Shown here: positions 1 to 64,000 of the stretch, piece by piece
Layout: each line of letters starts with the position of its first letter
Numbering within the stretch: the first letter of the stretch is position 1
Assembly: GCF_000315625.1 (NCBI RefSeq)
Contig: NW_005434563.1
Span: 155,387 to 219,386 of the forward strand
Length of the DNA: 64,000 nt
Source of the DNA: Guillardia theta CCMP2712
Lineage: Eukaryota > Protista > Cryptophyta
Reading direction: 5' to 3'
Made by a program: the position numbers and the translations under genes
The notes under the pieces: model-generated
Told to the model about the DNA's origin: nothing
What the model saw: the letters and a program-made list of their open reading frames with translations, nothing else
Databases searched by the model: none

Positions 1-447
1 GATCAGGTGCAAGTAGAGGAGCAGCTAGAGGAGCAGGTAGAGGAGCAGGTGCAGGTACAGGATCAGGTGCAGGTAGAGGAGCAGGTGCAGGAGCAGGTGC
101 AAGAGCAGGAGCAGGTGCAGGAGCAGGAGCAGGTGCAGGTGCAGGAGCAGGTGCAGGAGCAGGCGCAGGTACAGGTGCAGGAGCAGGTAGAGGAGCAGGA
201 GCAGGTGCAGGTGCAGGTGCAGGTGCAGGTGCAGGTGCAGAAGCAGAAGCAGAAGCAGGTACAGGAGCAGGAGCAGGTGCAGGTGCAGGTGCAGGTGCAG
301 GAGCAGGTGGAGGAGCAGGTGGAGGAGCAGGAGCAGGTGCAGGAGCAGGAGCAGGAGCAGGTAGAGGAGCAGGAGCAGGTACAGGAGCAGGTGGAGGAGC
401 AGGTACAGGAGCAGGAGCAGGAGCAGGAGCAGGAACAGGAGCAGGTG
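1..447. repeat. Degenerate hexamer microsatellite (GAGCAG/GTGCAG/GTAGAG)n
   Basis: Continuous run of xxxCAG/xxxGAG hexamers; the ORFs over it are only poly-QE/QV or poly-L/H. Confidence 0.95.
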
Positions 448-1005
448 GGGATTTGACGATGGGGAACGTGGCATCGCTGGTCGGCTAAGTCAAGGTTTCG
501 GTTTTACTCAAGTCTCCCGGTTTGATTCGATTCCTGCCAACTTGCCAATCCGGGACTCGGACTTCATCGGATGAGTCGATGATCGGATCGGACGGGCGGC
601 GGCCAGGCCCGCCCGGCAGGCTGGACCCCGCCGGGCCAGCCGGGCGTGGCCCCTGCTGGCCGGCTCGGTAATCAGTCAGGTTCATCGGCCCGCCGGCTCC
701 GTCGCCCGGCCGCGGGGGGGCGCCGCAACTTGTTGCCGCCGGGGCGCCGCTGTTCACTGGGCCCGGGTGACCGTCCTCGGATCATGGGCCCGGGCCCGGC
801 CGATCCCGGATGCCAGGATCGAGACTAGGCTACTAGGCTAGTCCAAAGTCACGGCGGCAGATACTGATATCACTGAGTCACATTGACCTTACCGTCTACG
901 ATTGTGAATCCGGGGCAGAACCCAAGCATCCGGGCCAGCCTGGCATGAGGGGCCCCCCCGCCTTAGTAAGACGGTAGGAAAGCCCCCTCTTCGTCCCACA
1001 CGCCG

Positions 1006-1487
1006 CATGCCGCCTCCGAAACACGTCCGAGTCGTCTTGGTTTACAGGAGAGTTTTTGTTAACTCGGCGCTATCTGACTGGCACGGCTGGCATACGCTCA
1101 GCGGCCCATCCGATCCTCCCCCCGACTTGACCTGGAATATGATAGCCTCGGAGGCTCGTGACATCGGACGTCAGAACTTGACTTGAAAGACTGGCACACA
1201 AACAAGAGGCGGCGGGCCCGGCCAGCAGCTCCAAGTCAAGATACCGTATGATACAACGTCAAGTTTACAGTCAAGATTTTCCCAGTCATGCAGGCAGCGG
1301 CCGCTATTAGATGCCAACGGTGTGCAGTGCAGAAATAAGGGAGATGCCTGGCGAGCGGATGCAATGACGAGAGCAGGAGGCCCTGATAAGATAAGAGAGG
1401 CTGAGGAGAGAAGATAAGAGAGCCTGTTAACAAAAACTCTCCTGTAAACCAAGACGACTGACGGTGTTTCGACTCGGAGGCGGCATG
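1006..1487. repeat. Inverted repeat pair (arms ~1006-1063 and ~1426-1487)
   Basis: AGTCGTCTTGGTTTACAGGAGAGTTTTTGTTAAC (1030-1063) is the exact reverse complement of 1426-1459. CATGCCGCCTCCG / CGGAGGCGGCATG extends the match outward. Confidence 0.9.
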
Positions 1488-1699
1488 TACCGTCTTTCAA
1501 GCCGTCTTGCTAAGGTCCTCTTATGTCTGGATCGGATGCTTCCGGGGTTTCACATCCTTGCATACCGACTCGGTCTATGTCTCATCTGCTCCTCAATTCT
1601 GGTTTCAAGTTTTGTGTGCATTAAACTCGGTCTTGAGCAAAAACTGTCCGATTACAACTAAGGTCGATGTGAGTAGTAGTACAAGTCTAACAAACTTGT

Positions 1700-2356
1700 A
1701 TTCCGTCGGTTATGAGCCTCGATTACAGCAAGTCACTCTGGGGATGATTATCTCGTACATCTGTAGACAATTTGGAATCACCGGCGACCGTTAGGGATGC
1801 GACGAATCTTACGCCGTTCGAGCTCAGGACGTGGAAGAAGTACGTGACGCGTTTACGTTGTCAGCAATTCAGAAGGAAAAGGCTATGAAGAAATCTAGGA
1901 AGGATCCGATGATCTACGGTAGTACAACTCAATGTTGGCGACTTCGTTATGTTGTCAACGCGTGATTTGAAGCTGCATGAGATTATAGGCAAGATGAAAA
2001 TTCGTTTCATTGGACCTTTCAAGATACCAGAGAAAGTTTCGGATAATTCTGTGCGCTTGGAGTTCACACCGCGTTTTCAGCACATGAAGAAAACAGTTTT
2101 CAACGTGGCGAAACTTCGTCTTTACTATTTTCGAGATGTTTCCCTGGATGATGCTGAACCTCCACCTTTGCCTCTAGTTCAACGAAATGGACAGTATTTC
2201 GAGGTCGATCGTATTTTGGCTCGTCGTTGCAAAGGTAATCGTGTGCAGTACCTGGTTCGTTGGAAAGGATATGACAAGTCGTCGGATGATTCTTGGTTGT
2301 CTACACGTGAATTTCGGACTCCAGAGTTGAGGAAAATGATTCGTGATTTCGAGTAA
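1700..2356 (+). mobile_element. Ty3/gypsy chromovirus remnant: integrase C-terminus (GPF/Y motif) plus chromodomain
   Basis: ORF 1949-2356 reads VMLSTRDL...RFIGPFKIPEKV...VFNVAKLRLY, then chromodomain YFEVDRILARR...YLVRWKGY...DSW. Upstream broken frames give GYEPRL and VEEVRDA, typical of integrase tails. Confidence 0.88.
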
Positions 2357-2834
2357 AGATTATTGGCGTTTGCAGCGAAGTACGAGCTGAGAAGTGTGTT
2401 CTCATCTATCAGCGCTAGGGAGCGAAATGATAGGATATGTTTACTGACTTTTCGTCTTTGTTTAAGTAGATATCCTAGGCAGTCTCGTTTCAACTTAGGA
2501 AATTAGATTACTTACTTTTCTTTATCTCTGACGTCGGTTTGGAATAAAGTACCGTTGGATTGTGCATCGCTGTCACACGCTTGTTCTGAGTTTCTTGACC
2601 GGGGATCACTTCGTGTGTCAACACTGGATCGAGTTTCCTAACAAGTGAGTTCAGCCAACTCACTGTTTGACATCATTTCATTTGTTTACTCAAAAGTCAA
2701 GTCGAAAGTCAAGTAAAAAATTAGTACAGTGGCAGCAGTGGTGGGCGGCCATCTGATCCTCGTGAAGATTTGATTGAGTGATACATAGGGCCACCCAAAA
2801 GTTGAACCGGTCAACCCACTTGCTACTAGCCAAC

Positions 2835-5731
2835 CTACAAAGCTTTCTGATCCGACGGCAGAGCATACTCGAAAGGTTTCCCCGGCTTGCTCGTCAAGCA
2901 CCAGTTGAAAGTCGACAGGTACGCCATAGCGACTATCAGGTGCTTTTGTCGCTTCTCGGTCGACGAGAACTCATTCAAGTATAGCTCTCGCCGAGTCCTG
3001 ATCTTCGCCCAGATCTTGTAGGGCCCATCTTGCTTGTCCCCCGGTCCCCACTTCGCGTTGATCTTCCGCTCGAAGTCCTTCACGTCCGTCGGCCTCTCCG
3101 AGGACTCGAGGAGCTTCTCGACTTCCTTGCTCCTCATCAGCGTCTTGAAGTCTCCGGCTATCAGCTCCGCCTCCTTCATCAAAGCCTTGCCGACCTTCAC
3201 CACGTCCTCATACTTCACCTTGCCCCTCACGTCCTCCCACGTGTCCCCCGGTAAGATGTTGTCAAAGGGCTTGAGAGCCTCCGACAGCTCCGGCTTGTCG
3301 AGGAGTACGGACAAAAATCGTTGTTGTCCCTCTCGAGAAGAAGCCGAAGAGACCGAGGCAGTAGAGGCTTGCGAAAGGGCTGACTCGCTCCCAGCAACAG
3401 ACCGAGCGTCACTGCTCCGAGAGTCCGAGTGCAAGGCAGTAGAGGCTTGTGAAAGAGCATCGCTCCCAGCAACAGACTGAGCGTCATCGCTCCGAATGTC
3501 ATCAGGGTCTCCGAGACGTTTTCCACCTAATGACATCATGGTGAACTCGGAGGCGGCTGGCGGTCTTGACTGCAGGAGAGAGCAAGTCAGTCAACTTCAT
3601 CGCCTAGCTGCTTTCAGCTTCACTCGCCTCCTCGATCACCCTCAGGGGCTGCTTTCCCCATCCCGCCGACCCTCCCGCCGCCTGCTGTCCTCGCTTCTGT
3701 GGGGGTACGTACTTTGCTACTGGAGGGGTTGGCCCCCCGCTCTCCTTCACCTCGAGTCGCAAGTCAGTCAGCTCGCAGCCCCTCCTCCTCACTCTCTCTC
3801 TTGCGGGCACTACCGAGAGCTTCTTCAGCTCCTCGCTGACGTGAGAGTCGACCTCCTGCTCTCGTCCCAGGACTGTCAGCGCCCCTGCCCCGGCAGCCAA
3901 CGTTCACGTTAGTCATCAGCATCTTCCCTCATCAGCATCGGCTCTCACCTCCTCCCTCTAGTGTCTTCAACACCACAAAGCCCACCTCGTCTCCTCCTAC
4001 GCCTGCCAGTAGAGATCGGAGCTGCTCCGCCTCCTCCTTCTCAAGACGCTCCTCCAGCTCCCCGTGCTCATGACTGCCAAACACCCACCCACTGCTGCTC
4101 ACCCACGTTCGAAACCTGCCCTCCGTCTGCTCCCGCTCCCCCCCCTCCTCCCCCCCCTCCTCACTCTCCTCGTCCAACGTCGCCCTCACTCTCTTAGCCA
4201 GCGCCACGGACAAGCAGGCGCAGCTGAGCCTCGTCATCTTCAGAAACGTCACGAAGCTGCCGGTCTCGACCACCCGCGACAGCACGTGCACTGCGAGCAG
4301 AGGGCTCAGCCTCCCGTCCTGATCTGCCGTCATCTTGTCCCTGAGGTACTCCTCTGCTTCGTCTAGCGCCTCCTCCTCCGTCATGTCGCCCTCGTAGAAG
4401 TCTCGAAGCCGCACGTCCTCCTCCCACAAGCGAAGCTCTGACCTCGCTTCCTCGGGCATGTGCGAGAGCGACCTCCTGATCTCCTCGCGTACGGCAAAGT
4501 CGATCGCTGCTACCGCCGTCTTGCCCCTGGTCGACGTCTCGTAGGTCTCTTGTACCCACTGCTCTAGCTCCTCCGACCGGATCTCGTTCCTGCTCATATG
4601 ACCGTTGACAGCCCTGATGAGGTCAGGACCAAGCCTCTTCTTCGATCGCGTCTGGTAGTATCTGCGAGTCGCTTGAGTCCCGTACCTCGTCCCCTCGTAC
4701 CTCAGGAACACCAGCACAAACATCGAGCACACCCGCCACCGCGGACTCTCTTCTAGCAGGCTGCCAAGACTCTCCTGTAGTAGGCCTAGGATGCTGCTTC
4801 GAAACGCGTCTGCTCCTGTCCCAGCTGCTGCAGGGCTGTATCCAGCTACGACCTCTGCTGCAGGGCCCGGGCTTGTCGGCCCTGCTGTTGGATCCTCAAG
4901 CCTCCTCGAGCTCTCCGCGACCCTCCTCGCTCCTTGTTGTATCTGCTGGATGTCTCTTGGGACCGTCGGGTCCGGCCTGATACACAAGCCCTCCGGGATG
5001 AAGACAGTGCAGAACGATACTGCCACCTGCTCTCTGCGGAGACTTTCAAGCATAGCATGCTCGATGGCCTGCTTTAGCCTCATGTTCCGCGCGAACATCC
5101 CATGCTCCTTGTCGAGAAGGTCCCTGAGGAATGCTGACTCATCATCTGCTCTCTGACCTCTGCTGCATGACAAGAAGAGCGAAACTTTCATGCTCCTAGT
5201 CCTGTTGGTTCTCTCTGATTCGATCCTCTCCCTCCCTTGCGCCTCGTCTCTACACGCGTCTATGATGACGAGCAGAGGAGGTAGCCCTTCCACGTTCTCT
5301 GCCCCCGCAGCCATGGCGCTCAGCGCATCTCCGACGGTCACCCTACTCCCTCGTGTCTCCTCTGACACCTCCGGCCTCACGACATCGCATGTCAGCATTG
5401 CGATCTCACCCGAGCTCAGCTGTATAGCATGCCCGGCATAGAACACTAGCATCAGCTCCGGTCGCTTGGTCTGGCAGTCCATGGCGAGAGAGGAAAGCAT
5501 GTCTAACATGGACTGTCTCGTCGTCGGGTTGGCGAGGAAGGAGGAGGAGCAGCCCGGGCTGTCTTCCAGCTCCCTATGTATCCTACGCGCATCTTTGACA
5601 GCCTCAACCAATGGTGCGATATGCGTGTAGGCATCAGCTCCTATGCAGAGAGCCTTGACATGTCGAGTACCTCGCATTTCACTCCGCTCAGCGTGCCTGA
5701 GAGATTGATTATTGATAGATAGATGGAACAA
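2835..5731 (-). CDS. Spliced caspase-like (peptidase C14) multidomain protein, copy 1, apparently intact
   Basis: KALCIGADAY...DARRI...VFYAGHA...IIDACR (His/Cys dyad) plus a p10-like FLSCSRGQRADDESAF. Intron 3948-3885 (GTGAG...GACTAAC...CAG) joins in frame to GALTVLGREQ. An acceptor ending at 3570 joins in phase 0 to the 2835-3539 ORF. First ATG in the large exon is at 5677, and an upstream exon is possible. Confidence 0.85.
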
Positions 5732-6360
5732 AGTAACATGTGTCTTTCATGGTAGATGGAACATGTCTCTCACAGTCTATACAAATGAATAGCGTCAGCA
5801 TGAGCATGAGCAAAAGCTTTGTGTAAGGCTCCTACTTGAGAAGATGCTCTAGTGCGTTCTCTTTTCAGGACTATCTCAGATCATCTCCTTCCTTACTACC
5901 TTCCCTGCTTCTCCTCTCCTCCCTTCCACCAGCATCAGCCACGTTCCCACAGCCTCCTCTTTGCCTTCCTACGAAGAGCCCGCGACCAGATCACCCCACC
6001 ACCACCTGAGCGGATTCCATCTTTCATCACCCCCTCGTCTATGCTTATTAATACCCCTTGCAAGCGACCCTTTCTCTATCACAAGGGGTACCCGTAACCA
6101 TCGGGTGCAGAACATGAATAAAATTAGCTAGCGTTTTCAGGATTTTTCCTAGTTCAAATCCCTGCCCGCAGGATTTTCCTGAAATCACAAGCTTTGTTAA
6201 AACTATTTTATATGCGAGGAATCTGAGTACCCCTACTTTTGTGTTGAGCTCACAAGGGCGCTATCTTAAAACTTTCAAACCCTTTATACAGGCCCGCCTC
6301 AGGACTTGTCGGATTATTCTGAGGCGGGCCCACTGAGGCCTGCTAAACCTTTAATTAAGC

Positions 6361-6860
6361 TTGAATCCTACTCTGAGCGCACATTTATTTCTTTGTGGGA
6401 TGGAAGCGCAGGCTGAGAGACAAGTTGAAGATGAAATGGAGGAGGTAAGCCAAGTAGAGTCTCCGAATGTCAACGAGGATCAAGGCGATCCTTTGGAGGA
6501 CATGCAGGTCCAGGAAGCAGTTGTAATTCCAGGACAGGCCACCGTGACACCGAGGCCTCAATTCGGGGGCCGAAGAAAACGTCAGAGAACAGGTAACGAG
6601 GCCCGACAACCATTGGATGCAGCTCGTGGGCGTCAAAGAATCTCAGAAATCCGATCAAAGAGGGTTCCGCAAAATTCAAGAGCTGCATATACATCTAGTA
6701 TTGTCCGTTTCATACAGTTCGTGTCACATCGAAACAATCCTTTTCTATTGACAACGGAATTCAAAGATTTGATTGAAAGAGATATGGAAGAAGGAGATCC
6801 ACCATTACCATCGAAGAGGATCATACGAATGGTACTGGACGAGAATTCTGTTGGTCAAAG
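6361..6860 (+). pseudogene. Truncated ORF, possibly the N-terminus of a Crypton-like tyrosine recombinase, cut by the retroelement
   Basis: Acidic N-terminus, NLS-like RRKRQR, then RVPQNSRAAYTSSIVRFIQF, which resembles the N-terminal helix of Crypton/Ndc10-type recombinases. No catalytic residues are visible. Confidence 0.3.
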
Positions 6861-9350
6861 ACGCAGAGACCTTCCCCGACTGTGTCTTCCCGGCTTATAC
6901 GGATAACATGGCTGTAGTTGGAAAGCTCTAGGCTCAGTTGCCGCACAAGCCACTGCATCGCTGGTTGATACGTTGAAACAAGAGCTAGGATTGGAGATTG
7001 AATCCAGAGATTCGAAGAGATTCTCCTTCAACCGTCCTGGTGCGAGCTTCAATCTAGTCAGCAACGGGCCATCCAAGAGCATATTTGTAGTAGGTACCCG
7101 GGCTTGCAGCAGTTTGCCTTCTGAGGCCAGGGGATCCTCCTTGGAAGCATCCCGATAGGGTCTCAGTCCTTTCAGCAAGAGTTTATCACTGCCAAGGTGA
7201 ATGCTCTCAACGCTGAATTGACTCAGTTGGAACAATTTCCCATTGCGATGGGTCTCAAACAGCTCGGAAGTTAAAGACGACGCACGTTCCCACCCTCCAA
7301 TACGTCTCACGTGGAATCTCCCCGGCCTTGACAGCTGCCCAGTTCAAGTGCTTTGACATTGCAAATCTCCTTCTCCTTGCGAAGGTATTTCAGTGGCCAC
7401 AGAACCAGGCACAGGAGAGCTCAACTGACCTGTAACCAGGCTGCCCCGAGGTCAACCGGCAATCCATCAAGAAACTTGTCGGCGGCTGCCACCAAGCTGA
7501 TGGGCTGCTGCTCAAAGATCCCAAGGTTTGTACTTTCCATAATTGAGTGCCAGATCCTGTGCTGAGGGGTAAACTGAGACAGAAGTTTATCGACCGGTTG
7601 GCCTGGTACTCGAAGTGGAGTAGAGAAGCTGGAGTGTGTGCCAACAAAGACTGCTGACGCCGCTCAGAAAGGTTTGCCCGAATACTGCAGAACCGAGGAA
7701 ACTCCAACAGGAAATGAGCCGTGAGCTCCCGCTGGGCGGGGTTTAAAAGTACACTACCAGACGTCCCAAACAATTCAGGCGAGGGGATACAGTTATTGTC
7801 GCACTCCTGAGGAAGCTCCGCTACGAAGGTGTATCCCGTGATTCCCTGCTCCATCAAGTGCCTGCGAGTGTCCAAGAACTTCGGAACTGTGCAGCCAGCA
7901 TGGTGACAACTTCCCCAGCGTCCACTTGCTGCGGTTGGCGGATTCGAAGTTCAGTGCCCGAATTGATCCGGTGGAAGAGTGGTGGTGTAGGTAACATCCA
8001 ATGCTGGAAGATGGCGAGTTCTCCCGCCCATTCGAGAAACTTGGCAGTCGCAGACCGTCCAGAATGCGGTGTAGGCCACGCCCTCCTGCGGGGTGAACCC
8101 ATCACATCCAGCACTATAAGGCAACTGAAGATTGAAGTAGGCAAACTCAAGGTCGGACAGAGGGGTATCAGCGAACCTCCTGCCGCACTCCGATAAATGC
8201 CGCCATCTTCTCCGTCATCCAGGGGGGACCATGTGTGGGCGACCTGCAGGCACCGCAGCCCGTTATGGACTGATGCGCATGAGAAGTGCAACACCGTCCT
8301 CAGTACCCTCATCAAAGATTCAGGAGTGAGATGCCGCGTCCATGTGCAAGGCTTTCCCGGCACCAGGCAGAAAGTTTTCCCATGGCCCTGAAGATCATCA
8401 CGTAGGGGACTTTGAACTTCCGCAATTGCAGGCTACTGGAAGCCGATGGCATGGGTTAATCCTGGACTTCAGCATGTCACATGTTTTTGACAATGATGGG
8501 ATACCACACTTGACTCGGAGCAAACTGCAAGCAGCAGCACAGAGGAAAATCCGAGGGCATCGTCATGCATATGCTCAGCACGTCCCGCCAAAGGCCTTTC
8601 TTCCCACCATCGCCAGCACTGATGGACTCTTGCAGGATGATGCGTTGCGCTTTCTGTGGTGGCTGGCGGATCGCTCCGCGAACAAGGAAACTGCAGCGCT
8701 GGATGGTCTCTCGGCCTCGCAAGACGTCTCAGGTGATCCGACTTGCAAACGCATCCGGTCCAGGATCTTTCGTCAGCTCAAGGCATCCCTGTCCTTCGCT
8801 GCCATCATCGCGGGTGCGTTCCGGTATGCGTCTCATTCCTTCGGCGGCGGCCACAGCGACATGAATGGTCCTGCGCGCAGTTAAGTGAAGGTATCAGTTA
8901 AGTTTGGGGGACAGCAGTTGGCAGGAAGAGGCTCATCCGACTGCTGTCCCCCAAACTTAACTGATAGCCAATGATGGGATACCGGACCAGACTCGTAGCA
9001 AACTGCAACTTGCGGCAGCCTGAGCAGCACAGAGGAAGATCCGAGGGCATCGTAATGCATATGCTCAGCACGTCCCGCCCTCGTCCCGCCCTCATCCTGC
9101 CGACTGCTGTCCCCCAAACTTAACTGATACCTTCACTTAACTGCGCGCAGGACCATCGCCGAAGGAATGAGACGCATACCGGAACGCACCCGCGATGATG
9201 GCAGCGAAGGACAGGGATGCCTTGAGCTGACGAAAGATCCTGGACCGGATGCGTTTGCAAGTCGGATCACCTGAGACGTCTTGCGAGGCCGAGAGACCAT
9301 CCAGCGCTGCCGTTTCCTTGTTCGCCAAGCGATCCGCCAGCCACCACAGA
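6861..9350. mobile_element. Degenerate RLE-type (CRE-like) non-LTR retrotransposon 3' part, with an internal inversion and a fold-back duplicated 3' end
   Basis: Plus strand 8195-8884: GDHVWATC...AHE zinc knuckle and restriction-like endonuclease (GDFEL...ILDFSMSH...RKIRGH...Y...FLPTIASTDG). Minus strand ~8130-8050: RT thumb-like LQLPYSAGCDG...AYTAF. 9097-9349 is an inverted copy of ~8653-8926. Confidence 0.8.
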
Positions 9351-9384
9351 AACCAATTGAACCCTCCGGAGGGTTCAATTGGTT
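9351..9384. repeat. Perfect 34-bp palindrome
   Basis: AACCAATTGAACCCTCC|GGAGGGTTCAATTGGTT. Confidence 0.95.
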
Positions 9385-10222
9385 CTCGCTGTCTTCAAGT
9401 TTCTGTTCTCGGCCTCAGTCTCGTCGTTCAACGTTTGACACACTCCGACGACTGACTCAGTGGCTTGCGCGACCCGGACGGTCACCGGGTGTCAAGCCTT
9501 CTCGACTCTCCTGATTGTCCTCGTACTGTACGGTGCCACGGTGTGTGCTTAACAAACAGTGATCCTAAGATCATCTGAGCTCATTGAACGTCCGAGTTAA
9601 GCAAGGCCGCAGCCTAGCCAGTGCCACGTTGTATACTGACAACACAGCCGGGGACTCCCGGAGTCCGGAGTCCGGTCCCGGCAGACTGAGAACACTGTGA
9701 CTGAACTCCGAATCAGCCCGGGCCGCGGAGGCTACTAGCCCGGCCTGCCGTACTAACCCGCCGGCCCGGGTGCACGGATCGGACTCCGGGGACCGTCGGT
9801 CCGATCCGAGCCCGAAGCACTGCCCCACTGGCCCAGTGCGGTCGCAGCGAGTCACGACCGTCGCCGGGCCAACCGTTGAACTTTACTAAAACCTACCGTA
9901 GGTTTGATGGTTTGATTATCCTTTTCTACTTTGTTTGCTCCGGTCACCGGGTTGGCCTTTCAAGCCTAAGTTCAAATTTCCATTTCCGTCGGTCGGACAA
10001 TACAACTGGCAACTTCTGGCAAGACTGAGTCGGAGAGAGCCTCGGCCAACCATTATCCTTGGCGGCCGACTGCTGCAAGCTACCCAAACTTTGAAACTTG
10101 CAGGAGGCTTTTGCAGCCCGGCCTGATATCAGCTACCTGATCCTCGTGAACATTTGATCAGTGAGTAAAACATAGCCCCCCAAAAGTTTAACTTCGACCC
10201 ACTAGCTGAGCTGCTAGTCAAC

Positions 10223-11190
10223 CTACAACGCTTTCTGATCCGACGACAGAGCATACTGGAAAGCACGGGACCAGTTGAAAGTCGACAGGTACGCCATAGC
10301 GACTATAAGGTGCTTTTGTCGAGTCTCGGTTGACAAGCGCTCATTCAAGTATCGCTCTAGCCGAGACAGGAAGCACTCCGGCCTGTTGCTGATCTGCGTC
10401 CAGATCTTGTAGGGGCCTCGTTCCTCCATGTCCTTCGGCCCCCACCTCACGTTGATCTTCCGCTCGAAGTCCTTCACGTCCGTCGGCCTCTCCGAGGACT
10501 CGAGGAGCTTCTCGACTTCCTTGCTCCTCATCAGCGTCTTGAAGTCTCCGGCTATCAGCTCCGCCTCCTTCATCAAAGCCTTGCCGACCCTCACCACGTC
10601 CTCATACTTCACCTTGCCCCTCACGTTCTCCCACGTGTCCCTCGGTGAGATCTTGTCAAAGGGCTCAAGAGCCTCCGAGAGTCCGAGTGCAAGGCAGTAG
10701 AGGCTTGTGAAAGAGCATCGCTCCCAGCAACAGACTGAGCGTCATCGCTCCGACTGTCATCAGGGCCTCCGAGGCGTTTTCCACCTAATGACATCATGGT
10801 GAACTCGGAGGCGGCTGGCGGTCTTGACTGCAGGAGAGAGCAAGTCAGTCAACTTCATATGTGAAAGTACGTACTTTGGTACATGCCCCCCCGCTAATCT
10901 TCACCTCGAGGCGCAAGTCTGCTCTCCCTCCCTCCCTCCCTCCCTCCCTCCCTCCCTCCCTCTCGCTCTCTCGCTCTCTCCCTCCCACCCTCTGGCTCCC
11001 TCCCTCCCGCCCTCCCCTCCCCCCCCCTCTCTCTCTCTCTCCCTCTTTCCCTCTCTCTCGCTCTCTCTCTCCCTTAAAGACTGCCAGAGGGGGCTCAGCC
11101 TCCCGTTCTGATCTGCCGTCATCTTGTCCTTGAGGTACTCTTCTGCTTCCTGCACCTCCTCCTTCCAGTCGCCTCATCGCCTCGTCCTCA
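10223..11190 (-). pseudogene. Internally deleted fragment of the caspase-like gene (copy 3): C-terminal exon plus a piece of the middle domain
   Basis: Contains EAEEYLKDKMTADQNGRLSPL and VRGKVKYEDVV...AMAYLSTFNW. A 136-nt deletion relative to copy 1, between CTCCGA microhomologies, shifts the frame near 10678. No caspase domain. Confidence 0.85.
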
Positions 11191-11469
11191 CAGCGCTCCT
11201 GTTGCATGGATTAGTCTCTACGCAGACTTGCGAGCTCGCCTCATTCACTCGAGCCTTCACTGCACGTCCGCCTCAGGTGTACCGAGCGGCAGATCTACCA
11301 TGACAGGAGCTCTAGGTCAACTTCAAGCTCTATTACAAAGAATCGCTGTCCTTCAGCCCGGTCCCAAATAGAGCCTCTCCAAAAAGAAGTCGTACCCCTC
11401 ATCATCCCCTACTACTACTGGGAGAGGACCCGTGGTATCCGTACACAACATCCTTTCCCACCAGCCGCC

Positions 11470-14400
11470 ATGAAGCGCAGGCTAGCAGAGGCATGGTCGG
11501 GTTGGTCCCTGAGAGGAGATGAGAAGCGATCAAGATCCGAGGAAAGCGGTGGAAGCGGCAACCGAGGAAGCATCGTCTCTGCCGATGACTTGCGTGCTGG
11601 ACGCAAATATGACCTGCAGAATCAAGCGAGAGAGCTCGGGCTGATCCTGACACCTCAAGGTCGATACGTCCTCGAGGCATCGAGTCGTCGCAAGTTCTTT
11701 GCCTCGAGCCTTCCCTCCGGTCAGATCCTCTGGGAGACCGACGAGCAAGTGGACGGAGAGGACGTGGAGGAGATCCTCGTGGCCATGACCCGACTAGATC
11801 AGTCCGTCCATGTCAACACGGGCACTCACGGCACTGCAGACGGAGAGCTCAAGACAGCAGGAGGAGAAACGATTGACTTCTTTCGAGAAGACTTTGAGAG
11901 CATCAAGAAGCTGGAGGAGAAGGCGAAGGTGTCGCTGCATCAGGTGACCTCTCAGAGCGGGCCTTACCTGCCTCTCAACGCCAACATGGTCATCAACGGC
12001 TGGTGCTACAGCCATCGGTACGGCTTTGCGAGCAAGGTGGACCTCAACACGGGCAGGATCCCGGAGGACAAGCACGTGGAAGGGACGTACTGCAACCTGC
12101 CGAAGCGTCTGCGGGAGACGATCAAGAGCTCGCTGGGAGACGAGGAGGCGGTGGACGACGCCATGGGCTGCTACTTGGAGACCAACTGCACGGACACAGA
12201 CCCCGAGGTGAGAGTGACAGCAGGGGAGCGCTCGGGAGATCTTCTCGACCGCTTCATGCAGGACAAGCAGAAGCGCGTGCTGGTGCTGCTCGGGTACGCG
12301 GGGGCGGGCAAGTCGACGCTGGTGAGGAGGTGGGCGATCGAGAAGGGAGAGGCATGGAAGGAGGGGGAGCCGTATCCAGTGTATCTGCATCTGCCGAGGT
12401 GCAGGAGCGTGAAAGCGTACATGGAGGAGGCGGCAGGAGTATGTTTCGGAGGCGAGGAGGCATGGCGAGGCTTCATCAGGGCACGATCGTTCTTGGTGGT
12501 GCTGGACTCGTACGATGAGATAGGGGAGATGGACAACGTGGTGGCGAAGGTGATGAAGGAGCTCGCGGGCTGCCGGGGAGTGAAGGCAGTCCTCACTTGT
12601 CGGAGCGGCTACTTGCAGAAAGAAAACGCGTCTAACCCGCTCCTCTGGCCCCCGGGTACGGGAGGACAAGACGCTGTGCAGGTGGCTTGGGTGTGTCCGT
12701 TGAGTCTGAGGGACGAGGGTCGTGTCCGCCGGTACATTGAAGCGCACGCGAGGTCATCGGGCAGGGACTGGAGCAGCGAGAGGTGCAAAGAGGGGATGAG
12801 GGCGGTGCAGGAGCTGCGAGATGTAGTGAGCACGCCCTACTCGTTGAAGGTGCTGCTTGTCGCGCTTCCCCGGCTACAGGAGAAGAAGAGGAGGAGGCCG
12901 AGCTGGACCATCTCACGGCACAACATGCACAAGGAGTACGCCAAGGAGTGGTACAGGAGAGAGTGGGAGAAGCTGGCGCAGAGGCAGGAGCTTGCAGAGC
13001 AGGCCAAGCAAGCGGGAATGAGAGACGGGAACTACATGGAGTGGTACTCACGCGGGGCCAAGCATGTCTGTCTCTACATGCACAGAGAGCAGAGGAAGCA
13101 TGTCGTTCTCAAGGAAGGCGACGGCTTCTCGTCTGTCGCTCCTTTCAGCTTGCGGATGAGAGGAGGCGACGTGACGCAGCAGCTGGGGTACTGGCTGCTG
13201 CGCGGCAGCCTGACTCGCGTGAAGCACAACAAGCGAGAGGGCAGTCTGGAGGTAAGCTTTGTCCACGACCTGTACCGGAGCTTCTTCCTTGCGGAGGCAA
13301 CCTTGGAGGAGCTTCGGAAGAAGGAGGACGGGCAGGCGGACGAGGCTGTGCGAGTGCCAGCGAGTCTGTCGGTGCGAAACCTCCGAGGCGAGGTCGAGAC
13401 GATCAAGGAGCACGCCATTGTCGTGCAGGGCAAGCGCAAGTACCAGGAGAGGCTGTTTGACGTCATGAGAGCCTCGCGGGAGGACGGAAGCGAGGAGACG
13501 GGGAGGGCGTCAGCGAACGCGGCTACGATCTTGGTGGCAGCGAGCGTGAGCTGGTCGGGTCTAGACCTGTCGGGTGTGCGAGTGGCAGGGCAATCTTGAG
13601 GAACGGCATCTTCCATCGGACGGACTTGAGGTGGGCTGACCTGCGCGGGGTGGACGCGAGCCACGGATACTTTGTGGAGACGCGGCTGGAGGGAGCGAGA
13701 CTGGAGGGAGCTGACTTTGGGGAGAGGGCGACAGTGAGGATCGAGTGCAAGGAGGTGAGATGCGGGGCGTTCGAGCCCGGGGGGATGACTCTAGCAACAG
13801 TGTCGGAGGACGGGAAGATAAGGGTGTGGAATGTGGAGACCGGAAGGTGTGTGAGGGAGCTTGGGAGGGGAGGGGAAGAGATCGATATGATTCGATGGAG
13901 GGCTGACGGGAAGAGGCTGGCGTCGGGGTCGAGGAGAGGGAGGATAAGGGTGTGGGACGTGGAGACAGGAGGATGCTTCCTTGACCTTGAGAGGAAGGAG
14001 GAGATAGGGGAGATAGGCTGGGTGGGGGACGAGAGGATCGCTTGGTGGACGCACAGGAGGGAATACTGCATGCAAACAATGGACGTGGAGCTGGGAGTGT
14101 GCACTCGCGAGCACAAACTTGAAAGGGCTGGGAGACACTCAACACGTTTTGGGCCTGAGGGGCCCGACGGGAGGAGGCTCGCGGGCGTGTCGGAGTCAGG
14201 GGGACGGGTGTGGGTGTGGGATGCAGAGACGGGGAGGGGCGAGGAGCTGCAGGAGGGACCCGAGGGAGGAGTGAGGGGGGCTGAGCTGGGGGCCGGACGG
14301 GCACACTGTTTACGCGGCATATGTCTAATGGGTCGATCAAGACTTGGACATTGAGGGATGAAGGCTTGTTTCTTCTCACAGCTGATTTCAATCGAAACGA

Positions 14401-14533
14401 GAGAGAGCTTGTGTGTCGCTATGCTTCAATCGACCAGTCGCTCTCCAGCCCCGTCAGACGCCTGCTGGAGGAGAGAGGAGCCGTCGCTCAGGCTAACACA
14501 CCAACCAGAGGCTCGTGGTGCTGTGTACAGTAG
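11470..14533 (+). CDS. Intronless NLR-like STAND protein: His/Cys protease-like N-terminus + NACHT + pentapeptide repeats + WD40; frameshifted in the 3' third
   Basis: Walker A GYAGAGKS, Walker B FLVVLDSYDE, sensor VLTCR. ASANAATILV...SGLDLSGVRVAG leads into pentapeptide repeats, then WD40 repeats (IRVWNVETG, IRVWDVETG) and a terminal LLEERGA. Single-base frameshifts at ~13589, ~14278 and ~14320. Confidence 0.9.
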
Positions 14534-15094
14534 AGGTCTTGAGGGAGTGGAGGAGGTTCTGTTCGATTACATGTCAGGCAGCTCAGCGTGTCTCTTCTCT
14601 GCCTTCATCTTCCTCTGGCTCCTCGTTTCTGTCGCCTTGTGTGCTCATGTTCTCGAGATCTGGTCCCCCGCTGAGATCCATCCAAGACCTCCATGTCCCC
14701 TCGCCTCCCACGTCCTGAGCTCCTGCAGTCCTGGTGTCTGCTGCCGCTGACTCTTGCGCATTCCTCCTCCTCCTCCTCGAGCTCCTGCGCCTCTTGCTGA
14801 TCCGTGCCTCAAGGCTCGTGTAAGGCAAGCGAGCTCTCGCTGTTATCCTCAGCCCGCTCCCCTATGTCCTGCTTTCCTTGTCTCCATCCTTCGAGCAGGA
14901 GGGGTAGCGCTCGTCCCTCTCTCAGCCACAAGCTCCTGCTCATCCCTCTCCGCGCGGCAACAGACTCCTGCCCCTTCTCTCCCTCACCATCAGCTTCCTG
15001 CCCTTTTCGCGCCTCCCTCACCCATCGCTCCCTCCTTTCCGCCTCCCTCTCGCCGTCTCCTCTCGCAACCAAGCCTTTCTCGCCCCTCCTCTCC

Positions 15095-16870
15095 TCACGC
15101 CTGTGCCCCTCCGCCTCTCTGCCTCGACATCTGGCTCTGCACAAACACGTTCTTGCTCGACCTCTCGCTCCTCTGCGACCTCTGGTTCTCCTCCGCGATC
15201 TGAGACCAGTGCATCGACCCGCTGCGAGGAGTGCTGCCCTCCAACCCCTCCGACGGGGCAGCAAGCTGCGGAGCGGGGCCTCGAGCGGAGCTCTGAGCGC
15301 TTCTTGGGGTGAGGACCCTCGACGCCAGCGCAGCGAGCATGTCAGCGCGGGAGAGGGTCTGACTCCTCCTCGAGTCTGAGTCTGTGAGGGGGGAGGCCTG
15401 CCTCGGGGTGACGAGGCGATGAGTGCCTGGCCGAGAGTCGCTCCCTCCGCTCGTCGCCGCCCAGTAGAGTGCGTGCAGCTGATCGGAGAGCAGGAGAGCT
15501 GCTCGGGGACTCGTCGTGCGGTTCCTTCGCACATGGGTCGAGGGCATCTGCGGACGGCAGTCATCTCCTCGCAATTCATCGCACAGCAGATACACACGCC
15601 CTTGTCCACCTCCTCCTCTCACACCCTTCTCACGTTTGCTCGCAGACGCTCAGCCCGTCCCTTGTCACCCCCTCTCACCATGTCCAATGACGGGACGTCG
15701 CTCGCCCTGCTGGCCCCTCGCGGTAGAGAGCCTCTGGACTCTACCGTCCTCGGCGAGCTCCTCACTCTATCCGGCGGGTCAAGGTCCTTCATCTTTGAAA
15801 GCTGCGCTCGAATGATTCGCAGGTTCAGCTCGTGCGTCTTGGGGAAGAAGCTGCTCGACCGCAACGTCCCTGCGGCTGACTCGCTCTTCAAGTCTGCCTG
15901 CTCGTCAAACTCCGCATCGCAGTCTGTTTGGACGCTCTCGTTGAGCGTGGATGTCTCTCTGCCACGACTCTGGATCGTTTGTTGAAGATGTCTGATGGAC
16001 TCAAGCTCGGACCGCATGCATCTTGGACAGCACGTACACATCCGACTCTGCATCCTCCCCTCCCTCCTCCTCCAGCCGCTCCAGAACTGCATCCCGCAGC
16101 GGATGGTAGTCCCCGGACGCTGTGCTTTCTGTGCGCATCGACTTGTAGTCCGACTCTGCCGTCGGCGAGTAGAGACTGCCATGGAGGTCGGCGTGGGGCT
16201 CCTCTTGGACGAGCCTGGACTGGTCGGGCAGCAGGGACTTCTTCCTGGCTAAGGTCAGAAGGTTGAGCATGTCATCCTCGGACTCTGCGTCATCGGACCT
16301 GTCCAACAACTTGGGTTGGAGCATGTGGGTGAAGCTGCTGTCGGACCCTTGCGACAGGTCGCTCGCCATGGGCTGTCTGGGAGGTATCTTCGGGAAGATA
16401 TCCTCCTGCTGAAGCTCGCTCTTCATAGGACGAGAGAAGCTCTCGTTCCTCTCCGACCCTGAATCTGTCTCAAGGAAGCCTCGCAGACGCTCCTGCCCCT
16501 TATCGAGCCCATCCTCCACCCCAAAGTCCTTGAAGCTCTCGAGGTTGTCGGTGTGAGTTGAGTCGTCCGTTGAGTTGAGGTCACTGCCCGAGGGCTTGGA
16601 GGAGGACACATGCTCTCGCGGTCTCCCCAGACATGCTCGGAAGCACAAGACCTTCCTCAGGTCTATCAAGCCGAAGCACTGCACCAGGTAGATGATAACT
16701 ATCATACTCAACAGTACCAACCCTACTTGCACGTACCTTTGCCAGCACATGTAAGGTACCATGGAGAAGAGTCTCTTATGCACATTACCATTGCATAGTT
16801 GACCTGCTGACAAACTCTTCTCTGTGCTCCTGAAGCGATAATGCAGATTTTCAATGACTTTCAAGTACAC
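15095..16870 (-). CDS. Hypothetical spliced single-pass membrane protein with Ser/acidic tail; boundaries approximate
   Basis: Hydrophobic VQVGLVLLSMIVIIYLVQCFGLI followed by hydrophilic consecutive minus-strand ORFs (16001-16870, 15619-16182, 15095-15622). Confidence 0.4.
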
Positions 16871-17833
16871 AATTTGATGCTCTGATCGGAGGTGCTAAGA
16901 GAGTCACTGCAGCATGGAGCCTGAGGAATCAGGCAGCTCATGCGGCTTGTGCGGCGGAGCTTTCGCACCTCAGTGAGCCCGGTACAAAACCCCACTGAAT
17001 CCGATCACCATGATGATCATGCTATGCTATCTCCGCCCTCCCCTCCCCACACACACCCCTCTTCGCGCCGCCTTCTCCTCTTCCTCCTCCCCCTCCCTGC
17101 CTCTCAGCTCTCCGTCCTTCACCGCAGAGCCCCCTCCCTCTCGCTCCCTCGGCAAGTCTTATCTTCACACAATGCCAGGTTTGTATTCAGGTCCTCGGTC
17201 TTCTCCACGCTATGTACAAGTTTTAGTAGTCTACAGAGCCTCGGGCGGTCTTGCGTCCTCGTCGCGGCTATCTGACGCCTACCCGAGGCACCTTGAACGT
17301 CTGCCCGAAATGAGGCTCCAGCATCTTGAGCTTGTCGAAGCCTCCGACGGATGGTGACGTAGTCGTTGGTGCTGGTGCTGGCGCTGGTGCTGGCGATGGC
17401 GATGTTACGATCATCGTCCTCGTCGTCCAGCAGCAGCTGCCCGACTGTCTCAGCGAGGCGCCTGCAAAAGATGGCGACGAGAAGGAGCGTGACGATCAGG
17501 AGGTCTCGCCATGACGAGCCGAGGAGGACTTTGAGGGGAGCGAGGTTCAGCTCGGAGTCTGAGAGGAGGGAGGCGACGGTGTGCGAGTCGAGGAGGAGGG
17601 AGGGGGAGGTATGAACAGGAGGAAAGGGGGAGGAGTTGATGGATGTGTGGAGCATGGCGGGGGCATACAGCGACAGACTCCCTTCCTCGTTTGTAGGGGG
17701 AGTATTTTATTTGAAAGGAGCTTATTTCAATGGGACTCGGGAGGAGCAGTGTCAGCAGTCACGGTACCCTCGCACAAGCGAAGCTCTGACAATCCTGATC
17801 AAAGATCATAGTACTGACGGTAGCTGACAGCTG

Positions 17834-20679
17834 CTAGGAAGCTTTCTGATCCGAAGGCAGAGCATACTCGATAGGCTTCCCAGGCTTGCTCGTCAAGCAC
17901 CAGTTGAAAGTCGACAGGTACGCCATGGCGACTATCAGGTCAGCCTGTCGCTCCTCGGTCGACAAGAACTCATTCAAGTATCGCTCTAGCCGAGACAAGA
18001 AGCACTCCGGCCTATTGCTGATCTTCGCCCAGATCTTGTAGGGGCCTCGTTCAATGTCCCCCGGCCCCCACCTCGCGTTGATCTTCCGCTCGAAGTCCTT
18101 CACGTCCGTCGGCCTCTCCACTGAGGTCCCGAGGAGCTTCTCGACTTGCTTGCTCCTCATCAGCGTCTTGAAGTCTCCGGCTATCAGCTCCGCCTCCTTC
18201 ATCAAAGCCTTGCCGACCCTCACCACGTCCTCATACTTCACCTTGCCCCTCACGTTCTCCCACGTGTCCCCCGGTGAGATGTTGTCAAAGGGCTCGAGAG
18301 CATCCGACAGCTCCGGCTTGTCGAGGAGTGCGGACAAGATTCGTTGATGTCTCTCTCGAGCAAAAGCCGAAGAGACCGAGGCAGTAGAGGCTTGCGAAAG
18401 AGCTGACTCGCTCCTAGCAACAGACTGAGCGGCATCGCTCCGACTGTCATCAGGGTCTCCAAGGCGATTTCCACCTCATGACATTCTGGTGAACTCGGAG
18501 GCGGCTGGCGGTCTTGACTGCAGGAGAGAGCAAGTCAGTCAACTTCATCGCCTAGCTGCTTTCAGCTTCACTCGCCTCCTCGATCACCCTCAGGGGCTGC
18601 TTCCCCCATCCCGCCGACCCTCCCGCCATCTGCTGTCCTCGCTTATGTGGGGTTACGTAGTTTGGTGCTGGAGGGGTTGGCCCCCCGCTCTCCTTCACCT
18701 CGAGTCGCAAGTCAGTCAGCTCGCAGCCTCTCGTCCTCTCTCTCTGTCTCTCTCACTCTCCCTCACGGGCACTACCGAGAGCTTCTTCAGCTCCTCGCCG
18801 ACTTGAGAGTCGACCTCCTGCTCTCGTCCCCAGACTGTCAGCGCCCCTGCCCCAGCAGCCAACGTTGACGTCAGTCATCAGCATCCTCCCTCATCAGCAT
18901 CGGCTCTCACCTCCTCCCTCTAGTTTGCTCATCGCCACAAAACCCTCCTCGTCTCCTCCTACGCCTGCCAGTAGAGCTCGGAGCTGCTCCGCCTCCTCCT
19001 TCTCAAGTCGCTCCTCCAGCTCCCCGTGCTCATGACTGCCAAACACCCACCCACTGCTGCTCACCCACGTTCGAAACCTGCCCTCCTCCTCCTCCCCCTC
19101 CTCCTGCTCCTCACTATCCTTGTCCAGCCACCCTCACTCTCTTAGCCAGCGCCACGGACAAGCAGGCGCAGCTGAGCCTCGTCATCTTCAGAAACGTTAC
19201 GAAGCTGCCGGTCTCGACCACCCGCGACAGCACGTGCACTGCGAGCAGAGGGCTCAGCCTCCCGTCCTGATCTGCCGTCATCTTGTTCTTGAGGTACCCC
19301 TCTGCTTCGTTCAGCGCCGCCTCCTCCGTCATGTCGCCCTCGTAGAAGTCTCGAAGCCGCACGTCCTCCTCCCACAAGCGAAGCTCTGACCTCGCTTCCT
19401 CGGGCATGTGCGAGAGCGACCTCCTGATCTCCTCGCGTACGGCAAAGTCGATCGCTGCTACCGCCGTCTTGCTCCTGGTCGACGTCCCGTAGGTCTCTTG
19501 TACCCACTGCTCTAGCTCCTCCGACCGGATCTCGTTCCTGCTCATATGACCGTTGACAGCCCTGATGAGGTCAGGACCAAGCCTCTTCTTCGATCGCGTC
19601 TGGTAGTATCTGCGAGTCACTTGAGTCCCGTACCTCGTCCCCTCGTACCTCAGGAACACCAGCACAAACATCGAGCACACCCGCCACCGCGGACTCTCTT
19701 CTAGCAGGCTGCCAAGACTCTCCTGCAGTAGGCCTAGGATGCTGCTTCGAAACGCGTCTGCTCCTGTCCCAGCTGCTGCAGGGCTGTATCCAGCTACGAC
19801 CTCTGCTGCAGGACCCGGGCTTGTCGGCCCTGCTGTTGGATCTTCCAGCCTCCTCGAGCTCTCCGCGACCCTCCTCGCTCCTTGTTGTATCTGCTGGATG
19901 TCTCTTAGGACCGTCGGTTCCGGCCTGATACACAAGTCCTCCGGGATAAGCTCTGTGCAGAACGATACTGCCACCTGCTCTCTGCGGCGACTTTCAAGCA
20001 TAGCATGCTGGATGGCCTGCTTTAGCCTCATGTTCCGCGCGAACATCCCATCCTCCTTGTCCAGAAGGTCCCTGAGGAATGCTGACTCATCATCTGCTCT
20101 CTGACCTCTGCTGCATGACAGGAATAACGAAACCTTCATGCTCCTAGTCCTGTTGGTTATCTCTGATTCGATTCTCTCCCTCCCTTGCACCTCGTCTCTA
20201 CACGCGTCTATGATGACGATCAGAGGAGGTAGCGCCTCCACGTTCTCTGCCCCCGCAGCCATGGCGCTCAGCACGTCTCCGACGGTCACCCTGCTCCCTC
20301 GTGTCTCCTCTGACACCTCCGGCCTCACGACATCGCATGTCAGCATTGCGATCTCACCCGAGCTCAGCTGTATAGCATGCCCGGCATAGAACACTAGCAT
20401 CAGCTCCGGTCGCTTGGTCTGGCAGTCCATGGCGAGAGAGGAAAGCATGTCTAACATGGACTGTCTCGTCGTCGGGTTGGCGAGGAAGGAGGAGGAGCAG
20501 CCCGAGCTGTCTTCCAGCTCCCTATGCATTCTACGCGCATCTTTCACAGCCTCAACCAATGGCGCGATATGCGTGTAGGCATCAGCTCCTATGCAGAGAG
20601 CCTTGACACGTCCAGTACCTCGCATCTCACTCTGTTGAGCGTACCTGAGAGATTGATTATTGATAGATAGATGGAACAA
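17834..20679 (-). pseudogene. Caspase-like multidomain gene, copy 2: full length but with two lesions
   Basis: Near-identical to copy 1, including introns and the AGHA/DACR dyad. A 2-nt deletion near 19128 shifts the frame (homologous DKDSEE...GRFRTW continues in another frame). TTA>TGA nonsense change at 18476-18478. Confidence 0.85.
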
Positions 20680-22155
20680 AGTAACATGTGTCTTTCATGG
20701 TAGATGGAACATGTCTCTCACAGTCTCTACAAATGAATAGCATGAGCATGAGCATGAGCATGAGCATAAGCTTTGTGTAAGGCTTATACTTGAGAAGATG
20801 CTCTAGTGTGTTCTCTTTGTGAGGACTATCTCAGATCATCTCCTTCATTGCTACCTTGCCTGCTTCTTCTCTCCTCCCTTCCACCAGCATCAGCCACGTT
20901 CCCACAGCCTCCTCTTTGCCTTCCTACGAAGAGCCGGCGACCATTGAGCCCCGCTACCTCATTTCCCAGTAGACCACCCTACCCACCATCAATTAGATTC
21001 CATCTCTTTTTTACCCCTTCTTTTTAGGTTATTCATACCCCCTCTCCTAGCACCCTTGCAAATCTCCCACCTCTAGCAGTAGGGGTACCCGAAGCCAAGG
21101 CTGATGCGTGTGCCCACTTTAGTTAACCTTGACTAAGGGTCAAAAGATCGGATCGGGCAAACTTTACTCAAAGTTAAAAGTAGACATGCGCCGCAATGCG
21201 GGACAGAATGAAGATCGAATGCGTATGTAAAGGTCATGCTGCACTTGTATGAGGTTCCAGCATCACATATATTGCATGATTCTCTCATGTAGTATGCCTG
21301 ATGCTGTCATGTAGAACATCAACAACATGAAACGGTAAATTATGATGTCTTTTATTGCATGAACTTCGTCACTTCAAGCGAATGCCCGCGATGTCTGGGT
21401 CTTCCATTTAGGATTTGCGGTTCCAATACACGCCTTCCAAAGAGCAATTCACTAGAATCTGCATAGCTTGACAAACTGATTCTCAGACAGCAGCGACGTT
21501 TGCCCGTTCGAATTTCCGCTTTACCTCTGCTTTTTCTTTAACCTATGTATGTTACTGTGAAAACGTGCTGTATGTAACCATGTGTTAAGTAAACGATATC
21601 ATTCGCAAAACTTTAGTACCATTGTCCTCATTGAGCACACCGTAACAGGGAAGCAGTCCTCACTGTTTCAGTGACGTTCGACGAGCGACTCGAACCGATT
21701 ATAAAGAGTCGGGGTATGCTCATGCTTGCATACTTGCACGAGTCTAATCTGACAGGATGCGTGTTGACGTCATGTTGTCAGTCAGATGGGAAGGCCAAGG
21801 TACACGACAAGGAGGTCTCAAAGTTAAGTTGCACAAAGTTAAGTTACGAGGCTCAAAGTTAAGTTACAACCAGTGATGAGGACAATCATCATAGCCTGAG
21901 CCTGGAGTAGACTCTGAGGAGGCTTGACCCGGTCAGTGACACTGCCGCACAGCCCATACATACACGGTCCGATACCCGGCAAGTCACAGGCTGCCAGAGT
22001 AAGGCTAAGTTGACATATACTATGATACACGGTACGGTCCGAGCGGCGGTCGGGCGCGGCCGCCCGGGATCCGGGCTACCTTTGGAGCTGGCGGGCAGCC
22101 CGCTGACCGTACTAGGCTGTACGCAGTGTAGGCAACTTGCACTGGGCCTATGCCT

Positions 22156-23275
22156 TCATCTGTACGGTGCCTTCAGATCTATTTCGGCATCAACGTCACT
22201 GACGGTAGCTGACAGCTGCTGGGAAGCTTCAGGCTGATCCGATGGCAGAGCATACCGTTCGAAAGGCTTCCCCCGCTTGCTCGTCAAGCACCAGTTGAAA
22301 GTCGACAGGTACGCCATGGCGACTATCAGGTCAGCCTGTCGCTTCTCGGTCGGTGAGAACTCATTCAAGTATCGCTCTAGCCGAGACAAGAAGCAGTGCT
22401 GCATTTTTTTTACGGTCCCAGTCCAGATCTTGTAGGGCCTTGATGTCTTGTCGTCCGCCCCCCACCTCGCGATGATCTTCCGCTCGAAGTCCTTCACGTC
22501 CGTCGGCCTCTCCACTGAGGTCCCGAGGAGCTTCTCGACTTGCTTGCTCCTCATCAGCGTCTTGAAGTCTCCGGCTATCAGCTCCGCCTCCTTCATCAAA
22601 GCCTTGCCGACCTTCACCACGTCCTCATACTTCACCTTGCCCCTCACGTTCTCCCACGTGTCCCCCGGTGAGATGTTGTCAAAGGGCTCGAGAGCATCCG
22701 ACAGCTCCGGCTTGTCGAGGAGTGCGGACAAGATTCGTTGTTGTCTCTCTTGTTTGTGGTCTCGTTTGGAGCGGGTAGACGAGGCTGGGATGGTTGGATC
22801 CTGCGATGCAGAATCGCTAGTGGACCGAGCGGCATCGCTCCGACTGTCATGCACTGGTCTTCTCCCGGATCTCTTCCTCCCGGAGGCAGCTGGTAATCCT
22901 GCCTGTCAGACAGAGAGAGAGAGCGATTCAGTCGATCGCGCAGCTTCTTTTAGCTTCACTCGCCTCCTCGATCTTCCTCACCTGCTGTCCTCGCTCATGT
23001 GTGGGCACGAGCTTTGCTACTGGAGGGGTTGGCCCCCCTCTCTCCTCCACCTCGAGTCGCAAAGTCAGTCAGCTCGTAGCCTCTCCTCCCCTCTCTCCCC
23101 GCCCCCATCTCCTCTGTCTGTCTGTCTGTCTGTCTGTCTCTTTCTCCCTCTCACGGGCACTACCGAGAGCTTCTTCAGCTCCTCGCTGACTTGAGAGTCG
23201 ACCTCCTGCTCTCGTCCCAGGACTGTCAGCGACCCTGCCTCGGCAGCCAACTTTCATGTCAGTCATCAGCATCCA
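22156..23275 (-). pseudogene. 5'-truncated copy 4 of the caspase-like gene (last three exons intact, no protease exon)
   Basis: GSLTVLGREQEVDSQVSEELKKLSVVP exon, conserved introns and a complete C-terminal domain ORF. Homology stops at ~23275, inside an intron. Confidence 0.8.
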
Positions 23276-25453
23276 TCCTGTTCCATGGTTAACAAAAGCC
23301 TTTTTTTCTCACTTGGATTGATGTCCTTCACGTCCGATGAATCTTGCATTCTTATTTCCTTTGGCTGGCTGTGAAACAAACACTCAAAGGTTTTCCCAGC
23401 TTTCATGTCTCTTATTGTCGCTCAGGATCAACTGCAGTAGAAGAGAAAAAGTTGCAGCTGCTACTGAGGTCGATGGCCATGGTTTCAAAATTAAAGATCC
23501 TAACTCAAGACTTGTTCTAGTACATTCTTTTGTGTTTTGTTTCAGAACAATGTTTGCTTCCATCTACTGTTGTTTTCGCTTCCTTTCTCTTCAATCTAAG
23601 TTGTTTCCTCCCTCATCCTCATTCCATAGAGCATCATCAACTTGCATCTTCCAGTACGGTTTGTGCGGGCTGGCACATTTTTTTTAGCTTAAATCTTTGA
23701 GTACTAAATCTTCATGGAAATCCGTACAATTTTATTAAGTAAAACTCAGTACCAGATAAATCCGGTATCAAATAGAGCCGGCTCGGACGGGGCCGGCATC
23801 TCTGTCAGTGATTTCAGTGAGGCAGGTCTGTTCCGTTTCAAGGAGGTCCAACGGTGATCAAAATAGTCAAAATAGTCAAAGTGGTCAAAATGGAATCCTG
23901 TGTTCGCCATGGCACTCCCATGGCCTTGGGAATTGAAACCAAATTTTCAACCAAATCATCTGTAATTTTCAAAGTGAAAAACAGTACTCTGAAATAGACT
24001 CCACGGTGTAAAGGTCGCAACGGAGCTGCTCTATCTTTAACTCCTAATGCGACCATGGGAAGAAGTGGGGTAGTCAATGTGTTATAACAGGGGGTACATC
24101 GAATAATTTCATGGAATCAAGGCAAATGTTTTGCAAAATTTTCTTGGAGGGGTCCATTTGTTGAGGTCTTATAGGGTACATCTGAATCATAACTGATCAA
24201 ACTTTGGAAAATCCCAAAGTTAGTCTGGAAATATCTTCGAGAGGGGTACAATGGAACAGTTGTAGCTTCTTGCACAGGTGGGGTGGTCCAATGCGTCCAA
24301 AGAAGGGGAATGCTTCTCCACATCAAGGCCAGCCAGGAGTGCTCTTGAAGGGGGTGGGGGTACAGCAAGTTTCCAATTTGGGTACATTTGTCCGTTAAGG
24401 GGCTGAGATGACCCGGGTGGAAAAAGGGGATACCAGGGGTAGAAGTACACCTATGGTAACATGTAGCCCTTCTTGTCCCCATATCCCGATGTGACCTTTC
24501 GGAGCCTGTATGGAAGTAGCTAATGTGTAGGGGTACTCCAAATTTGGTAGGGGTGTCGAGGCCGTAGAAGGGGTACTCTTGAGGGGGTCAAAGTTTTTGA
24601 AGCAGAATGAAACGATAAAGGTGTGCACCTTGCAATTATTTGCTATAGTTACAATTGAGAATAATGCTTGCTTTGCCATGGTACGAAATTGAAAAGCTCC
24701 CTCGGTGGTTTGATCCACTTTGAGTACCCTTCTAAAAATCCGACCTCCAACTGCTATCTAAAGTAGCCCAATTTCTGACCACCCTACCCCCCTTTCACCA
24801 GTTAACTGATGGTCAACTTCCGGGGAAGCGATAAATGTTTGATTGAAAGGGATACGAAGGGGTACTTCTGTGGGGAAATGACGGGTGGAACAATTTGGGA
24901 GAATATCTACCAAAATTAGGTCATTTAGTTCCACCCCCTCGACGACGAAAAAAAATGGGGCCGGGACCGGGTCAGTGGAGACTTCCGACGACCCCCTGAG
25001 AGGGTCAAATCAGGGATGTCGGTTGCCTGGGGGTAGGCTGGGGGTAGGGTGGAGTCCCTTGTCCCCTGATGACCAGGGGCCTGTAGTAAACTGAATTTGA
25101 CCGGGTCAAAGTTGTTTACAACATTGGTCAGCAGGAAAGGGGCCCCCAGTGGGGTAGGGTGAAAATATTATAGAGATAACCGGTACCAAAAAGAATTTGT
25201 TTGGGGGTAGGGGTACATATCTGGGAGGGTGGGGTGGTTGCCTATATATTCCCCGTCGAAACATTTCGCCACCATCGCAGTTTTTGCCTGACATCTTCGT
25301 CTGTCCGTATCTCTTCCTCCTCCTGCTGCCGTCTATCCTTGAGCTTCTCCGCCACTCTATTCATCCTCCTCAGACTCTCTTCGTTCCTCCAGTCTCCTTC
25401 CTCCTCCATACTTTCCTTCTTTCTTCCAAATTCTCAAGTACCCTTTCTGCAAG

Positions 25454-25798
25454 ATGTACCAAAGGCTCCAGTTGATCCTCTTCGTTCTCATTTCCTTCGC
25501 TATCGTTTCATGTATGGGATCTTCTTACCATTCGGAAGATTTTCCTCTGCGAGGAAGACAGCTTCTCCGTCAAGACTCATACTCCCCAACATGTACCCCG
25601 AGCAAGGAGCGCGTTTCGCGCCTTCAGCGGTATCCCTCACCCACGGGCAGGGACAGCCGATGGAGGTTTGACTTGTCATGCACTCTCGACACGGCCATGG
25701 CATCAACGTCCGACTTTCTTGAGAGCGAAGAGAGCGGATGCAGCAAGTATGCTCACAACAGCGGCTTGCGTTCTGCAATGGGACAAGTGAATATCTAA
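25454..25798 (+). CDS. Hypothetical secreted protein (first exon(s); 3' end uncertain)
   Basis: Signal-peptide-like start MYQRLQLILFVLISFAIVSCMG. Confidence 0.4.
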   Translation: MYQRLQLILFVLISFAIVSCMGSSYHSEDFPLRGRQLLRQDSYSPTCTPSKERVSRLQRYPSPTGRDSRWRFDLSCTLDTAMASTSDFLESEESGCSKYAHNSGLRSAMGQVNI

Positions 25799-26461
25799 AG
25801 GCCCAGCCAGCGTGTTCAGTAATCAGTACAGCCATGCAGCCGACCAACAGGACGGCGCGGCGTTGTTTCCATAGATGAGATGTAAATACAGTTGTTAATA
25901 CATTAGTGTTGTGATCAAAAGTTGTGCGTCCCAGAGAGGGGTGAGTGGGTTGAGTGGTGACAGAGGTGCTGGCAGGCAACGTTGATGCAATGAGAAGATG
26001 CGAAAGAGGAAGAGATACATCTGAAGGACAATCAGACAATCGAGAAGAATTCACTTCAGGTCACCATCAGGTATCTTGGAGAACACTTCAGGCCAAATTG
26101 GTGACGCATCAGTCACAGTCCGCCTCTCTTATGAATCATGGGGGTTTGGTGATGAAACCTGTGTGTGTACATGTCTTTGCCTGCAACCTCCTTGGCCATT
26201 GAACATTGTTGGAACTTAACCTTATTAGCTTTGAAGTCGAAAGAGGATCGAATATTGATTCATTGCACGCTATTCGCTGTAATACTGATGCATTGCTCGC
26301 TATTACAGAGTAGCAATGTATCTCAAGTAAACCTGTTGTGAACATAGCACAAAAGGAAAACAAATTCAAAAGTTTTGTTGGAAACTAAATTGTTAAAGCA
26401 AAAGAATATACAGTACACGAGTTCGAGATTCGTGAGAAAGGTGTCTAGAGTACATGTCATA

Positions 26462-28222
26462 TCATGTGCTGACCACGAGGCTCGCCAAGTCCCTGCATGT
26501 TAGTCAGCACCCAATCAACCTTTCATAGATCAACATACCTGCAAGCCTGTCCCCCATGCTTCTTGTTAAATGTTTTCCTCATCGAGTACTTGGGATCGGG
26601 GACGAAATGTGGGTTGAATTCTGAGGTCTCCAAGGGAAAGCCGCGGAGGTTTCTTGGCGAGTCGATACTGAGGGACGATGGCTCGCATGGAAGAGATATG
26701 GCACGATCCCGCCTGCACAAGAACGATCGTCAGGCATGCAGGAGGAGCGGCAGTGAAGGAGGCACCTGGGCGGGGAATAACCCCTGGAAGAGTCGTCGTC
26801 GTGTATCTTCTTCAAGATGACAGTAACATCCTGCATGCTCAGGTCACACGTTCCGCAAGAAAGAGTGCGAGGAATTTACCTGATCAAGTTTAGTCAAATC
26901 CAAGCTCGAAGAGTAGGAGCTCGACTGCTGGCGACGGCTGGGACGAAGCATAAGCCGGGCGGCGGCAGGACAACACAGTGAAAGGTCCATACCTCCTACG
27001 AGCTGTGTGTGGTCGAGGACGAGGTTCCTCCTTCTTCTTCCTAGCCTTCATCATAGACAAGATTCCATGAACTGTCTCCTCCTCTTCCTGTGTTCTCATT
27101 CAACCACACTGCGAGCCCATTCACTGTTGATGACTGACCTCCACCTTCTCTTCATGGCCCAGAAGCGCAGCAGGAACGGATTTTAGAGACTCTGGAAAGA
27201 ATCTCCTCAAGAATGTTGCAAGAACCTGCAGAAATAAGATCACAAACGAAGCCTGAAGTATCAGTACTCACCCTCTCCAACTTGATCTGCCGCAGATCCG
27301 TCTGGCGAAACGTGATTGGACAGTACACGATGGCATTGGACGAATTCTTGAGCGCACAAGCCCAGCAGCAGATTCTTCCTCCTTGCAAGATGACGGCGTT
27401 GGTAACCGTGTGAGTACAGAAGGGGCAGATATGAGGCGACCAGGTGGTCGGGACCTCAACGTGCGACGAAGGGGACAAGCAGTACTGGAGACGCTCTGCC
27501 AGCAGCTCCATCTCTGTGATCACCGAGTAGAGCTCCGACATGTGAAACATCGGAAGCGTCGACACTACCGCCATGACCTCATCGCATGTAGCCTGCGACG
27601 AGTGCCGCTGGAGCAGCTTCACTGCAGCGGCAGAGTTGAGGATAGCGAAGTTACGGATGGAGTCAATGTAGGTGAGGAGCTGCAGCCATTCTCTGAGCGC
27701 CGTCTGCAGAGCTCCTTCCTCCAGCCGGCTCATGAAGCAGTCGTTGACAAAGTCGGAGAGGGTTATCACTCCCTTCTTCTCCTTGCAGCCCGACTTCCAA
27801 ATCTCGAAGAAATCTCGCACGAAGTCGAGATCCTCTTCCGACATGCTCCGATCATCCTCAAAGTGAATTGCAGCCCAGAGATGATCGGTGCTTGTTGTCG
27901 GGCTCTTGCCGAGCATCTTGGTGTATCCTCGTCCCATGGCCGGGGGCAAGTGCTTTGCCTCCCTCTCCAAATGAACCTCGGCCACAGCATCTACGGCCTT
28001 GCTCACATCCTCAAGGCATTCTTTGACATGTGTCTCCTTGGTGAGGTAGAAGTTGTTGGCCTGCTCTATAGCAACTGTGAGATGGAACTTGAACACCATC
28101 TCTAACTCTTCATCATAGTCTCCAACCAGATTTTCAGCTTCGCGTTGCAGGTCTTTATAGCAGATGCAGTGAGTCTGCCATTCATAGGACAGCTCCGTGG
28201 CAAATCGTCGAGTCAAAGGCAT
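26462..28222 (-). CDS. SPX-domain plus degenerate RING/U-box protein (NLA/BAH1-like architecture), spliced
   Basis: SPX motifs EWQTHCICYKDL, IEQANNFYLTKE and IRNFAILNSAAAVKLL, then CPFC...NAVIL...CWAC...CPIT. Downstream GT-AG exons end DLASLVVST* at 26462. Confidence 0.8.
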
Positions 28223-30500
28223 CAGGTAAGAAGACTCGACAGTACAAGCTCAAGATCTCCTCAACTCAGTGACTTTTGACAAGTATTCCAAATCGAGTGG
28301 ACTAGAATTCAATCTTGTTCCTTGAAGGCCCAAAGGTTGATGGTAGGCAAACTTAGCGAAAGAGGCTCAGCTAAGCTGCCTGCTCAGCACAGACATCTAG
28401 GTGGACGAAGCTAGTCGGTGAAAGCGCGAGCAAGTTGAACCGCAACTTACGGATCGTCGAATCCTGTTTCAAAAGTTTCGTGCTGCAACACCGCAGCTCG
28501 GATACTTTTATGGAGTAAGAATGCCCTGAGGGAGAGGAGAGAAGAGGAAGACAAGCGGTGCTGATGAGGGGTGTACGTAAGTGTGTGGTGAAGGAGGAGG
28601 AGGAGGAGGAGGGTGGTAGGCGGCGGGGAGGCAACGAGGAATAAGGATGGAGTTTGGAGAGGGAAACAGCAGGGGGGCGGAGTCAGGGGAGGTAGAGGAG
28701 GAGGAAAATAATACGCGAAGGGGGGGTAGGGGGAGGGTGTTGGGTTCTCTTGATGGGGGTAGTTTACCTTGAAATGACGGGTACTATTATGAATGAAGGG
28801 GGTGAGGGTCGAGTGTCGGGGAGAGGGGTGGTTAGACAAGTTTGGGTCGGGTGGGCTTGTTTTTTAAAAAGAGAATTTAGAGAACTTTCTGACGTTGGTG
28901 GTCAACAGGTCGTGAATTTTACTCTTGTAAAATATGGAATGCAATCAATTCGTCCATAAAATATATAAATGTCAGACAATTATTTTTAACTTCAATTCTT
29001 GATACATCTCAGGAACAGATTACATTTTATGATAATTCACAAAGAGTACTGAATCACAAACCTACATACATAACATACATCTGTTTTAGGAATAGTGGAA
29101 TGTTGACCCAATAATTTGCAACCCTCACATCTATGGACTAAACAAAAAGAATAGAGCGCAAAATGATGAATAGAGCGCCCACCCTCCTTCAGTGACGTAC
29201 CATCAATCTGGCCCTATCACTAGACACTACAAGAAGTCTCTTTCCTGCCTCTTGTTATTTTGCTAATCTATTAAGATAGTCGTTCTGAATCAAAATACCA
29301 CCCCCACCCCTGTGATCTTAATTTTTTTATCTTCCTGGGGCCTCAAGATTCAAAGATCCCTTGTAAGAGTGAGAAGTAAACTTTTCAAGCTCCTTCTGTA
29401 TCAGAATGTATTCTTTTCACCTCCTGGGCCTCCGGGCAGCCCTCTAAAACGATTTTAGAGATGAGGCCCACTTTCTCAAACCGAATCTTCTCGTTCTGAT
29501 ACAGCCCCAAAAAGTTTTCCTATGACCCCAGCGTACCGAAGGCTAAGACCGCAGATCTGACCCCTATGTACCTACTTACGGTTTTCTCTATGAATAGGTC
29601 TAGGAAGGTTGCTAGGACCGTGTACAAATCAAATTAGCTGGCTAACAATATTTTGTAAATTGCGAGATCACTCCTTTTCGATTTCAGTTTGCTGGAGCAG
29701 TTGACCTCTACCCCATCCTTTAACTAAAAGTTGAGGGTGCTAAGGGGGTAGGGTACAGAGCCGAAAGTTCCTCTGTAACTCATCGCCCTCACTCACATCC
29801 AGCTTCCGGGCCCGGTCCTGGGCCCGGTCACCGGACTTTTATAGGTCTTTGCAGAAACTGAAAGACTAAATGCTATCTAGATGGCGGGGTGTGTGGTGTA
29901 TGGCGGCGCTGTGACATCGCTGATGGTAGCTAGAGGCGAGCAGTAAGGTGGTGAAGAGAAGGGAGAAGGAGAGGTAGAAGAGAGAAGAAGTCAGGGGCAA
30001 GCGAAGAATCCAAGTAGAGAACTGAGGACGAAGCTTGGATGTGTGACTGAGATACGAGAGGAATCTCTTGGATGCGGTTTTCAGTCAGTCAGCAGCGGAA
30101 GAACACAAAACGGCAAAGGATTACGAGGGTTGGCTGTGAAAAGTAATGATGAGAAGATGTAGGGGGGTCAGATAGGCGCTCACCTTATATATGGGACATG
30201 CCAATGAACAGTCGGTTGAAAGTCAAGAGGACGAGGGGTGGTACAGTGGGGAAGGATAGGAATACATCATACGTGCCTGAGTGGAACAAAGAGAAGGAAA
30301 GGAGAATTAAAGGAAGAATCGTGGCTGCTAGGAAAAAAGAGGGGCGGATTTGAATCTGGAACAGCTATCATCCCGTTTTTTTTGTTGTTGGAAACTTCTT
30401 GTGAAGATTGCTTGAATTCAGTCGAGTCCGATCTCCTATTGCGTCTTCAAACCGCATGTTGCTGCTCTATGTTGTCATAACGAGGAGATGTCAGGGGGCG

Positions 30501-31190
30501 ATGGAAGGCTTTGCAGAGTATTCGAGCGACTCGGACGGTGCGAGCATGGAAATGGAGGAGGGGCAGGAGTTCCAGCCTCCTCCAGCATGGCAACAGGACG
30601 ACGACGATGACGACAAGGAAGAAGAAGAGGAGACGGAGAACAAGGATAGAGGAGAGGGGAGGGATGCGTCAGAAACTTCGAAGGATCTTGAGGAGGCTGA
30701 ATCAGCGCAGAAGAAACGCAGGCTGCTTCCGAACCCTCTCGACGCGCTTTCCAACGCCACGACCTCGTTCCTCGCGGCTAGGGAGGAGCAGGAGAAAGAG
30801 GAGGAGCTGGAGGATGGAAAAGTTGCGGAGCCTGCGAGGTCGTTGAGGTGTGTGGTGATCACGTGAAACTTACGACTTGCACTCAGTGGCTCAAACAAGA
30901 AGCGGGAAGAGAGCGAAGACAAGCCGGTCGAGGCTCCTCCGACAGCCCCAACGGATGCCCCGGCCTTGTCACGAAAGGAGATATTTGACAAGAAGAAGGA
31001 ATCAACACGGCAGAAGAACACTAGTACGCTTCTTTCTCCTTCTCCTTCTCTCCTTCCTTGGGCGGCATTCTCCCATTGTGACTCTTCATTGTTCTTCTCA
31101 CTGTCCTCGACAGGAAAGCAGAAGTTCGGGCAGGCAAATTTCACCATCAAGGATAATCGCGAGTGTCCCAGCATGTGGAACCCCAAGTGA
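30501..31190 (+). CDS. Small acidic, probably nuclear hypothetical protein (weak C1orf52-like look), spliced
   Basis: MEGFAEYSSDSD start, acidic tract, KKRRLLPNPLDALS, and last exon KQKFGQANFTIKDNRECPSMWNPK*. Confidence 0.6.
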
Positions 31191-31440
31191 CGTGTGCAGG
31201 AGCAGGAGCAGGAGCAGGAGAAGGAGAAGGAGAAGGAAAAGGAGAAGGAAGAGGAAGAGACAGGACGAAAACGTTTGGTGTTTGAATTATTTATCACACA
31301 GGCTGCTGGAGCCACTTCGCCCCTTGCCCCTTGTAAGGATCCTTCCCATCCTGCGAGTTGAAATCCATCAGCAGAGGAGCAAGCGAGTTTGACAAGAACG
31401 GGAGGAGAACAAGTAGAGCATCAAGTAGAGCAGTGGTTGT

Positions 31441-31507
31441 GAGTAGAGCTGTAGTTAGAGCACAAGTAGACCACTGCTCTACTTGTGCTCTAACTACAGC
31501 TCTACTC
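31441..31507. repeat. Perfect 30-bp inverted repeat with a 7-nt loop, between convergent genes
   Basis: GAGTAGAGCTGTAGTTAGAGCACAAGTAGA (31441-31470) / TCTACTTGTGCTCTAACTACAGCTCTACTC (31478-31507). Confidence 0.95.
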
Positions 31508-31520
31508 TTGTGTTCTAGAA

Positions 31521-32371
31521 CTACAGGAGGAGCAGGAGGCATTGGACGGCAAAGACGTGGAGGATGAAAAGGGATATCGACGACAGCTGCGATATCGACC
31601 ACAGCAGTGCTTGATTGAGAGTTTTAACCTGTTGGAACTTTGAAGATGCTCGATTGAAGCCCCTCTCTCTGCCGAGCAAGTGATAAGATAAGGAAAGGAG
31701 AAAGGAGTAGAAGGAGCAGGAGGAGCAGCACCTGTTGTGCCAACAGCACGCCACTGCCCCCGCTCCTCCTAGAATCACGGTCCCCGCCACACTCGCCAGG
31801 ACGATCATGGCATACTGAGGTCGAGGAGGTGGACAACAAGGGAGAAAGGCGTCAGAGGCGAACACGGAGAGAAGAAATAGGGGAAGAAGCGGAGGAAGTG
31901 CAGGTGATAGGAGGAGAAAGGAAGCAGGGAGTGGAGGTAGAGACCTTGAGCTGTCTGGGTCCATCGTCTTTGAGCACATCATCAATCTCACTCTCTGGCA
32001 CGTCGTCCCATCTGAGAGCTCTCTTCTTGAGCTCCTTCCTCCTTCGTCTTCTCCTCCCCTTCACACTTCGTCTTCCCCTCCCCCCCGCCACATCTCTCCT
32101 CCCTCTTACCGCTTCCCAAGGCGCTCATGAACGATGGTTATGTTTCGCTTCTGCGCTTTTCTCCCCTGCAAGACACGCGTGTTAGTCTATGCTCAAGGAT
32201 ATGGTGGATGGACCAAAAGAATGTTTTTGTTTGCATGATTTGACGTTGCTCGGCTCTGGTTCTATCGGCAAGTTAGCGAGCAGGAGAGGAAGACAGGACA
32301 AGCATCACCAGCCCATCAACTTGCTCAAGGTTCAACACTGAGAGCATGCAGAGGACGAGGCAGACAGCCAT
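31521..32371 (-). CDS. Hypothetical type I membrane protein, spliced; ends approximate
   Basis: Signal-like MAVCLVLCMLSVLNL, exon KRALRWDDVPESEIDDVLK, and TM YAMIVLASVAGTVILGGAGAVACCW. Confidence 0.5.
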
Positions 32372-32977
32372 CTCGTTGATGGAGCCGCCCATCCCCTCCA
32401 CGGAATGCCCTGCAAAGAATTTTACAGTCAGGTGGGTGGGAGACTAGGGCGCTTCGTGAAGTCAGGCTCATAAACCTTCTCTTCACATGTTTTTGAAAGC
32501 AAGATATCATAGCACATCAGCAGTTGATCTCGTCGTAAAGAGCAGAAGCAGGAGCTTTCTGAAGTTCATGTGGTGAACAACCCAGTTACAATGTCATGTA
32601 CATGTCCTAGGGCAGAGCTGTCACATCGCACCTTCATACAGCTCTATCGTCTAACACAGCGATCGCTTCGCTCTGTCTCGTCACTCTTCTTCTATTCCTT
32701 GTCTTCCTAGTAGTCACTTTGTGTTTCTTTTTTCGCTCTTTTTTTTTCCTTCGTCACTCTCATAGCGCATCCTGTTCGGGCCCAAGCAATCCTGGGACCA
32801 GCAATGCTAAAAAATATTCTTTATCTTTGAAAACAACAAGAAAAATTTCAATTTCTTTCAGCTACCAGGTTGAATTGCTATTTGGGAATCCGTTTTTCTT
32901 TGGCAAGTCGTTACGAGCCGTTACATCAAGATTTGACCGTTACATGCCCTTGCATTCGTTACAGGCGAAGAGACAGC

Positions 32978-35454
32978 ATGGCTGGCATGGCTATGCCGCT
33001 GGCGGCGCTTCCTGCGCGCGCAGCTCTGAGCCCCGCGTCCTCCTCCTCCTCCTCCTCCTCTCGCAAGCGATCACCATGGTTCGCGCTGCTCTCGACAGCA
33101 GCGCTGCTCATCGTGACCGCGGTTGCCTTGGTCCGCATCCACCCCATGGAGAGCCGTCAGGACGTGCTTGTGTCCTCGGGGAACCTCTTTGAGACCGCCC
33201 TCGCATCACAGCGACGAGATCATGCGAAGAAGCTCAAGGAGGAGGAGAAGGCGAAGAGAGACATGCGGGAGAAGATCGATCACGACGAGGGCGTTCATCA
33301 TCATAAGCACCTGTCCGATGCTGCCCTGCTTCGTCAGGCTGTGAAGGCGCAGCAGCGAGACGAGATCAAGGTACCCCTCATCCAGGCACTTAGGACCCCC
33401 TCCATTTCCCCTCCCACCCCTCCATTCCTTCCTTGCCCCTTTCACACGCTTGGTGGGACCTGAATCGACCACAAAGAAGTGTTTGTCTTGCCTTCATGTA
33501 AGCTAGGGCAGGGTGACAGGGCGCGGTTGAGCGCATGCACAGGCTGAAAGGGAGAGAAGGGTGTAGAGCAACAGGAGAGGTTCTGGTGCTGTGATCTCAG
33601 AGGAAACGAGCTCCAGTGGTGGTTCTGTCCCAGCCTTTTTGTTGATTATTTCACTTCCCACTCCGCTCCCTAGGTGTCTGAGCAGGAGCTTTCCTTTCCC
33701 CCCTTACCGTCTCACTCTTCCTCCTCGTTCTTCTCTGCCCTTCTCCCCCCCTTCCTCATCTAGTCAGGGCCTTCAGGGCTCTGAAGTTTCAGCAGGCGCG
33801 CAAGGAAGCCGCGAGCATGAAGCAGCAGCTGAAGAAGAGGAGCGCGAGCGCAATGCCTACCCGGCACGAGTCTCTCTCGGACGCGAAGCTATACCAGGTG
33901 GAGGAGGCAGCATGCCGGAGCCTCAGTCCCTGACGTCTCTCAGGATGCCCTCAAGGAGCAGAAGGAGGACCGGCAGAAGGTCAAGACGGAGACTAAGAAG
34001 ACAGCTGCTGTTCAGGCGAAGAAGATCCAGGTAGGAGAAGTCTCAGTGAGATTGGATGGAGATGATGACGACGATTATGATGATGATGACGATGACGATG
34101 ACGACGACGACGATGATGATGATGATGGTGTTATGTGCAACTAAGGCGCTACTTGCAAATGCGTCTCTTCTGATTGTTTCCCTTCAGAAGTTGAAGGACA
34201 TGAAGAAGGCAGAGCAGCAGAAGAAACTTCAGGCCGAACTCAAGTTCATCATCAGCGCCTCGGACGTGAGCAGTAAGAAGGTGATTCTTGCACTGCCTCC
34301 CATGCTGTGCAGCCGACACTGACATGAGAAGCAGAGCGTCAAGCATACTGCAGTCGCACATCCACCAGTCAAGGTACTTCAAGAATTCGTTTCACGCTTC
34401 TCTCTCCTCCTCCCTCCCCTTCCATGTTTCCTCCTCCTTCTCCTCCTCCTCCTCCCTGATACCCTCCCCCTCCTCTTCCGTATTCCTTGATCGGACTCCT
34501 CCTCGCTCTCCTCCCTCCTTCCTTCTACCTCTCCCTGCCTCCTGTTCGCTTCTCTCCCCTCCCCCTCCTTTTCTTTGACTTTGTGCTAGAAGCATTCGGC
34601 TGCTCATCACAAGTCGCACGGAGACGATGTACGAGCGTCGCCTCTGCTCCTCCCTCCTCTCACTCCCTCGCAGCTGCTGGACAAGAAGGGGGAGATGAAC
34701 CTCGTCAAGTATCTCGACAGTCAAACAGGGTCGAGGGTGAGTAAGAAGAGGGAGAACAGGATGAGGCCGGAGGGGAAGCGGGGGTATGAACAGAGAGCAG
34801 AGGTCTGCAGCTTCGTGTACGGAGGACAGAGAGAGTGGAGGCAGTGGGGAATCATGGGAGAATGGGAAGGAGGTGAAGGGAGGACAGGAGGAGCCATGGG
34901 AGGAGGAGCGATTGGGATGCTGAATGAGGGGCAGGCAAAGCCTGTGATCTCGGAGCAGGACGTCACTCGAGAGAAACTGCGCAAGGAGGCCGCGGAGAAG
35001 AAAGCTGAGGAGGCCAAGGTGAAGAAGCGACATATTACTTTCCCCCTTAGCTCCTTTGAACGTCTTCGACCCTCCTCCTCCTTCTGCTACTCCTCCTCCA
35101 AATTCTTCCTTTCCTTCACCCTCCTTCTTTCCAACCTCATCATCATTTCCATCCTCTTGGTCCTCCCCTTGCCTTCTCTCTGCTTCAATTAACGTCCTCA
35201 TGGCAGAGGAAGATGAAGTCTATCGTGCGGCTAGCGACCAAGTACCACGTCTCGAGCAAGCACAGGAAGGCTAAGGGCGACTGGGCGAGGAAGGCGATGT
35301 ATGCTGCTGACGTGTCACTCGCGGGGAAGAAGAGCAAACGATCCTACATGAGGTGAGCTGAACCCCAGCTGGACTCGACCTGAGCTGCTGCAGGGCTGAG
35401 TTTGCACGTGCGAACGCGATCGAGGACTCGCTGCTGAACTCGAAGCTTCGCTAG
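32978..35454 (+). CDS. Hypothetical type II membrane-anchored Lys/Ala/Glu-rich coiled-coil protein, multi-exon
   Basis: N-terminal TM WFALLSTAALLIVTAVALV, then short coiled-coil exons with GT-AG borders, ending NSKLR* at 35454. Confidence 0.65.
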
Positions 35455-35671
35455 AGCTGGAGAGGAAGAGAAGATGCGCATGGAGGAGGAGGAAGAAGAG
35501 AGGACAGGGGGGTATGGGAAGGAGGAAGCAGGGAGAGAGGTGCTAAGGAGGAGTCGATAGGAGTCAACTTTTGAATTTTTGCTGATCTTGCGTGAGCTGA
35601 GAACAAGGACGTTCGTCTCCCTTGCTCTGCCCTCTCCTAGTCTACACGAGGCCTCGACTGCCTCCAGCTAT

Positions 35672-38600
35672 TTACAGCGAAGCTGCTCGAGATGCTCGAG
35701 CTGCTCGGACAAGCAGCGCCAGCAGGAGCAGCGCGAAACTCGCAGCCCCTGCAGCGAGAAGGAGCATCGAATCCTGCCGCTCAGTCAGCAGAGGCAACAG
35801 GAGCAGGAACAGGAACTACCTGCTGCTGATGAGGAGGACGCTGAGTTCTCCTGCTCCACATGAGCTCGAGGGACGAGCCCTGACGGTCCATGCTGCTGGG
35901 AAGCGATAGCTGCATGGCCTCCTTGCGCGATCGATCCGCCCTGAAAGAGCTGTCAGACCGTGTTTCTCCTCTCCTCGTTCTCCCTCCGGCACTCCTTGTA
36001 TCTTTCTCCCCCCATTCTCAACTCTCTCGCATTTTCTCTCCTCCTGCTCTCACCATCTCATCTCGAAGTTTGTTGCTCCAACAGTGTCCAGCTCTCGCTC
36101 TCGTTCCATCCGCTCGTGCTCCTTGTGCTTCTTTTCCTCCTGCGACACGTTAGATATCCGTTCCCTCCTCCTCCTCTCAACTCCTTCCCCGCTTCCTACT
36201 CATGTCCTATCTCTCTTTCTTCCTCCTCTCGCATCCAAACTCGCTCAAGTTGCTGCATCTCTTCGCCTTCTCACCTTCCGCTCGATCTCCTCCCCCATCC
36301 GCAGGGTCAGCGACGCCGCGTCCCTTCGCAGAAGATGTCTCTTGGCCTCCTGCGACAAGAGTGAGGCCGGCTGTCTCCTCCTTTCCTCTCCTTCTCCTCC
36401 TCCTCCCGCCCCCCTCGCACCTTCTCGACCCCTCTCCCCTCCCCCTTCCGTCCAAGGTCCCTTCATCCCCCCCTCCCCCCCCACCCCCTCCTCCCGAACC
36501 TTGAGGCGAGCATCGATCTCGCTGTTAGAGATCGCCAGCCCTCCCTGATTGGGCGGAAGTTTGGCGAAAATGGCGAGGGTGCTGGAGCCAGTGTCGATGA
36601 GGACAGTGAAGCTCTGAAGTAGCGATGAGTGTGAGCAAGCGAGAGAAAGTGAGGGAGGGAGAAAAGGGGGGGGGGGAGGAAGGAAGGGAGAGAGGAGAAG
36701 GGAGCAAGAAGGAAGGGGAACAGCGAGGAAGGGAAAAGGAGCAAGGTAGGAGACAAGACGGAACGTCAAGGGGAAACGGAGGGAAGGTGGAGCGAGGGGA
36801 GGGAGGGACTAGAACAACTGAAGGCTACTGACCTGTCTAGGGGAACCGACGGACACATTGCAGAAGTATTGAGTTCTCATGCGATTCATCCCCACCGCAA
36901 CGTGATCGATTCCTTTCCTGCTGCTGCTTCAGCCACATCCTCTTTCGTCTCCTCCTGCTCCCTCCCTGTGCTTTTCCCCATCCTCCCTGTCGCACTAATG
37001 CCCTCCTCTCGCTCCTCTTCTTCTTCCTCCTCCTCCAACCTGGCCGCGTCGTCGGCGCTCTCCTCCACCTCGATCTCGCCCCGGTGCTGCTTCACGATCG
37101 GTAACTTCAGCTCGTCTTGCTCTCCTGCAGGAGATACCGTCAGCGGCTGCAGGAGGAGCCAGACAAGGGAAGAGGAAAAGACGCCATGTAACACGAGAGA
37201 CCAAAAGATGGCGTAGAAGAGGAGGAAGGGGATGAGGGAAGGAAAAGAGGAGAAGGGATCCAGAGAGGAGAGAGAGTGTACAGGTGGAGGAGGAAGAGGA
37301 AGTCGAAGAAGAGGAGGACGATGCGCAGTGACAGCAGAAGAGGACGGAAGGAGCGAAGAAGCACCTGGAGCAATAGGGACATAACGCGGATTCCGGGGAG
37401 CGATGCCGATCATGGGTGCCTGCAGCCGAGCCAAGTGAGAGGAGACAGCAAGACGAGGCAGATAAAGGAGGGAAGGGGGAGGAGCAGGAGAGGGTTGGAG
37501 GAGAGGGAGCGGGAGCGGGAGGGAGAACGGGAAAGAGGTGAGGATAGAGGATGGGGAGTGGTAGAGCTGACCTTGGGTTTTGTGAGATCAAACTCAACAA
37601 CGAGAGAGCGGAAGACAACATCGCCAAGAAGAATTCCTACAGAGAAGATCAGAAGAGAAGAAGCGAAGATGGAATGCTGGGAGAGGAGGAGGAGGGATTG
37701 GTAGGAGGAGAGGGCAGGAGGAGAAGAAAAAGGTACAAGGAGAGGGCAGGAGGAGAAGAAAAAGGTACAAGGAGAGGGCAGGAGGAGGGGAGGACCTGCA
37801 TAGGAGGAGGGAGTCTTCTGCACGCAGGGAGCGTTGTTCTCCTTCTGCCACCAGAACTCGTACGGGATCTCAAAGAGATGGCCATCAATGGTAATGTAGA
37901 ACGACATCCCCTGCCTCCCTTGTCAGTCTCTCCTCCCCAAACTCCTCCCCCCCCCCCCCCCCTACAAAAAAAAAAAAACCCTTCTCAGGACTCTCCTCCT
38001 CCGGCCCACTTCCAGTCACACTTCATGTCATCTGCTCCTCCTCGCCCCTCCAGCCTCCCCCTCCTCCTCCTCTGTCCCTCCCTGACCTTGGTCATGATGT
38101 TCTTAAACTTGCTGTACGGCCGGTCGCTCACTCTCCCCTCCAGCAGCGTGTCGGGGATCACGAGGCACGTGGTCCCTGTGTCCATGATGGCAGGCAGCGC
38201 CTGCTCCACTGACTTGTCGATCCAGTCCAGCAGCTCGATCCCTCCGAAGCTCAGCGACTGAACTCTCACCGAGTACTCAGTCGTCGAAGTCGTCGGCACG
38301 TACACCATGTCAGCGTCCGTGCTCGCCCTGTCGTATCCCCCCAGCTGCAGCTCACCAGAGTCTGCCGTTGACAGGAACGCGAACTTTCGCAGGTGCATGG
38401 GGCGCTCGTTGATGTAGTTGGCGCCCTCTAGCCCCCCCCTGTCGTTGGAGATGGCGAAGATCAGCGGCGTGGGGATGCTGGCGATCGCCGCGTCAGGCAT
38501 GCCCATGCCCAGGATGCCGTCGATGCCGTTGAACGTCGGATCGTTGCAGTCAAGTGCGCACCCGAGCCTCGTCATGGCATAGTAGTGCCCGAGCTGGACT

Positions 38601-39760
38601 ATGTCCTTGCACACGTAGCCTGTCAACACTGAACGATCTGCGTAGGAGACGGAGAAAGTCTCCGACTGCACCTCGACGAAGGACAGGCTCTCCCCCGGGT
38701 CAAAACGTCTAACCGTCGACATGTCAAATTGACTGTTTTCCGCTTCCCCGCCAGACGTGCTGTTTGCGCCTGGGGTGTTAGAGGAGTTTCCTGCTGGAAG
38801 GTCGCTGGAGTCTGTGAGGGTCGCGATGACCGACGGAGCTTTGTCTCGCTTGGCAGAACCTCTCGCAACCTTCTTCATGGTCTGCGCATCCGCATGCTGC
38901 TGGTTTCCAAGAGCCGACAAGATGAGCTTCACCTGCTCAGGGTCGATGCTCTTGAGGGCCCCGAGCACAGCGCTGCCTTCAGTCTGCGACATCTTCTCCA
39001 GCACCTTCGCCGCCTTGTCTGGGCTGAGGGAGGCGAGCGAACTGACCTCCCCCGCCAGCCCGCCCCGGTTGATCTGGACCGTGTGCGAGGTCGCGTGCTT
39101 CATGGCAGCCTTGATGTCTTTCCATATCATCGCCTCGTTGGTAGCCCTCTCGTACGACTCTCGCTCTGCTTTCTTTTGCAGCCTTCGTTTCGCCTCTGCC
39201 TCGGGATCGCGCGCTCCTGCTGTCAGCCGAGCAAACGCGGCCGCCTCCTCCTCTGCTCGCTTCTTCGATCCCAGCTCCTGCGGCACTCCGAAAGAAATGG
39301 ACGGGTCTGAGCCTCCACGAGGAGCAGCGCCGCTCCTGGACCTGCTTTCCTTCTTCCACCTCATCACGACTCCGAGCCCTCCCTCCGGCTCCTCGGAGCC
39401 TTTCTCTTGCGCCGGATGCTCAGCCTGTCTCTGGTTGACTGCCAGGGTCTTGTCGGGGCGCCTGCCATGCTGGACAAGCTGCTGCACTGTCGCATGTGTT
39501 GAGAGCTGCTGCCGCGCGAGCAGCTTCTGCGAAAGCTTCTGAGAGGCTTGATCGCTGGCTGGGGTGAGAGGAGAGGAGAGGATTCGCTCTACTTCATCCA
39601 ACCCCGAGTTCTGGTTGCTGAGAGCGGACTTGAGCCTCAGTCTCATCTGCGCCGCATCCTTGGAGATGTCAGTCGACTTGAGGTCAACATCCAGTGACAG
39701 CACTGGAAACGCGAAGATGAATACAAACAACAACGACTGGAGGATGCCGGTATGCGCCAT
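35672..39760 (-). CDS. Pepsin-family (A1) aspartic protease, circularly permuted, with signal peptide and C-terminal TM
   Basis: Exons 39760-38087, 37910-37796, 37636-37572, 37419-37365, 37124-37040, 36917-36833, 36613-36500 and later exons splice in frame. Motif order: FDP..S.SF, SYAD, DGILGMG, MDTGTT, ILLGDVVFR, then QYFCNVSVGSPRQSFTVLIDTGSS. TM LLLAAGAASFALLLLALLV precedes the stop. Confidence 0.9.
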
Positions 39761-41966
39761 GGTGGTCCCTCTTTGAATATCAGAGCATGATGTATGGGCC
39801 TGACCAACAGAACAAGTCAAAGTTCACTTTCACGACAACGTGGATCTCAAGAGCTACAGGAAAGAGTTCACAGGACTGAGAGGATGAAACAAGATCCACA
39901 CCGGCAGACACAACAACGCAAATAATAGAGATAGAGATAGAGATAGAAAGGCATACCTTCAACGTCTCAACTATCAACCTGCTCTGACTTTATTGATGTT
40001 CACTCCTGATGTACCCACCAAGGCATTGCGACGCTGGCCCATTCCTGCTACCAAAACAGTGTTACAAAGGCCGGCAGGTCTACCTTCCGTCCTTTCTGTT
40101 CTTGAAACATATTGTTTCGTTCATAATCCTCATCATCAAACAACAAAACAACGTTGACATAACCTATTGCAAACATCTCTACCTTCCCCTCAACTTGTCA
40201 ACAGGTAATGCTGCCGGCTTTCGTGTATTCAAAACAAAGCTGCTCCGATCGTATTACCCCAATTCAAAAAGCCACATACAAGGGGAGCATGTTAACATAG
40301 CAAGAATCGTCTCCAAACTCGATCTCAATTTCAACGATGCAGTTTATATGCCACCTCTACGAGTTTAAATAGAAATCCTTTTCTTCTCTTTGGAACAAAA
40401 CTTCATGCTTAAGATTGCTTTCGTCACTGACGGAAATCTTCACGTGTCATGTTGATCATCTCGACTATCTCGACAAGAGCCTACCTCAAACATTCTCCCT
40501 CCCTCCCTCCCTCCCTCCCTCCCTCCCTCCCTCCCTCCTGCATCGAGTAGATTGTTCCAAACATCCATACACTCTTCTGTCTAAACCATGAATCTGTACC
40601 ACCCCACCCACATCAAACTCCTACCCAGGTACCCCTAGTTCATAGCGCAGTACCCATTGATTCCCATCTCTCCACCCCTGCTGTAGTCTCACCCCTCCCC
40701 ACCCACCCAGTTCTTTCCATCCTTTGTGCCGCATACATTACCCCCCAACAAACTTTGCTGTTCCGATTTGAAAATGTTGCATATTCAAATTTCAACATTT
40801 GATTGTGAGGTATGCGAAAAAGTTTAAAAATTGAATTCATTTTCATTGCAAACTTTTTGAGGACCCCGTTCCGTAAGGAACCAGTCTTCAGGACCCCACC
40901 AAACTACCCCACTACCCCCTCTGTACAAGGAAAGTACCTCACCTCTACCCCCTTTCCCAACCTTACTACCCCTGCTGAATCCGAAAATAGATCTGTAACT
41001 CCCTGTGATTCATTGACCCCACTCTACCCCTCGGAATTATAACTTTACTACCGTCACCCACTAGATACCTCACAATGACCCCCCCCTTTTCCCATCGAAC
41101 GTCAGCATTCCGAGTGGGACCCTAGGGATCCCTGTCAGTCCCTTTCAGTACCTTCGGTCACTACCAGTTTTTTAACTTAACTTTGAGTGAATAGTCACGT
41201 CTTCGCCGGCGGGTGACAGTGACATCACTGCCGTGACGGTGGGCCGGGCCCCGGGCCCCGGCGGTGGAGCATGGAGTCCTGCGGCGGGCGGCCGGGCGGC
41301 GGCACTGCCACCGCCGGCCGGGGTGGCCAGGCCGGGCTCCGGTGATCGGACTCCGTCGGACTGCGCCGCTCCCGGTGACGGGCCCGGTGACTCAGTGAGT
41401 CACGTACCGGACGGTACCGGGCCGGGCCGCGCGGCGCGGCGCCGCCGGGCCGAGCCGAGGCGTGAACTTGGTGACTTCGGACGCCGGGTTGAACTTCCGG
41501 GACTCAGTGACTCCGGGAACTCAGTCCGAGGAAACCGCCGCGCGGCCGGCGGCGGGCCCCTCCTAGCCTGAGGGCCTACGGTACGGTAGCCACGGTACGG
41601 CCCGCGGGGCCTACTAGCGGCGAGGCTCTGAGCCCGGCCTCAGGCTTGGCACCGTCACGTACGGCGGTGACGGTCGGCCCCGGCCGGGCCGCCCGCCGAC
41701 CGCCGCCGCCGCTGACTGAGTCAGTGCCAGTCACGGTGGAAACGGTTCAGCGGCGAAGTTCAATCCGAATGCCCGGACCGTCTCACCCGGCGTACTACTA
41801 GTCCACTGCATCGCCGGAAGCGGGTAAGGTCAATCTCCCTCCGTCGCCGCGAGTCTTTGCGGTGCCAAGTTGTGTCCATGTGACTGTTTTTGAACGCATC
41901 ATGGATCGACAGTACTGAGCCTCCGATACATCTTGACACTTGTTTCATTACCGTGAGACTTAACTT

Positions 41967-42180
41967 CTCTCCTGTAGATTCAATCTCCCTCTTCTTTATA
42001 GGTTCAATCTCCCTCCTGTAGACTTGGATCCAATCTCTCTCCTGTAGATTGAACTACGTCTCTCGTGTAGATTGAACGACGTCTCTCCTGCAGATTGAAC
42101 GTCTCTCCTGTAGATTGAACGGCTCTCCTGTAGATTCAATCTCTCTCCTGTAGATTCAATCTCTCTCCTGTAGATTCAAT
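41967..42180. repeat. Minisatellite, about 10 units of ~20-23 bp (CTCTCTCCTGTAGATTCAAT / ...GATTGAAC)
   Basis: Head-to-tail units visible directly, no unique spacers. Confidence 0.9.
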
Positions 42181-42348
42181 ATCCCCACATGCACTATTGG
42201 TCTACCTTTCTGATATCGCAACTCAAAAGTTCGTTGCGCATCCTCGGAACGCTAACATGCTGCGCGTACTTGCGATTGCTCGAAGAAGGCAGTCACTCCG
42301 AGGAAAGGAGCTGGAGCTGGAGATGTTGTTGTGCTTCCCAGCGGCATC

Positions 42349-42681
42349 TCAGCTGTTGGAAAGCAGGTGGGAGGCGACGACAGTGATGTAAGCAGAGAGC
42401 TGCAAGATCGTTTCCTCCAGCTTCTCATCCTCGTCCAGTTCATCGTCTTCCTCCTCGCTCTCCTCCTTCGTCTCCTTCCATCCGTTCACGTCGCTTGAAG
42501 GCATCTCTCCCATGGGATTTGCATGGTCTCTCCGAGCCGCCGCCTCTCTCTGCTCCCCACTCCTCGCACGTTTCCTCGGGCTGGCCTCTGCTGCTTCCCT
42601 TCCACTCTGACCATCCACCATGGCACCGCCCGCTGTGTCCTCCCCCTCCGTTCGCAAGTCGTTAGATGATCGTTTAGTCAT
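42349..42681 (-). CDS. Hypothetical small acidic protein or exon
   Basis: 110-aa ATG-initiated ORF with NLS-like PRKRAR and an acidic tract, divergent from the MRS2 gene. Confidence 0.4.
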   Translation of the reverse strand: MTKRSSNDLRTEGEDTAGGAMVDGQSGREAAEASPRKRARSGEQREAAARRDHANPMGEMPSSDVNGWKETKEESEEEDDELDEDEKLEETILQLSAYITVVASHLLSNS

Positions 42682-43485
42682 CTCCGGACTAGAAACAGCC
42701 TTGTCGCAGATCCTCGCTTCTCTCCTCGCTCTTCCTTTTCTCGCTTCTCGCTCCTCCTTTATTCCTCCTCGCTCCTCGTGATCGGTCTTCAGGTTCGTCA
42801 GTGCATCACTGAAGTGGCCTCTCCTTGGTCGCTCAACCTTCCCTTCAGCGGATCCCCCACCTCAAACTCGCTTTTTCGGTCCTGCCCGTCCCCTTTCTCA
42901 CCTCTTCTCAGCTCTACCAACCTCTGTCCATCTCCGCTCCTTTCCTCCCTGCCAGCTCCTTTGCTCCTCTTGATGCACCCCGCGATTCTCCCCTCCCTTC
43001 CCTTCCTTCCCTCCCCTTTCCTCAGGTGCGCTCCTGCTCCTCTCGCTCCTTGCTCCTTGCTCCTTGCTCCTGCTCCTGCTCCTCCTCCTCTTCTTCTTCC
43101 TCCTCCTCCTCCTCCAGCAATCAGCTGCAGCGTCAGAGTCCACACATCCTCTGCCCCCTCACGTGCTCCTCCCCTCACACGCGCGTTCCCTCGCTCATTT
43201 TCCGGCTCATTTTTGCATTTTCGCCTGTGGGGCCAGCCTGTGGTCGTCCATCTTCGTGGTTACCCTACGACCGCCTGATGGCGACTGGGGAAAGGTGGTG
43301 GTGCAGGATAGTAGGGGAGGAGGAGGAGGAGGAAGAGGACAGGACAGGACAAGAGGACTGGAAGGCAAGAGTAAAAGGAGAGGAGAGGAGGAGGAGGAGG
43401 AGTGGGGAAGGGGAGTAGATAGTAAGACTCCCGACTTTCGTCCCTTGAGCAAGGACTTGATTGCGAGCTGCGGTTGCTGGTAGCC

Positions 43486-44017
43486 ATGCCTTCCTCCAGC
43501 GCCATGTCGCCAGCTGCTCCTGCAAGTCCAGACGTCGAGATCCATCCTGCCGAGATCCTCGTGGTTGCCAACGACTATGACGAGCAGGCGATCATGCAGT
43601 CTGGCTCGGACTATGACCGACAGGATGGGGACGTGCGGGGCAGGGAGGATGGGGCGGAGGACGCGGAGACGAGCCGGAACTCCGTCAACGTTTCCTTCAA
43701 GGCCATCCCGGTGACAGAGGAGAACGTTTCTGCTCTCTCCTGCAGCCTTAGGACAAGGCACGTGCACGACGAGAGGGGGACGGAGGATGAGAGCGACATG
43801 TCGAGCGAGGAGGAGGAGGACATGGAGCGGAAGCCTCTTCGATCAGCAGGGCAGGAAGTGCTGGATAGAACATCGACGATGGGGGAGATGATGATACAGA
43901 AGATGCAAACCAACCCCGACCAGCTCGTCGTCCTCGTCCTCACCAGCAGCTACCAGGTGAACTCCTCCCATCCACTATCATCATCATCGTCATCGTTGTC
44001 GTCGTTGTAATCATCAC

Positions 44018-44048
<31 letters not shown>

Positions 44049-45369
44049 TCTTATTTGCCCATCTTTTCTCAGTTTTTCCCTTTCACTTCTCCAATCTCAC
44101 AATTCCTTCAGAGTTTTATGAGGAGCGATATGACGAGGTAAAACTTCTTTGTCCCCCTCCTCCTCCCCAATCCTCCCCAATCCTGCATGATAACCCCTGC
44201 CATCCTCCTCCCTCCCCACACCTCTCACTCCCCTTCTCTCCCTCCCCTCGGTTCTCTCTCTCCCCTCGTCTTTCTCTCTCCCCTCGTCTCTCCCTTCCCT
44301 CGTCTCTCGCTCTCAGCACTGATACAGGTACGATCTCCTCACTGAGTGTCGGAGGATGCTTCCTCAACGACAAGAAGCGCTCGGAGCTTCTCTGCAGCTN
44401 NNNNNNNNNNNNNNNNNNNNNNNNNNNNNNNNNNNNNNNNNNNNNNNNNNNNNNNNNNNNNNNNNNNNNNNNNNNNNNNNNNNNNNNNNNNNNNNNNNNC
44501 TCTCTCTCTCTCAACCTCTCTCTCAACCTCTTCCTCCTCATTCTCCTTTCTGGCTTGCTCTTGTTGCTCCTGCGCCGTCTTCCCTTTCTCTAGCCTACTT
44601 TTCCTCCTCTTCCTTCTCCCTGTGCCCCTACCTCTCTCACCCTGTTCTTCATCTATGTACACTTTCTCCTCCTGTTTCTCCTGTTCCCCATCCTTCTACT
44701 TGTTTCATCTTTTCACATTCCCAACCATTAAGTCTTCGGCTCCGCTCCTCCATTGCTCCTCTAATCTTTTCCTAACCAGAGATCTCCGTGCTCTCCAAGC
44801 TGGAAGCGAGTCTGCGCTGCTCGTGCGAGGAGGAGCGATTGTTCTCAGCTGCTCTCCGCTCAACGCTGTTGTGACATCGCAGGTGATAGGGAGGGGCAGA
44901 GGGAGAGAGGGGGGCGGGAGAGCAATGCGGAGCAAGAGGAGCTGGGTCATGCTGAAGGAGGCGCGGGGGTGGTGGAGGAGGAGAGGTCCTTGGGAGTGGG
45001 GAAGGGGGGGGGACGAGATGCAGGAGACTGATCTTAACTCGACTGCAGCAAGCGTTCGTGGTAGTGCCCGACGGGGCCGACGACTTGCTGGAGCCGCTGC
45101 TGCATCGAGTTCAGAAGCTTCGCGGGACTGAAGATGTGATTTTTTCCTCCTATCTGCTATCCAGATGCTCTCCACCTCCTTCCTGTCGTTCTCCTGCCCT
45201 CTCACGACAGACTGCAGAGCTGCGGCATGATCGACTTCGAATTTGTAGCGCTGGAAGGTGAGAATGAGATCGGGGAGGACAAGGGAGAACAGGAGGAGCA
45301 GGAGATGGGGGTGGAGGGAAAGAGATAAGTGAAAAATGTTTCGAGCAAGCGAGGGAAGACAAGAGCAGA

Positions 45370-45437
<68 letters not shown>

Positions 45438-47690
45438 TGGGAGTGGGAGGATAAGCAGGAGCAGGAGCAGGAGCAGGAGTGGGAGTGGGAGGATAAGCAG
45501 GAGCAGGAGCAGGAGCAGGAGCAAGAGCAGGAGGAGAGGGAGCTGAGCAGCTGAGCAGCACTTCTACTCACCTTGTACGAGCATCATCGTCGAATCGTGT
45601 CGAAGCACGCGGGTGAGGGAAGAGGAGGACAGGCAAGCGAGTGACGACAAGACAGAGGTAGCGCAGGAGATGCTTCACGGAATTAGGAGCCACCTATCCA
45701 ACGAGGTCCTCCTCCACCTCCTCCACCACCACCTAATCTACTGTCTCCTCCTCCACCTCCTCCACCACCACCTTATCTACTGTCTCCTCCTCCACCTGAT
45801 CCACCACCACCTAATCTACTGTCTCCTCCACCACCACCACCACCACCTAATCTACTGTCTCCTTCTCTTCCTCCTCCTCCACCCCCACCTAATCTACTGT
45901 CTCCTCCTCCACCTCCTCCACCACCACCTAATCTACTGTCTCCTCCTCCACCACCACCACCACCTAATCTACTGTCTCCTTCTCTTCCTCCTGTTCCTCC
46001 TCTTCTCCTTCCCTTTTTTCTTCTCATATTTGCACTGAAACGTTTTTCAGCTGTTGAATCGCATTCTGCTCCTCAAACGAAAACTTTCCTCAGAGTATGA
46101 GGCTGTTCGAGGTATTTCATCGATCTTTCACCTCCTCCTGCTCCTCTCTCCTCCCCTCTCTCTCCTCCGTCTCATTCTCCTTCTCCCCGTCCTCGTTTCT
46201 TGATCCCACTACCCCCTGCTCTCCTTACTGCGTCCATGCTCAGTCTTCTCCTCACCGCGCTCTCCTCCCTCCCCTCCCCCTCCTTCTATTTCTCTTCCTC
46301 CTGATCCTTGTATGGCAGGCGCGCAGATGGCGTTGGAGGAGACGCAGGACGACAAGGACGCCCTGCTGCTCATGTACCTCACCCACCACCGCAAGGTCAG
46401 CTGCTCCTCCTGCACCTGCCCCATACCCTCTTCCATCTTCCTCCTCGTCCTCCTCCTTCTCCTCCTCCTTCTCCTTCCCAATCTTTGTGCGTCTCTTTTA
46501 TCCACGGTGCCATCGTCATATCCAACTCTACTCCTTGCTTCATCCTTTCTCTGCTTCTCCTCTTCCACCACCACCCTCCCCCCCCCCCCTCTCCTCTCTC
46601 CTCCTCCTCCTCCTCCTCCGTCCTCCTCCTCCTCCTCTCCTCCTCCTCNNNNNNNNNNNNNNNNNNNNNNNNNNNNNNNNNNNNNNNNNNNNNNNNNNNN
46701 NNNNNNNNNNNNNNNNNNNNNNNNNNNNNNNNNNNNNNNNNNNNNNNNTCGTCGTCCTCTCACTCTCGCTCCTCCTCCTCCTCCTCCTCCTCCTCCTCCT
46801 CCTCCTCCTCCTCCTCCTCCTCCTCCTCCTCCTCCTCCTCCTCACCCTCCTCCTCACCCTCACCCTCCTCCTCACCCTCCCCATGCTCCCCTTCTGCCCT
46901 CTTCCTACTCTCCTTCTCCTCCTCTTCCTCTCTCCCCTCCCCCTCAGGCTTCTTCGGCATGAATCTTCCTAACCGCCAATACGCTGACGGCACGGTCCTC
47001 CCTGGACAAGATTTTCAGCCCCCGACAGGTCATGTCTTCCTTTATTGCACCCTACTCCTCCCCAGCTTCATTCTCCTCCTCCTCTTCCTTCCCACTCTTC
47101 TCCTTGCGACCTCTTCTCTCACCCTCCTCCCGCCCCTCTCTTTCTCCGCTCTGTTCCATATCTCCACCCTCCTTCCCATTCCTGAAAAGCTGAGCAGGAG
47201 GCACGAACTATCTTGGTCCTTATGAAGGAGGCCCTTCATGGACTTTCATTGAAGTGAGAGTCTCATCAAGCCCCTCCCTCCGCCTCCATCTCTTCTTTTC
47301 TCCTCTTTCCCGCCCGCTTTTCTCCTGCGCTCTTCCTTACCCTCCACCCTTCTCCTGTCCTCTTGACCCCTGCCATTCCCCTGTCCCTCCTTTCAACGAC
47401 ATGCTCTTCTGTCCTCTCCTTCCGTTGATATTCCCCTCCTGTTTCCTGATTTCTTTCCTTGTCTCTCTGCTCCACTCTTCATTTCTCCCCTCCCAACCCC
47501 CCCTGTTCTTGAACATCTATTGACTTCTCCTTTCTTACACTTGTTGCTATCATCGCCATCTCCCTCCTCTCCCCTTGTTTCTTCATCCTCACCCTCTCCT
47601 CAGGTCACCGTTATCTCTTCCATTGGTAGTGCCGCGCTTCTGTTCGGGACCTGCTTCTTTCTCTCGTGCTGCGGACTCCTGCGAACTTGA
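43486..47690 (+). CDS. MRS2: CorA/MRS2-family Mg2+ transporter, multi-exon (parts lost in N gaps)
   Basis: Exons give RDLRAL...LLVRGGAIVL, DFEFVALE, LLMYLT, the signature GFFGMNL (~46948-46967), and a final TM exon VTVISSIGSAALLFGTCFFL...LLRT*. Confidence 0.88.
44400..44499. other. Assembly gap (100 N)
   Basis: Run of N. Confidence 1.
45707..45990. repeat. Intronic minisatellite, ~7 units containing CCACCTAATCTACTGTCTCC
   Basis: Repeated core separated by variable CCA/CCT tracts. Confidence 0.9.
46649..46748. other. Assembly gap (100 N)
   Basis: Run of N inside a (CCT)n tract. Confidence 1.
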
Positions 47691-47922
47691 GCAGCTGACA
47701 AGGAAGGAGGACCGACACAGGGCGAGTTGGAGGAGGCGAAGGAGGATGAGCAGAGGCAGTATGAGGGGATTTTGCGGATTTTGTTTGTCCTTTGTTTGCT
47801 TCATGACTATACACAGAATCACTCTCCCTCCCTCCCTCCCTCCCTCCCTCCCTCCCTCCCTCCCTCCTTTTCTCCCTTTTCCACCATTCCCCCCGGTCTC
47901 GTCTTCCACGATCTTCTCTCCC

Positions 47923-48342
47923 TCAAGTGCTGAGCATACTGCACAAAGGCAGCCTGACCTCCTCTCTCCCGTCCTCCATGAACTCCTTCGCCTTTCTCCA
48001 GTCAACCAGCGGCAGCATTGGCCTATTTCTCCTCCTCTTCATCTCCTCCTCCTCCTCGTTCACGGCAAACAACGAGTCGCCTCTCCGAACAGGAGCCTGC
48101 CAGCCGCCTCCTCTATACAGGTACCTGCAGTTCTCTTCCCCTTTCTTCCCTGCAACCCCCATCCTGTTCGCTGTGCTCCTGAACTTGCAGCTCGTGGCCA
48201 ACAGCTCCTGCTGCCTCTCCACCTGCCTGCTGGCGGGCGGCGGAAGAAAGACTCGGGCGCCCCCTATCTCTCGATGCAGCACCCAATCGGTGGGAGGAGG
48301 AGGGCAAGAAGTGGAGAACAGGGAAGGGAGATGCGGAGCCAT
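47923..48342 (-). CDS. Probable last exon of a hypothetical protein
   Basis: Normal-complexity reading frame (DWVLHREIGGARVFLP...WRKAKEFMEDG) downstream of a pyrimidine tract. Confidence 0.35.
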   Translation of the reverse strand: MAPHLPSLFSTSCPPPPTDWVLHREIGGARVFLPPPASRQVERQQELLATSCKFRSTANRMGVAGKKGEENCRYLYRGGGWQAPVRRGDSLFAVNEEEEEMKRRRNRPMLPLVDWRKAKEFMEDGREEVRLPLCSMLST

Positions 48343-50274
48343 TGTTTCCTTCTCCCAACCTGATATTTTGAGCTTGCTGCTCCTCCCCTAGCGATCTCTC
48401 CGTCTCAGCAGTCGGTCCCGTGCGTTATAGCCCTTGCTCGTCTTGATCCGAGTCCTCCTTCATTCCTCTAGGCCCTTAGGCTGAGTCAGTCTTGCAGTGG
48501 TAGTCGGCCTCCTACCTCCGGTTCCCCCCCCTCCCTTCCTCACCCTCAGGCCTCCTTCAGCAAGGCTCTTGGGGGCTTCTGCCGCCTCCTGTCAAGTCAA
48601 GTTGACTCAATGTCGGTTACATCGCAAGGTGTGTCGGTTACTCTGTGATCCGGGCACTCAGTCAGCGCGCGGCGGTCACTGCCGCACTGAGTCAGCCGGG
48701 GGCGGCGGCCGCCGCTTGACAGCCGCCGGTCACTCCGCCGGCCGGGCCATTCACAAGCTCTGACTCGGGGACCGGGCTCAAAAATCGGCGGGGCCCGACG
48801 GCCGATGGGAGCCTCCGGGAGTCGCTGCGAAACTTACTAGCCTGTGAGCCCGGAGCCTCAGTCCGATCACCGTCACGGACTGCCCGGAATCCGACCCGCC
48901 GAAAGACCGCGCGATGCACGGTGCGCCCCCCCGCCCGGAGAGCAAAATGTCATGATGATCATGGTCACTCGAGTCACAAGCCTGAAGGCTCATGATCGGC
49001 ACCGCGCCGGCGGCAAGGCGGTTCCCGACTCTCTTTCGCGGCTCACTGAGTCAGGACGGGGGCCCCGCCGGCCAAGCCGGGCACGCCCGGCCGCGGGCCA
49101 CCTGAGGCTTTGCGCCAGCCTCCGCCGTGCGGGGATCCCCACTACTACCGGCAACCCTCGAGTTCGCGGTGGTTTAGGCTCAAGGCTGGTCGAGATAGAC
49201 TGAGGGTGGTTGGAATGGCGTTCATTCTTCAATACTTAGACATGTACATGTTACCCTGGCTCTCTCTACTCTACACCCTCAGCACGACGACACTCTCTCC
49301 GACTCGCTCGGCATCGCGGCCTTGGCTTGCTCTTCTCCGGGGCTCTCGATCCTCGCGGTCGCGGAAGGAGCAGGCGGGCTCAGCTGGATCAGCTCTCCCG
49401 TGCCGGGCGCCCACCAGGGACTTGCCTGACTGGATGAGGCGGATGGAGGCCTGCAGGGCGGCGAGCTGCTTGGCGCGGGAGGGGAGGCAGCAGGTACAAG
49501 TCATGGCGACGAGGTGAGGGAGAAAGCAAAGATCAAGGAGGAGATGGAAGGATGGGTACAGGGCGGGTACAGGACAAGAGTCGAAGCGAGCCTGAAAGAG
49601 AGGGAGGGAGGGAGGAGACAGGAGGCAAGCCAACGGTGGGGGAGGCTCTTTTGCAGTGGGATGGGAGGACGAAGCAGTGGGTGGGAGGGGAGGCGCTGGA
49701 GGAGGAACAGGCCGGGGAAGCTTCAAATAGACATGGCCAGGGATGCTGACGGGAGAAGGAGCATGGGATCACTGGGAGGGCTCGGAGATAGAGCCCGAGG
49801 CTGACGGATGGAGCATGGGACCACATCGCATGCTCGGAGAGCAAGTCCGACGAGCCGGATCTGGAGGTTCGGAGGCCTCGAGAAGCTTCGATTCTCGTCT
49901 CGAAGGCGCTGGTGGTAAGAGGACCTAACCTCAAGATCCATGCACTCCGGGCCGGATCTGAGGACGGGTAGGGTGGTCTACTCCGAGGGGAAGCACCCGG
50001 GTACTCCTTAGACAAAAGTACCGGTGGCACGACCGGCCACAGCCTCTTGTCTCCCTGCTCACATACACCACAGGAGATCACGATACCCCCCTGGCCTCCT
50101 TTTCCCCGCCACTCATTTATTAAAAGGTCTTGCCTTGTCTGGGTGCTTCATCAAGCTCCGCGCTCCCTCACTGCTTGCCCAGCCCTTGAGCCTCTGTCCT
50201 CGCCGTCGCTGCTGCTTGAGACCTTGAAAGCTTCCTCCTCCTTCCTGCTCCTTCCTTCTCCTCCCCCCTCCGTC

Positions 50275-50652
50275 ATGACCTCTCTCTTGTACGCCTCTCC
50301 GGACTGGCAAGCTGCCTCTGCCCAGCCCGCCGATCTCTTGCTCATGCCCGGGGGGTCCAGCGCATCTCTGGCTATGGGGACCTGCCGTCATGCTGTCTGC
50401 CTCAGCCTCAGCCATCTCGGGCATCTCGGCTTTGTGATGCTGGTGCTGGCAGCAGCGCTGGTGCAGTTTATCCTCTCTGACGACGACTTCAAGGACGGGA
50501 CGAGCCCGGAGGCGGACCCTCCCAGGCCTGCAGCGGTCGACATGCCGCCGAGCAGCTACTTGAGCGGAGGCTTCGACCGACGGAAGATGCTGCAGCCGAG
50601 CTTCGGGCAGACGTTCAAGGCGAAGCGAGTGGGAGCATGTCAGGAGGAGTAG
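50275..50652 (+). CDS. Small hypothetical protein in duplicate unit 1
   Basis: MTSLLYASPDW...DDDFKDGTSPE...KAKRVGACQEE*, with TTTATTAAAA upstream and AATAAA downstream. Confidence 0.45.
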   Translation: MTSLLYASPDWQAASAQPADLLLMPGGSSASLAMGTCRHAVCLSLSHLGHLGFVMLVLAAALVQFILSDDDFKDGTSPEADPPRPAAVDMPPSSYLSGGFDRRKMLQPSFGQTFKAKRVGACQEE

Positions 50653-52075
50653 GGGGAGCACGGGTATTTGTAAGCTAGGAAGAAGATGTCTATGTAGAAT
50701 AAAGCAATGTCACTAAGCAACGCCCGTGCTCGGTCAAGATGACATAGCTTTGTGACTGATCGCAGCGTCTCTACTCAGGTGGCTCTCGTCCTCTGGCCCC
50801 CCCACCTGCCAAGGCTCCAGCTCGGACAAGCGGGCTGACTTGTAGTCTCAGAGGCTTGCGGGGCGGCCTCGAGACCGGCTGGGCGGCACCGCCCCCGGCT
50901 GCGATATAGCCCTCGGTCATGGACGCGGCCATCGGCTTGCTCCTCGCTCAGCAGACGATCGCTCAGCCCCGAAGTAGGCGGAGGCTCAAGGCTGGTCGAG
51001 ATAGACTGAGGGTGGTTGGAATGGCGTTCATTCTTCAATACTTAGACATGTACATGTTACCCTGGCTCTCTCTACTCTACACCCTCAGCACGACGACACT
51101 CTCTCCGACTCGCTCGGCATCGCGGCCTTGGCTTGCTCTTCTCCGGGGCTCTCGATCCTCGCGGTCGCGGAAGGAGCAGGCGGTCTCAGCTGGATCAGCT
51201 CTCCCGTGGCGCCCACCACGGCCCTGCCTGACTGGATGAGGCGGATGGAGGCCTGCAGGGCGGCGAGCTGCTTGGCGCGGGAGGGGAGGCAGCAGGTACA
51301 AGTCATGGCGACGAGGTGAGGGAGAAAGCAAAGATCAAGGAGGAGATGGAAGGATGGGTACAGGGCGGGTACAGGACAAGAGTCGAAGGAGCCTGAAAGA
51401 GAGGGAGGGAGGGAGGAGACAGGAGGCAAGCCAACGGTGGGGGAGGCTCTTTTGCAGTGGGATGGGAGGACGAAGCAGTGGGTGGGAGGGGAGGCGCTGG
51501 AGGAGGAACAGGCCGGGGAAGCTTCAAATAGACATGGCCAGGGATGCTGACGGGAGAAGGAGCATGGGATCACTGGGAGGGCTCGGAGATAGAGCCCGAG
51601 GCTGACGGATGGAGCATGGGACCACATCGCATGCTCGGAGAGCAAGTCCGACGAGCCGGATCTGGAGGTTCGGAGGCCTCGAGAAGCTTCGATTCTCGTC
51701 TCGAAGGCGCTGGTGGTAAGAGGACCTAACCTCAAGATCCATGCACTCCGGGCCGGATCTGAGGACGGGTAGGGTGGTCTACTCCGAGGGGAAGCACCCG
51801 GGTACTCCTGAGACAAAAGTACCGGTGGCACGACCGGCCACAGCCTCTTGTCTCCCTGCTCACATACACCACAGGAGATCACGATACCCCCCTGGCCTCC
51901 TTTTCCCCGCCACTCATTTATTAAAAGGTCTTGCCTTGTCTGGGTGCTTCATCAAGCTCCGCGCTCCCTCACTGCTTGCCCAGCCCTTGAGCCTCTGTCC
52001 TCGCCGTCGCTGCTGCTTGAGACCTTGAAAGCTTCCTCCTCCTTCCTGCTCCTTCCTTCTCCTCCCCCCTCCGTC

Positions 52076-52453
52076 ATGACCTCTCTCTTGTACGCCTCTC
52101 CGGACTGGCAAGCTGCCTCTGCCCAGCCCGCCGATCTCTTGCTCATGCCCGGGGGGTCCAGCGCATCTCTGGCTATGGGGACCTGCCGTCATGCTGTCTG
52201 CCTCAGCCTCAGCCATCTCGGGCATCTCGGCTTTGTGATGCTGGTGCTGGCGGCAGCGCTGGTGCAGTTTATCCTCTCTGACGACGACTTCAAGGACGGG
52301 ACGAGCCCGGAGGCGGACCCTCCCAGGCCTGCAGCGGTCGACATGCCGCCGAGCAGCTACTTGAGCGGAGGCTTCGACCGACGGAGGATGCTGCAGCCGA
52401 GCTTCGGGCAGACGTTCAAGGCGAAGCGAGTGGGAGCATGTCAGGAGGAGTAG
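52076..52453 (+). CDS. Small hypothetical protein in duplicate unit 2
   Basis: Same as 50275-50652 apart from one K/R change. Confidence 0.45.
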   Translation: MTSLLYASPDWQAASAQPADLLLMPGGSSASLAMGTCRHAVCLSLSHLGHLGFVMLVLAAALVQFILSDDDFKDGTSPEADPPRPAAVDMPPSSYLSGGFDRRRMLQPSFGQTFKAKRVGACQEE

Positions 52454-53399
52454 GGGGAGCACGGGTATTTGTAAGCTAGGAAGAAGATGTCTATGTAGAA
52501 TAAAGCAAAGTCTATTTGTATTGTTTATCTTTGGCTGTCTTTGAAGATGACTTAGCTTTGTCACTTGTTTTTGTTGTGTTTTTTTTTTTATCTACAATTT
52601 GTGTTTGTTGTTTTTTCTTCTTTGCCTCAATTTTTTTCACAATTGGACGTTTTCTTTTTTGATGTTTGATGTTACTACCACATCTGAGAGAAGGAGCAAA
52701 TGTGCATCATTGGTTATTCAAAAAAGCAGCAGATGTTTGTTGGGTGATCAAGAACTTCTTCATATTGGCTTATTCTAGGGATGTACCTAAACCCGGTTGC
52801 CTTTCTTACTCCTCAGTGAATATGTCTTGCAAGCCTCTTTTCATCTATCTGTCGCTGATCGTGTGAGTTAACATCAGTGCCATCATTTCCTCTTAATGTT
52901 GTCACTTCGAATCGAACGATTCTCTTGTTTTTACGTTACACATGATACATTAGAAGACCTGACCTTTCCGCTACTTTACATCCTCTTCAATCGTCTTTCA
53001 TCTCCGCGGGCGTGTAGACGAAGCTATGGAGTGAAGCCAGTGAGAAAGAACATCACAATTGAGACGAAAGGGGCAAAGGCAAATGAGGCACGCGAGTTGG
53101 AAAAGCAGAGGAGAGTCAAGAGAGGAGCGACGGAAACAACGAACAAGGTAAACAACCAAGAAGGTGAACAACCAACAAGGTGATGACGTGGAGGGCAACA
53201 ACAAGGAAGAAGAACAAGGACAGATTGGGAGATGAAGGATAGGGTGGAGACCAAGAGAGAGAAGGAGGAAAGAGGAAAATATGGGAGAAATTACCGGATA
53301 TTCACTTGGGTAATCTGCTCCTTGCCGTTCTTTACGAAATCATTGCCGTCAGGAGTTCGCAGAGAGTACGCTCCTGCCATGCAACGGCGAGATTACACG

Positions 53400-55952
53400 A
53401 GATCAGAGGGCAGGGCAGGATAGCGGCAAGGAGGATGAGGTGGGTATGGGACAGAGGAGAGGAGAGAACAGGAGAGTGCATTGGAGTGGCAGACGAAAAG
53501 ACGACAGGGTCGCACCATCAAGGCTTGACTTGGGCACAAGATCGGAAAGCTGGGGAGGCGGGCTCAGTCGTTTTCCCTTGGTGCGGATGCTCGGGATCTT
53601 CGAGACTTCTTGAGGCGGCTGGCTGTCACTGACGGAGGAGGGATCGGGAGACAATGCGAGCTTAGTCGACTGCCTGGCGAGCATGGCCGCAGTGACGACA
53701 GTCCTGTAGAACGAGATGCAAGCAGAAGAGAAATGAAAGAGGTACAAAACGAGAGCAAGGAGCGGAGGAAGATGAGAAGAAGAGGAGGAGAGGGAGGAAG
53801 AGAGAGAGGGAGGAAGAGGAATTGGAGGAGGAGGAGGAGGAAGCGATTAGACATCACAACTTAAAGAGAGAGCATCGCGTACGGGGTCGGCTCGTCAGAC
53901 TTGCGGATAAGGGGAGTGAGGTCGCAGAAGGCACTTCCAATATGATCGTCGTCGTCGAATCTGTCCCAGTCCCACACCTGGAGGAGGATGAAAAACAAGG
54001 AGAGGAAGGGAGGGTGAGAGGGAGGGAGGGAGGAGGCAAAGGGGTGGGGGTTGGGGCAGAGAGGAGAAACTCACTTGAATTTCCATCGGAAGAACTTCAA
54101 GGTCAGGAGGAACACAGATGCGAAACATCTGAAGACAAAGCAGGTTACTTCAACCATGCTCAAACTGCATTGCTCTCCCTATCCCCTCGCCTCCTTGTTT
54201 TTCCTCGTCCTCCATGTTTGTTCCTCCAGATATCCTCTCTGACCCTCAAGTCCCCTCCCACCCTCCCATCCTCTCTATCCTCCATCTGGCTCCCCTCGTT
54301 CGCCTCTATTTTTGCTCACCTGATCGAAGTGAGGATCCAACGAGTTCCTGACCACTCTGCTCTTAAACCTGGCACCTCGTCAACTCGATCCTCCACCTCA
54401 TCCTCGTTCTCTTCCCTCCTCTTCTCGTTCTCCTCCCCCCTTCCCTGTCCTGCTCCTTCTTCTTTTACTTACTTGTGGGTCTCCCCGATGAGCAGCACGC
54501 AGTAGGCATCACAGGTTCCGAGCCCCGCATCCATCTTGGGCAGGACTGGGACAAGTTAAGGGGGAGCAAGAGAGGGGGGGAGAGAGCTACAGGAAGCGCT
54601 GTCGAGATAAACCTCCAGGTAGTTGATCGAGAGATCGTAGAGCTGAAGACCAACATCACTTGCAAGAGACGAAACGGGAGGAGAGAGAGAGAACGAAGGA
54701 AGGAGGGGTAGGGAAGAGAGGAAGGTGCGGGGCCGAAAGGGAATCAGCAGAGAATGACAATCCACAGAAAAAGAGGTGGAGGAGTCGGGAAGAACCTTGA
54801 AGCAGACGGAGATGGTAGACATGACCCCAGCTTGAACTCCAATGACACTCATGCCTGTCAGCAGGTCTGACGGTCAGCGAGGCAGCAAGACGCGGAAGCT
54901 TGACCGTCATCGCCGGAGAGAAGAAAATCAGAGTCAAGCACATGCCGTCCAAGGGATTTCTCGGTGCCTTTTGACAATTTGAGAAAAGGCTAAAGAGAAG
55001 TAGGGAGAAAAGCGTCGGACGAGGAGAGGAGGAGTCGGAGGAAAGAGAGGGGAGGGACGACGAGCACGAGCACGAGGAGGAGGAGGAGGAGGAGAAGGAA
55101 GGATCAGCTTGCTCCAATGCTGACCTTCAAAGTTGAGTCCTACTTTGTCTCCATCCTTCTTTGACGCAACCTGGCAGCCTTGTCAACGTCTATCTCACTT
55201 GCTCGTGTCCTGACCAGGTCGTAGGCTCGTGCAGCCTCCTCGGCGGTTTCGAAGAGGTCGACCTCGTCCCCTGCTCGCAGTTACCTTCTCCTCTTCCTCC
55301 TCTTCCGCTGACCTTCTTTGTTGAGTCCGCGGCAGATGGTGTAGATACATCCCCTCTGAGCCTGCAGCAGACGAGTCAGGCGGCAGAGAAGAACATGTCA
55401 AATCATAGCAGGGGTACAGCATATGACAAGGAGGAAGGAGGGAGGAGGGGGGGGGGGGGATGAGCATAATGAAGGGAAGGTGGTAGCACGGAGGAACGCA
55501 CGTTAGCCGGGCGATGATAGGCCTGCCACATGCACTCCCCGGTGTCAAGGACGTTCTTTGACACGCCTGCGCTCAAATCACCTTTGCTCTCTCCCTCCCT
55601 TCCTCCGACCTTTCCAGTTGAGAATCTCTCCGATGGATACGCAGAGAGTTCCTGTCGGCCTGTCAACCTTGACTGGATGACAAGAAAGACAGAACCGATT
55701 GACATGTCGTCCGCATGCTTCGCGTCGACAGTCTTGGAGTGCATGACGCGGATGACGCAGACCTGACGTTCTGTTGAGCTTCAGATGTTCACTCTATCCA
55801 TCTTTACCTGCCAGACGTTCTTGATCGCTGCACTGAACATACAATTCCACACGGGGTTCCAGCTCTTCTTCATCACCTGCCCTCTTTTGAGTGGATTCGG
55901 GCACTTTCTCACCCATGCTCCTCCTCCTCCTCCTCCTCCTCCTCATCATCAT

Positions 55953-55993
<41 letters not shown>

Positions 55994-58277
55994 GCATGTT
56001 CTTCTTTCTCCTCCTTCCTCTCTCATCCATCAGACCTCTGTGCGGATAGTCTGGCGGTTCACGTGCATCACGCAGTAGCCCTGCCATCGTTCGCTCACTT
56101 CTTGCCGCAGCACGAGACTCTAAAACTTGCCTGCGGCATCCCAGGACATTCGCCTTGTGTCCCCGCGTTCCAGATCACCTTGGGAGGGCTTAAAATGTCG
56201 TTGGAGCTGAAAATGACTCCTACCTGCGGCAAGTTTCGTGCGCCTCGGATGGTGACTTCAAGCCTGTACTGGCAGAGGGCGGGAGCGAAGCTCGGGAGGC
56301 GCGAAATGCCGATAGACGGAGCCTCCTGTGCCCCCGAGATGAGCGAGCGAGACGAAGGGACGAGCAAGAGGATGAGGTCTTGGAAGATGTTGTAGTGAAT
56401 CAGCGAGGGAAAGGCGGTGTTCACCTCATTGGTAGTGTCGGCTGGATCTGTGCTGGGGTCGGAATCCTGGTGACTTTAAGTCATCAAAAGAGTCGGTTGC
56501 ATGCGATCACCTCCGAAAGCTTCTCGAATGGCTTTTGAAACCTACAAGAGCAAGTCAGCTTTTGCATTTCACATCTCTTATGCCCTCCATTGCGCCCTCC
56601 AATGTCTTTCCCTTCCTTTCACCCTCCCTCCTCTCTCGTTGCATTTTACTTGTTCATCGACTGTCGCAGGTTGCGGAGACAACACTTCTTCAAGTCCAGC
56701 AAAGCCTGTAGTGACAATCAGAACGGGAGACAAGACAAGAAAAGACAAGACAAGAAAAGACAAGATTGAGGTACCTCCACGACGTAGTCGGAACGTTCGC
56801 CGCTGTAGTTCCAGCGCAAGTCCAACTCTGTGAGAGTTTTGTTTTCATCCATAGCGTCTGCGAGCGCACAAATCCCTTCATGGTTTGGATCAGTCGCTCA
56901 CGAAGAGTGGGGGCTGAAGCATGGCAAGAGAGAGCAACCTGTTCCCCGTATGCCGTTCGATCGGAGGTCCATAAGCAGAAGAGTTGTGTTTGATTTCAGA
57001 ACCTGAAAAAAGTATATTTGAGTTCAACTAGACCGACCGTTCCTCGCTGACCTCCGCCATGCTTGTAGCTCCAACGGACGTGAGCTGGTTGTTTTTCATC
57101 CTCAGCTCTACGGACGCCGTTAGACTTTCGCGACCGTATCATGCCCGTTCACCTTGCACTGATACATTCTGCGACAGGCCGATAGCAAGAACTCGCGCCT
57201 CCGATGACTTAATCTGCAACTCAAGAATGAATTTGATATTCCTTGACGTTGATCATCCTATGCCTGAGTGTTGGAAAGGTCCAAGACTATCAGAGCTTTG
57301 ATGTAACTCAACATTTGAGCAATCATGAAGAACCTGTACGGGATGCGTAAATCGAGGATCATTCAGTATTGATGACGCTTACCCTCCGATGCTCACTTCA
57401 GGGTTGATGTTCATACGGATACCATGGATATGCTTTCCTTGAGCTGTTTGTAAGGTTGGCAGCCTGGCGAGAAGTAAGAAGCAAGAAGAAAAAACAAGAA
57501 GGTCTTGTTCCGACCAACTGTCCTCCGTAGAGCAATGACAAGCATGATTGGGATCCTGTTCAATCATCATGCTAAATAGCACAGATTGCCACATTGCAAT
57601 TACCTCAAGCCTAAGAAACTCGTCACAAACTTTCCTGATTTTGATGTTGTCTAAGGTATGCGATTTAAACTATAGAAGAGCGTCGTCAGAAAACAATACA
57701 GTGAAGACAATCACAGCGTACTGCTCGAATTTCTAGTTTTGGCTTCTTTGGAGGCAAATTGGAGAAGGCTTCAATGACATCGTTGGCCTTTGCAGACTCG
57801 TCAATCTTTCGTCTCAAACCTCACGAGCTCTTTTGAGCATACCTCGGGTGAATCTCTCGCACTGCCTAACATAGCAGCGAAGTTGATTAGAAATCTCGCG
57901 TATTCGTGTTGCAGTTTTGCAAACAGAGAGGTCTTGGTGGGTTCTTCCGGTTTTGGGCTTCCACTTGAGGAGATGGTTGAGAAACTTGACATCACTGAGT
58001 CTACCCCGTTGCTGCCGAACGAGGGATGTTTTCCGTTGTCGTTGTCCGTCACGTCTGAGAGCCTCTTGTGTCGGAGAGGCGCGATCACCTCGTCTTCTTC
58101 AAGTTCGTCATCTTGGTTGTTGGTGTCATGAGGTTCTTCCTGGTTGTTGACATGCGTCTCGTTCTCATCGGTGTTGTTCTCATCATGGTTGTTGTCATGC
58201 TCATCATGGTTGTTGGCTCTTTCTCCTTCAGCCTCAGCTAGTATCACGGGCGCCGAGGTCGATGCTCCGCAGCCCAT
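53400..58277 (-). CDS. N-acylated C2-domain protein, multi-exon; 3' end approximate
   Basis: Starts MGCGAS. C2 exons: YRLEVTIRGARNLP (~56270), LPKMDAGLGTCDAYCVLLIG (~54540), SRVVRNSLDPHFDQ (~54350), VWDWDRFDDDDHIG (~53975). Confidence 0.8.
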
Positions 58278-61200
58278 TGAAGTTCAAAGTTCGTAAACCT
58301 GAAACGATTTCCCCTTACCTTGCATGAAAGTGAGCTTGTGAGGGACAGCCTTATGATTTCATGTAGGTATATGCCTTATGCCCAATCTGCAATCTTGAAC
58401 CGAGAGACCGATGTCACCTGGAGTAAAATCAGAAACAGAGAGCCATCACAGAGCGTCACGAAGAAATGCATGAATCTGACTGCATCTCATGGAGACAATT
58501 ACTTGAAACCCCGCAAACATAAAAATCAATCACACTCGTGAGCCGCAGGTTCTGTCGACATTCATGACAAACAATCAAGTTACACTATACATCTTGCGTT
58601 TCGTCCTATCTATCTATAAGGATCGATAAATAAGTAGACTAAAGCTAAGTCATTTGCCAGTTGAAGGCTGAATATGTCACATATTGTTTTCGACAACAAG
58701 ATAAAGTGAAATCCACATACAACACCGCTCTGCCCCCGGTATGATCAAACGCAAACCTTGTTCTATCTCTGCATTCTTTCCCCAGCTGTTTCAGCTCAGC
58801 CCCCGGCTCTTGCGTTCCTGTTGTCTCTTTGTCTTTCTGATCTCATAGCGTTCGCTAAATCCATTCTCCTTTCCCTCTTCTCCTCCTCGTCCTCCTCCAT
58901 CTCTCTTCCGCCGTCTGGTTGCATGGACGTTGATTTCATGAGACCACCCCTACCCACAAGGACCCCAACATATCTCCACCCCTAGTTCAAGAAGTGAATG
59001 TGACCCCTACCATCCATGTCCCAACCGACTCAACTACCGTAGTACCCACCCCCTAGTCCAAGTCAAACTTCTAACCCGTATGGAAGTTCTTATTCAGGCC
59101 CTAGTATCGTTGTGTATCCCCTATCCCTTCTCCAATTAGCCTACCGGTCCGTATCATTGATCCTTCAAACAACCCCCCAAAATCATCTACCGGTTACCAC
59201 AACCACTACCAACCGTGAACCCATCGAGGGACTGTAAATTGGTGGGTACAGGGAATGCAAACCACCCCTAGTTAGCGGAATTGTCCAACCCTGGACCCCA
59301 CCCCCACCTCCTCTCTCAAGGGTGGAATGGAATCTTTTTTGATTCAGTCCAGGAAGCCACCCCCCACCCCTCCATAGATAGTGACTCCACCGCTCGACTG
59401 ACCCTACCCCCTTTGCCTCACTACAAAATAGTTTTTTTTAATCCTCCCCTCTTTCCTCGCATTTCACCCTTTGGACCACCCGTCCTCTCCTCATCTGCTG
59501 ACATTGACTAATGTATTTGATAGCACTAGCGGTTGCTTCAGGCGGGGCGACCACCCTACCCCTGAATACCTGGAAAGCATTTGGTACCAGTGGCCCCAGG
59601 ACCACCCCTCATCAGATCAACTTTACTGTTTTTGCTTTTTTTACTTATCTATGCGGGCCCGGTGAGCCGGAATCCGGCCCTCAGCCAATCTAGGGGGTAC
59701 CCCACCCCTCTATTGCAGGGCACTACAGTACCTCTCTATTAGAATGAAGAGGGGTAGTGGGGTACTCAAGTTGCCAGCCTTCTCAACTGCCGGGTCATTT
59801 TTTTTTAGGCTGCTGGTAGTGAGTCTTTACTCAAAGTTAAAATTAAGTTAAAATTAGTCTGGTTCACGTCCCCTCTGATTCTTCCGGATAGTCCCCCGGG
59901 TGGTTTCGACCGGGCCCGGATGATCTGGGCCGTTTGACTTTTTTTTTTCCTTCTGTCACATGCACCGAACACGCCCGATATGTTGACCCTGACAATGTTG
60001 ACAGTCGTATGAACTCGGAAGAGCGAAAGCAAGGAGACTTGAAAGGGGTCAGGATAAGAGGATAAGAGGATAAGAGAAGGAGAGGAGAGGAGAATGAGAT
60101 GGAGAGAGAAGAGAGAAGAAGACAAATAGGAAAGGCGGTATTGAAAGTAGTGGTATGAAACATGAAGAGAATGGGATGATCAGGAGAGTTCGCATAGAAA
60201 TAGTATGAAGAGGTGTTGGGCTGCGTGAGTGGGCGGAGAGAGAGGAATTGAGTAATGGTGTGGAAGTTGGTTAGAACGTAAAGGGTTGACAAGATCTGAC
60301 TGGATTGTAAGAGGGGAGAAGTAGAACAGAATGTTTAAAGTCGAAACTAATGCGTTCAGCAGATGAATGAGGACGACGACCGGGAGAATCATAAGCACTG
60401 AGGGATGTGTGTGTTGCTTGAGTCATGCTGGGCGGGATAATTTACACGACGGGATGGGAAAGGATTCACTGGGCAGTGCTGGCTGCTTGAGGTGAGGGCA
60501 GAAGTCACATGGCAAACGATGGGGAGGGTTTGGCGCGAGGCATTAACCTCCTCTCAAAGATCACGTCCATGCGAGAAGCAGTGCACTACATCAACGTTTG
60601 CCATCCCCAAGGTAGGATGACGACAATCCAACATGACACAGCGCCCGGCTTATGCTGTCGTATCCTTTCATCATAATGCCGCTCGCTAGCGTTTACTTCA
60701 TTCCATGTTGCAATCTGACTGACAGCCTTTAGGTCTTATCAAAGACCAGACTCGCGCCTTCCCCCTTCATCCCCTGCAAAGCCCTCCCAACCTGCCTCAG
60801 CAGCCGTTCCGGTCTCCCAAACCGCGAATACCTCCTCTGCAGCTCCGGGCCAATGGCGCTTCCAAGGTGTCAAAGAGTCTGACGTCGAGAGAGCGAGTGC
60901 AGGAGGAAGAGGCGGAGGAATGGTTTTCCAACATGCGCGGGATTTCCTTGCCTCTGTCCTCTAGCAGGTTTTTTTCCTCCACACCAGGTTTGTGATCTCA
61001 TCAGTAGGAGAACTTTGAAACGAGTTGCAGAGCTCTCGCCTTGCAGCTCCCCGACTGACAGCGAGTGCATCACGCCCAACGGCAAGAACAGCTTGAAGTG
61101 CGACGTCAACTTCCTAGACTTCAACGATCTCAGGCATTCCAACAGCTCTGCAGCCATACAGGCGCGTGGCCAGCCGTGACGTGTGAAAGTTATGTTCCAC

Positions 61201-61665
61201 CGGACTGACACGTTTGATGCTGCACAGTTGAGTCACTGTCTGAACCAGAACTTCAGCAACGATATGATTTCACCCTGGGTATGCTTGCTACGAGTCTCTT
61301 GATGCTTATTTTGATATGGTTGCTGCAAGAAACATCACAATGCACATGATGCCACTTCATTCAAGCGTCGAAATCGCAGGCTCGGCTAATTTTTCATCTT
61401 CTTGCCTTGCTGCTCATACCAGCAGCAGCTTCTTTCCTTCACTATCTCCCAGCAGAATTCCTCAAACGCAAAGGTCGGGAAGTGAAGGTCGGAACTGAGC
61501 TGAGGTCTGACCAACGGTTGTGTCTTTATCTACCACGGCAGAACGTCAAAGCTGGCAGATCGCTCTCTGGCAGGCCAAGAAGTCAAAGAGAAGTAAAGCG
61601 GATGCTGACCTCATCTCTGTCTCTGAGATCATTCGCTGTCAAGATTCCTAGGCGACGGGGCCGTG

Positions 61666-61669
<4 letters not shown>

Positions 61670-61762
<93 letters not shown>
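61670..61762. repeat. (CAG)~30 trinucleotide repeat
   Basis: Uninterrupted CAG run. Confidence 0.98.
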
Positions 61763-61764
<2 letters not shown>

Positions 61765-61898
61765 GTCGGTTTCAGTCTTGGCAGCTTGAGGCACAGGCAA
61801 AGCCTCAGGCACAACCATACCGCTGAGGGTCAAGCGACGTCAAAGGTGCCTGGCTAGTCCCGTAACGGATCTAGAGGTCTGACACCCGTCGCTTCAGA

Positions 61899-63556
61899 CG
61901 CTCATCCGTGAAGACCTCGAGCTCGAGTGTTTGTCTGCGGTCACGTGAGTCGTATGATCTCAAGGGGGATGAAGTTTCTGCAGGACTGCGGGTACAGACA
62001 TGCGATCCTAGTCGAGGGTGACGCGAGCGAGGCTTGTCGACGAGTCCTGACGATCCATTGCAGCCGATGGAAAAGTCTCGGCATTTGGCGACAACAGCAT
62101 GGGGATCCTCCCGATGCCTGAGCTGACGTGCGAAGTGACTCTGAGCTGCCGGCAATGACGGTCAGCAGATTCTACGAGCAACCTGTTGACATCTCCCATT
62201 ACTTTCCTGCTGCTGCTGAGCTTCAGGTCCTTCGCCTTCCTCCTCCTCTTGTCTCATCCTCTCCTTCAGATCCGTCAAGTTGCATGCGGCGGATTTCACA
62301 CGCTGATGCTGAGCGAGGACGGGAGGATCTTTGTGTTTGGCAGCAACTGCTTTGGTCAGGTGCTCGCTCTCCTCGCCCTCCTCGCCCTCCCTGACTACCT
62401 GCCCAGCTGGGTCTCGGGCTGCATGCAGGGAGCACAGTCTCACAGGTTTCCGTGTCGCTTGACAGGCTCGAGCTGACGCCCAGCTCAGCCAGCTCAAGTT
62501 GCTCTCTCCTCAGAGCTTCAGAGATACGAGTGATAACCCTCCTCCTCCTCCTTCTCATTGCTGACCGTTAAAAGCTTTCGAAGAATCGCTTGCGGACAAT
62601 GGCATAGCCTCGCCGTGACTTCCGATGGCGACTTGTTCTCATGGGGTAGTGAAGGAGCAAGAGGAGGGAGGGTGGTATGGAATAGAGAAGATGGGATGGG
62701 CAGGGGCGTAGCTGAGAAAAACGAGCAACATCAAGTGTCTGATCTACGTCCAGGGAACAACGAAGATGGACAGCTAGGCGTTGGTTTTCGCTCACACCTT
62801 TTGAGGTGAGTTGTAGTAGCAGTGAAGGGAGCAGGAGTAGGGGAATGATCTCGAGGAGGAGGTGGGGCGCGTTGAAGAGACAAACTGGCGCGTGGAAGGT
62901 ATGGGAGCAGACAGCAGAGGGGAGTTGAAGGCTGTTGTAGTGGCGGAGGTCAGTGCGGAGTGCTTAATCAGACTGCAGCGAAACCCCTCAACGTGTTTCG
63001 TTGCCTGCAGATGAGAAATGTCTGGATGCTCGGGGAGGCTTGAAGCACACTGTGAGCTGCAAGTCATGCTCTCTTCTTCTCCTCTCACTTCTCTTTTTCC
63101 TCTCTCTCGTGACCGCCATCATGTTCCTGCTTTCCCTGTCTTCTTCTCTTCCTCTTCTTACTGAATTCTCTCCTTCTCATCTCAGATTTGTCTCACGATG
63201 TGCGGGCCTCCATTGGCTGCTGCTTCGCAACGATGGTTTGCAAGGAAGTCAGTGTTTGCATGCGGGGAAGGGAAGTACGGTCAGCTCGGGTTGGGGGGCA
63301 ACACCAGCTCGACGTTTCCTCAGCGGCTCCGAACGCTCAAGGGGCTGCAAGTGACAAGGTTGACGTGTATGACGCCTCACCCCGTTCTGCCTGCCTCCTT
63401 CTTCCCCCCCCTTCCCCCGCCTCACCTCGGTCCTGCCTCACAAGCTGCAGGATCGAGTGTGGGCCCATGCACTCCATCGCTGTGGTCAGCATCGCCGACC
63501 TATCGGGTCAAGACGCGTCGCAGGAAGCAGAAGGAGGAGGAGAGGCTTCAAGTTGA
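61899..63556 (+). CDS. RCC1/UVR8-type repeat (beta-propeller) protein, multi-exon; 5' end uncertain
   Basis: CGYRHAIL / DGKVSAFGDN, QVACGGFHTLMLSEDGRIFVFGSNCFGQ, IACGQWHSLAVTSDGDLFSWG-NNEDGQLG, VFACGEGKYGQLGLG, IECGPMHSIAV. Confidence 0.88.
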
Positions 63557-64000
63557 CGCATACTCTCTAGGCTTACGTGTGGGGCATGCGGGTGGATCGT
63601 GCGGTCCTTCCTTTCAACCCGGTAGCTGCTTGCAGTCTCTCTGGTGGTTTTGATTTGTCGAGCAGGAGCGAATCTATCTCCAACCAACGCCTGTTGACTA
63701 TTGCATACTCAACACTATCAGCAAGTTTCCGGTCAGCTCTCCTCTTTCGCACTCCTAGGGTTCCCTCTTCGGCCAAGTCACTCTCTACTCGATGACTTGT
63801 GTCATCAGGTTCGGTTCTGAGCAGCAGCATGTGAACTAGTTCATTGTACACGAACATGAACGCCTCTGCTTATGCCTGCGCTGCTTCTGCTTCACCCAAG
63901 AATTCCTCCCTGAACAATCCTCAAACCTTCATGTCACAATAGATCAAAACTCTCACCTTTCTACATCCGTCATGTCACAATTGAAAACTTTTTCGATCCA

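Follow-up and report, generated by a model that had tools for sequence, protein, structure and literature searches.

The locus described here, which lies in a 64,000-nucleotide stretch of the Guillardia theta CCMP2712 genome (the window), is most likely a birth-and-death array of caspase-like paralogs beside a decaying NLR-like gene. Between positions 2753 and 23278, self-BLAST detects four copies of the caspase-like gene, A to D, all on the minus strand (Table 1): a 3.1-kb unit is present twice with 94% identity (copies A and C), and 3' fragments of the same unit occur at two further positions (copies B and D). Copies A and C are complete genes and copies B and D are 5'-truncated stumps, which confirms the two full-length and two partial C14 caspase-like copies that an earlier note on this DNA had claimed. 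With somewhat more confidence than doubt, we read the locus as a young tandem array of caspase-like genes that is confined to Guillardia and Hanusia and encloses one decaying gene from a separate NLR-like family with dispersed loci. Two cryptophyte-specific families are defined by this analysis, one with about 24 caspase-like loci and one with 12 Tox-HDC-NACHT-WD40 loci. Regulated cell death and innate immunity are poorly understood in eukaryotic phytoplankton, and the locus bears on a possible NLR-caspase coupling outside animals, fungi and bacteria, without itself demonstrating such a coupling.

Table 1. Features of the locus, in coordinates of the window
Feature	Position	Strand	Remarks
Copy A, complete caspase-like gene	2753-5988	-	Pfam PF00656, E 8.8e-13; His in AGHA, Cys in DACR
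Copy A, terminal exon	2838-3398	-	island-specific C-terminal module
Copy A, small exon	3796-3891	-	
Copy A, GT-AG intron	3892-3946	-	55 nt
Copy A, exon 1	3947-5677	-	caspase p20 domain and ~300-aa helical domain
Multi-copy retroelement fragment	6372-9352	.	at least 636 candidate genome matches, 84-97% identity
Copy B, 5'-truncated	10223-11173	-	without caspase domain
Copy B, terminal-exon module	10229-10741	-	
Copy B, remnant of helical domain	11080-11173	-	~90 nt
NLR-like gene	11470-14530	+	Tox-HDC, NACHT, helical region, pentapeptide repeats, short WD40 array; frame broken at ~13586-13599
Tox-HDC domain	11719-12018	+	predicted thiol peptidase/transglutaminase effector; 23.0 bits against a cut-off of 21, isolated-domain scan
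NACHT P-loop NTPase core	12274-12618	+	Walker A-like GAGKST, Walker B-like LDSYDE
Frameshift site	13586-13599	+	one base fewer in G run (~13586-13588) than in the C62 paralog and Hanusia proteins; stop at 13597-13599
Pentapeptide repeats and about four WD40 blades	13596-14530	+	off-frame from the NACHT ORF
Low-copy spacer with minus-strand ORFs	14540-17810	.	not repeat DNA; few paralogous matches, on C144 and C71
Copy C, complete caspase-like gene	17813-20943	-	GUITHDRAFT_117482, 782-aa model
Copy C, exons	19117-20625, 18909-19040, 18758-18853, 18465-18518, 17837-18445	-	
Copy D, 3' fragment	22198-23278	-	without caspase domain
Copy D, terminal-exon module	22162-22875	-	frame still open
Copy D, preceding small exon	23149-23235	-	

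The long ORFs of copies A and C (3932-5731 and 19114-20679) match Pfam Peptidase_C14 above the curated cut-off (E 9e-13 and 2e-13), and both retain the catalytic dyad, with its His in AGHA and its Cys in DACR. This dyad (AGH[AG], DACR) is kept in 22 of the 24 family members, the exceptions being the environmental P0002 (Ser) and C97_229k (Gly). A caspase fold is predicted for residues 1-140 (AF2 pLDDT 70-82), with metacaspase 9, MALT1 and caspases as the best Foldseek matches (E 4e-4). By fold and dyad, the family belongs to peptidase family C14. The Pfam match spans only profile positions 3-189 of 233, and the model is of low confidence past residue 140. A p10 domain was not recognised, and among the metacaspase types the best fit is the p20-only “metacaspase-like” group. 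These metacaspase-like proteases, or orthocaspases, are known from bacteria and phytoplankton as C14 peptidases with only a p20 domain (Choi & Berges 2013, PMC3734836; Klemencic & Funk 2017, PMC5756287); for G. theta, PMC3734836 refers to them as “data not shown”. The similarities comprise the caspase-haemoglobinase fold, the His-Cys dyad, variable domains after p20, and the lack of a prodomain and of a recognisable p10. Unlike those proteases, the family described here has a conserved helical domain of ~300 aa, followed by a C-terminal module that is exchangeable via splicing, and outside Guillardia and Hanusia the subfamily was found in environmental contigs only.

The helical domain has no Pfam, PDB or fold match. 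A PDB sequence search with the family profile gave zero matches, and Foldseek found nothing at E <= 0.001 for the predicted domain (AF2 pLDDT 76-93, model residues 30-170). In VIA-align, the best Z was 5.2; a death-fold or MLKL-like reading was considered and dropped, because CARD and death-like folds, with Z 3.6-3.8, are within the noise for helical models, as are other helical bundles. Nothing usable came from the ESM Atlas for the helical domain or the C-terminal module. Family members occur in Guillardia, Hanusia and two environmental contigs only, and besides these there are four weak generic caspase-domain matches. As no relative was found among JGI metagenome contigs and IMG/VR viral contigs, there is no sign of a viral origin of the family.

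The caspase-like proteins would be active proteases, composed of the p20-type domain and the helical domain, to which the C-terminal module would be added by splicing at a conserved GG|GT site. If the 55-nt intron of copy A is retained, a stop follows after 5 codons, resulting in a short form of ~580 aa that is also present in Hanusia (P0003). The terminal exon of copy C is covered by RNA reads of run X15 and by contigs of X1 and X2. This terminal-exon module is confined to the island, where all four copies are open, and this would be compatible with an island-specific role that the modules may have. No Pfam family was matched by the ORFs of fragments B and D, including the low-complexity ORF 10845-11207 at copy B. 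In all these searches, the exons of copy A and the two frames of the NACHT gene were used separately, and only the database model P0001 was used whole.

Copies A and C differ by a dS of 0.06, with a dN/dS of 0.43. Within the terminal exon, a block of 186-189 nt is nearly identical within the pair A/B and within the pair C/D, while the rest of the exon has a dS of 0.2-0.3. Purifying selection on this block can be rejected, because the synonymous sites are identical too, and gene conversion is the preferred explanation. Also a block duplication of “fragment plus full copy” had to be discarded, since the spacers between B and A and between D and C are non-homologous by self-BLAST. The array thus appears to change by duplication, gene conversion, 5' truncation and retroelement insertion, and with this the birth-and-death evolution that the earlier note had described for such loci is borne out, the locus being a clean case of it in an algal protease array. 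Many copies are indeed broken, as had been stated there, and to these can be added the frameshifted NACHT gene and the segment FRTWVSSSGW, which is missing from copy C and conserved in the rest of the family. The array resembles the NLR clusters of plants and animals in its tandem duplicates and truncated copies, and also in gene conversion and transposon insertion, but here the duplicated gene is a protease, and the NLR-like genes lie scattered one by one (12 loci in G. theta, including the window copy). The dN/dS values are relaxed (0.4-0.9), and both families look like conflict-type genes, as they are lineage-specific, expanded and arrayed, with many broken copies.

The NLR-like gene is positioned head-to-head with copy B at a distance of about 260-300 bp: 263 bp separate its ATG from that of the junk ORF of copy B (11207), and the homology to the caspase gene stops 297 bp away from it (11173), which agrees with the ~280 bp given in the earlier note for its NACHT-pentapeptide-WD40 gene. 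ORF 11470-13599 encodes Tox-HDC and the NACHT P-loop, and the next frame, 13596-14354, the pentapeptide and WD40 repeats. The gene is 57-61% identical to the Hanusia proteins P0011 and P0012, and the G. theta paralog model P0013 maps onto 11449-14530. Its N-terminal domain is Tox-HDC (PF15656), a predicted effector, in which H84, H90, D111, H127 and C149 are nearly invariant among 30 relatives. The NACHT domain of the window copy scores 21.3 bits, which is under the cut-off of 26.7, and paralogs of the same family on C13, C118, C288, C122, C188 and C107 exceed this cut-off.

In Hanusia P0012 and P0017 and in the G. theta paralogs, effector head, NTPase and repeats are parts of one continuous protein. 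The window copy does not have this layout, as a frameshift severs the repeat sensor from the NACHT ORF. We regard this frameshift as real, because it is evident from the comparison with the paralog and the Hanusia proteins, and because contigs of the public runs X1, X2 and X11 cross the site with the same sequence, without any difference or splice. Open frames of 794 and 252 aa stand against 1110-2120 aa in the paralogs, no early ATG was seen in the frame of the pentapeptide-WD40 part, and the WD40 array is the shortest of its family. In spite of the frameshift, the gene is transcribed, and its read depth is similar to that of its neighbours.

In architecture, the NACHT family is similar to WD40-bearing NLR/STAND receptors such as Apaf-1, fungal HET-E-type NACHT-WD40 proteins and bacterial NACHT/Avs: there is an effector head, an NTPase and C-terminal repeats, and the genes form a multigene family with repeat arrays of varying length and with pseudogenes. 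In contrast to these receptors, the head is Tox-HDC and not CARD, TIR or HET, pentapeptide repeats precede the WD40 blades, there is no death-fold adaptor to a caspase, and the window copy is frameshifted. The Tox-HDC family has been defined in bacterial polymorphic toxins, for which caspase domains are listed as accompanying protease (Zhang et al. 2012, PMC3482391). The cryptophyte domain shares with it the Pfam match over cut-off and the conserved H, D/N, C signature, but is a eukaryotic, predicted enzyme that is N-terminal to a NACHT switch and not the tip of a secreted toxin. Intact family members would sense a ligand via the pentapeptide and WD40 repeats, oligomerise, and thereby switch on their own Tox-HDC enzyme. 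The window copy may yield no more than a Tox-HDC-NACHT protein lacking its sensor, or no useful product at all, and for this reason the adjacency probably does not reflect a working sensor-protease pair in CCMP2712.

Which other explanations would fit the locus? The earlier note had taken it for a sensor-protease module, in which the NACHT protein would sense a virus or parasite and the neighbouring caspase-like proteases would then carry out regulated cell death. The adjacency and head-to-head arrangement of the genes agree with this, and there are precedents in Apaf-1 with caspase-9, in inflammasomes, and in STAND proteins of bacteria and fungi that carry caspase-fold domains. Moreover, on C87 a different metacaspase lies 1 kb from a different NACHT gene as a second, unrelated adjacency, and at our locus genes of both families are transcribed. 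However, copy B, with which the NACHT gene is head-to-head, is a stump that lacks the protease domain, the sensor is cut from its repeats, and the NACHT protein carries its own predicted effector. Neither Pfam nor fold searches revealed a shared recruitment or adaptor domain (CARD, death fold or similar) on the NACHT and caspase-like proteins, unlike the situation in apoptosomes and inflammasomes with their homotypic recruitment, and no similar segment is shared by both proteins in G. theta. The genome-wide co-location that the earlier note had suggested to examine is not supported either, and the refuting case named there, paralogs that are unlinked elsewhere, largely applies: this NACHT family has 11 other loci, at none of which a caspase-like gene is present within 50 kb, and without this window co-location is not significant at P of about 0.1-0.3 (0.10-0.28 for this NACHT family, 0.14-0.19 for all NACHT loci). 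When the caspase-plus-helical part of copy A was co-folded with the Tox-HDC domain, the score was 0.00, which is “no answer” and counts neither for nor against. As the paralogs are unlinked, co-location is not significant, the gene is frameshifted, the effector is its own and no adaptor is shared, a working sensor-protease pair at the locus is possible but unlikely. What stands of the module are conflict-type families, both transcribed and united in one Hanusia protein, and the sensor-protease reading of the locus is weakly supported.

This protein, P0005 of Hanusia phi, is transcript-derived and truncated, and joins in frame, via a linker, a caspase-like protein from the subfamily of copies A and C to the start of a Tox-HDC domain. 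The Tox-HDC part matches the window with 47% over 57 aa (E 2e-12) and P0017 of the NACHT family with 63%. As P0005 joins them, the two families probably share evolutionary history, and the fusion argues for a functional tie between them, which makes it one concrete testable lead. It could even be that the families form one system, fused in Hanusia as caspase-like-Tox-HDC-NACHT and split in Guillardia, the island then being a partly decayed remnant; if true, a protist NLR would command two different thiol proteases and would have come together independently of the apoptosome and inflammasome of animals, but we consider this quite improbable. A two-protease cascade of the polymorphic-toxin kind, in which the caspase-like domain would process or release the Tox-HDC enzyme, in cis in Hanusia and in trans in Guillardia, would suit the domain order of P0005 and its parallel to the caspase domains that accompany Tox-HDC in bacterial toxins (PMC3482391). 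Such a cascade is very unlikely, as the families are unlinked elsewhere in G. theta and a search for a second protein with this linker and tail returned P0005 alone. At the other extreme, the neighbourhood could be a coincidence without immune role, with ordinary regulatory or proteolytic genes in a repeat-rich, rearranging stretch near the contig end. The unlinked families elsewhere, the retroelement, tandem repeats and recent duplications, and the ten other large ORFs of the window, in which no immune-type Pfam family was found, would be in line with this. Nevertheless, lineage-specific arrays, frequent pseudogenes, the range of dN/dS and a toxin-type head on an NLR layout are what conflict genes typically show, and the Hanusia fusion is hard to put down to chance, so that we hold also this coincidence for distinctly unlikely. 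The preferred reading remains the young array with one decaying NLR-like gene inside.

The retroelement debris that had been described as interleaved with the island is confirmed for the fragment at 6372-9352, but not for the spacer at 14540-17810, which is low-copy. No Pfam family was matched by the ORFs of the spacer, nor by those of the retroelement fragment itself, whereas a full copy of the element on C42 has an 886-aa ORF with RVT_1 (E 3e-8). The fragment contains an internal inverted repeat (8651-8931 versus 9090-9352), and in most other genomic copies the middle segment has the opposite orientation. Apart from this element, the window also holds tandem repeats and further recent duplications.

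The caspase-like genes belong to one 3.1-kb unit, which according to a self-BLAST of the window is present twice and accompanied by two pieces of its 3' end; the four copies share the minus strand. The two full-length and two partial copies that had been noticed earlier from the sequence alone are hence copies A and C and fragments B and D, respectively. As the caspase-like ORF has its top database match in GUITHDRAFT_117482 of Guillardia theta CCMP2712, the window (C111:155387-219386 of the G. theta genome G000; 87.1 Mb, 669 contigs) is nuclear, intron-bearing DNA of this cryptophyte. In both full copies, the first long exon gives a Peptidase_C14 match above the Pfam cut-off, and the catalytic His (AGHA) and Cys (DACR) are present. 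The database model P0001 aligns to copy C as five exons, and the exon layout of copy A is the same. If its 55-nt intron is not spliced, the frame of copy A stops five codons on, resulting in a short form of ~580 aa that is also found in the Hanusia phi protein P0003 and the environmental protein P0002, and P0001 as well as the Hanusia proteins P0004 and P0005 are spliced forms that run on into more exons. In fragments B and D, the protease domain is absent and the terminal exon is still an open frame, and in B ~90 nt of the helical domain are left. Searches used each exon and each of the two NACHT frames on its own, not a joined or read-through model.

Positions of caspase-like copies and adjacent features in the window
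Feature	Position	Strand	Basis or content
Copy A	2753-5988	-	self-BLAST, full unit
Terminal exon of A	2838-3398	-	
Intron of A	3892-3946	-	canonical GT-AG
First long exon of A	3947-5677	-	Peptidase_C14
Retroelement part	6372-9352		
Fragment B	10223-11173	-	self-BLAST, 3' end of unit
Terminal exon of B	10229-10741	-	
Helical-domain rest in B	11080-11173	-	
NACHT gene	11470-14530	+	Tox-HDC, NACHT, pentapeptide, WD40
Spacer	14540-17810		low-copy
Copy C	17813-20943	-	self-BLAST, full unit, 94% identical to copy A
Terminal exon of C	17840-18445	-	
First long exon of C	19117-20625	-	Peptidase_C14
Terminal exon of D	22162-22875	-	
Fragment D	22198-23278	-	self-BLAST, 3' end of unit

A search of G. theta with the p20 domain of copy A gives 24 or more matches, among them an array of at least nine copies on contig C97 and a pair in inverted orientation on C136, and the catalytic dyad is intact in 22 of 24 family members. 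The full layout, p20 followed by a helical domain of ~300 aa, occurs in a single open frame at 16 additional loci. Outside G. theta, members of the family were detected only among transcript-derived proteins of Hanusia phi and on two environmental contigs, the remaining four matches being weak ones to generic caspase domains, and JGI metagenome contigs and viral contigs yielded no relative. In a maximum-likelihood tree, A and C cluster with the environmental sequence L010, the C136 pair and three Hanusia proteins (support 93/99), distinct from the C97-type copies. AlphaFold gives a confident caspase fold for residues 1-140 only, with Foldseek matches to metacaspase 9, MALT1 and caspases; the helical domain is modelled with a pLDDT of 76-93 across ~140 residues, and fold searches returned no structural match above noise for it. 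The terminal-exon module is confined to the window, where it occurs four times, and has no relative in Pfam or Atlas. The p20-only metacaspase-like proteases of G. theta have received a passing mention only in the known literature; what is new here is the helical domain and the exchangeable tails added by splicing.

The C97 array (156-232 kb) is the largest of the family, with at least nine copies in ~80 kb (L012, L015, L016, L018, L019, L021, L025, L027). The copies at 156 and 175 kb are nearly identical, the catalytic Cys is Gly in the one at 229 kb, and at 231-232 kb there is a close relative of the window copies (81-85%) in two frames, with the break inside the caspase domain. The environmental contig L010 (ENA ERZ930071), metagenomic DNA of a Guillardia-like organism, has at 1158-2939 a gene with ~90% DNA identity to A and C, which has Ser at the catalytic Cys position and is followed by a Methyltransf_15 gene that replaces the C-terminal exons of the island.

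Copies A and C differ at a dS of 0.06 (dN/dS 0.43), the terminal exons at a dS of 0.2-0.3 (dN/dS 0.6-0.9). A block of 186-189 nt in the terminal exon is nearly identical within A/B (2 of 186 nt differ) and within C/D (1 of 189), whereas whole genes pair A with C, and this mosaic suggests short-tract gene conversion of each full copy with the stump upstream of it. Protein-level constraint was considered as the cause of the block, but its near-identity despite the divergence of the terminal exons favours conversion between neighbours.

The distance between fragment B and the start of the NACHT gene is 263-297 bp, and the head-to-head arrangement described in the earlier note is confirmed, with this fragment as partner. 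The first ORF of the NACHT gene encodes Tox-HDC and the NACHT P-loop, the next frame pentapeptide and WD40 repeats (Pfam). The Tox-HDC head and NACHT part are common to 12 G. theta loci, with close relatives in Hanusia; no publication on Guillardia NACHT genes came up in literature searches. Scanned alone, the head scores 23.0 bits (Pfam cut-off 21), and 30 relatives, drawn from an exhaustive search that found 93, show almost no variation at its H, D and C positions. As Tox-HDC is predicted to be a thiol peptidase or transglutaminase (Zhang et al. 2012, PMC3482391), the family has an NLR layout carrying its own predicted effector, and this head sets it apart from known NLR-like receptors. In comparison to the C62 paralog and Hanusia P0012, the window copy is one base short in a G run (~13586-13588), and therefore the NACHT ORF ends at a stop at 13599 and the pentapeptide-WD40 part lies out of frame, where no early ATG is seen. 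As contigs of three public runs span this site with no difference and no splice, an assembly error can be dismissed and the frameshift taken as real. No other family member has so short a WD40 part, the open frames here being 794 + 252 aa versus 1110-2120 aa in paralogs.

The best-supported reading, towards which we cautiously lean, is that lineage-specific caspase-like proteases, probably active, form an array under birth-and-death evolution, beside which a member of a dispersed NLR-like family is decaying. The island anatomy proposed earlier is thereby borne out, with a broken sensor in addition. That sensor and protease work as a pair at this locus is unlikely, as the sensor is broken by the frameshift, the gene facing it is a stump without protease domain, the NACHT protein has its own predicted effector, and no recruitment domain common to both proteins was found. 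Moreover, at the 11 other NACHT-family loci no caspase-like gene lies closer than 50 kb, the nearest other pairs being 59 kb (C62) and 92 kb (C118) apart. In the genome-wide co-location check that had been suggested, which took in every caspase-domain locus and all 28 NACHT loci, assumed random placement, omitted the prompting window and ignored contig ends, the excess did not reach significance (P 0.16 at 10 kb, 0.19 at 60 kb, 0.14 at 100 kb).

A link between the families is nevertheless supported by Hanusia P0005, which belongs to the same subfamily as A and C in the tree and joins both families in frame: its conserved splice point is followed by a K/E-rich linker of 130 aa and the first 57-65 residues of Tox-HDC. 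Identity of this stretch amounts to 47% with the protein encoded in the window (E 2e-12), and to 63% with the head of P0017, which has the complete Tox-HDC-NACHT-pentapeptide-WD40 architecture. P0005 is incomplete at both ends and the sole example of the fusion, from a single transcriptome assembly, and may be an assembly chimera, but the frame that is open through 130 linker codons speaks against mere read-through. Caspase domains are also listed as a protease accompanying Tox-HDC in bacterial polymorphic toxins (PMC3482391). A second, unrelated caspase-NACHT adjacency that likewise argues for a link exists on C87 (180.2-191.5 kb; L001:4263-5458, L001:6450 to L005:5504), where a complete, type-I-like metacaspase (PF00656 positions 2-232/233, E 7e-20) precedes, by ~1 kb and in the same orientation, a giant NACHT gene with four C2 domains, DUF4062, an NPHP3-like NACHT, TPR, C2 and ankyrin repeats. 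Given the Hanusia fusion, a functional tie between the two families may exist in the lineage; a true coupled caspase-NACHT system is quite improbable.

The public runs X1 and X2 behave like transcriptomes, with contigs that sum to 40-44 Mb and depths from 0 to >300 along the stretch. The NACHT gene has a depth of 115-186 in X1 and 23 in X2, and contigs of both runs also lie over the terminal exon of copy C. Raw RNA-seq reads of X15 (~6% of the run read) map to 14200-14599 on the plus and 17800-18399 on the minus strand, and reads of the NACHT gene and copy C are in opposite orientation, as their strands predict; this is a relative orientation only. At 18356-18423, contigs of X1, X2 and X11 have 72 other letters in place of 66 assembly bases, and all three runs show C>T at 18219, which could reflect a mismatch between assembly and reads, an extra unassembled copy or copy-mixed contigs.

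The interleaved retroelement debris of the earlier note holds for 6372-9352, part of an element with at least 636 candidate genome matches and a full, reverse transcriptase-encoding copy on C42, but not for the low-copy spacer downstream of the NACHT gene. The middle ~720 bp of the retroelement fragment (~7448-8171) are reversed relative to most other genomic copies (compared with L011:4449-6503), and the fragment terminates in a 281-bp inverted repeat (8651-8931 versus 9090-9352). Sharp depth peaks and loose transcriptome-contig ends in the spacer (14600-14800, 16000-16200, 17200-17600) are suggestive of exons belonging to at least one unannotated minus-strand gene, or of low-complexity cross-matches. 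Elsewhere in the window, a short-period tandem repeat at 1-450 reappears at 45360-45990 (77-81% identity), and a 1.5-kb segment is doubled (49176-50711 and 50982-52512, 99% identity, ~270 bp between).

Follow-up and report, generated by a model that had tools for sequence, protein, structure and literature searches.

The Tox-HDC domain (PF15656) has been predicted to be a "thiol peptidase or a transglutaminase", and its predicted fold has been likened to those of caspases and flavodoxin (Zhang et al. 2012, PMC3482391). Its hallmarks are an SGxH motif, a conserved Asp or Asn, and an absolutely conserved Cys, with these residues placed at strand ends of a Rossmann-like three-layer alpha/beta fold (PMC3482391). 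Classical members are found in proteobacteria and the APSE phage, either at the C-terminal end of secreted toxins of the polymorphic or RHS type, or as small stand-alone proteins. We found no assayed or solved Tox-HDC protein in the searchable papers or the PDB, and no searchable paper in which Tox-HDC is paired with an NLR or NACHT protein.

A second group of described systems is formed by the NLR-like STAND proteins of fungi and bacteria, such as the NACHT-WD40 proteins of Podospora (HET-E/NWD) and the bacterial NACHT/Avs proteins. These combine an effector, a NACHT module, and repeats in a tripartite chain, undergo lineage-specific expansion with highly similar tandem WD40 units and mosaic paralogs, and swap effectors among NACHT and NB-ARC scaffolds. 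The gene described here, found in a 64,000-nucleotide stretch of Guillardia theta DNA (the window), belongs to a family that shares all of these properties, but differs in that the effector is a Tox-HDC domain and the host a cryptophyte alga. Compared with classical Tox-HDC, the domain is located at the N-terminus of an intracellular STAND NTPase rather than at the tip of a toxin. The layout of a polymorphic toxin was not found, as Pfam and NCBIfam scans of the reading frame returned no RHS or secretion-domain match, and the domain is N-terminal on a STAND protein of cytoplasmic type. The PADLOC models of known defence systems gave no match.

The gene begins with an intact reading frame that holds a leader, the Tox-HDC-like domain, a NACHT-like NTPase, a helical region, and the first pentapeptide repeats. 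Its features as far as the NTPase are:

11470..13599, plus strand, intact 709-aa ORF (ATG at 11470, stop at 13597-13599)
11575..12069 (aa ~36-200), plus strand, Tox-HDC-like domain as modelled (Pfam, AF2, hhalign)
11719-12018 (aa 84-183), plus strand, PF15656 match (Pfam profile search)
11818..11832, plus strand, TGTHG loop after a beta-strand, with candidate catalytic His120 (codon 11827-11829, in the segment VHVNTGTHGTADG); aligns to SGSHG of bona fide Tox-HDC
11878..11892, plus strand, FFRED motif at a helix start, with Asp141 (codon 11890-11892, in DFFRED); aligns to the invariant FFxxD of Piscirickettsia Tox-HDC
11929..11943, plus strand, middle strand VSLHQ, with His157 (codon 11938-11940; 90-member conservation, hhalign)
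11998..12012, plus strand, GWCYS, with candidate nucleophile Cys179 (codon 12004-12006, in VINGWCYS) between a strand and a helix N-terminus; aligns to CYS of bona fide Tox-HDC
12274..12618, plus strand, NACHT-like STAND NTPase core (Walker motifs, Pfam)
12292-12318, plus strand, Walker A motif GYAGAGKST (sequence motif)
12496-12519, plus strand, Walker B motif VVLDSYDE (sequence motif)

The first-pass annotation had reported the TGTHG His, FFRED, and GWCYS Cys ahead of a P-loop NTPase, and all are present where it placed them. This eukaryotic ORF also has the order that it proposed, with the Tox-HDC-like domain preceding a NACHT-like STAND NTPase. The domain does lie before the NACHT module, but the extent given for it (11680-12030) was too small, the unit in the AlphaFold model being the longer one listed above.

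A protein-query search of the G. theta genome returned 14 places, with at least 11 intact paralogs on eleven other contigs. The intact paralogs are single ORFs of 1450–2120 aa with a common domain order: Tox-HDC-like domain, NACHT-like NTPase, pentapeptide repeats, and many WD40 repeats. The NTPase of the ORF at 11470-13599 scores 21–24 bits against PF05729, below the cut-off of 26.7, but this profile is matched by all ten NTPase regions of the family that were compared (10/10, best E 1.2e-9), and NLRP chains are among the matches of a PDB profile search with the NTPase. Relatives are also transcribed in Hanusia phi, where four transcriptome proteins were found; one of these (P0001, residues 1-701) aligns end to end with the ORF at 61% identity and with no introns. 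The gene is best explained as a member of a cryptophyte-specific NLR-like STAND family. The same observations dispose of the possibility that contaminating bacterial DNA accounts for the stretch, or that the motif arose by chance in a non-coding region, to which we assign virtually no probability. Outside the cryptophytes, the closest relatives are bacterial. However, the contig that carries the gene exceeds 200 kb and is part of an 87-Mb genome, and the GC content of the gene, 57–62%, is like that of the surroundings. This reading is refuted by the intact paralogs on other contigs, by the related transcripts in H. phi, and by the 88–89% DNA identity to another nuclear paralog, seen both in the WD40 part and in a leader segment (11458-11642).

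Membership in the Tox-HDC superfamily was evaluated with the Pfam profile, for which the gathering cut-off is 21 bits. The excised domain passes (E-value 3.3e-5), with scores of 22.5 bits for aa 1-260 and 24.5 bits for aa 61-210, whereas the full 709-aa ORF falls slightly below the cut-off at 20.3 bits. For comparison, the Piscirickettsia Tox-HDC reference proteins score 47–62 bits. Individually, the profile is matched by eight of the 11 paralogs, with E-values up to 1, and by 31 of 90 wider relatives, such that the Pfam model recognises only about one-third of the clade. When a profile of the 90-sequence clade was aligned to bona fide Piscirickettsia Tox-HDC with hhalign, a probability of 96% and an E-value of 3.9e-9 were obtained over 113 columns, and the SGxH, FFxxD, and CxS motifs were all in register. 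The motif match is not due to chance, given the Pfam E-value, the invariance of His120 and Cys179 in 11 paralogs, and their retention in 87 and 88 of the 90 relatives. Judged from these profile comparisons, the N-terminal domain, though divergent, truly belongs to the Tox-HDC superfamily, as the first-pass annotation had proposed from the motif pattern. Other searches were uninformative: an NCBIfam scan of the ORF returned no match, sequence searches of the PDB yielded noise only, whether the query was the domain or its profile, and a feature search of the ESM Atlas returned only unrelated PQQ/BamB clusters with low recognition.

Several residues of the domain are well preserved. Besides His120 (87/90) and Cys179 (88/90), the 90 family members retain Gly118 (87), Gly121 (86), and Asn116 just upstream of TGTHG (88), as well as Trp178 (85) and Ser181 (84) on either side of the Cys. 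The clade to which the domain belongs has the signature HINTGTHG...FxxED...VSxHxVS...AWCxS, and the ratio dN/dS among the paralogs is 0.24–0.37. With classical Tox-HDC, the domain has in common the [ST]GxHG loop, the FFxxD helix start, the CxS after a strand, and a Rossmann-like alpha/beta fold. The clade differs in an N-terminal extension of about 45 residues (DxL...GL), and in the middle strand, where His157 (61/90; Ser155 in 78/90) lies within one residue of the second invariant Asp (V-I-D) of bona fide Tox-HDC, the hhalign register being off by one. Candidates for the Asp/Asn of the Tox-HDC hallmark are Asp141, retained in 78 of the 90 relatives, the position of the V-I-D Asp near His157, and position 176, which is Asp or Asn in 78.

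An AF2 model of the domain, calculated with a deeper alignment, has a pLDDT of 92.7 and a pTM of 0.88, and residues ~36-200 form one confident unit. The model is a Rossmann-like alpha/beta sandwich in which strands and helices alternate. His120 follows strand 83-88 and Cys179 follows strand 144-147 (model numbering), such that both are located just past the C-terminal ends of strands, whereas Asp141 is found in a helix, and not at a strand end. A homodimer prediction gave a score of 0.00, in a method where the alignment was unused and the fold uncertain, and this score speaks neither for nor against self-association.

The order of a His-Gly and a subsequent Ala/Gly-Trp-Cys, each after a hydrophobic strand, is that of clan CD, and caspases are, besides flavodoxin, what the predicted fold was compared with in 2012. 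These points invite the view that the domain is a cysteine protease of the caspase-hemoglobinase fold, with activation through induced proximity, as for caspase-9 on the apoptosome. With respect to the caspase-type effectors of apoptosome and inflammasome, the placement of His-Gly and Cys at strand ends is similar, and activation by oligomerisation is plausible. Beyond this, no kinship in fold or sequence was detected, and the G. theta domain is fused to its scaffold, not recruited. A search for structural matches to the AF2 model yielded neither a caspase nor any other clear match in the PDB, and no clan-CD chain was among the 50 best structural matches of two models. The caspase-hemoglobinase kinship suggested at first is accordingly not borne out, and we consider a clan CD protease distinctly unlikely. 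The label "protease" for the domain is only the prediction made in 2012.

Metabolite depletion is common among STAND effectors, and many of them act in this manner. The domain could be a Cys-dependent enzyme whose substrate is not a protein but, for instance, a nucleotide, cofactor, or lipid, comparable to the TIR, SIR2, or PNP effectors of other NLR-like systems; its closest structural matches, which are weak, are small-molecule enzymes and phosphatases. However, no structural match is significant, and the sole published prediction is a peptidase or a transglutaminase. A phosphatase of PTP type was rejected, as the domain lacks the C(X)5R motif and shows no conservation of Arg183 across the 90 relatives. 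A non-protein substrate is for these reasons considered unlikely.

The pairing of Tox-HDC with a STAND NTPase is recurrent, since bacterial members of the family are also positioned N-terminally on NACHT or NB-ARC proteins. In one metagenomic protein (P0034) the domain precedes NACHT-Ank, and in another (P0033) it precedes NB-ARC-TPR; the contigs of such members carry neighbours of bacterial type (IS66 TnpB, Fic, and a group II intron maturase). Further metagenomic members, examined at the protein level, have NACHT-HEAT and NB-ARC-LRR arrangements. The earlier description of the architecture as unusual is to be qualified, since it recurs in the 11 or more paralogs, in H. phi, and in these bacterial proteins. 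A search for bacterial holders with a trimmed 18-sequence alignment returned, among those that are named, a majority of Simkaniaceae and other Chlamydiota, in addition to Gammaproteobacteria and Bdellovibrionota MAGs. Stand-alone versions of the domain also occur in bacteria of types associated with protists or living within them. In an unrooted tree, the sequences from cryptophytes group together in a single clade (SH-aLRT 99) among 85 other sequences; the relatives are mostly metagenome proteins, and the wider family is much larger and mostly bacterial. One cryptophyte clade within a mostly bacterial family fits a bacterial origin, and a single acquisition of the family from protist-associated bacteria, with later expansion, is probable. 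The direction of transfer is inferred, given an unrooted tree and relatives that are mostly metagenome proteins.

Based on its N-terminal position, the Tox-HDC-like domain would serve as the output module. The WD40 repeats would sense a ligand, after which the NACHT module would oligomerise, and the N-terminal domains clustered in this way may become an active Cys-His(-Asp) enzyme, with damage to proteins of the own cell or of an invader as the result. The reaction would most likely be of the thiol peptidase or the transglutaminase/deamidase type. We find it reasonably probable that the gene represents a cryptophyte family of NLR-like STAND proteins with a genuine Tox-HDC output domain of bacterial origin, of which the window copy has a broken sensor. 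A wider proposal is offered tentatively, and is doubtful as a whole: that Tox-HDC is an unrecognised and widely shuffled STAND/NLR output module, present on NACHT and NB-ARC proteins in bacteria, captured by cryptophytes from Chlamydiota-like bacteria associated with protists and expanded there, and acting as an oligomerisation-triggered cysteine enzyme for cell death or attack on an invader.

NLR-like receptors of protists are, to our knowledge, almost unstudied, and we know of nothing on the response of an alga such as Guillardia to bacteria or viruses inside its cells. The family provides a testable candidate, in which a familiar receptor scaffold is joined to a predicted enzyme as output, and a clean case in which to study how a toxin domain moves between bacteria and a eukaryote and is then reused. 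As the domain is found on NACHT and NB-ARC scaffolds in a bacterial context as well as alone, its chemistry would bear at once on toxins and STAND systems of bacteria and on a eukaryotic immune-like family. If the domain is indeed an output module, the family would constitute an independent, non-caspase solution to the logic of the apoptosome and inflammasome.

In the window copy, the C-terminal sensor is not in frame with the NTPase, whereas the paralogs carry both in one ORF. The features of this region are:

13545..13720, plus strand, pentapeptide repeats, broken by a frame change at ~13589 (Pfam Pentapeptide match; DNA alignment to an intact paralog on contig C52)
13596..14533, plus strand, WD40 sensor remnant and C-terminal tail in two further frames (Pfam WD40 matches; final stop at 14531-14533)

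The frame change at ~13589 produces the stop at 13597-13599, and further changes at ~14275 and ~14306 bring the frame-changing indels to three relative to the intact paralog. A short intron at ~13589 was rejected as an explanation, as no GT-AG interval restores the frame, and as the intact paralog, apart from a single-base indel, runs collinear with this region. The WD40 part is 88–89% identical at the DNA level to an intact paralog ORF of 1214 aa, and lacks one 42-aa WD40 unit that is present in the intact paralog. The three frame changes suggest that the window copy is probably decaying, and from its sequence we regard it as probably either a decaying paralog or a truncated form that lacks the sensor. 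The chances appear even that it is a functionless pseudogene, a fossil of the family: in addition to the indels and the missing unit, the protein search returned no gene model of the ORF at 11470-13599, and the genome holds two or three other broken copies (L012/L013 and L014). Against this, the three frame changes could be assembly errors, and the first 709 codons are open, with all conserved residues of the domain and the P-loop intact; a Tox-HDC-NACHT protein could still act without a sensor.

The Guillardia theta assembly searched comprises 87.1 Mb in 669 contigs, within which the window is G000:C111:155387-219386. The closest relatives of the window's own protein, in a protein search, are from G. 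theta CCMP2712 and Hanusia phi, which places the source among the cryptophyte algae. Residues 1-701 of the H. phi transcriptome protein P0001 are collinear with the window ORF, intron-free, at 61% identity, which fixes the start codon at 11470. The motif letters and coordinates of the first-pass annotation match this ORF exactly.

Features of the window ORF (window coordinates, strand, feature)
ATG 11470 to TGA 13597-13599, +, ORF of 709 aa (translation)
11827-11829, +, codon of His120 in the segment VHVNTGTHGTADG (read in the ORF)
11890-11892, +, codon of Asp141 in DFFRED (read in the ORF)
Between DFFRED and VINGWCYS, +, VSLHQ with His157
12004-12006, +, codon of Cys179 in VINGWCYS (read in the ORF)
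12292-12318, +, Walker A GYAGAGKST (motif reading)
12496-12519, +, Walker B VVLDSYDE (motif reading)

Directly upstream of the gene, 10824-11210 is of low complexity, one strand reading as SLPP/PPSL repeats and the other as GGRE/RERE repeats, and is probably a non-coding simple repeat.

The N-terminal part of the protein matches a single Pfam family, PF15656 (Tox-HDC), scoring 22.5 bits over the first 260 residues, 24.5 bits (E 3.3e-5) over residues 61-210, and 20.3 bits over the whole ORF, slightly under the cut-off of 21 bits. Because these scores are borderline, three additional tests were made, using paralogs, an exhaustive profile search, and undisputed members. Eight of the 11 intact G. 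theta paralogs match Tox-HDC individually, and H114, N116, T117, H120, G121, E140, D141, H157, N172, N176, W178, C179, and S181 are invariant in their alignment. The paralog profile, run exhaustively against 1.84 billion representative proteins, found 168 proteins at E <= 1e-3, 77 of them at E <= 1e-10. In a 90-sequence family alignment, N116 (88 sequences), G118 (87), H120 (87), G121 (86), G125 (85), W178 (85), C179 (88), and S181 (84) are almost invariant, 78 sequences retain D141, and 78 have Asp or Asn at position 176; 31 of the 90 relatives match the Pfam model individually (best E 6.2e-8). As reference, we used undisputed Tox-HDC sequences from gammaproteobacterial genomes (47-62 bits to PF15656), whose close relatives among proteins carry the name Piscirickettsia salmonis. 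Aligning the clade profile to that of the reference set with hhalign gave 96% probability and E 3.9e-9 over 113 columns, pairing TGTHG with SGSHG, FFxED with FFxxD, and CYS with CYS. Taken together, these results place the domain within the Tox-HDC superfamily as a genuine though divergent member, and the assignment made in the first-pass annotation was correct.

AlphaFold predicts an alternating β/α domain, with a pLDDT of 82 when the 11-paralog alignment is used, and a pLDDT of 92.7 and pTM of 0.88 for residues 30-215, which take in the N-terminal extension, with an alignment of 80 family members. This extension of about 45 residues precedes the Pfam model, belongs to the same confident fold, and holds a conserved DxL...GL motif that is also found in bacterial relatives. 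In the model, His120 lies in a Gly-rich loop immediately following a strand, and Cys179 is two residues past another strand, where a short helix begins. The junction of a strand end and a helix N-terminus is a typical location for a nucleophilic cysteine. His157 is at the end of a strand between those of His120 and Cys179, and Asp141 is within a helix, whereas a 2012 prediction placed it at a strand end (PMC3482391). In that study, Zhang et al. took an APSE phage toxin as the basis for defining the domain, described SGxH, a D/N, and an absolutely conserved C as its three motifs, and predicted that it folds as a Rossmann-like sandwich, which they called "similar to" caspases and flavodoxin, and acts as "a thiol peptidase or a transglutaminase" (PMC3482391). 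It is the only paper naming Tox-HDC that we found in the searchable literature, and sequence searches found no member in the PDB; "protease" is thus a prediction, not an established property. Neither AlphaFold model has a caspase, metacaspase, legumain, or gingipain among its best 50 structural matches, and membership of the caspase-hemoglobinase fold, the kinship considered in the first-pass annotation, is therefore unsupported.

A protein query matches 14 places in the G. theta genome, 11 with intact N-terminal domains and 2-3 broken. Six intact paralogs read at full length are single ORFs of 1453-2120 aa, and the four scanned have the Tox-HDC-like domain, a P-loop NTPase, and many WD40 blades in this order, with pentapeptide repeats where checked. 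Although the window-copy NTPase scores 21-24 bits against the NACHT profile (cut-off 26.7), all ten family NTPase regions match PF05729 (best E 1.2e-9) and a PDB profile search returns NLRP chains; by sequence comparison, the module is a divergent NACHT-type STAND NTPase. For the N-terminal domain, dN/dS between the window copy and paralogs is 0.24-0.37, indicating purifying selection, and four H. phi transcriptome proteins (P0001, P0005-P0007) show that the family is expressed in a sister genus.

Broken Tox-HDC-like copies
G000:C44:476709-477118, L012/L013
G000:C90:38039-38188, L014

One of these is disrupted by an in-frame TAA as well as a frame change, and the other is a 96-aa fragment without the TGTHG loop. 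In the intact 1646-aa paralog on contig C62, the WD40 region (L024, ~3250-5700) consists of many tandem 126-nt units, 81-86% identical in DNA to the window's unit, resembling the WD40 repeats that evolve in concert in fungal NACHT-WD40 (HET-E/NWD) genes.

Outside the cryptophytes, named holders of the HINTGTHG clade are mostly Chlamydiota (a Simkaniaceae MAG and further MAGs), together with a gammaproteobacterial and a Bdellovibrionota MAG; one NCBI protein is labelled Anaerolineae. In several long members, the domain is at the N-terminus of STAND proteins.

STAND proteins carrying the domain outside cryptophytes
P0034, NACHT-ankyrin after the Tox-HDC domain, bacterial-type contig
P0036, NACHT-HEAT after the Tox-HDC domain
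P0033, NB-ARC-TPR after the Tox-HDC domain, bacterial-type contig
P0070, NB-ARC-LRR after the Tox-HDC domain

Among these, bacterial-type contig placement covers P0033 and P0034, the two examined, with IS66 TnpB, Fic, HTH, and group II intron maturase neighbours; both have PF15656 in their precomputed Pfam lists. On L017, with 1563-2537 and 5825-6391 as the stretches of note, the bacterial Tox-HDC-NB-ARC-TPR gene (P0033) has neighbours encoding a Fic-domain protein, an HTH protein, and a group II intron maturase, and this neighbourhood resembles a mobile or defence island. With four scaffold types following the domain, its pairing with STAND NTPases is recurrent and shuffled, which is an effector-module signature, and the N-terminal placement extends over two domains of life. 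An unrooted maximum-likelihood tree built from 100 domains groups the 15 from cryptophytes in a single clade (SH-aLRT 99), set among 85 others, a topology compatible with one acquisition and subsequent expansion.

The Tox-HDC domain would be the output of the receptor, in which NACHT oligomerisation may cluster the domains and switch them on. The identity of the domain, the conservation of its His, Cys, and Asp, and purifying selection on it are established here. Its protein-directed activity, through Cys179 and His120, would be that of a peptidase or a transglutaminase/deamidase-like enzyme. Swapped enzymatic N-termini are already known among NLR-like proteins, Tox-HDC is already known as a predicted family, and automatic Pfam annotation already lists both domains for the Guillardia protein. 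The Tox-HDC-STAND fusion, its cryptophyte expansion, and its recurrence on bacterial STAND proteins were not found in searchable papers.

The window copy itself is probably a decaying family member. Its effector domain and NTPase are in open frame and fully conserved. Beyond 13400, its DNA matches that of the contig C52 paralog, whose 1214-aa ORF is intact, at 88-89% identity. Compared with that paralog, the window copy lacks one 42-aa WD40 unit and has frame-changing indels at ~13589, ~14275, and ~14306. The first indel creates the stop at 13597-13599; past it, the WD40 part and tail are read in two further frames as far as 14533, and no short intron would bring the frame back. The frame changes may be an assembly error, but as there are three separate events, decay of the sensor part is likelier.

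The gene is also a mosaic: the leader (11458-11642) and the WD40/tail region (13400-14600) are 88-89% DNA-identical to the C52 paralog (L034), whereas the 11575-14301 alignment as a whole reaches just 75%, and for the Tox-HDC domain the nearest paralog is the one on C62 (75% aa identity). Such a pattern suggests that paralogs have exchanged sequence by gene conversion or recombination, as happens in fungal and plant NLR families. For the C52 gene P0003 (GUITHDRAFT_141136), the public model has 1055 aa, although the genome offers an uninterrupted frame of 1214 aa; this model contains a partial duplicate of the N-terminal leader, treats the pentapeptide region as an intron, and is probably wrong there.
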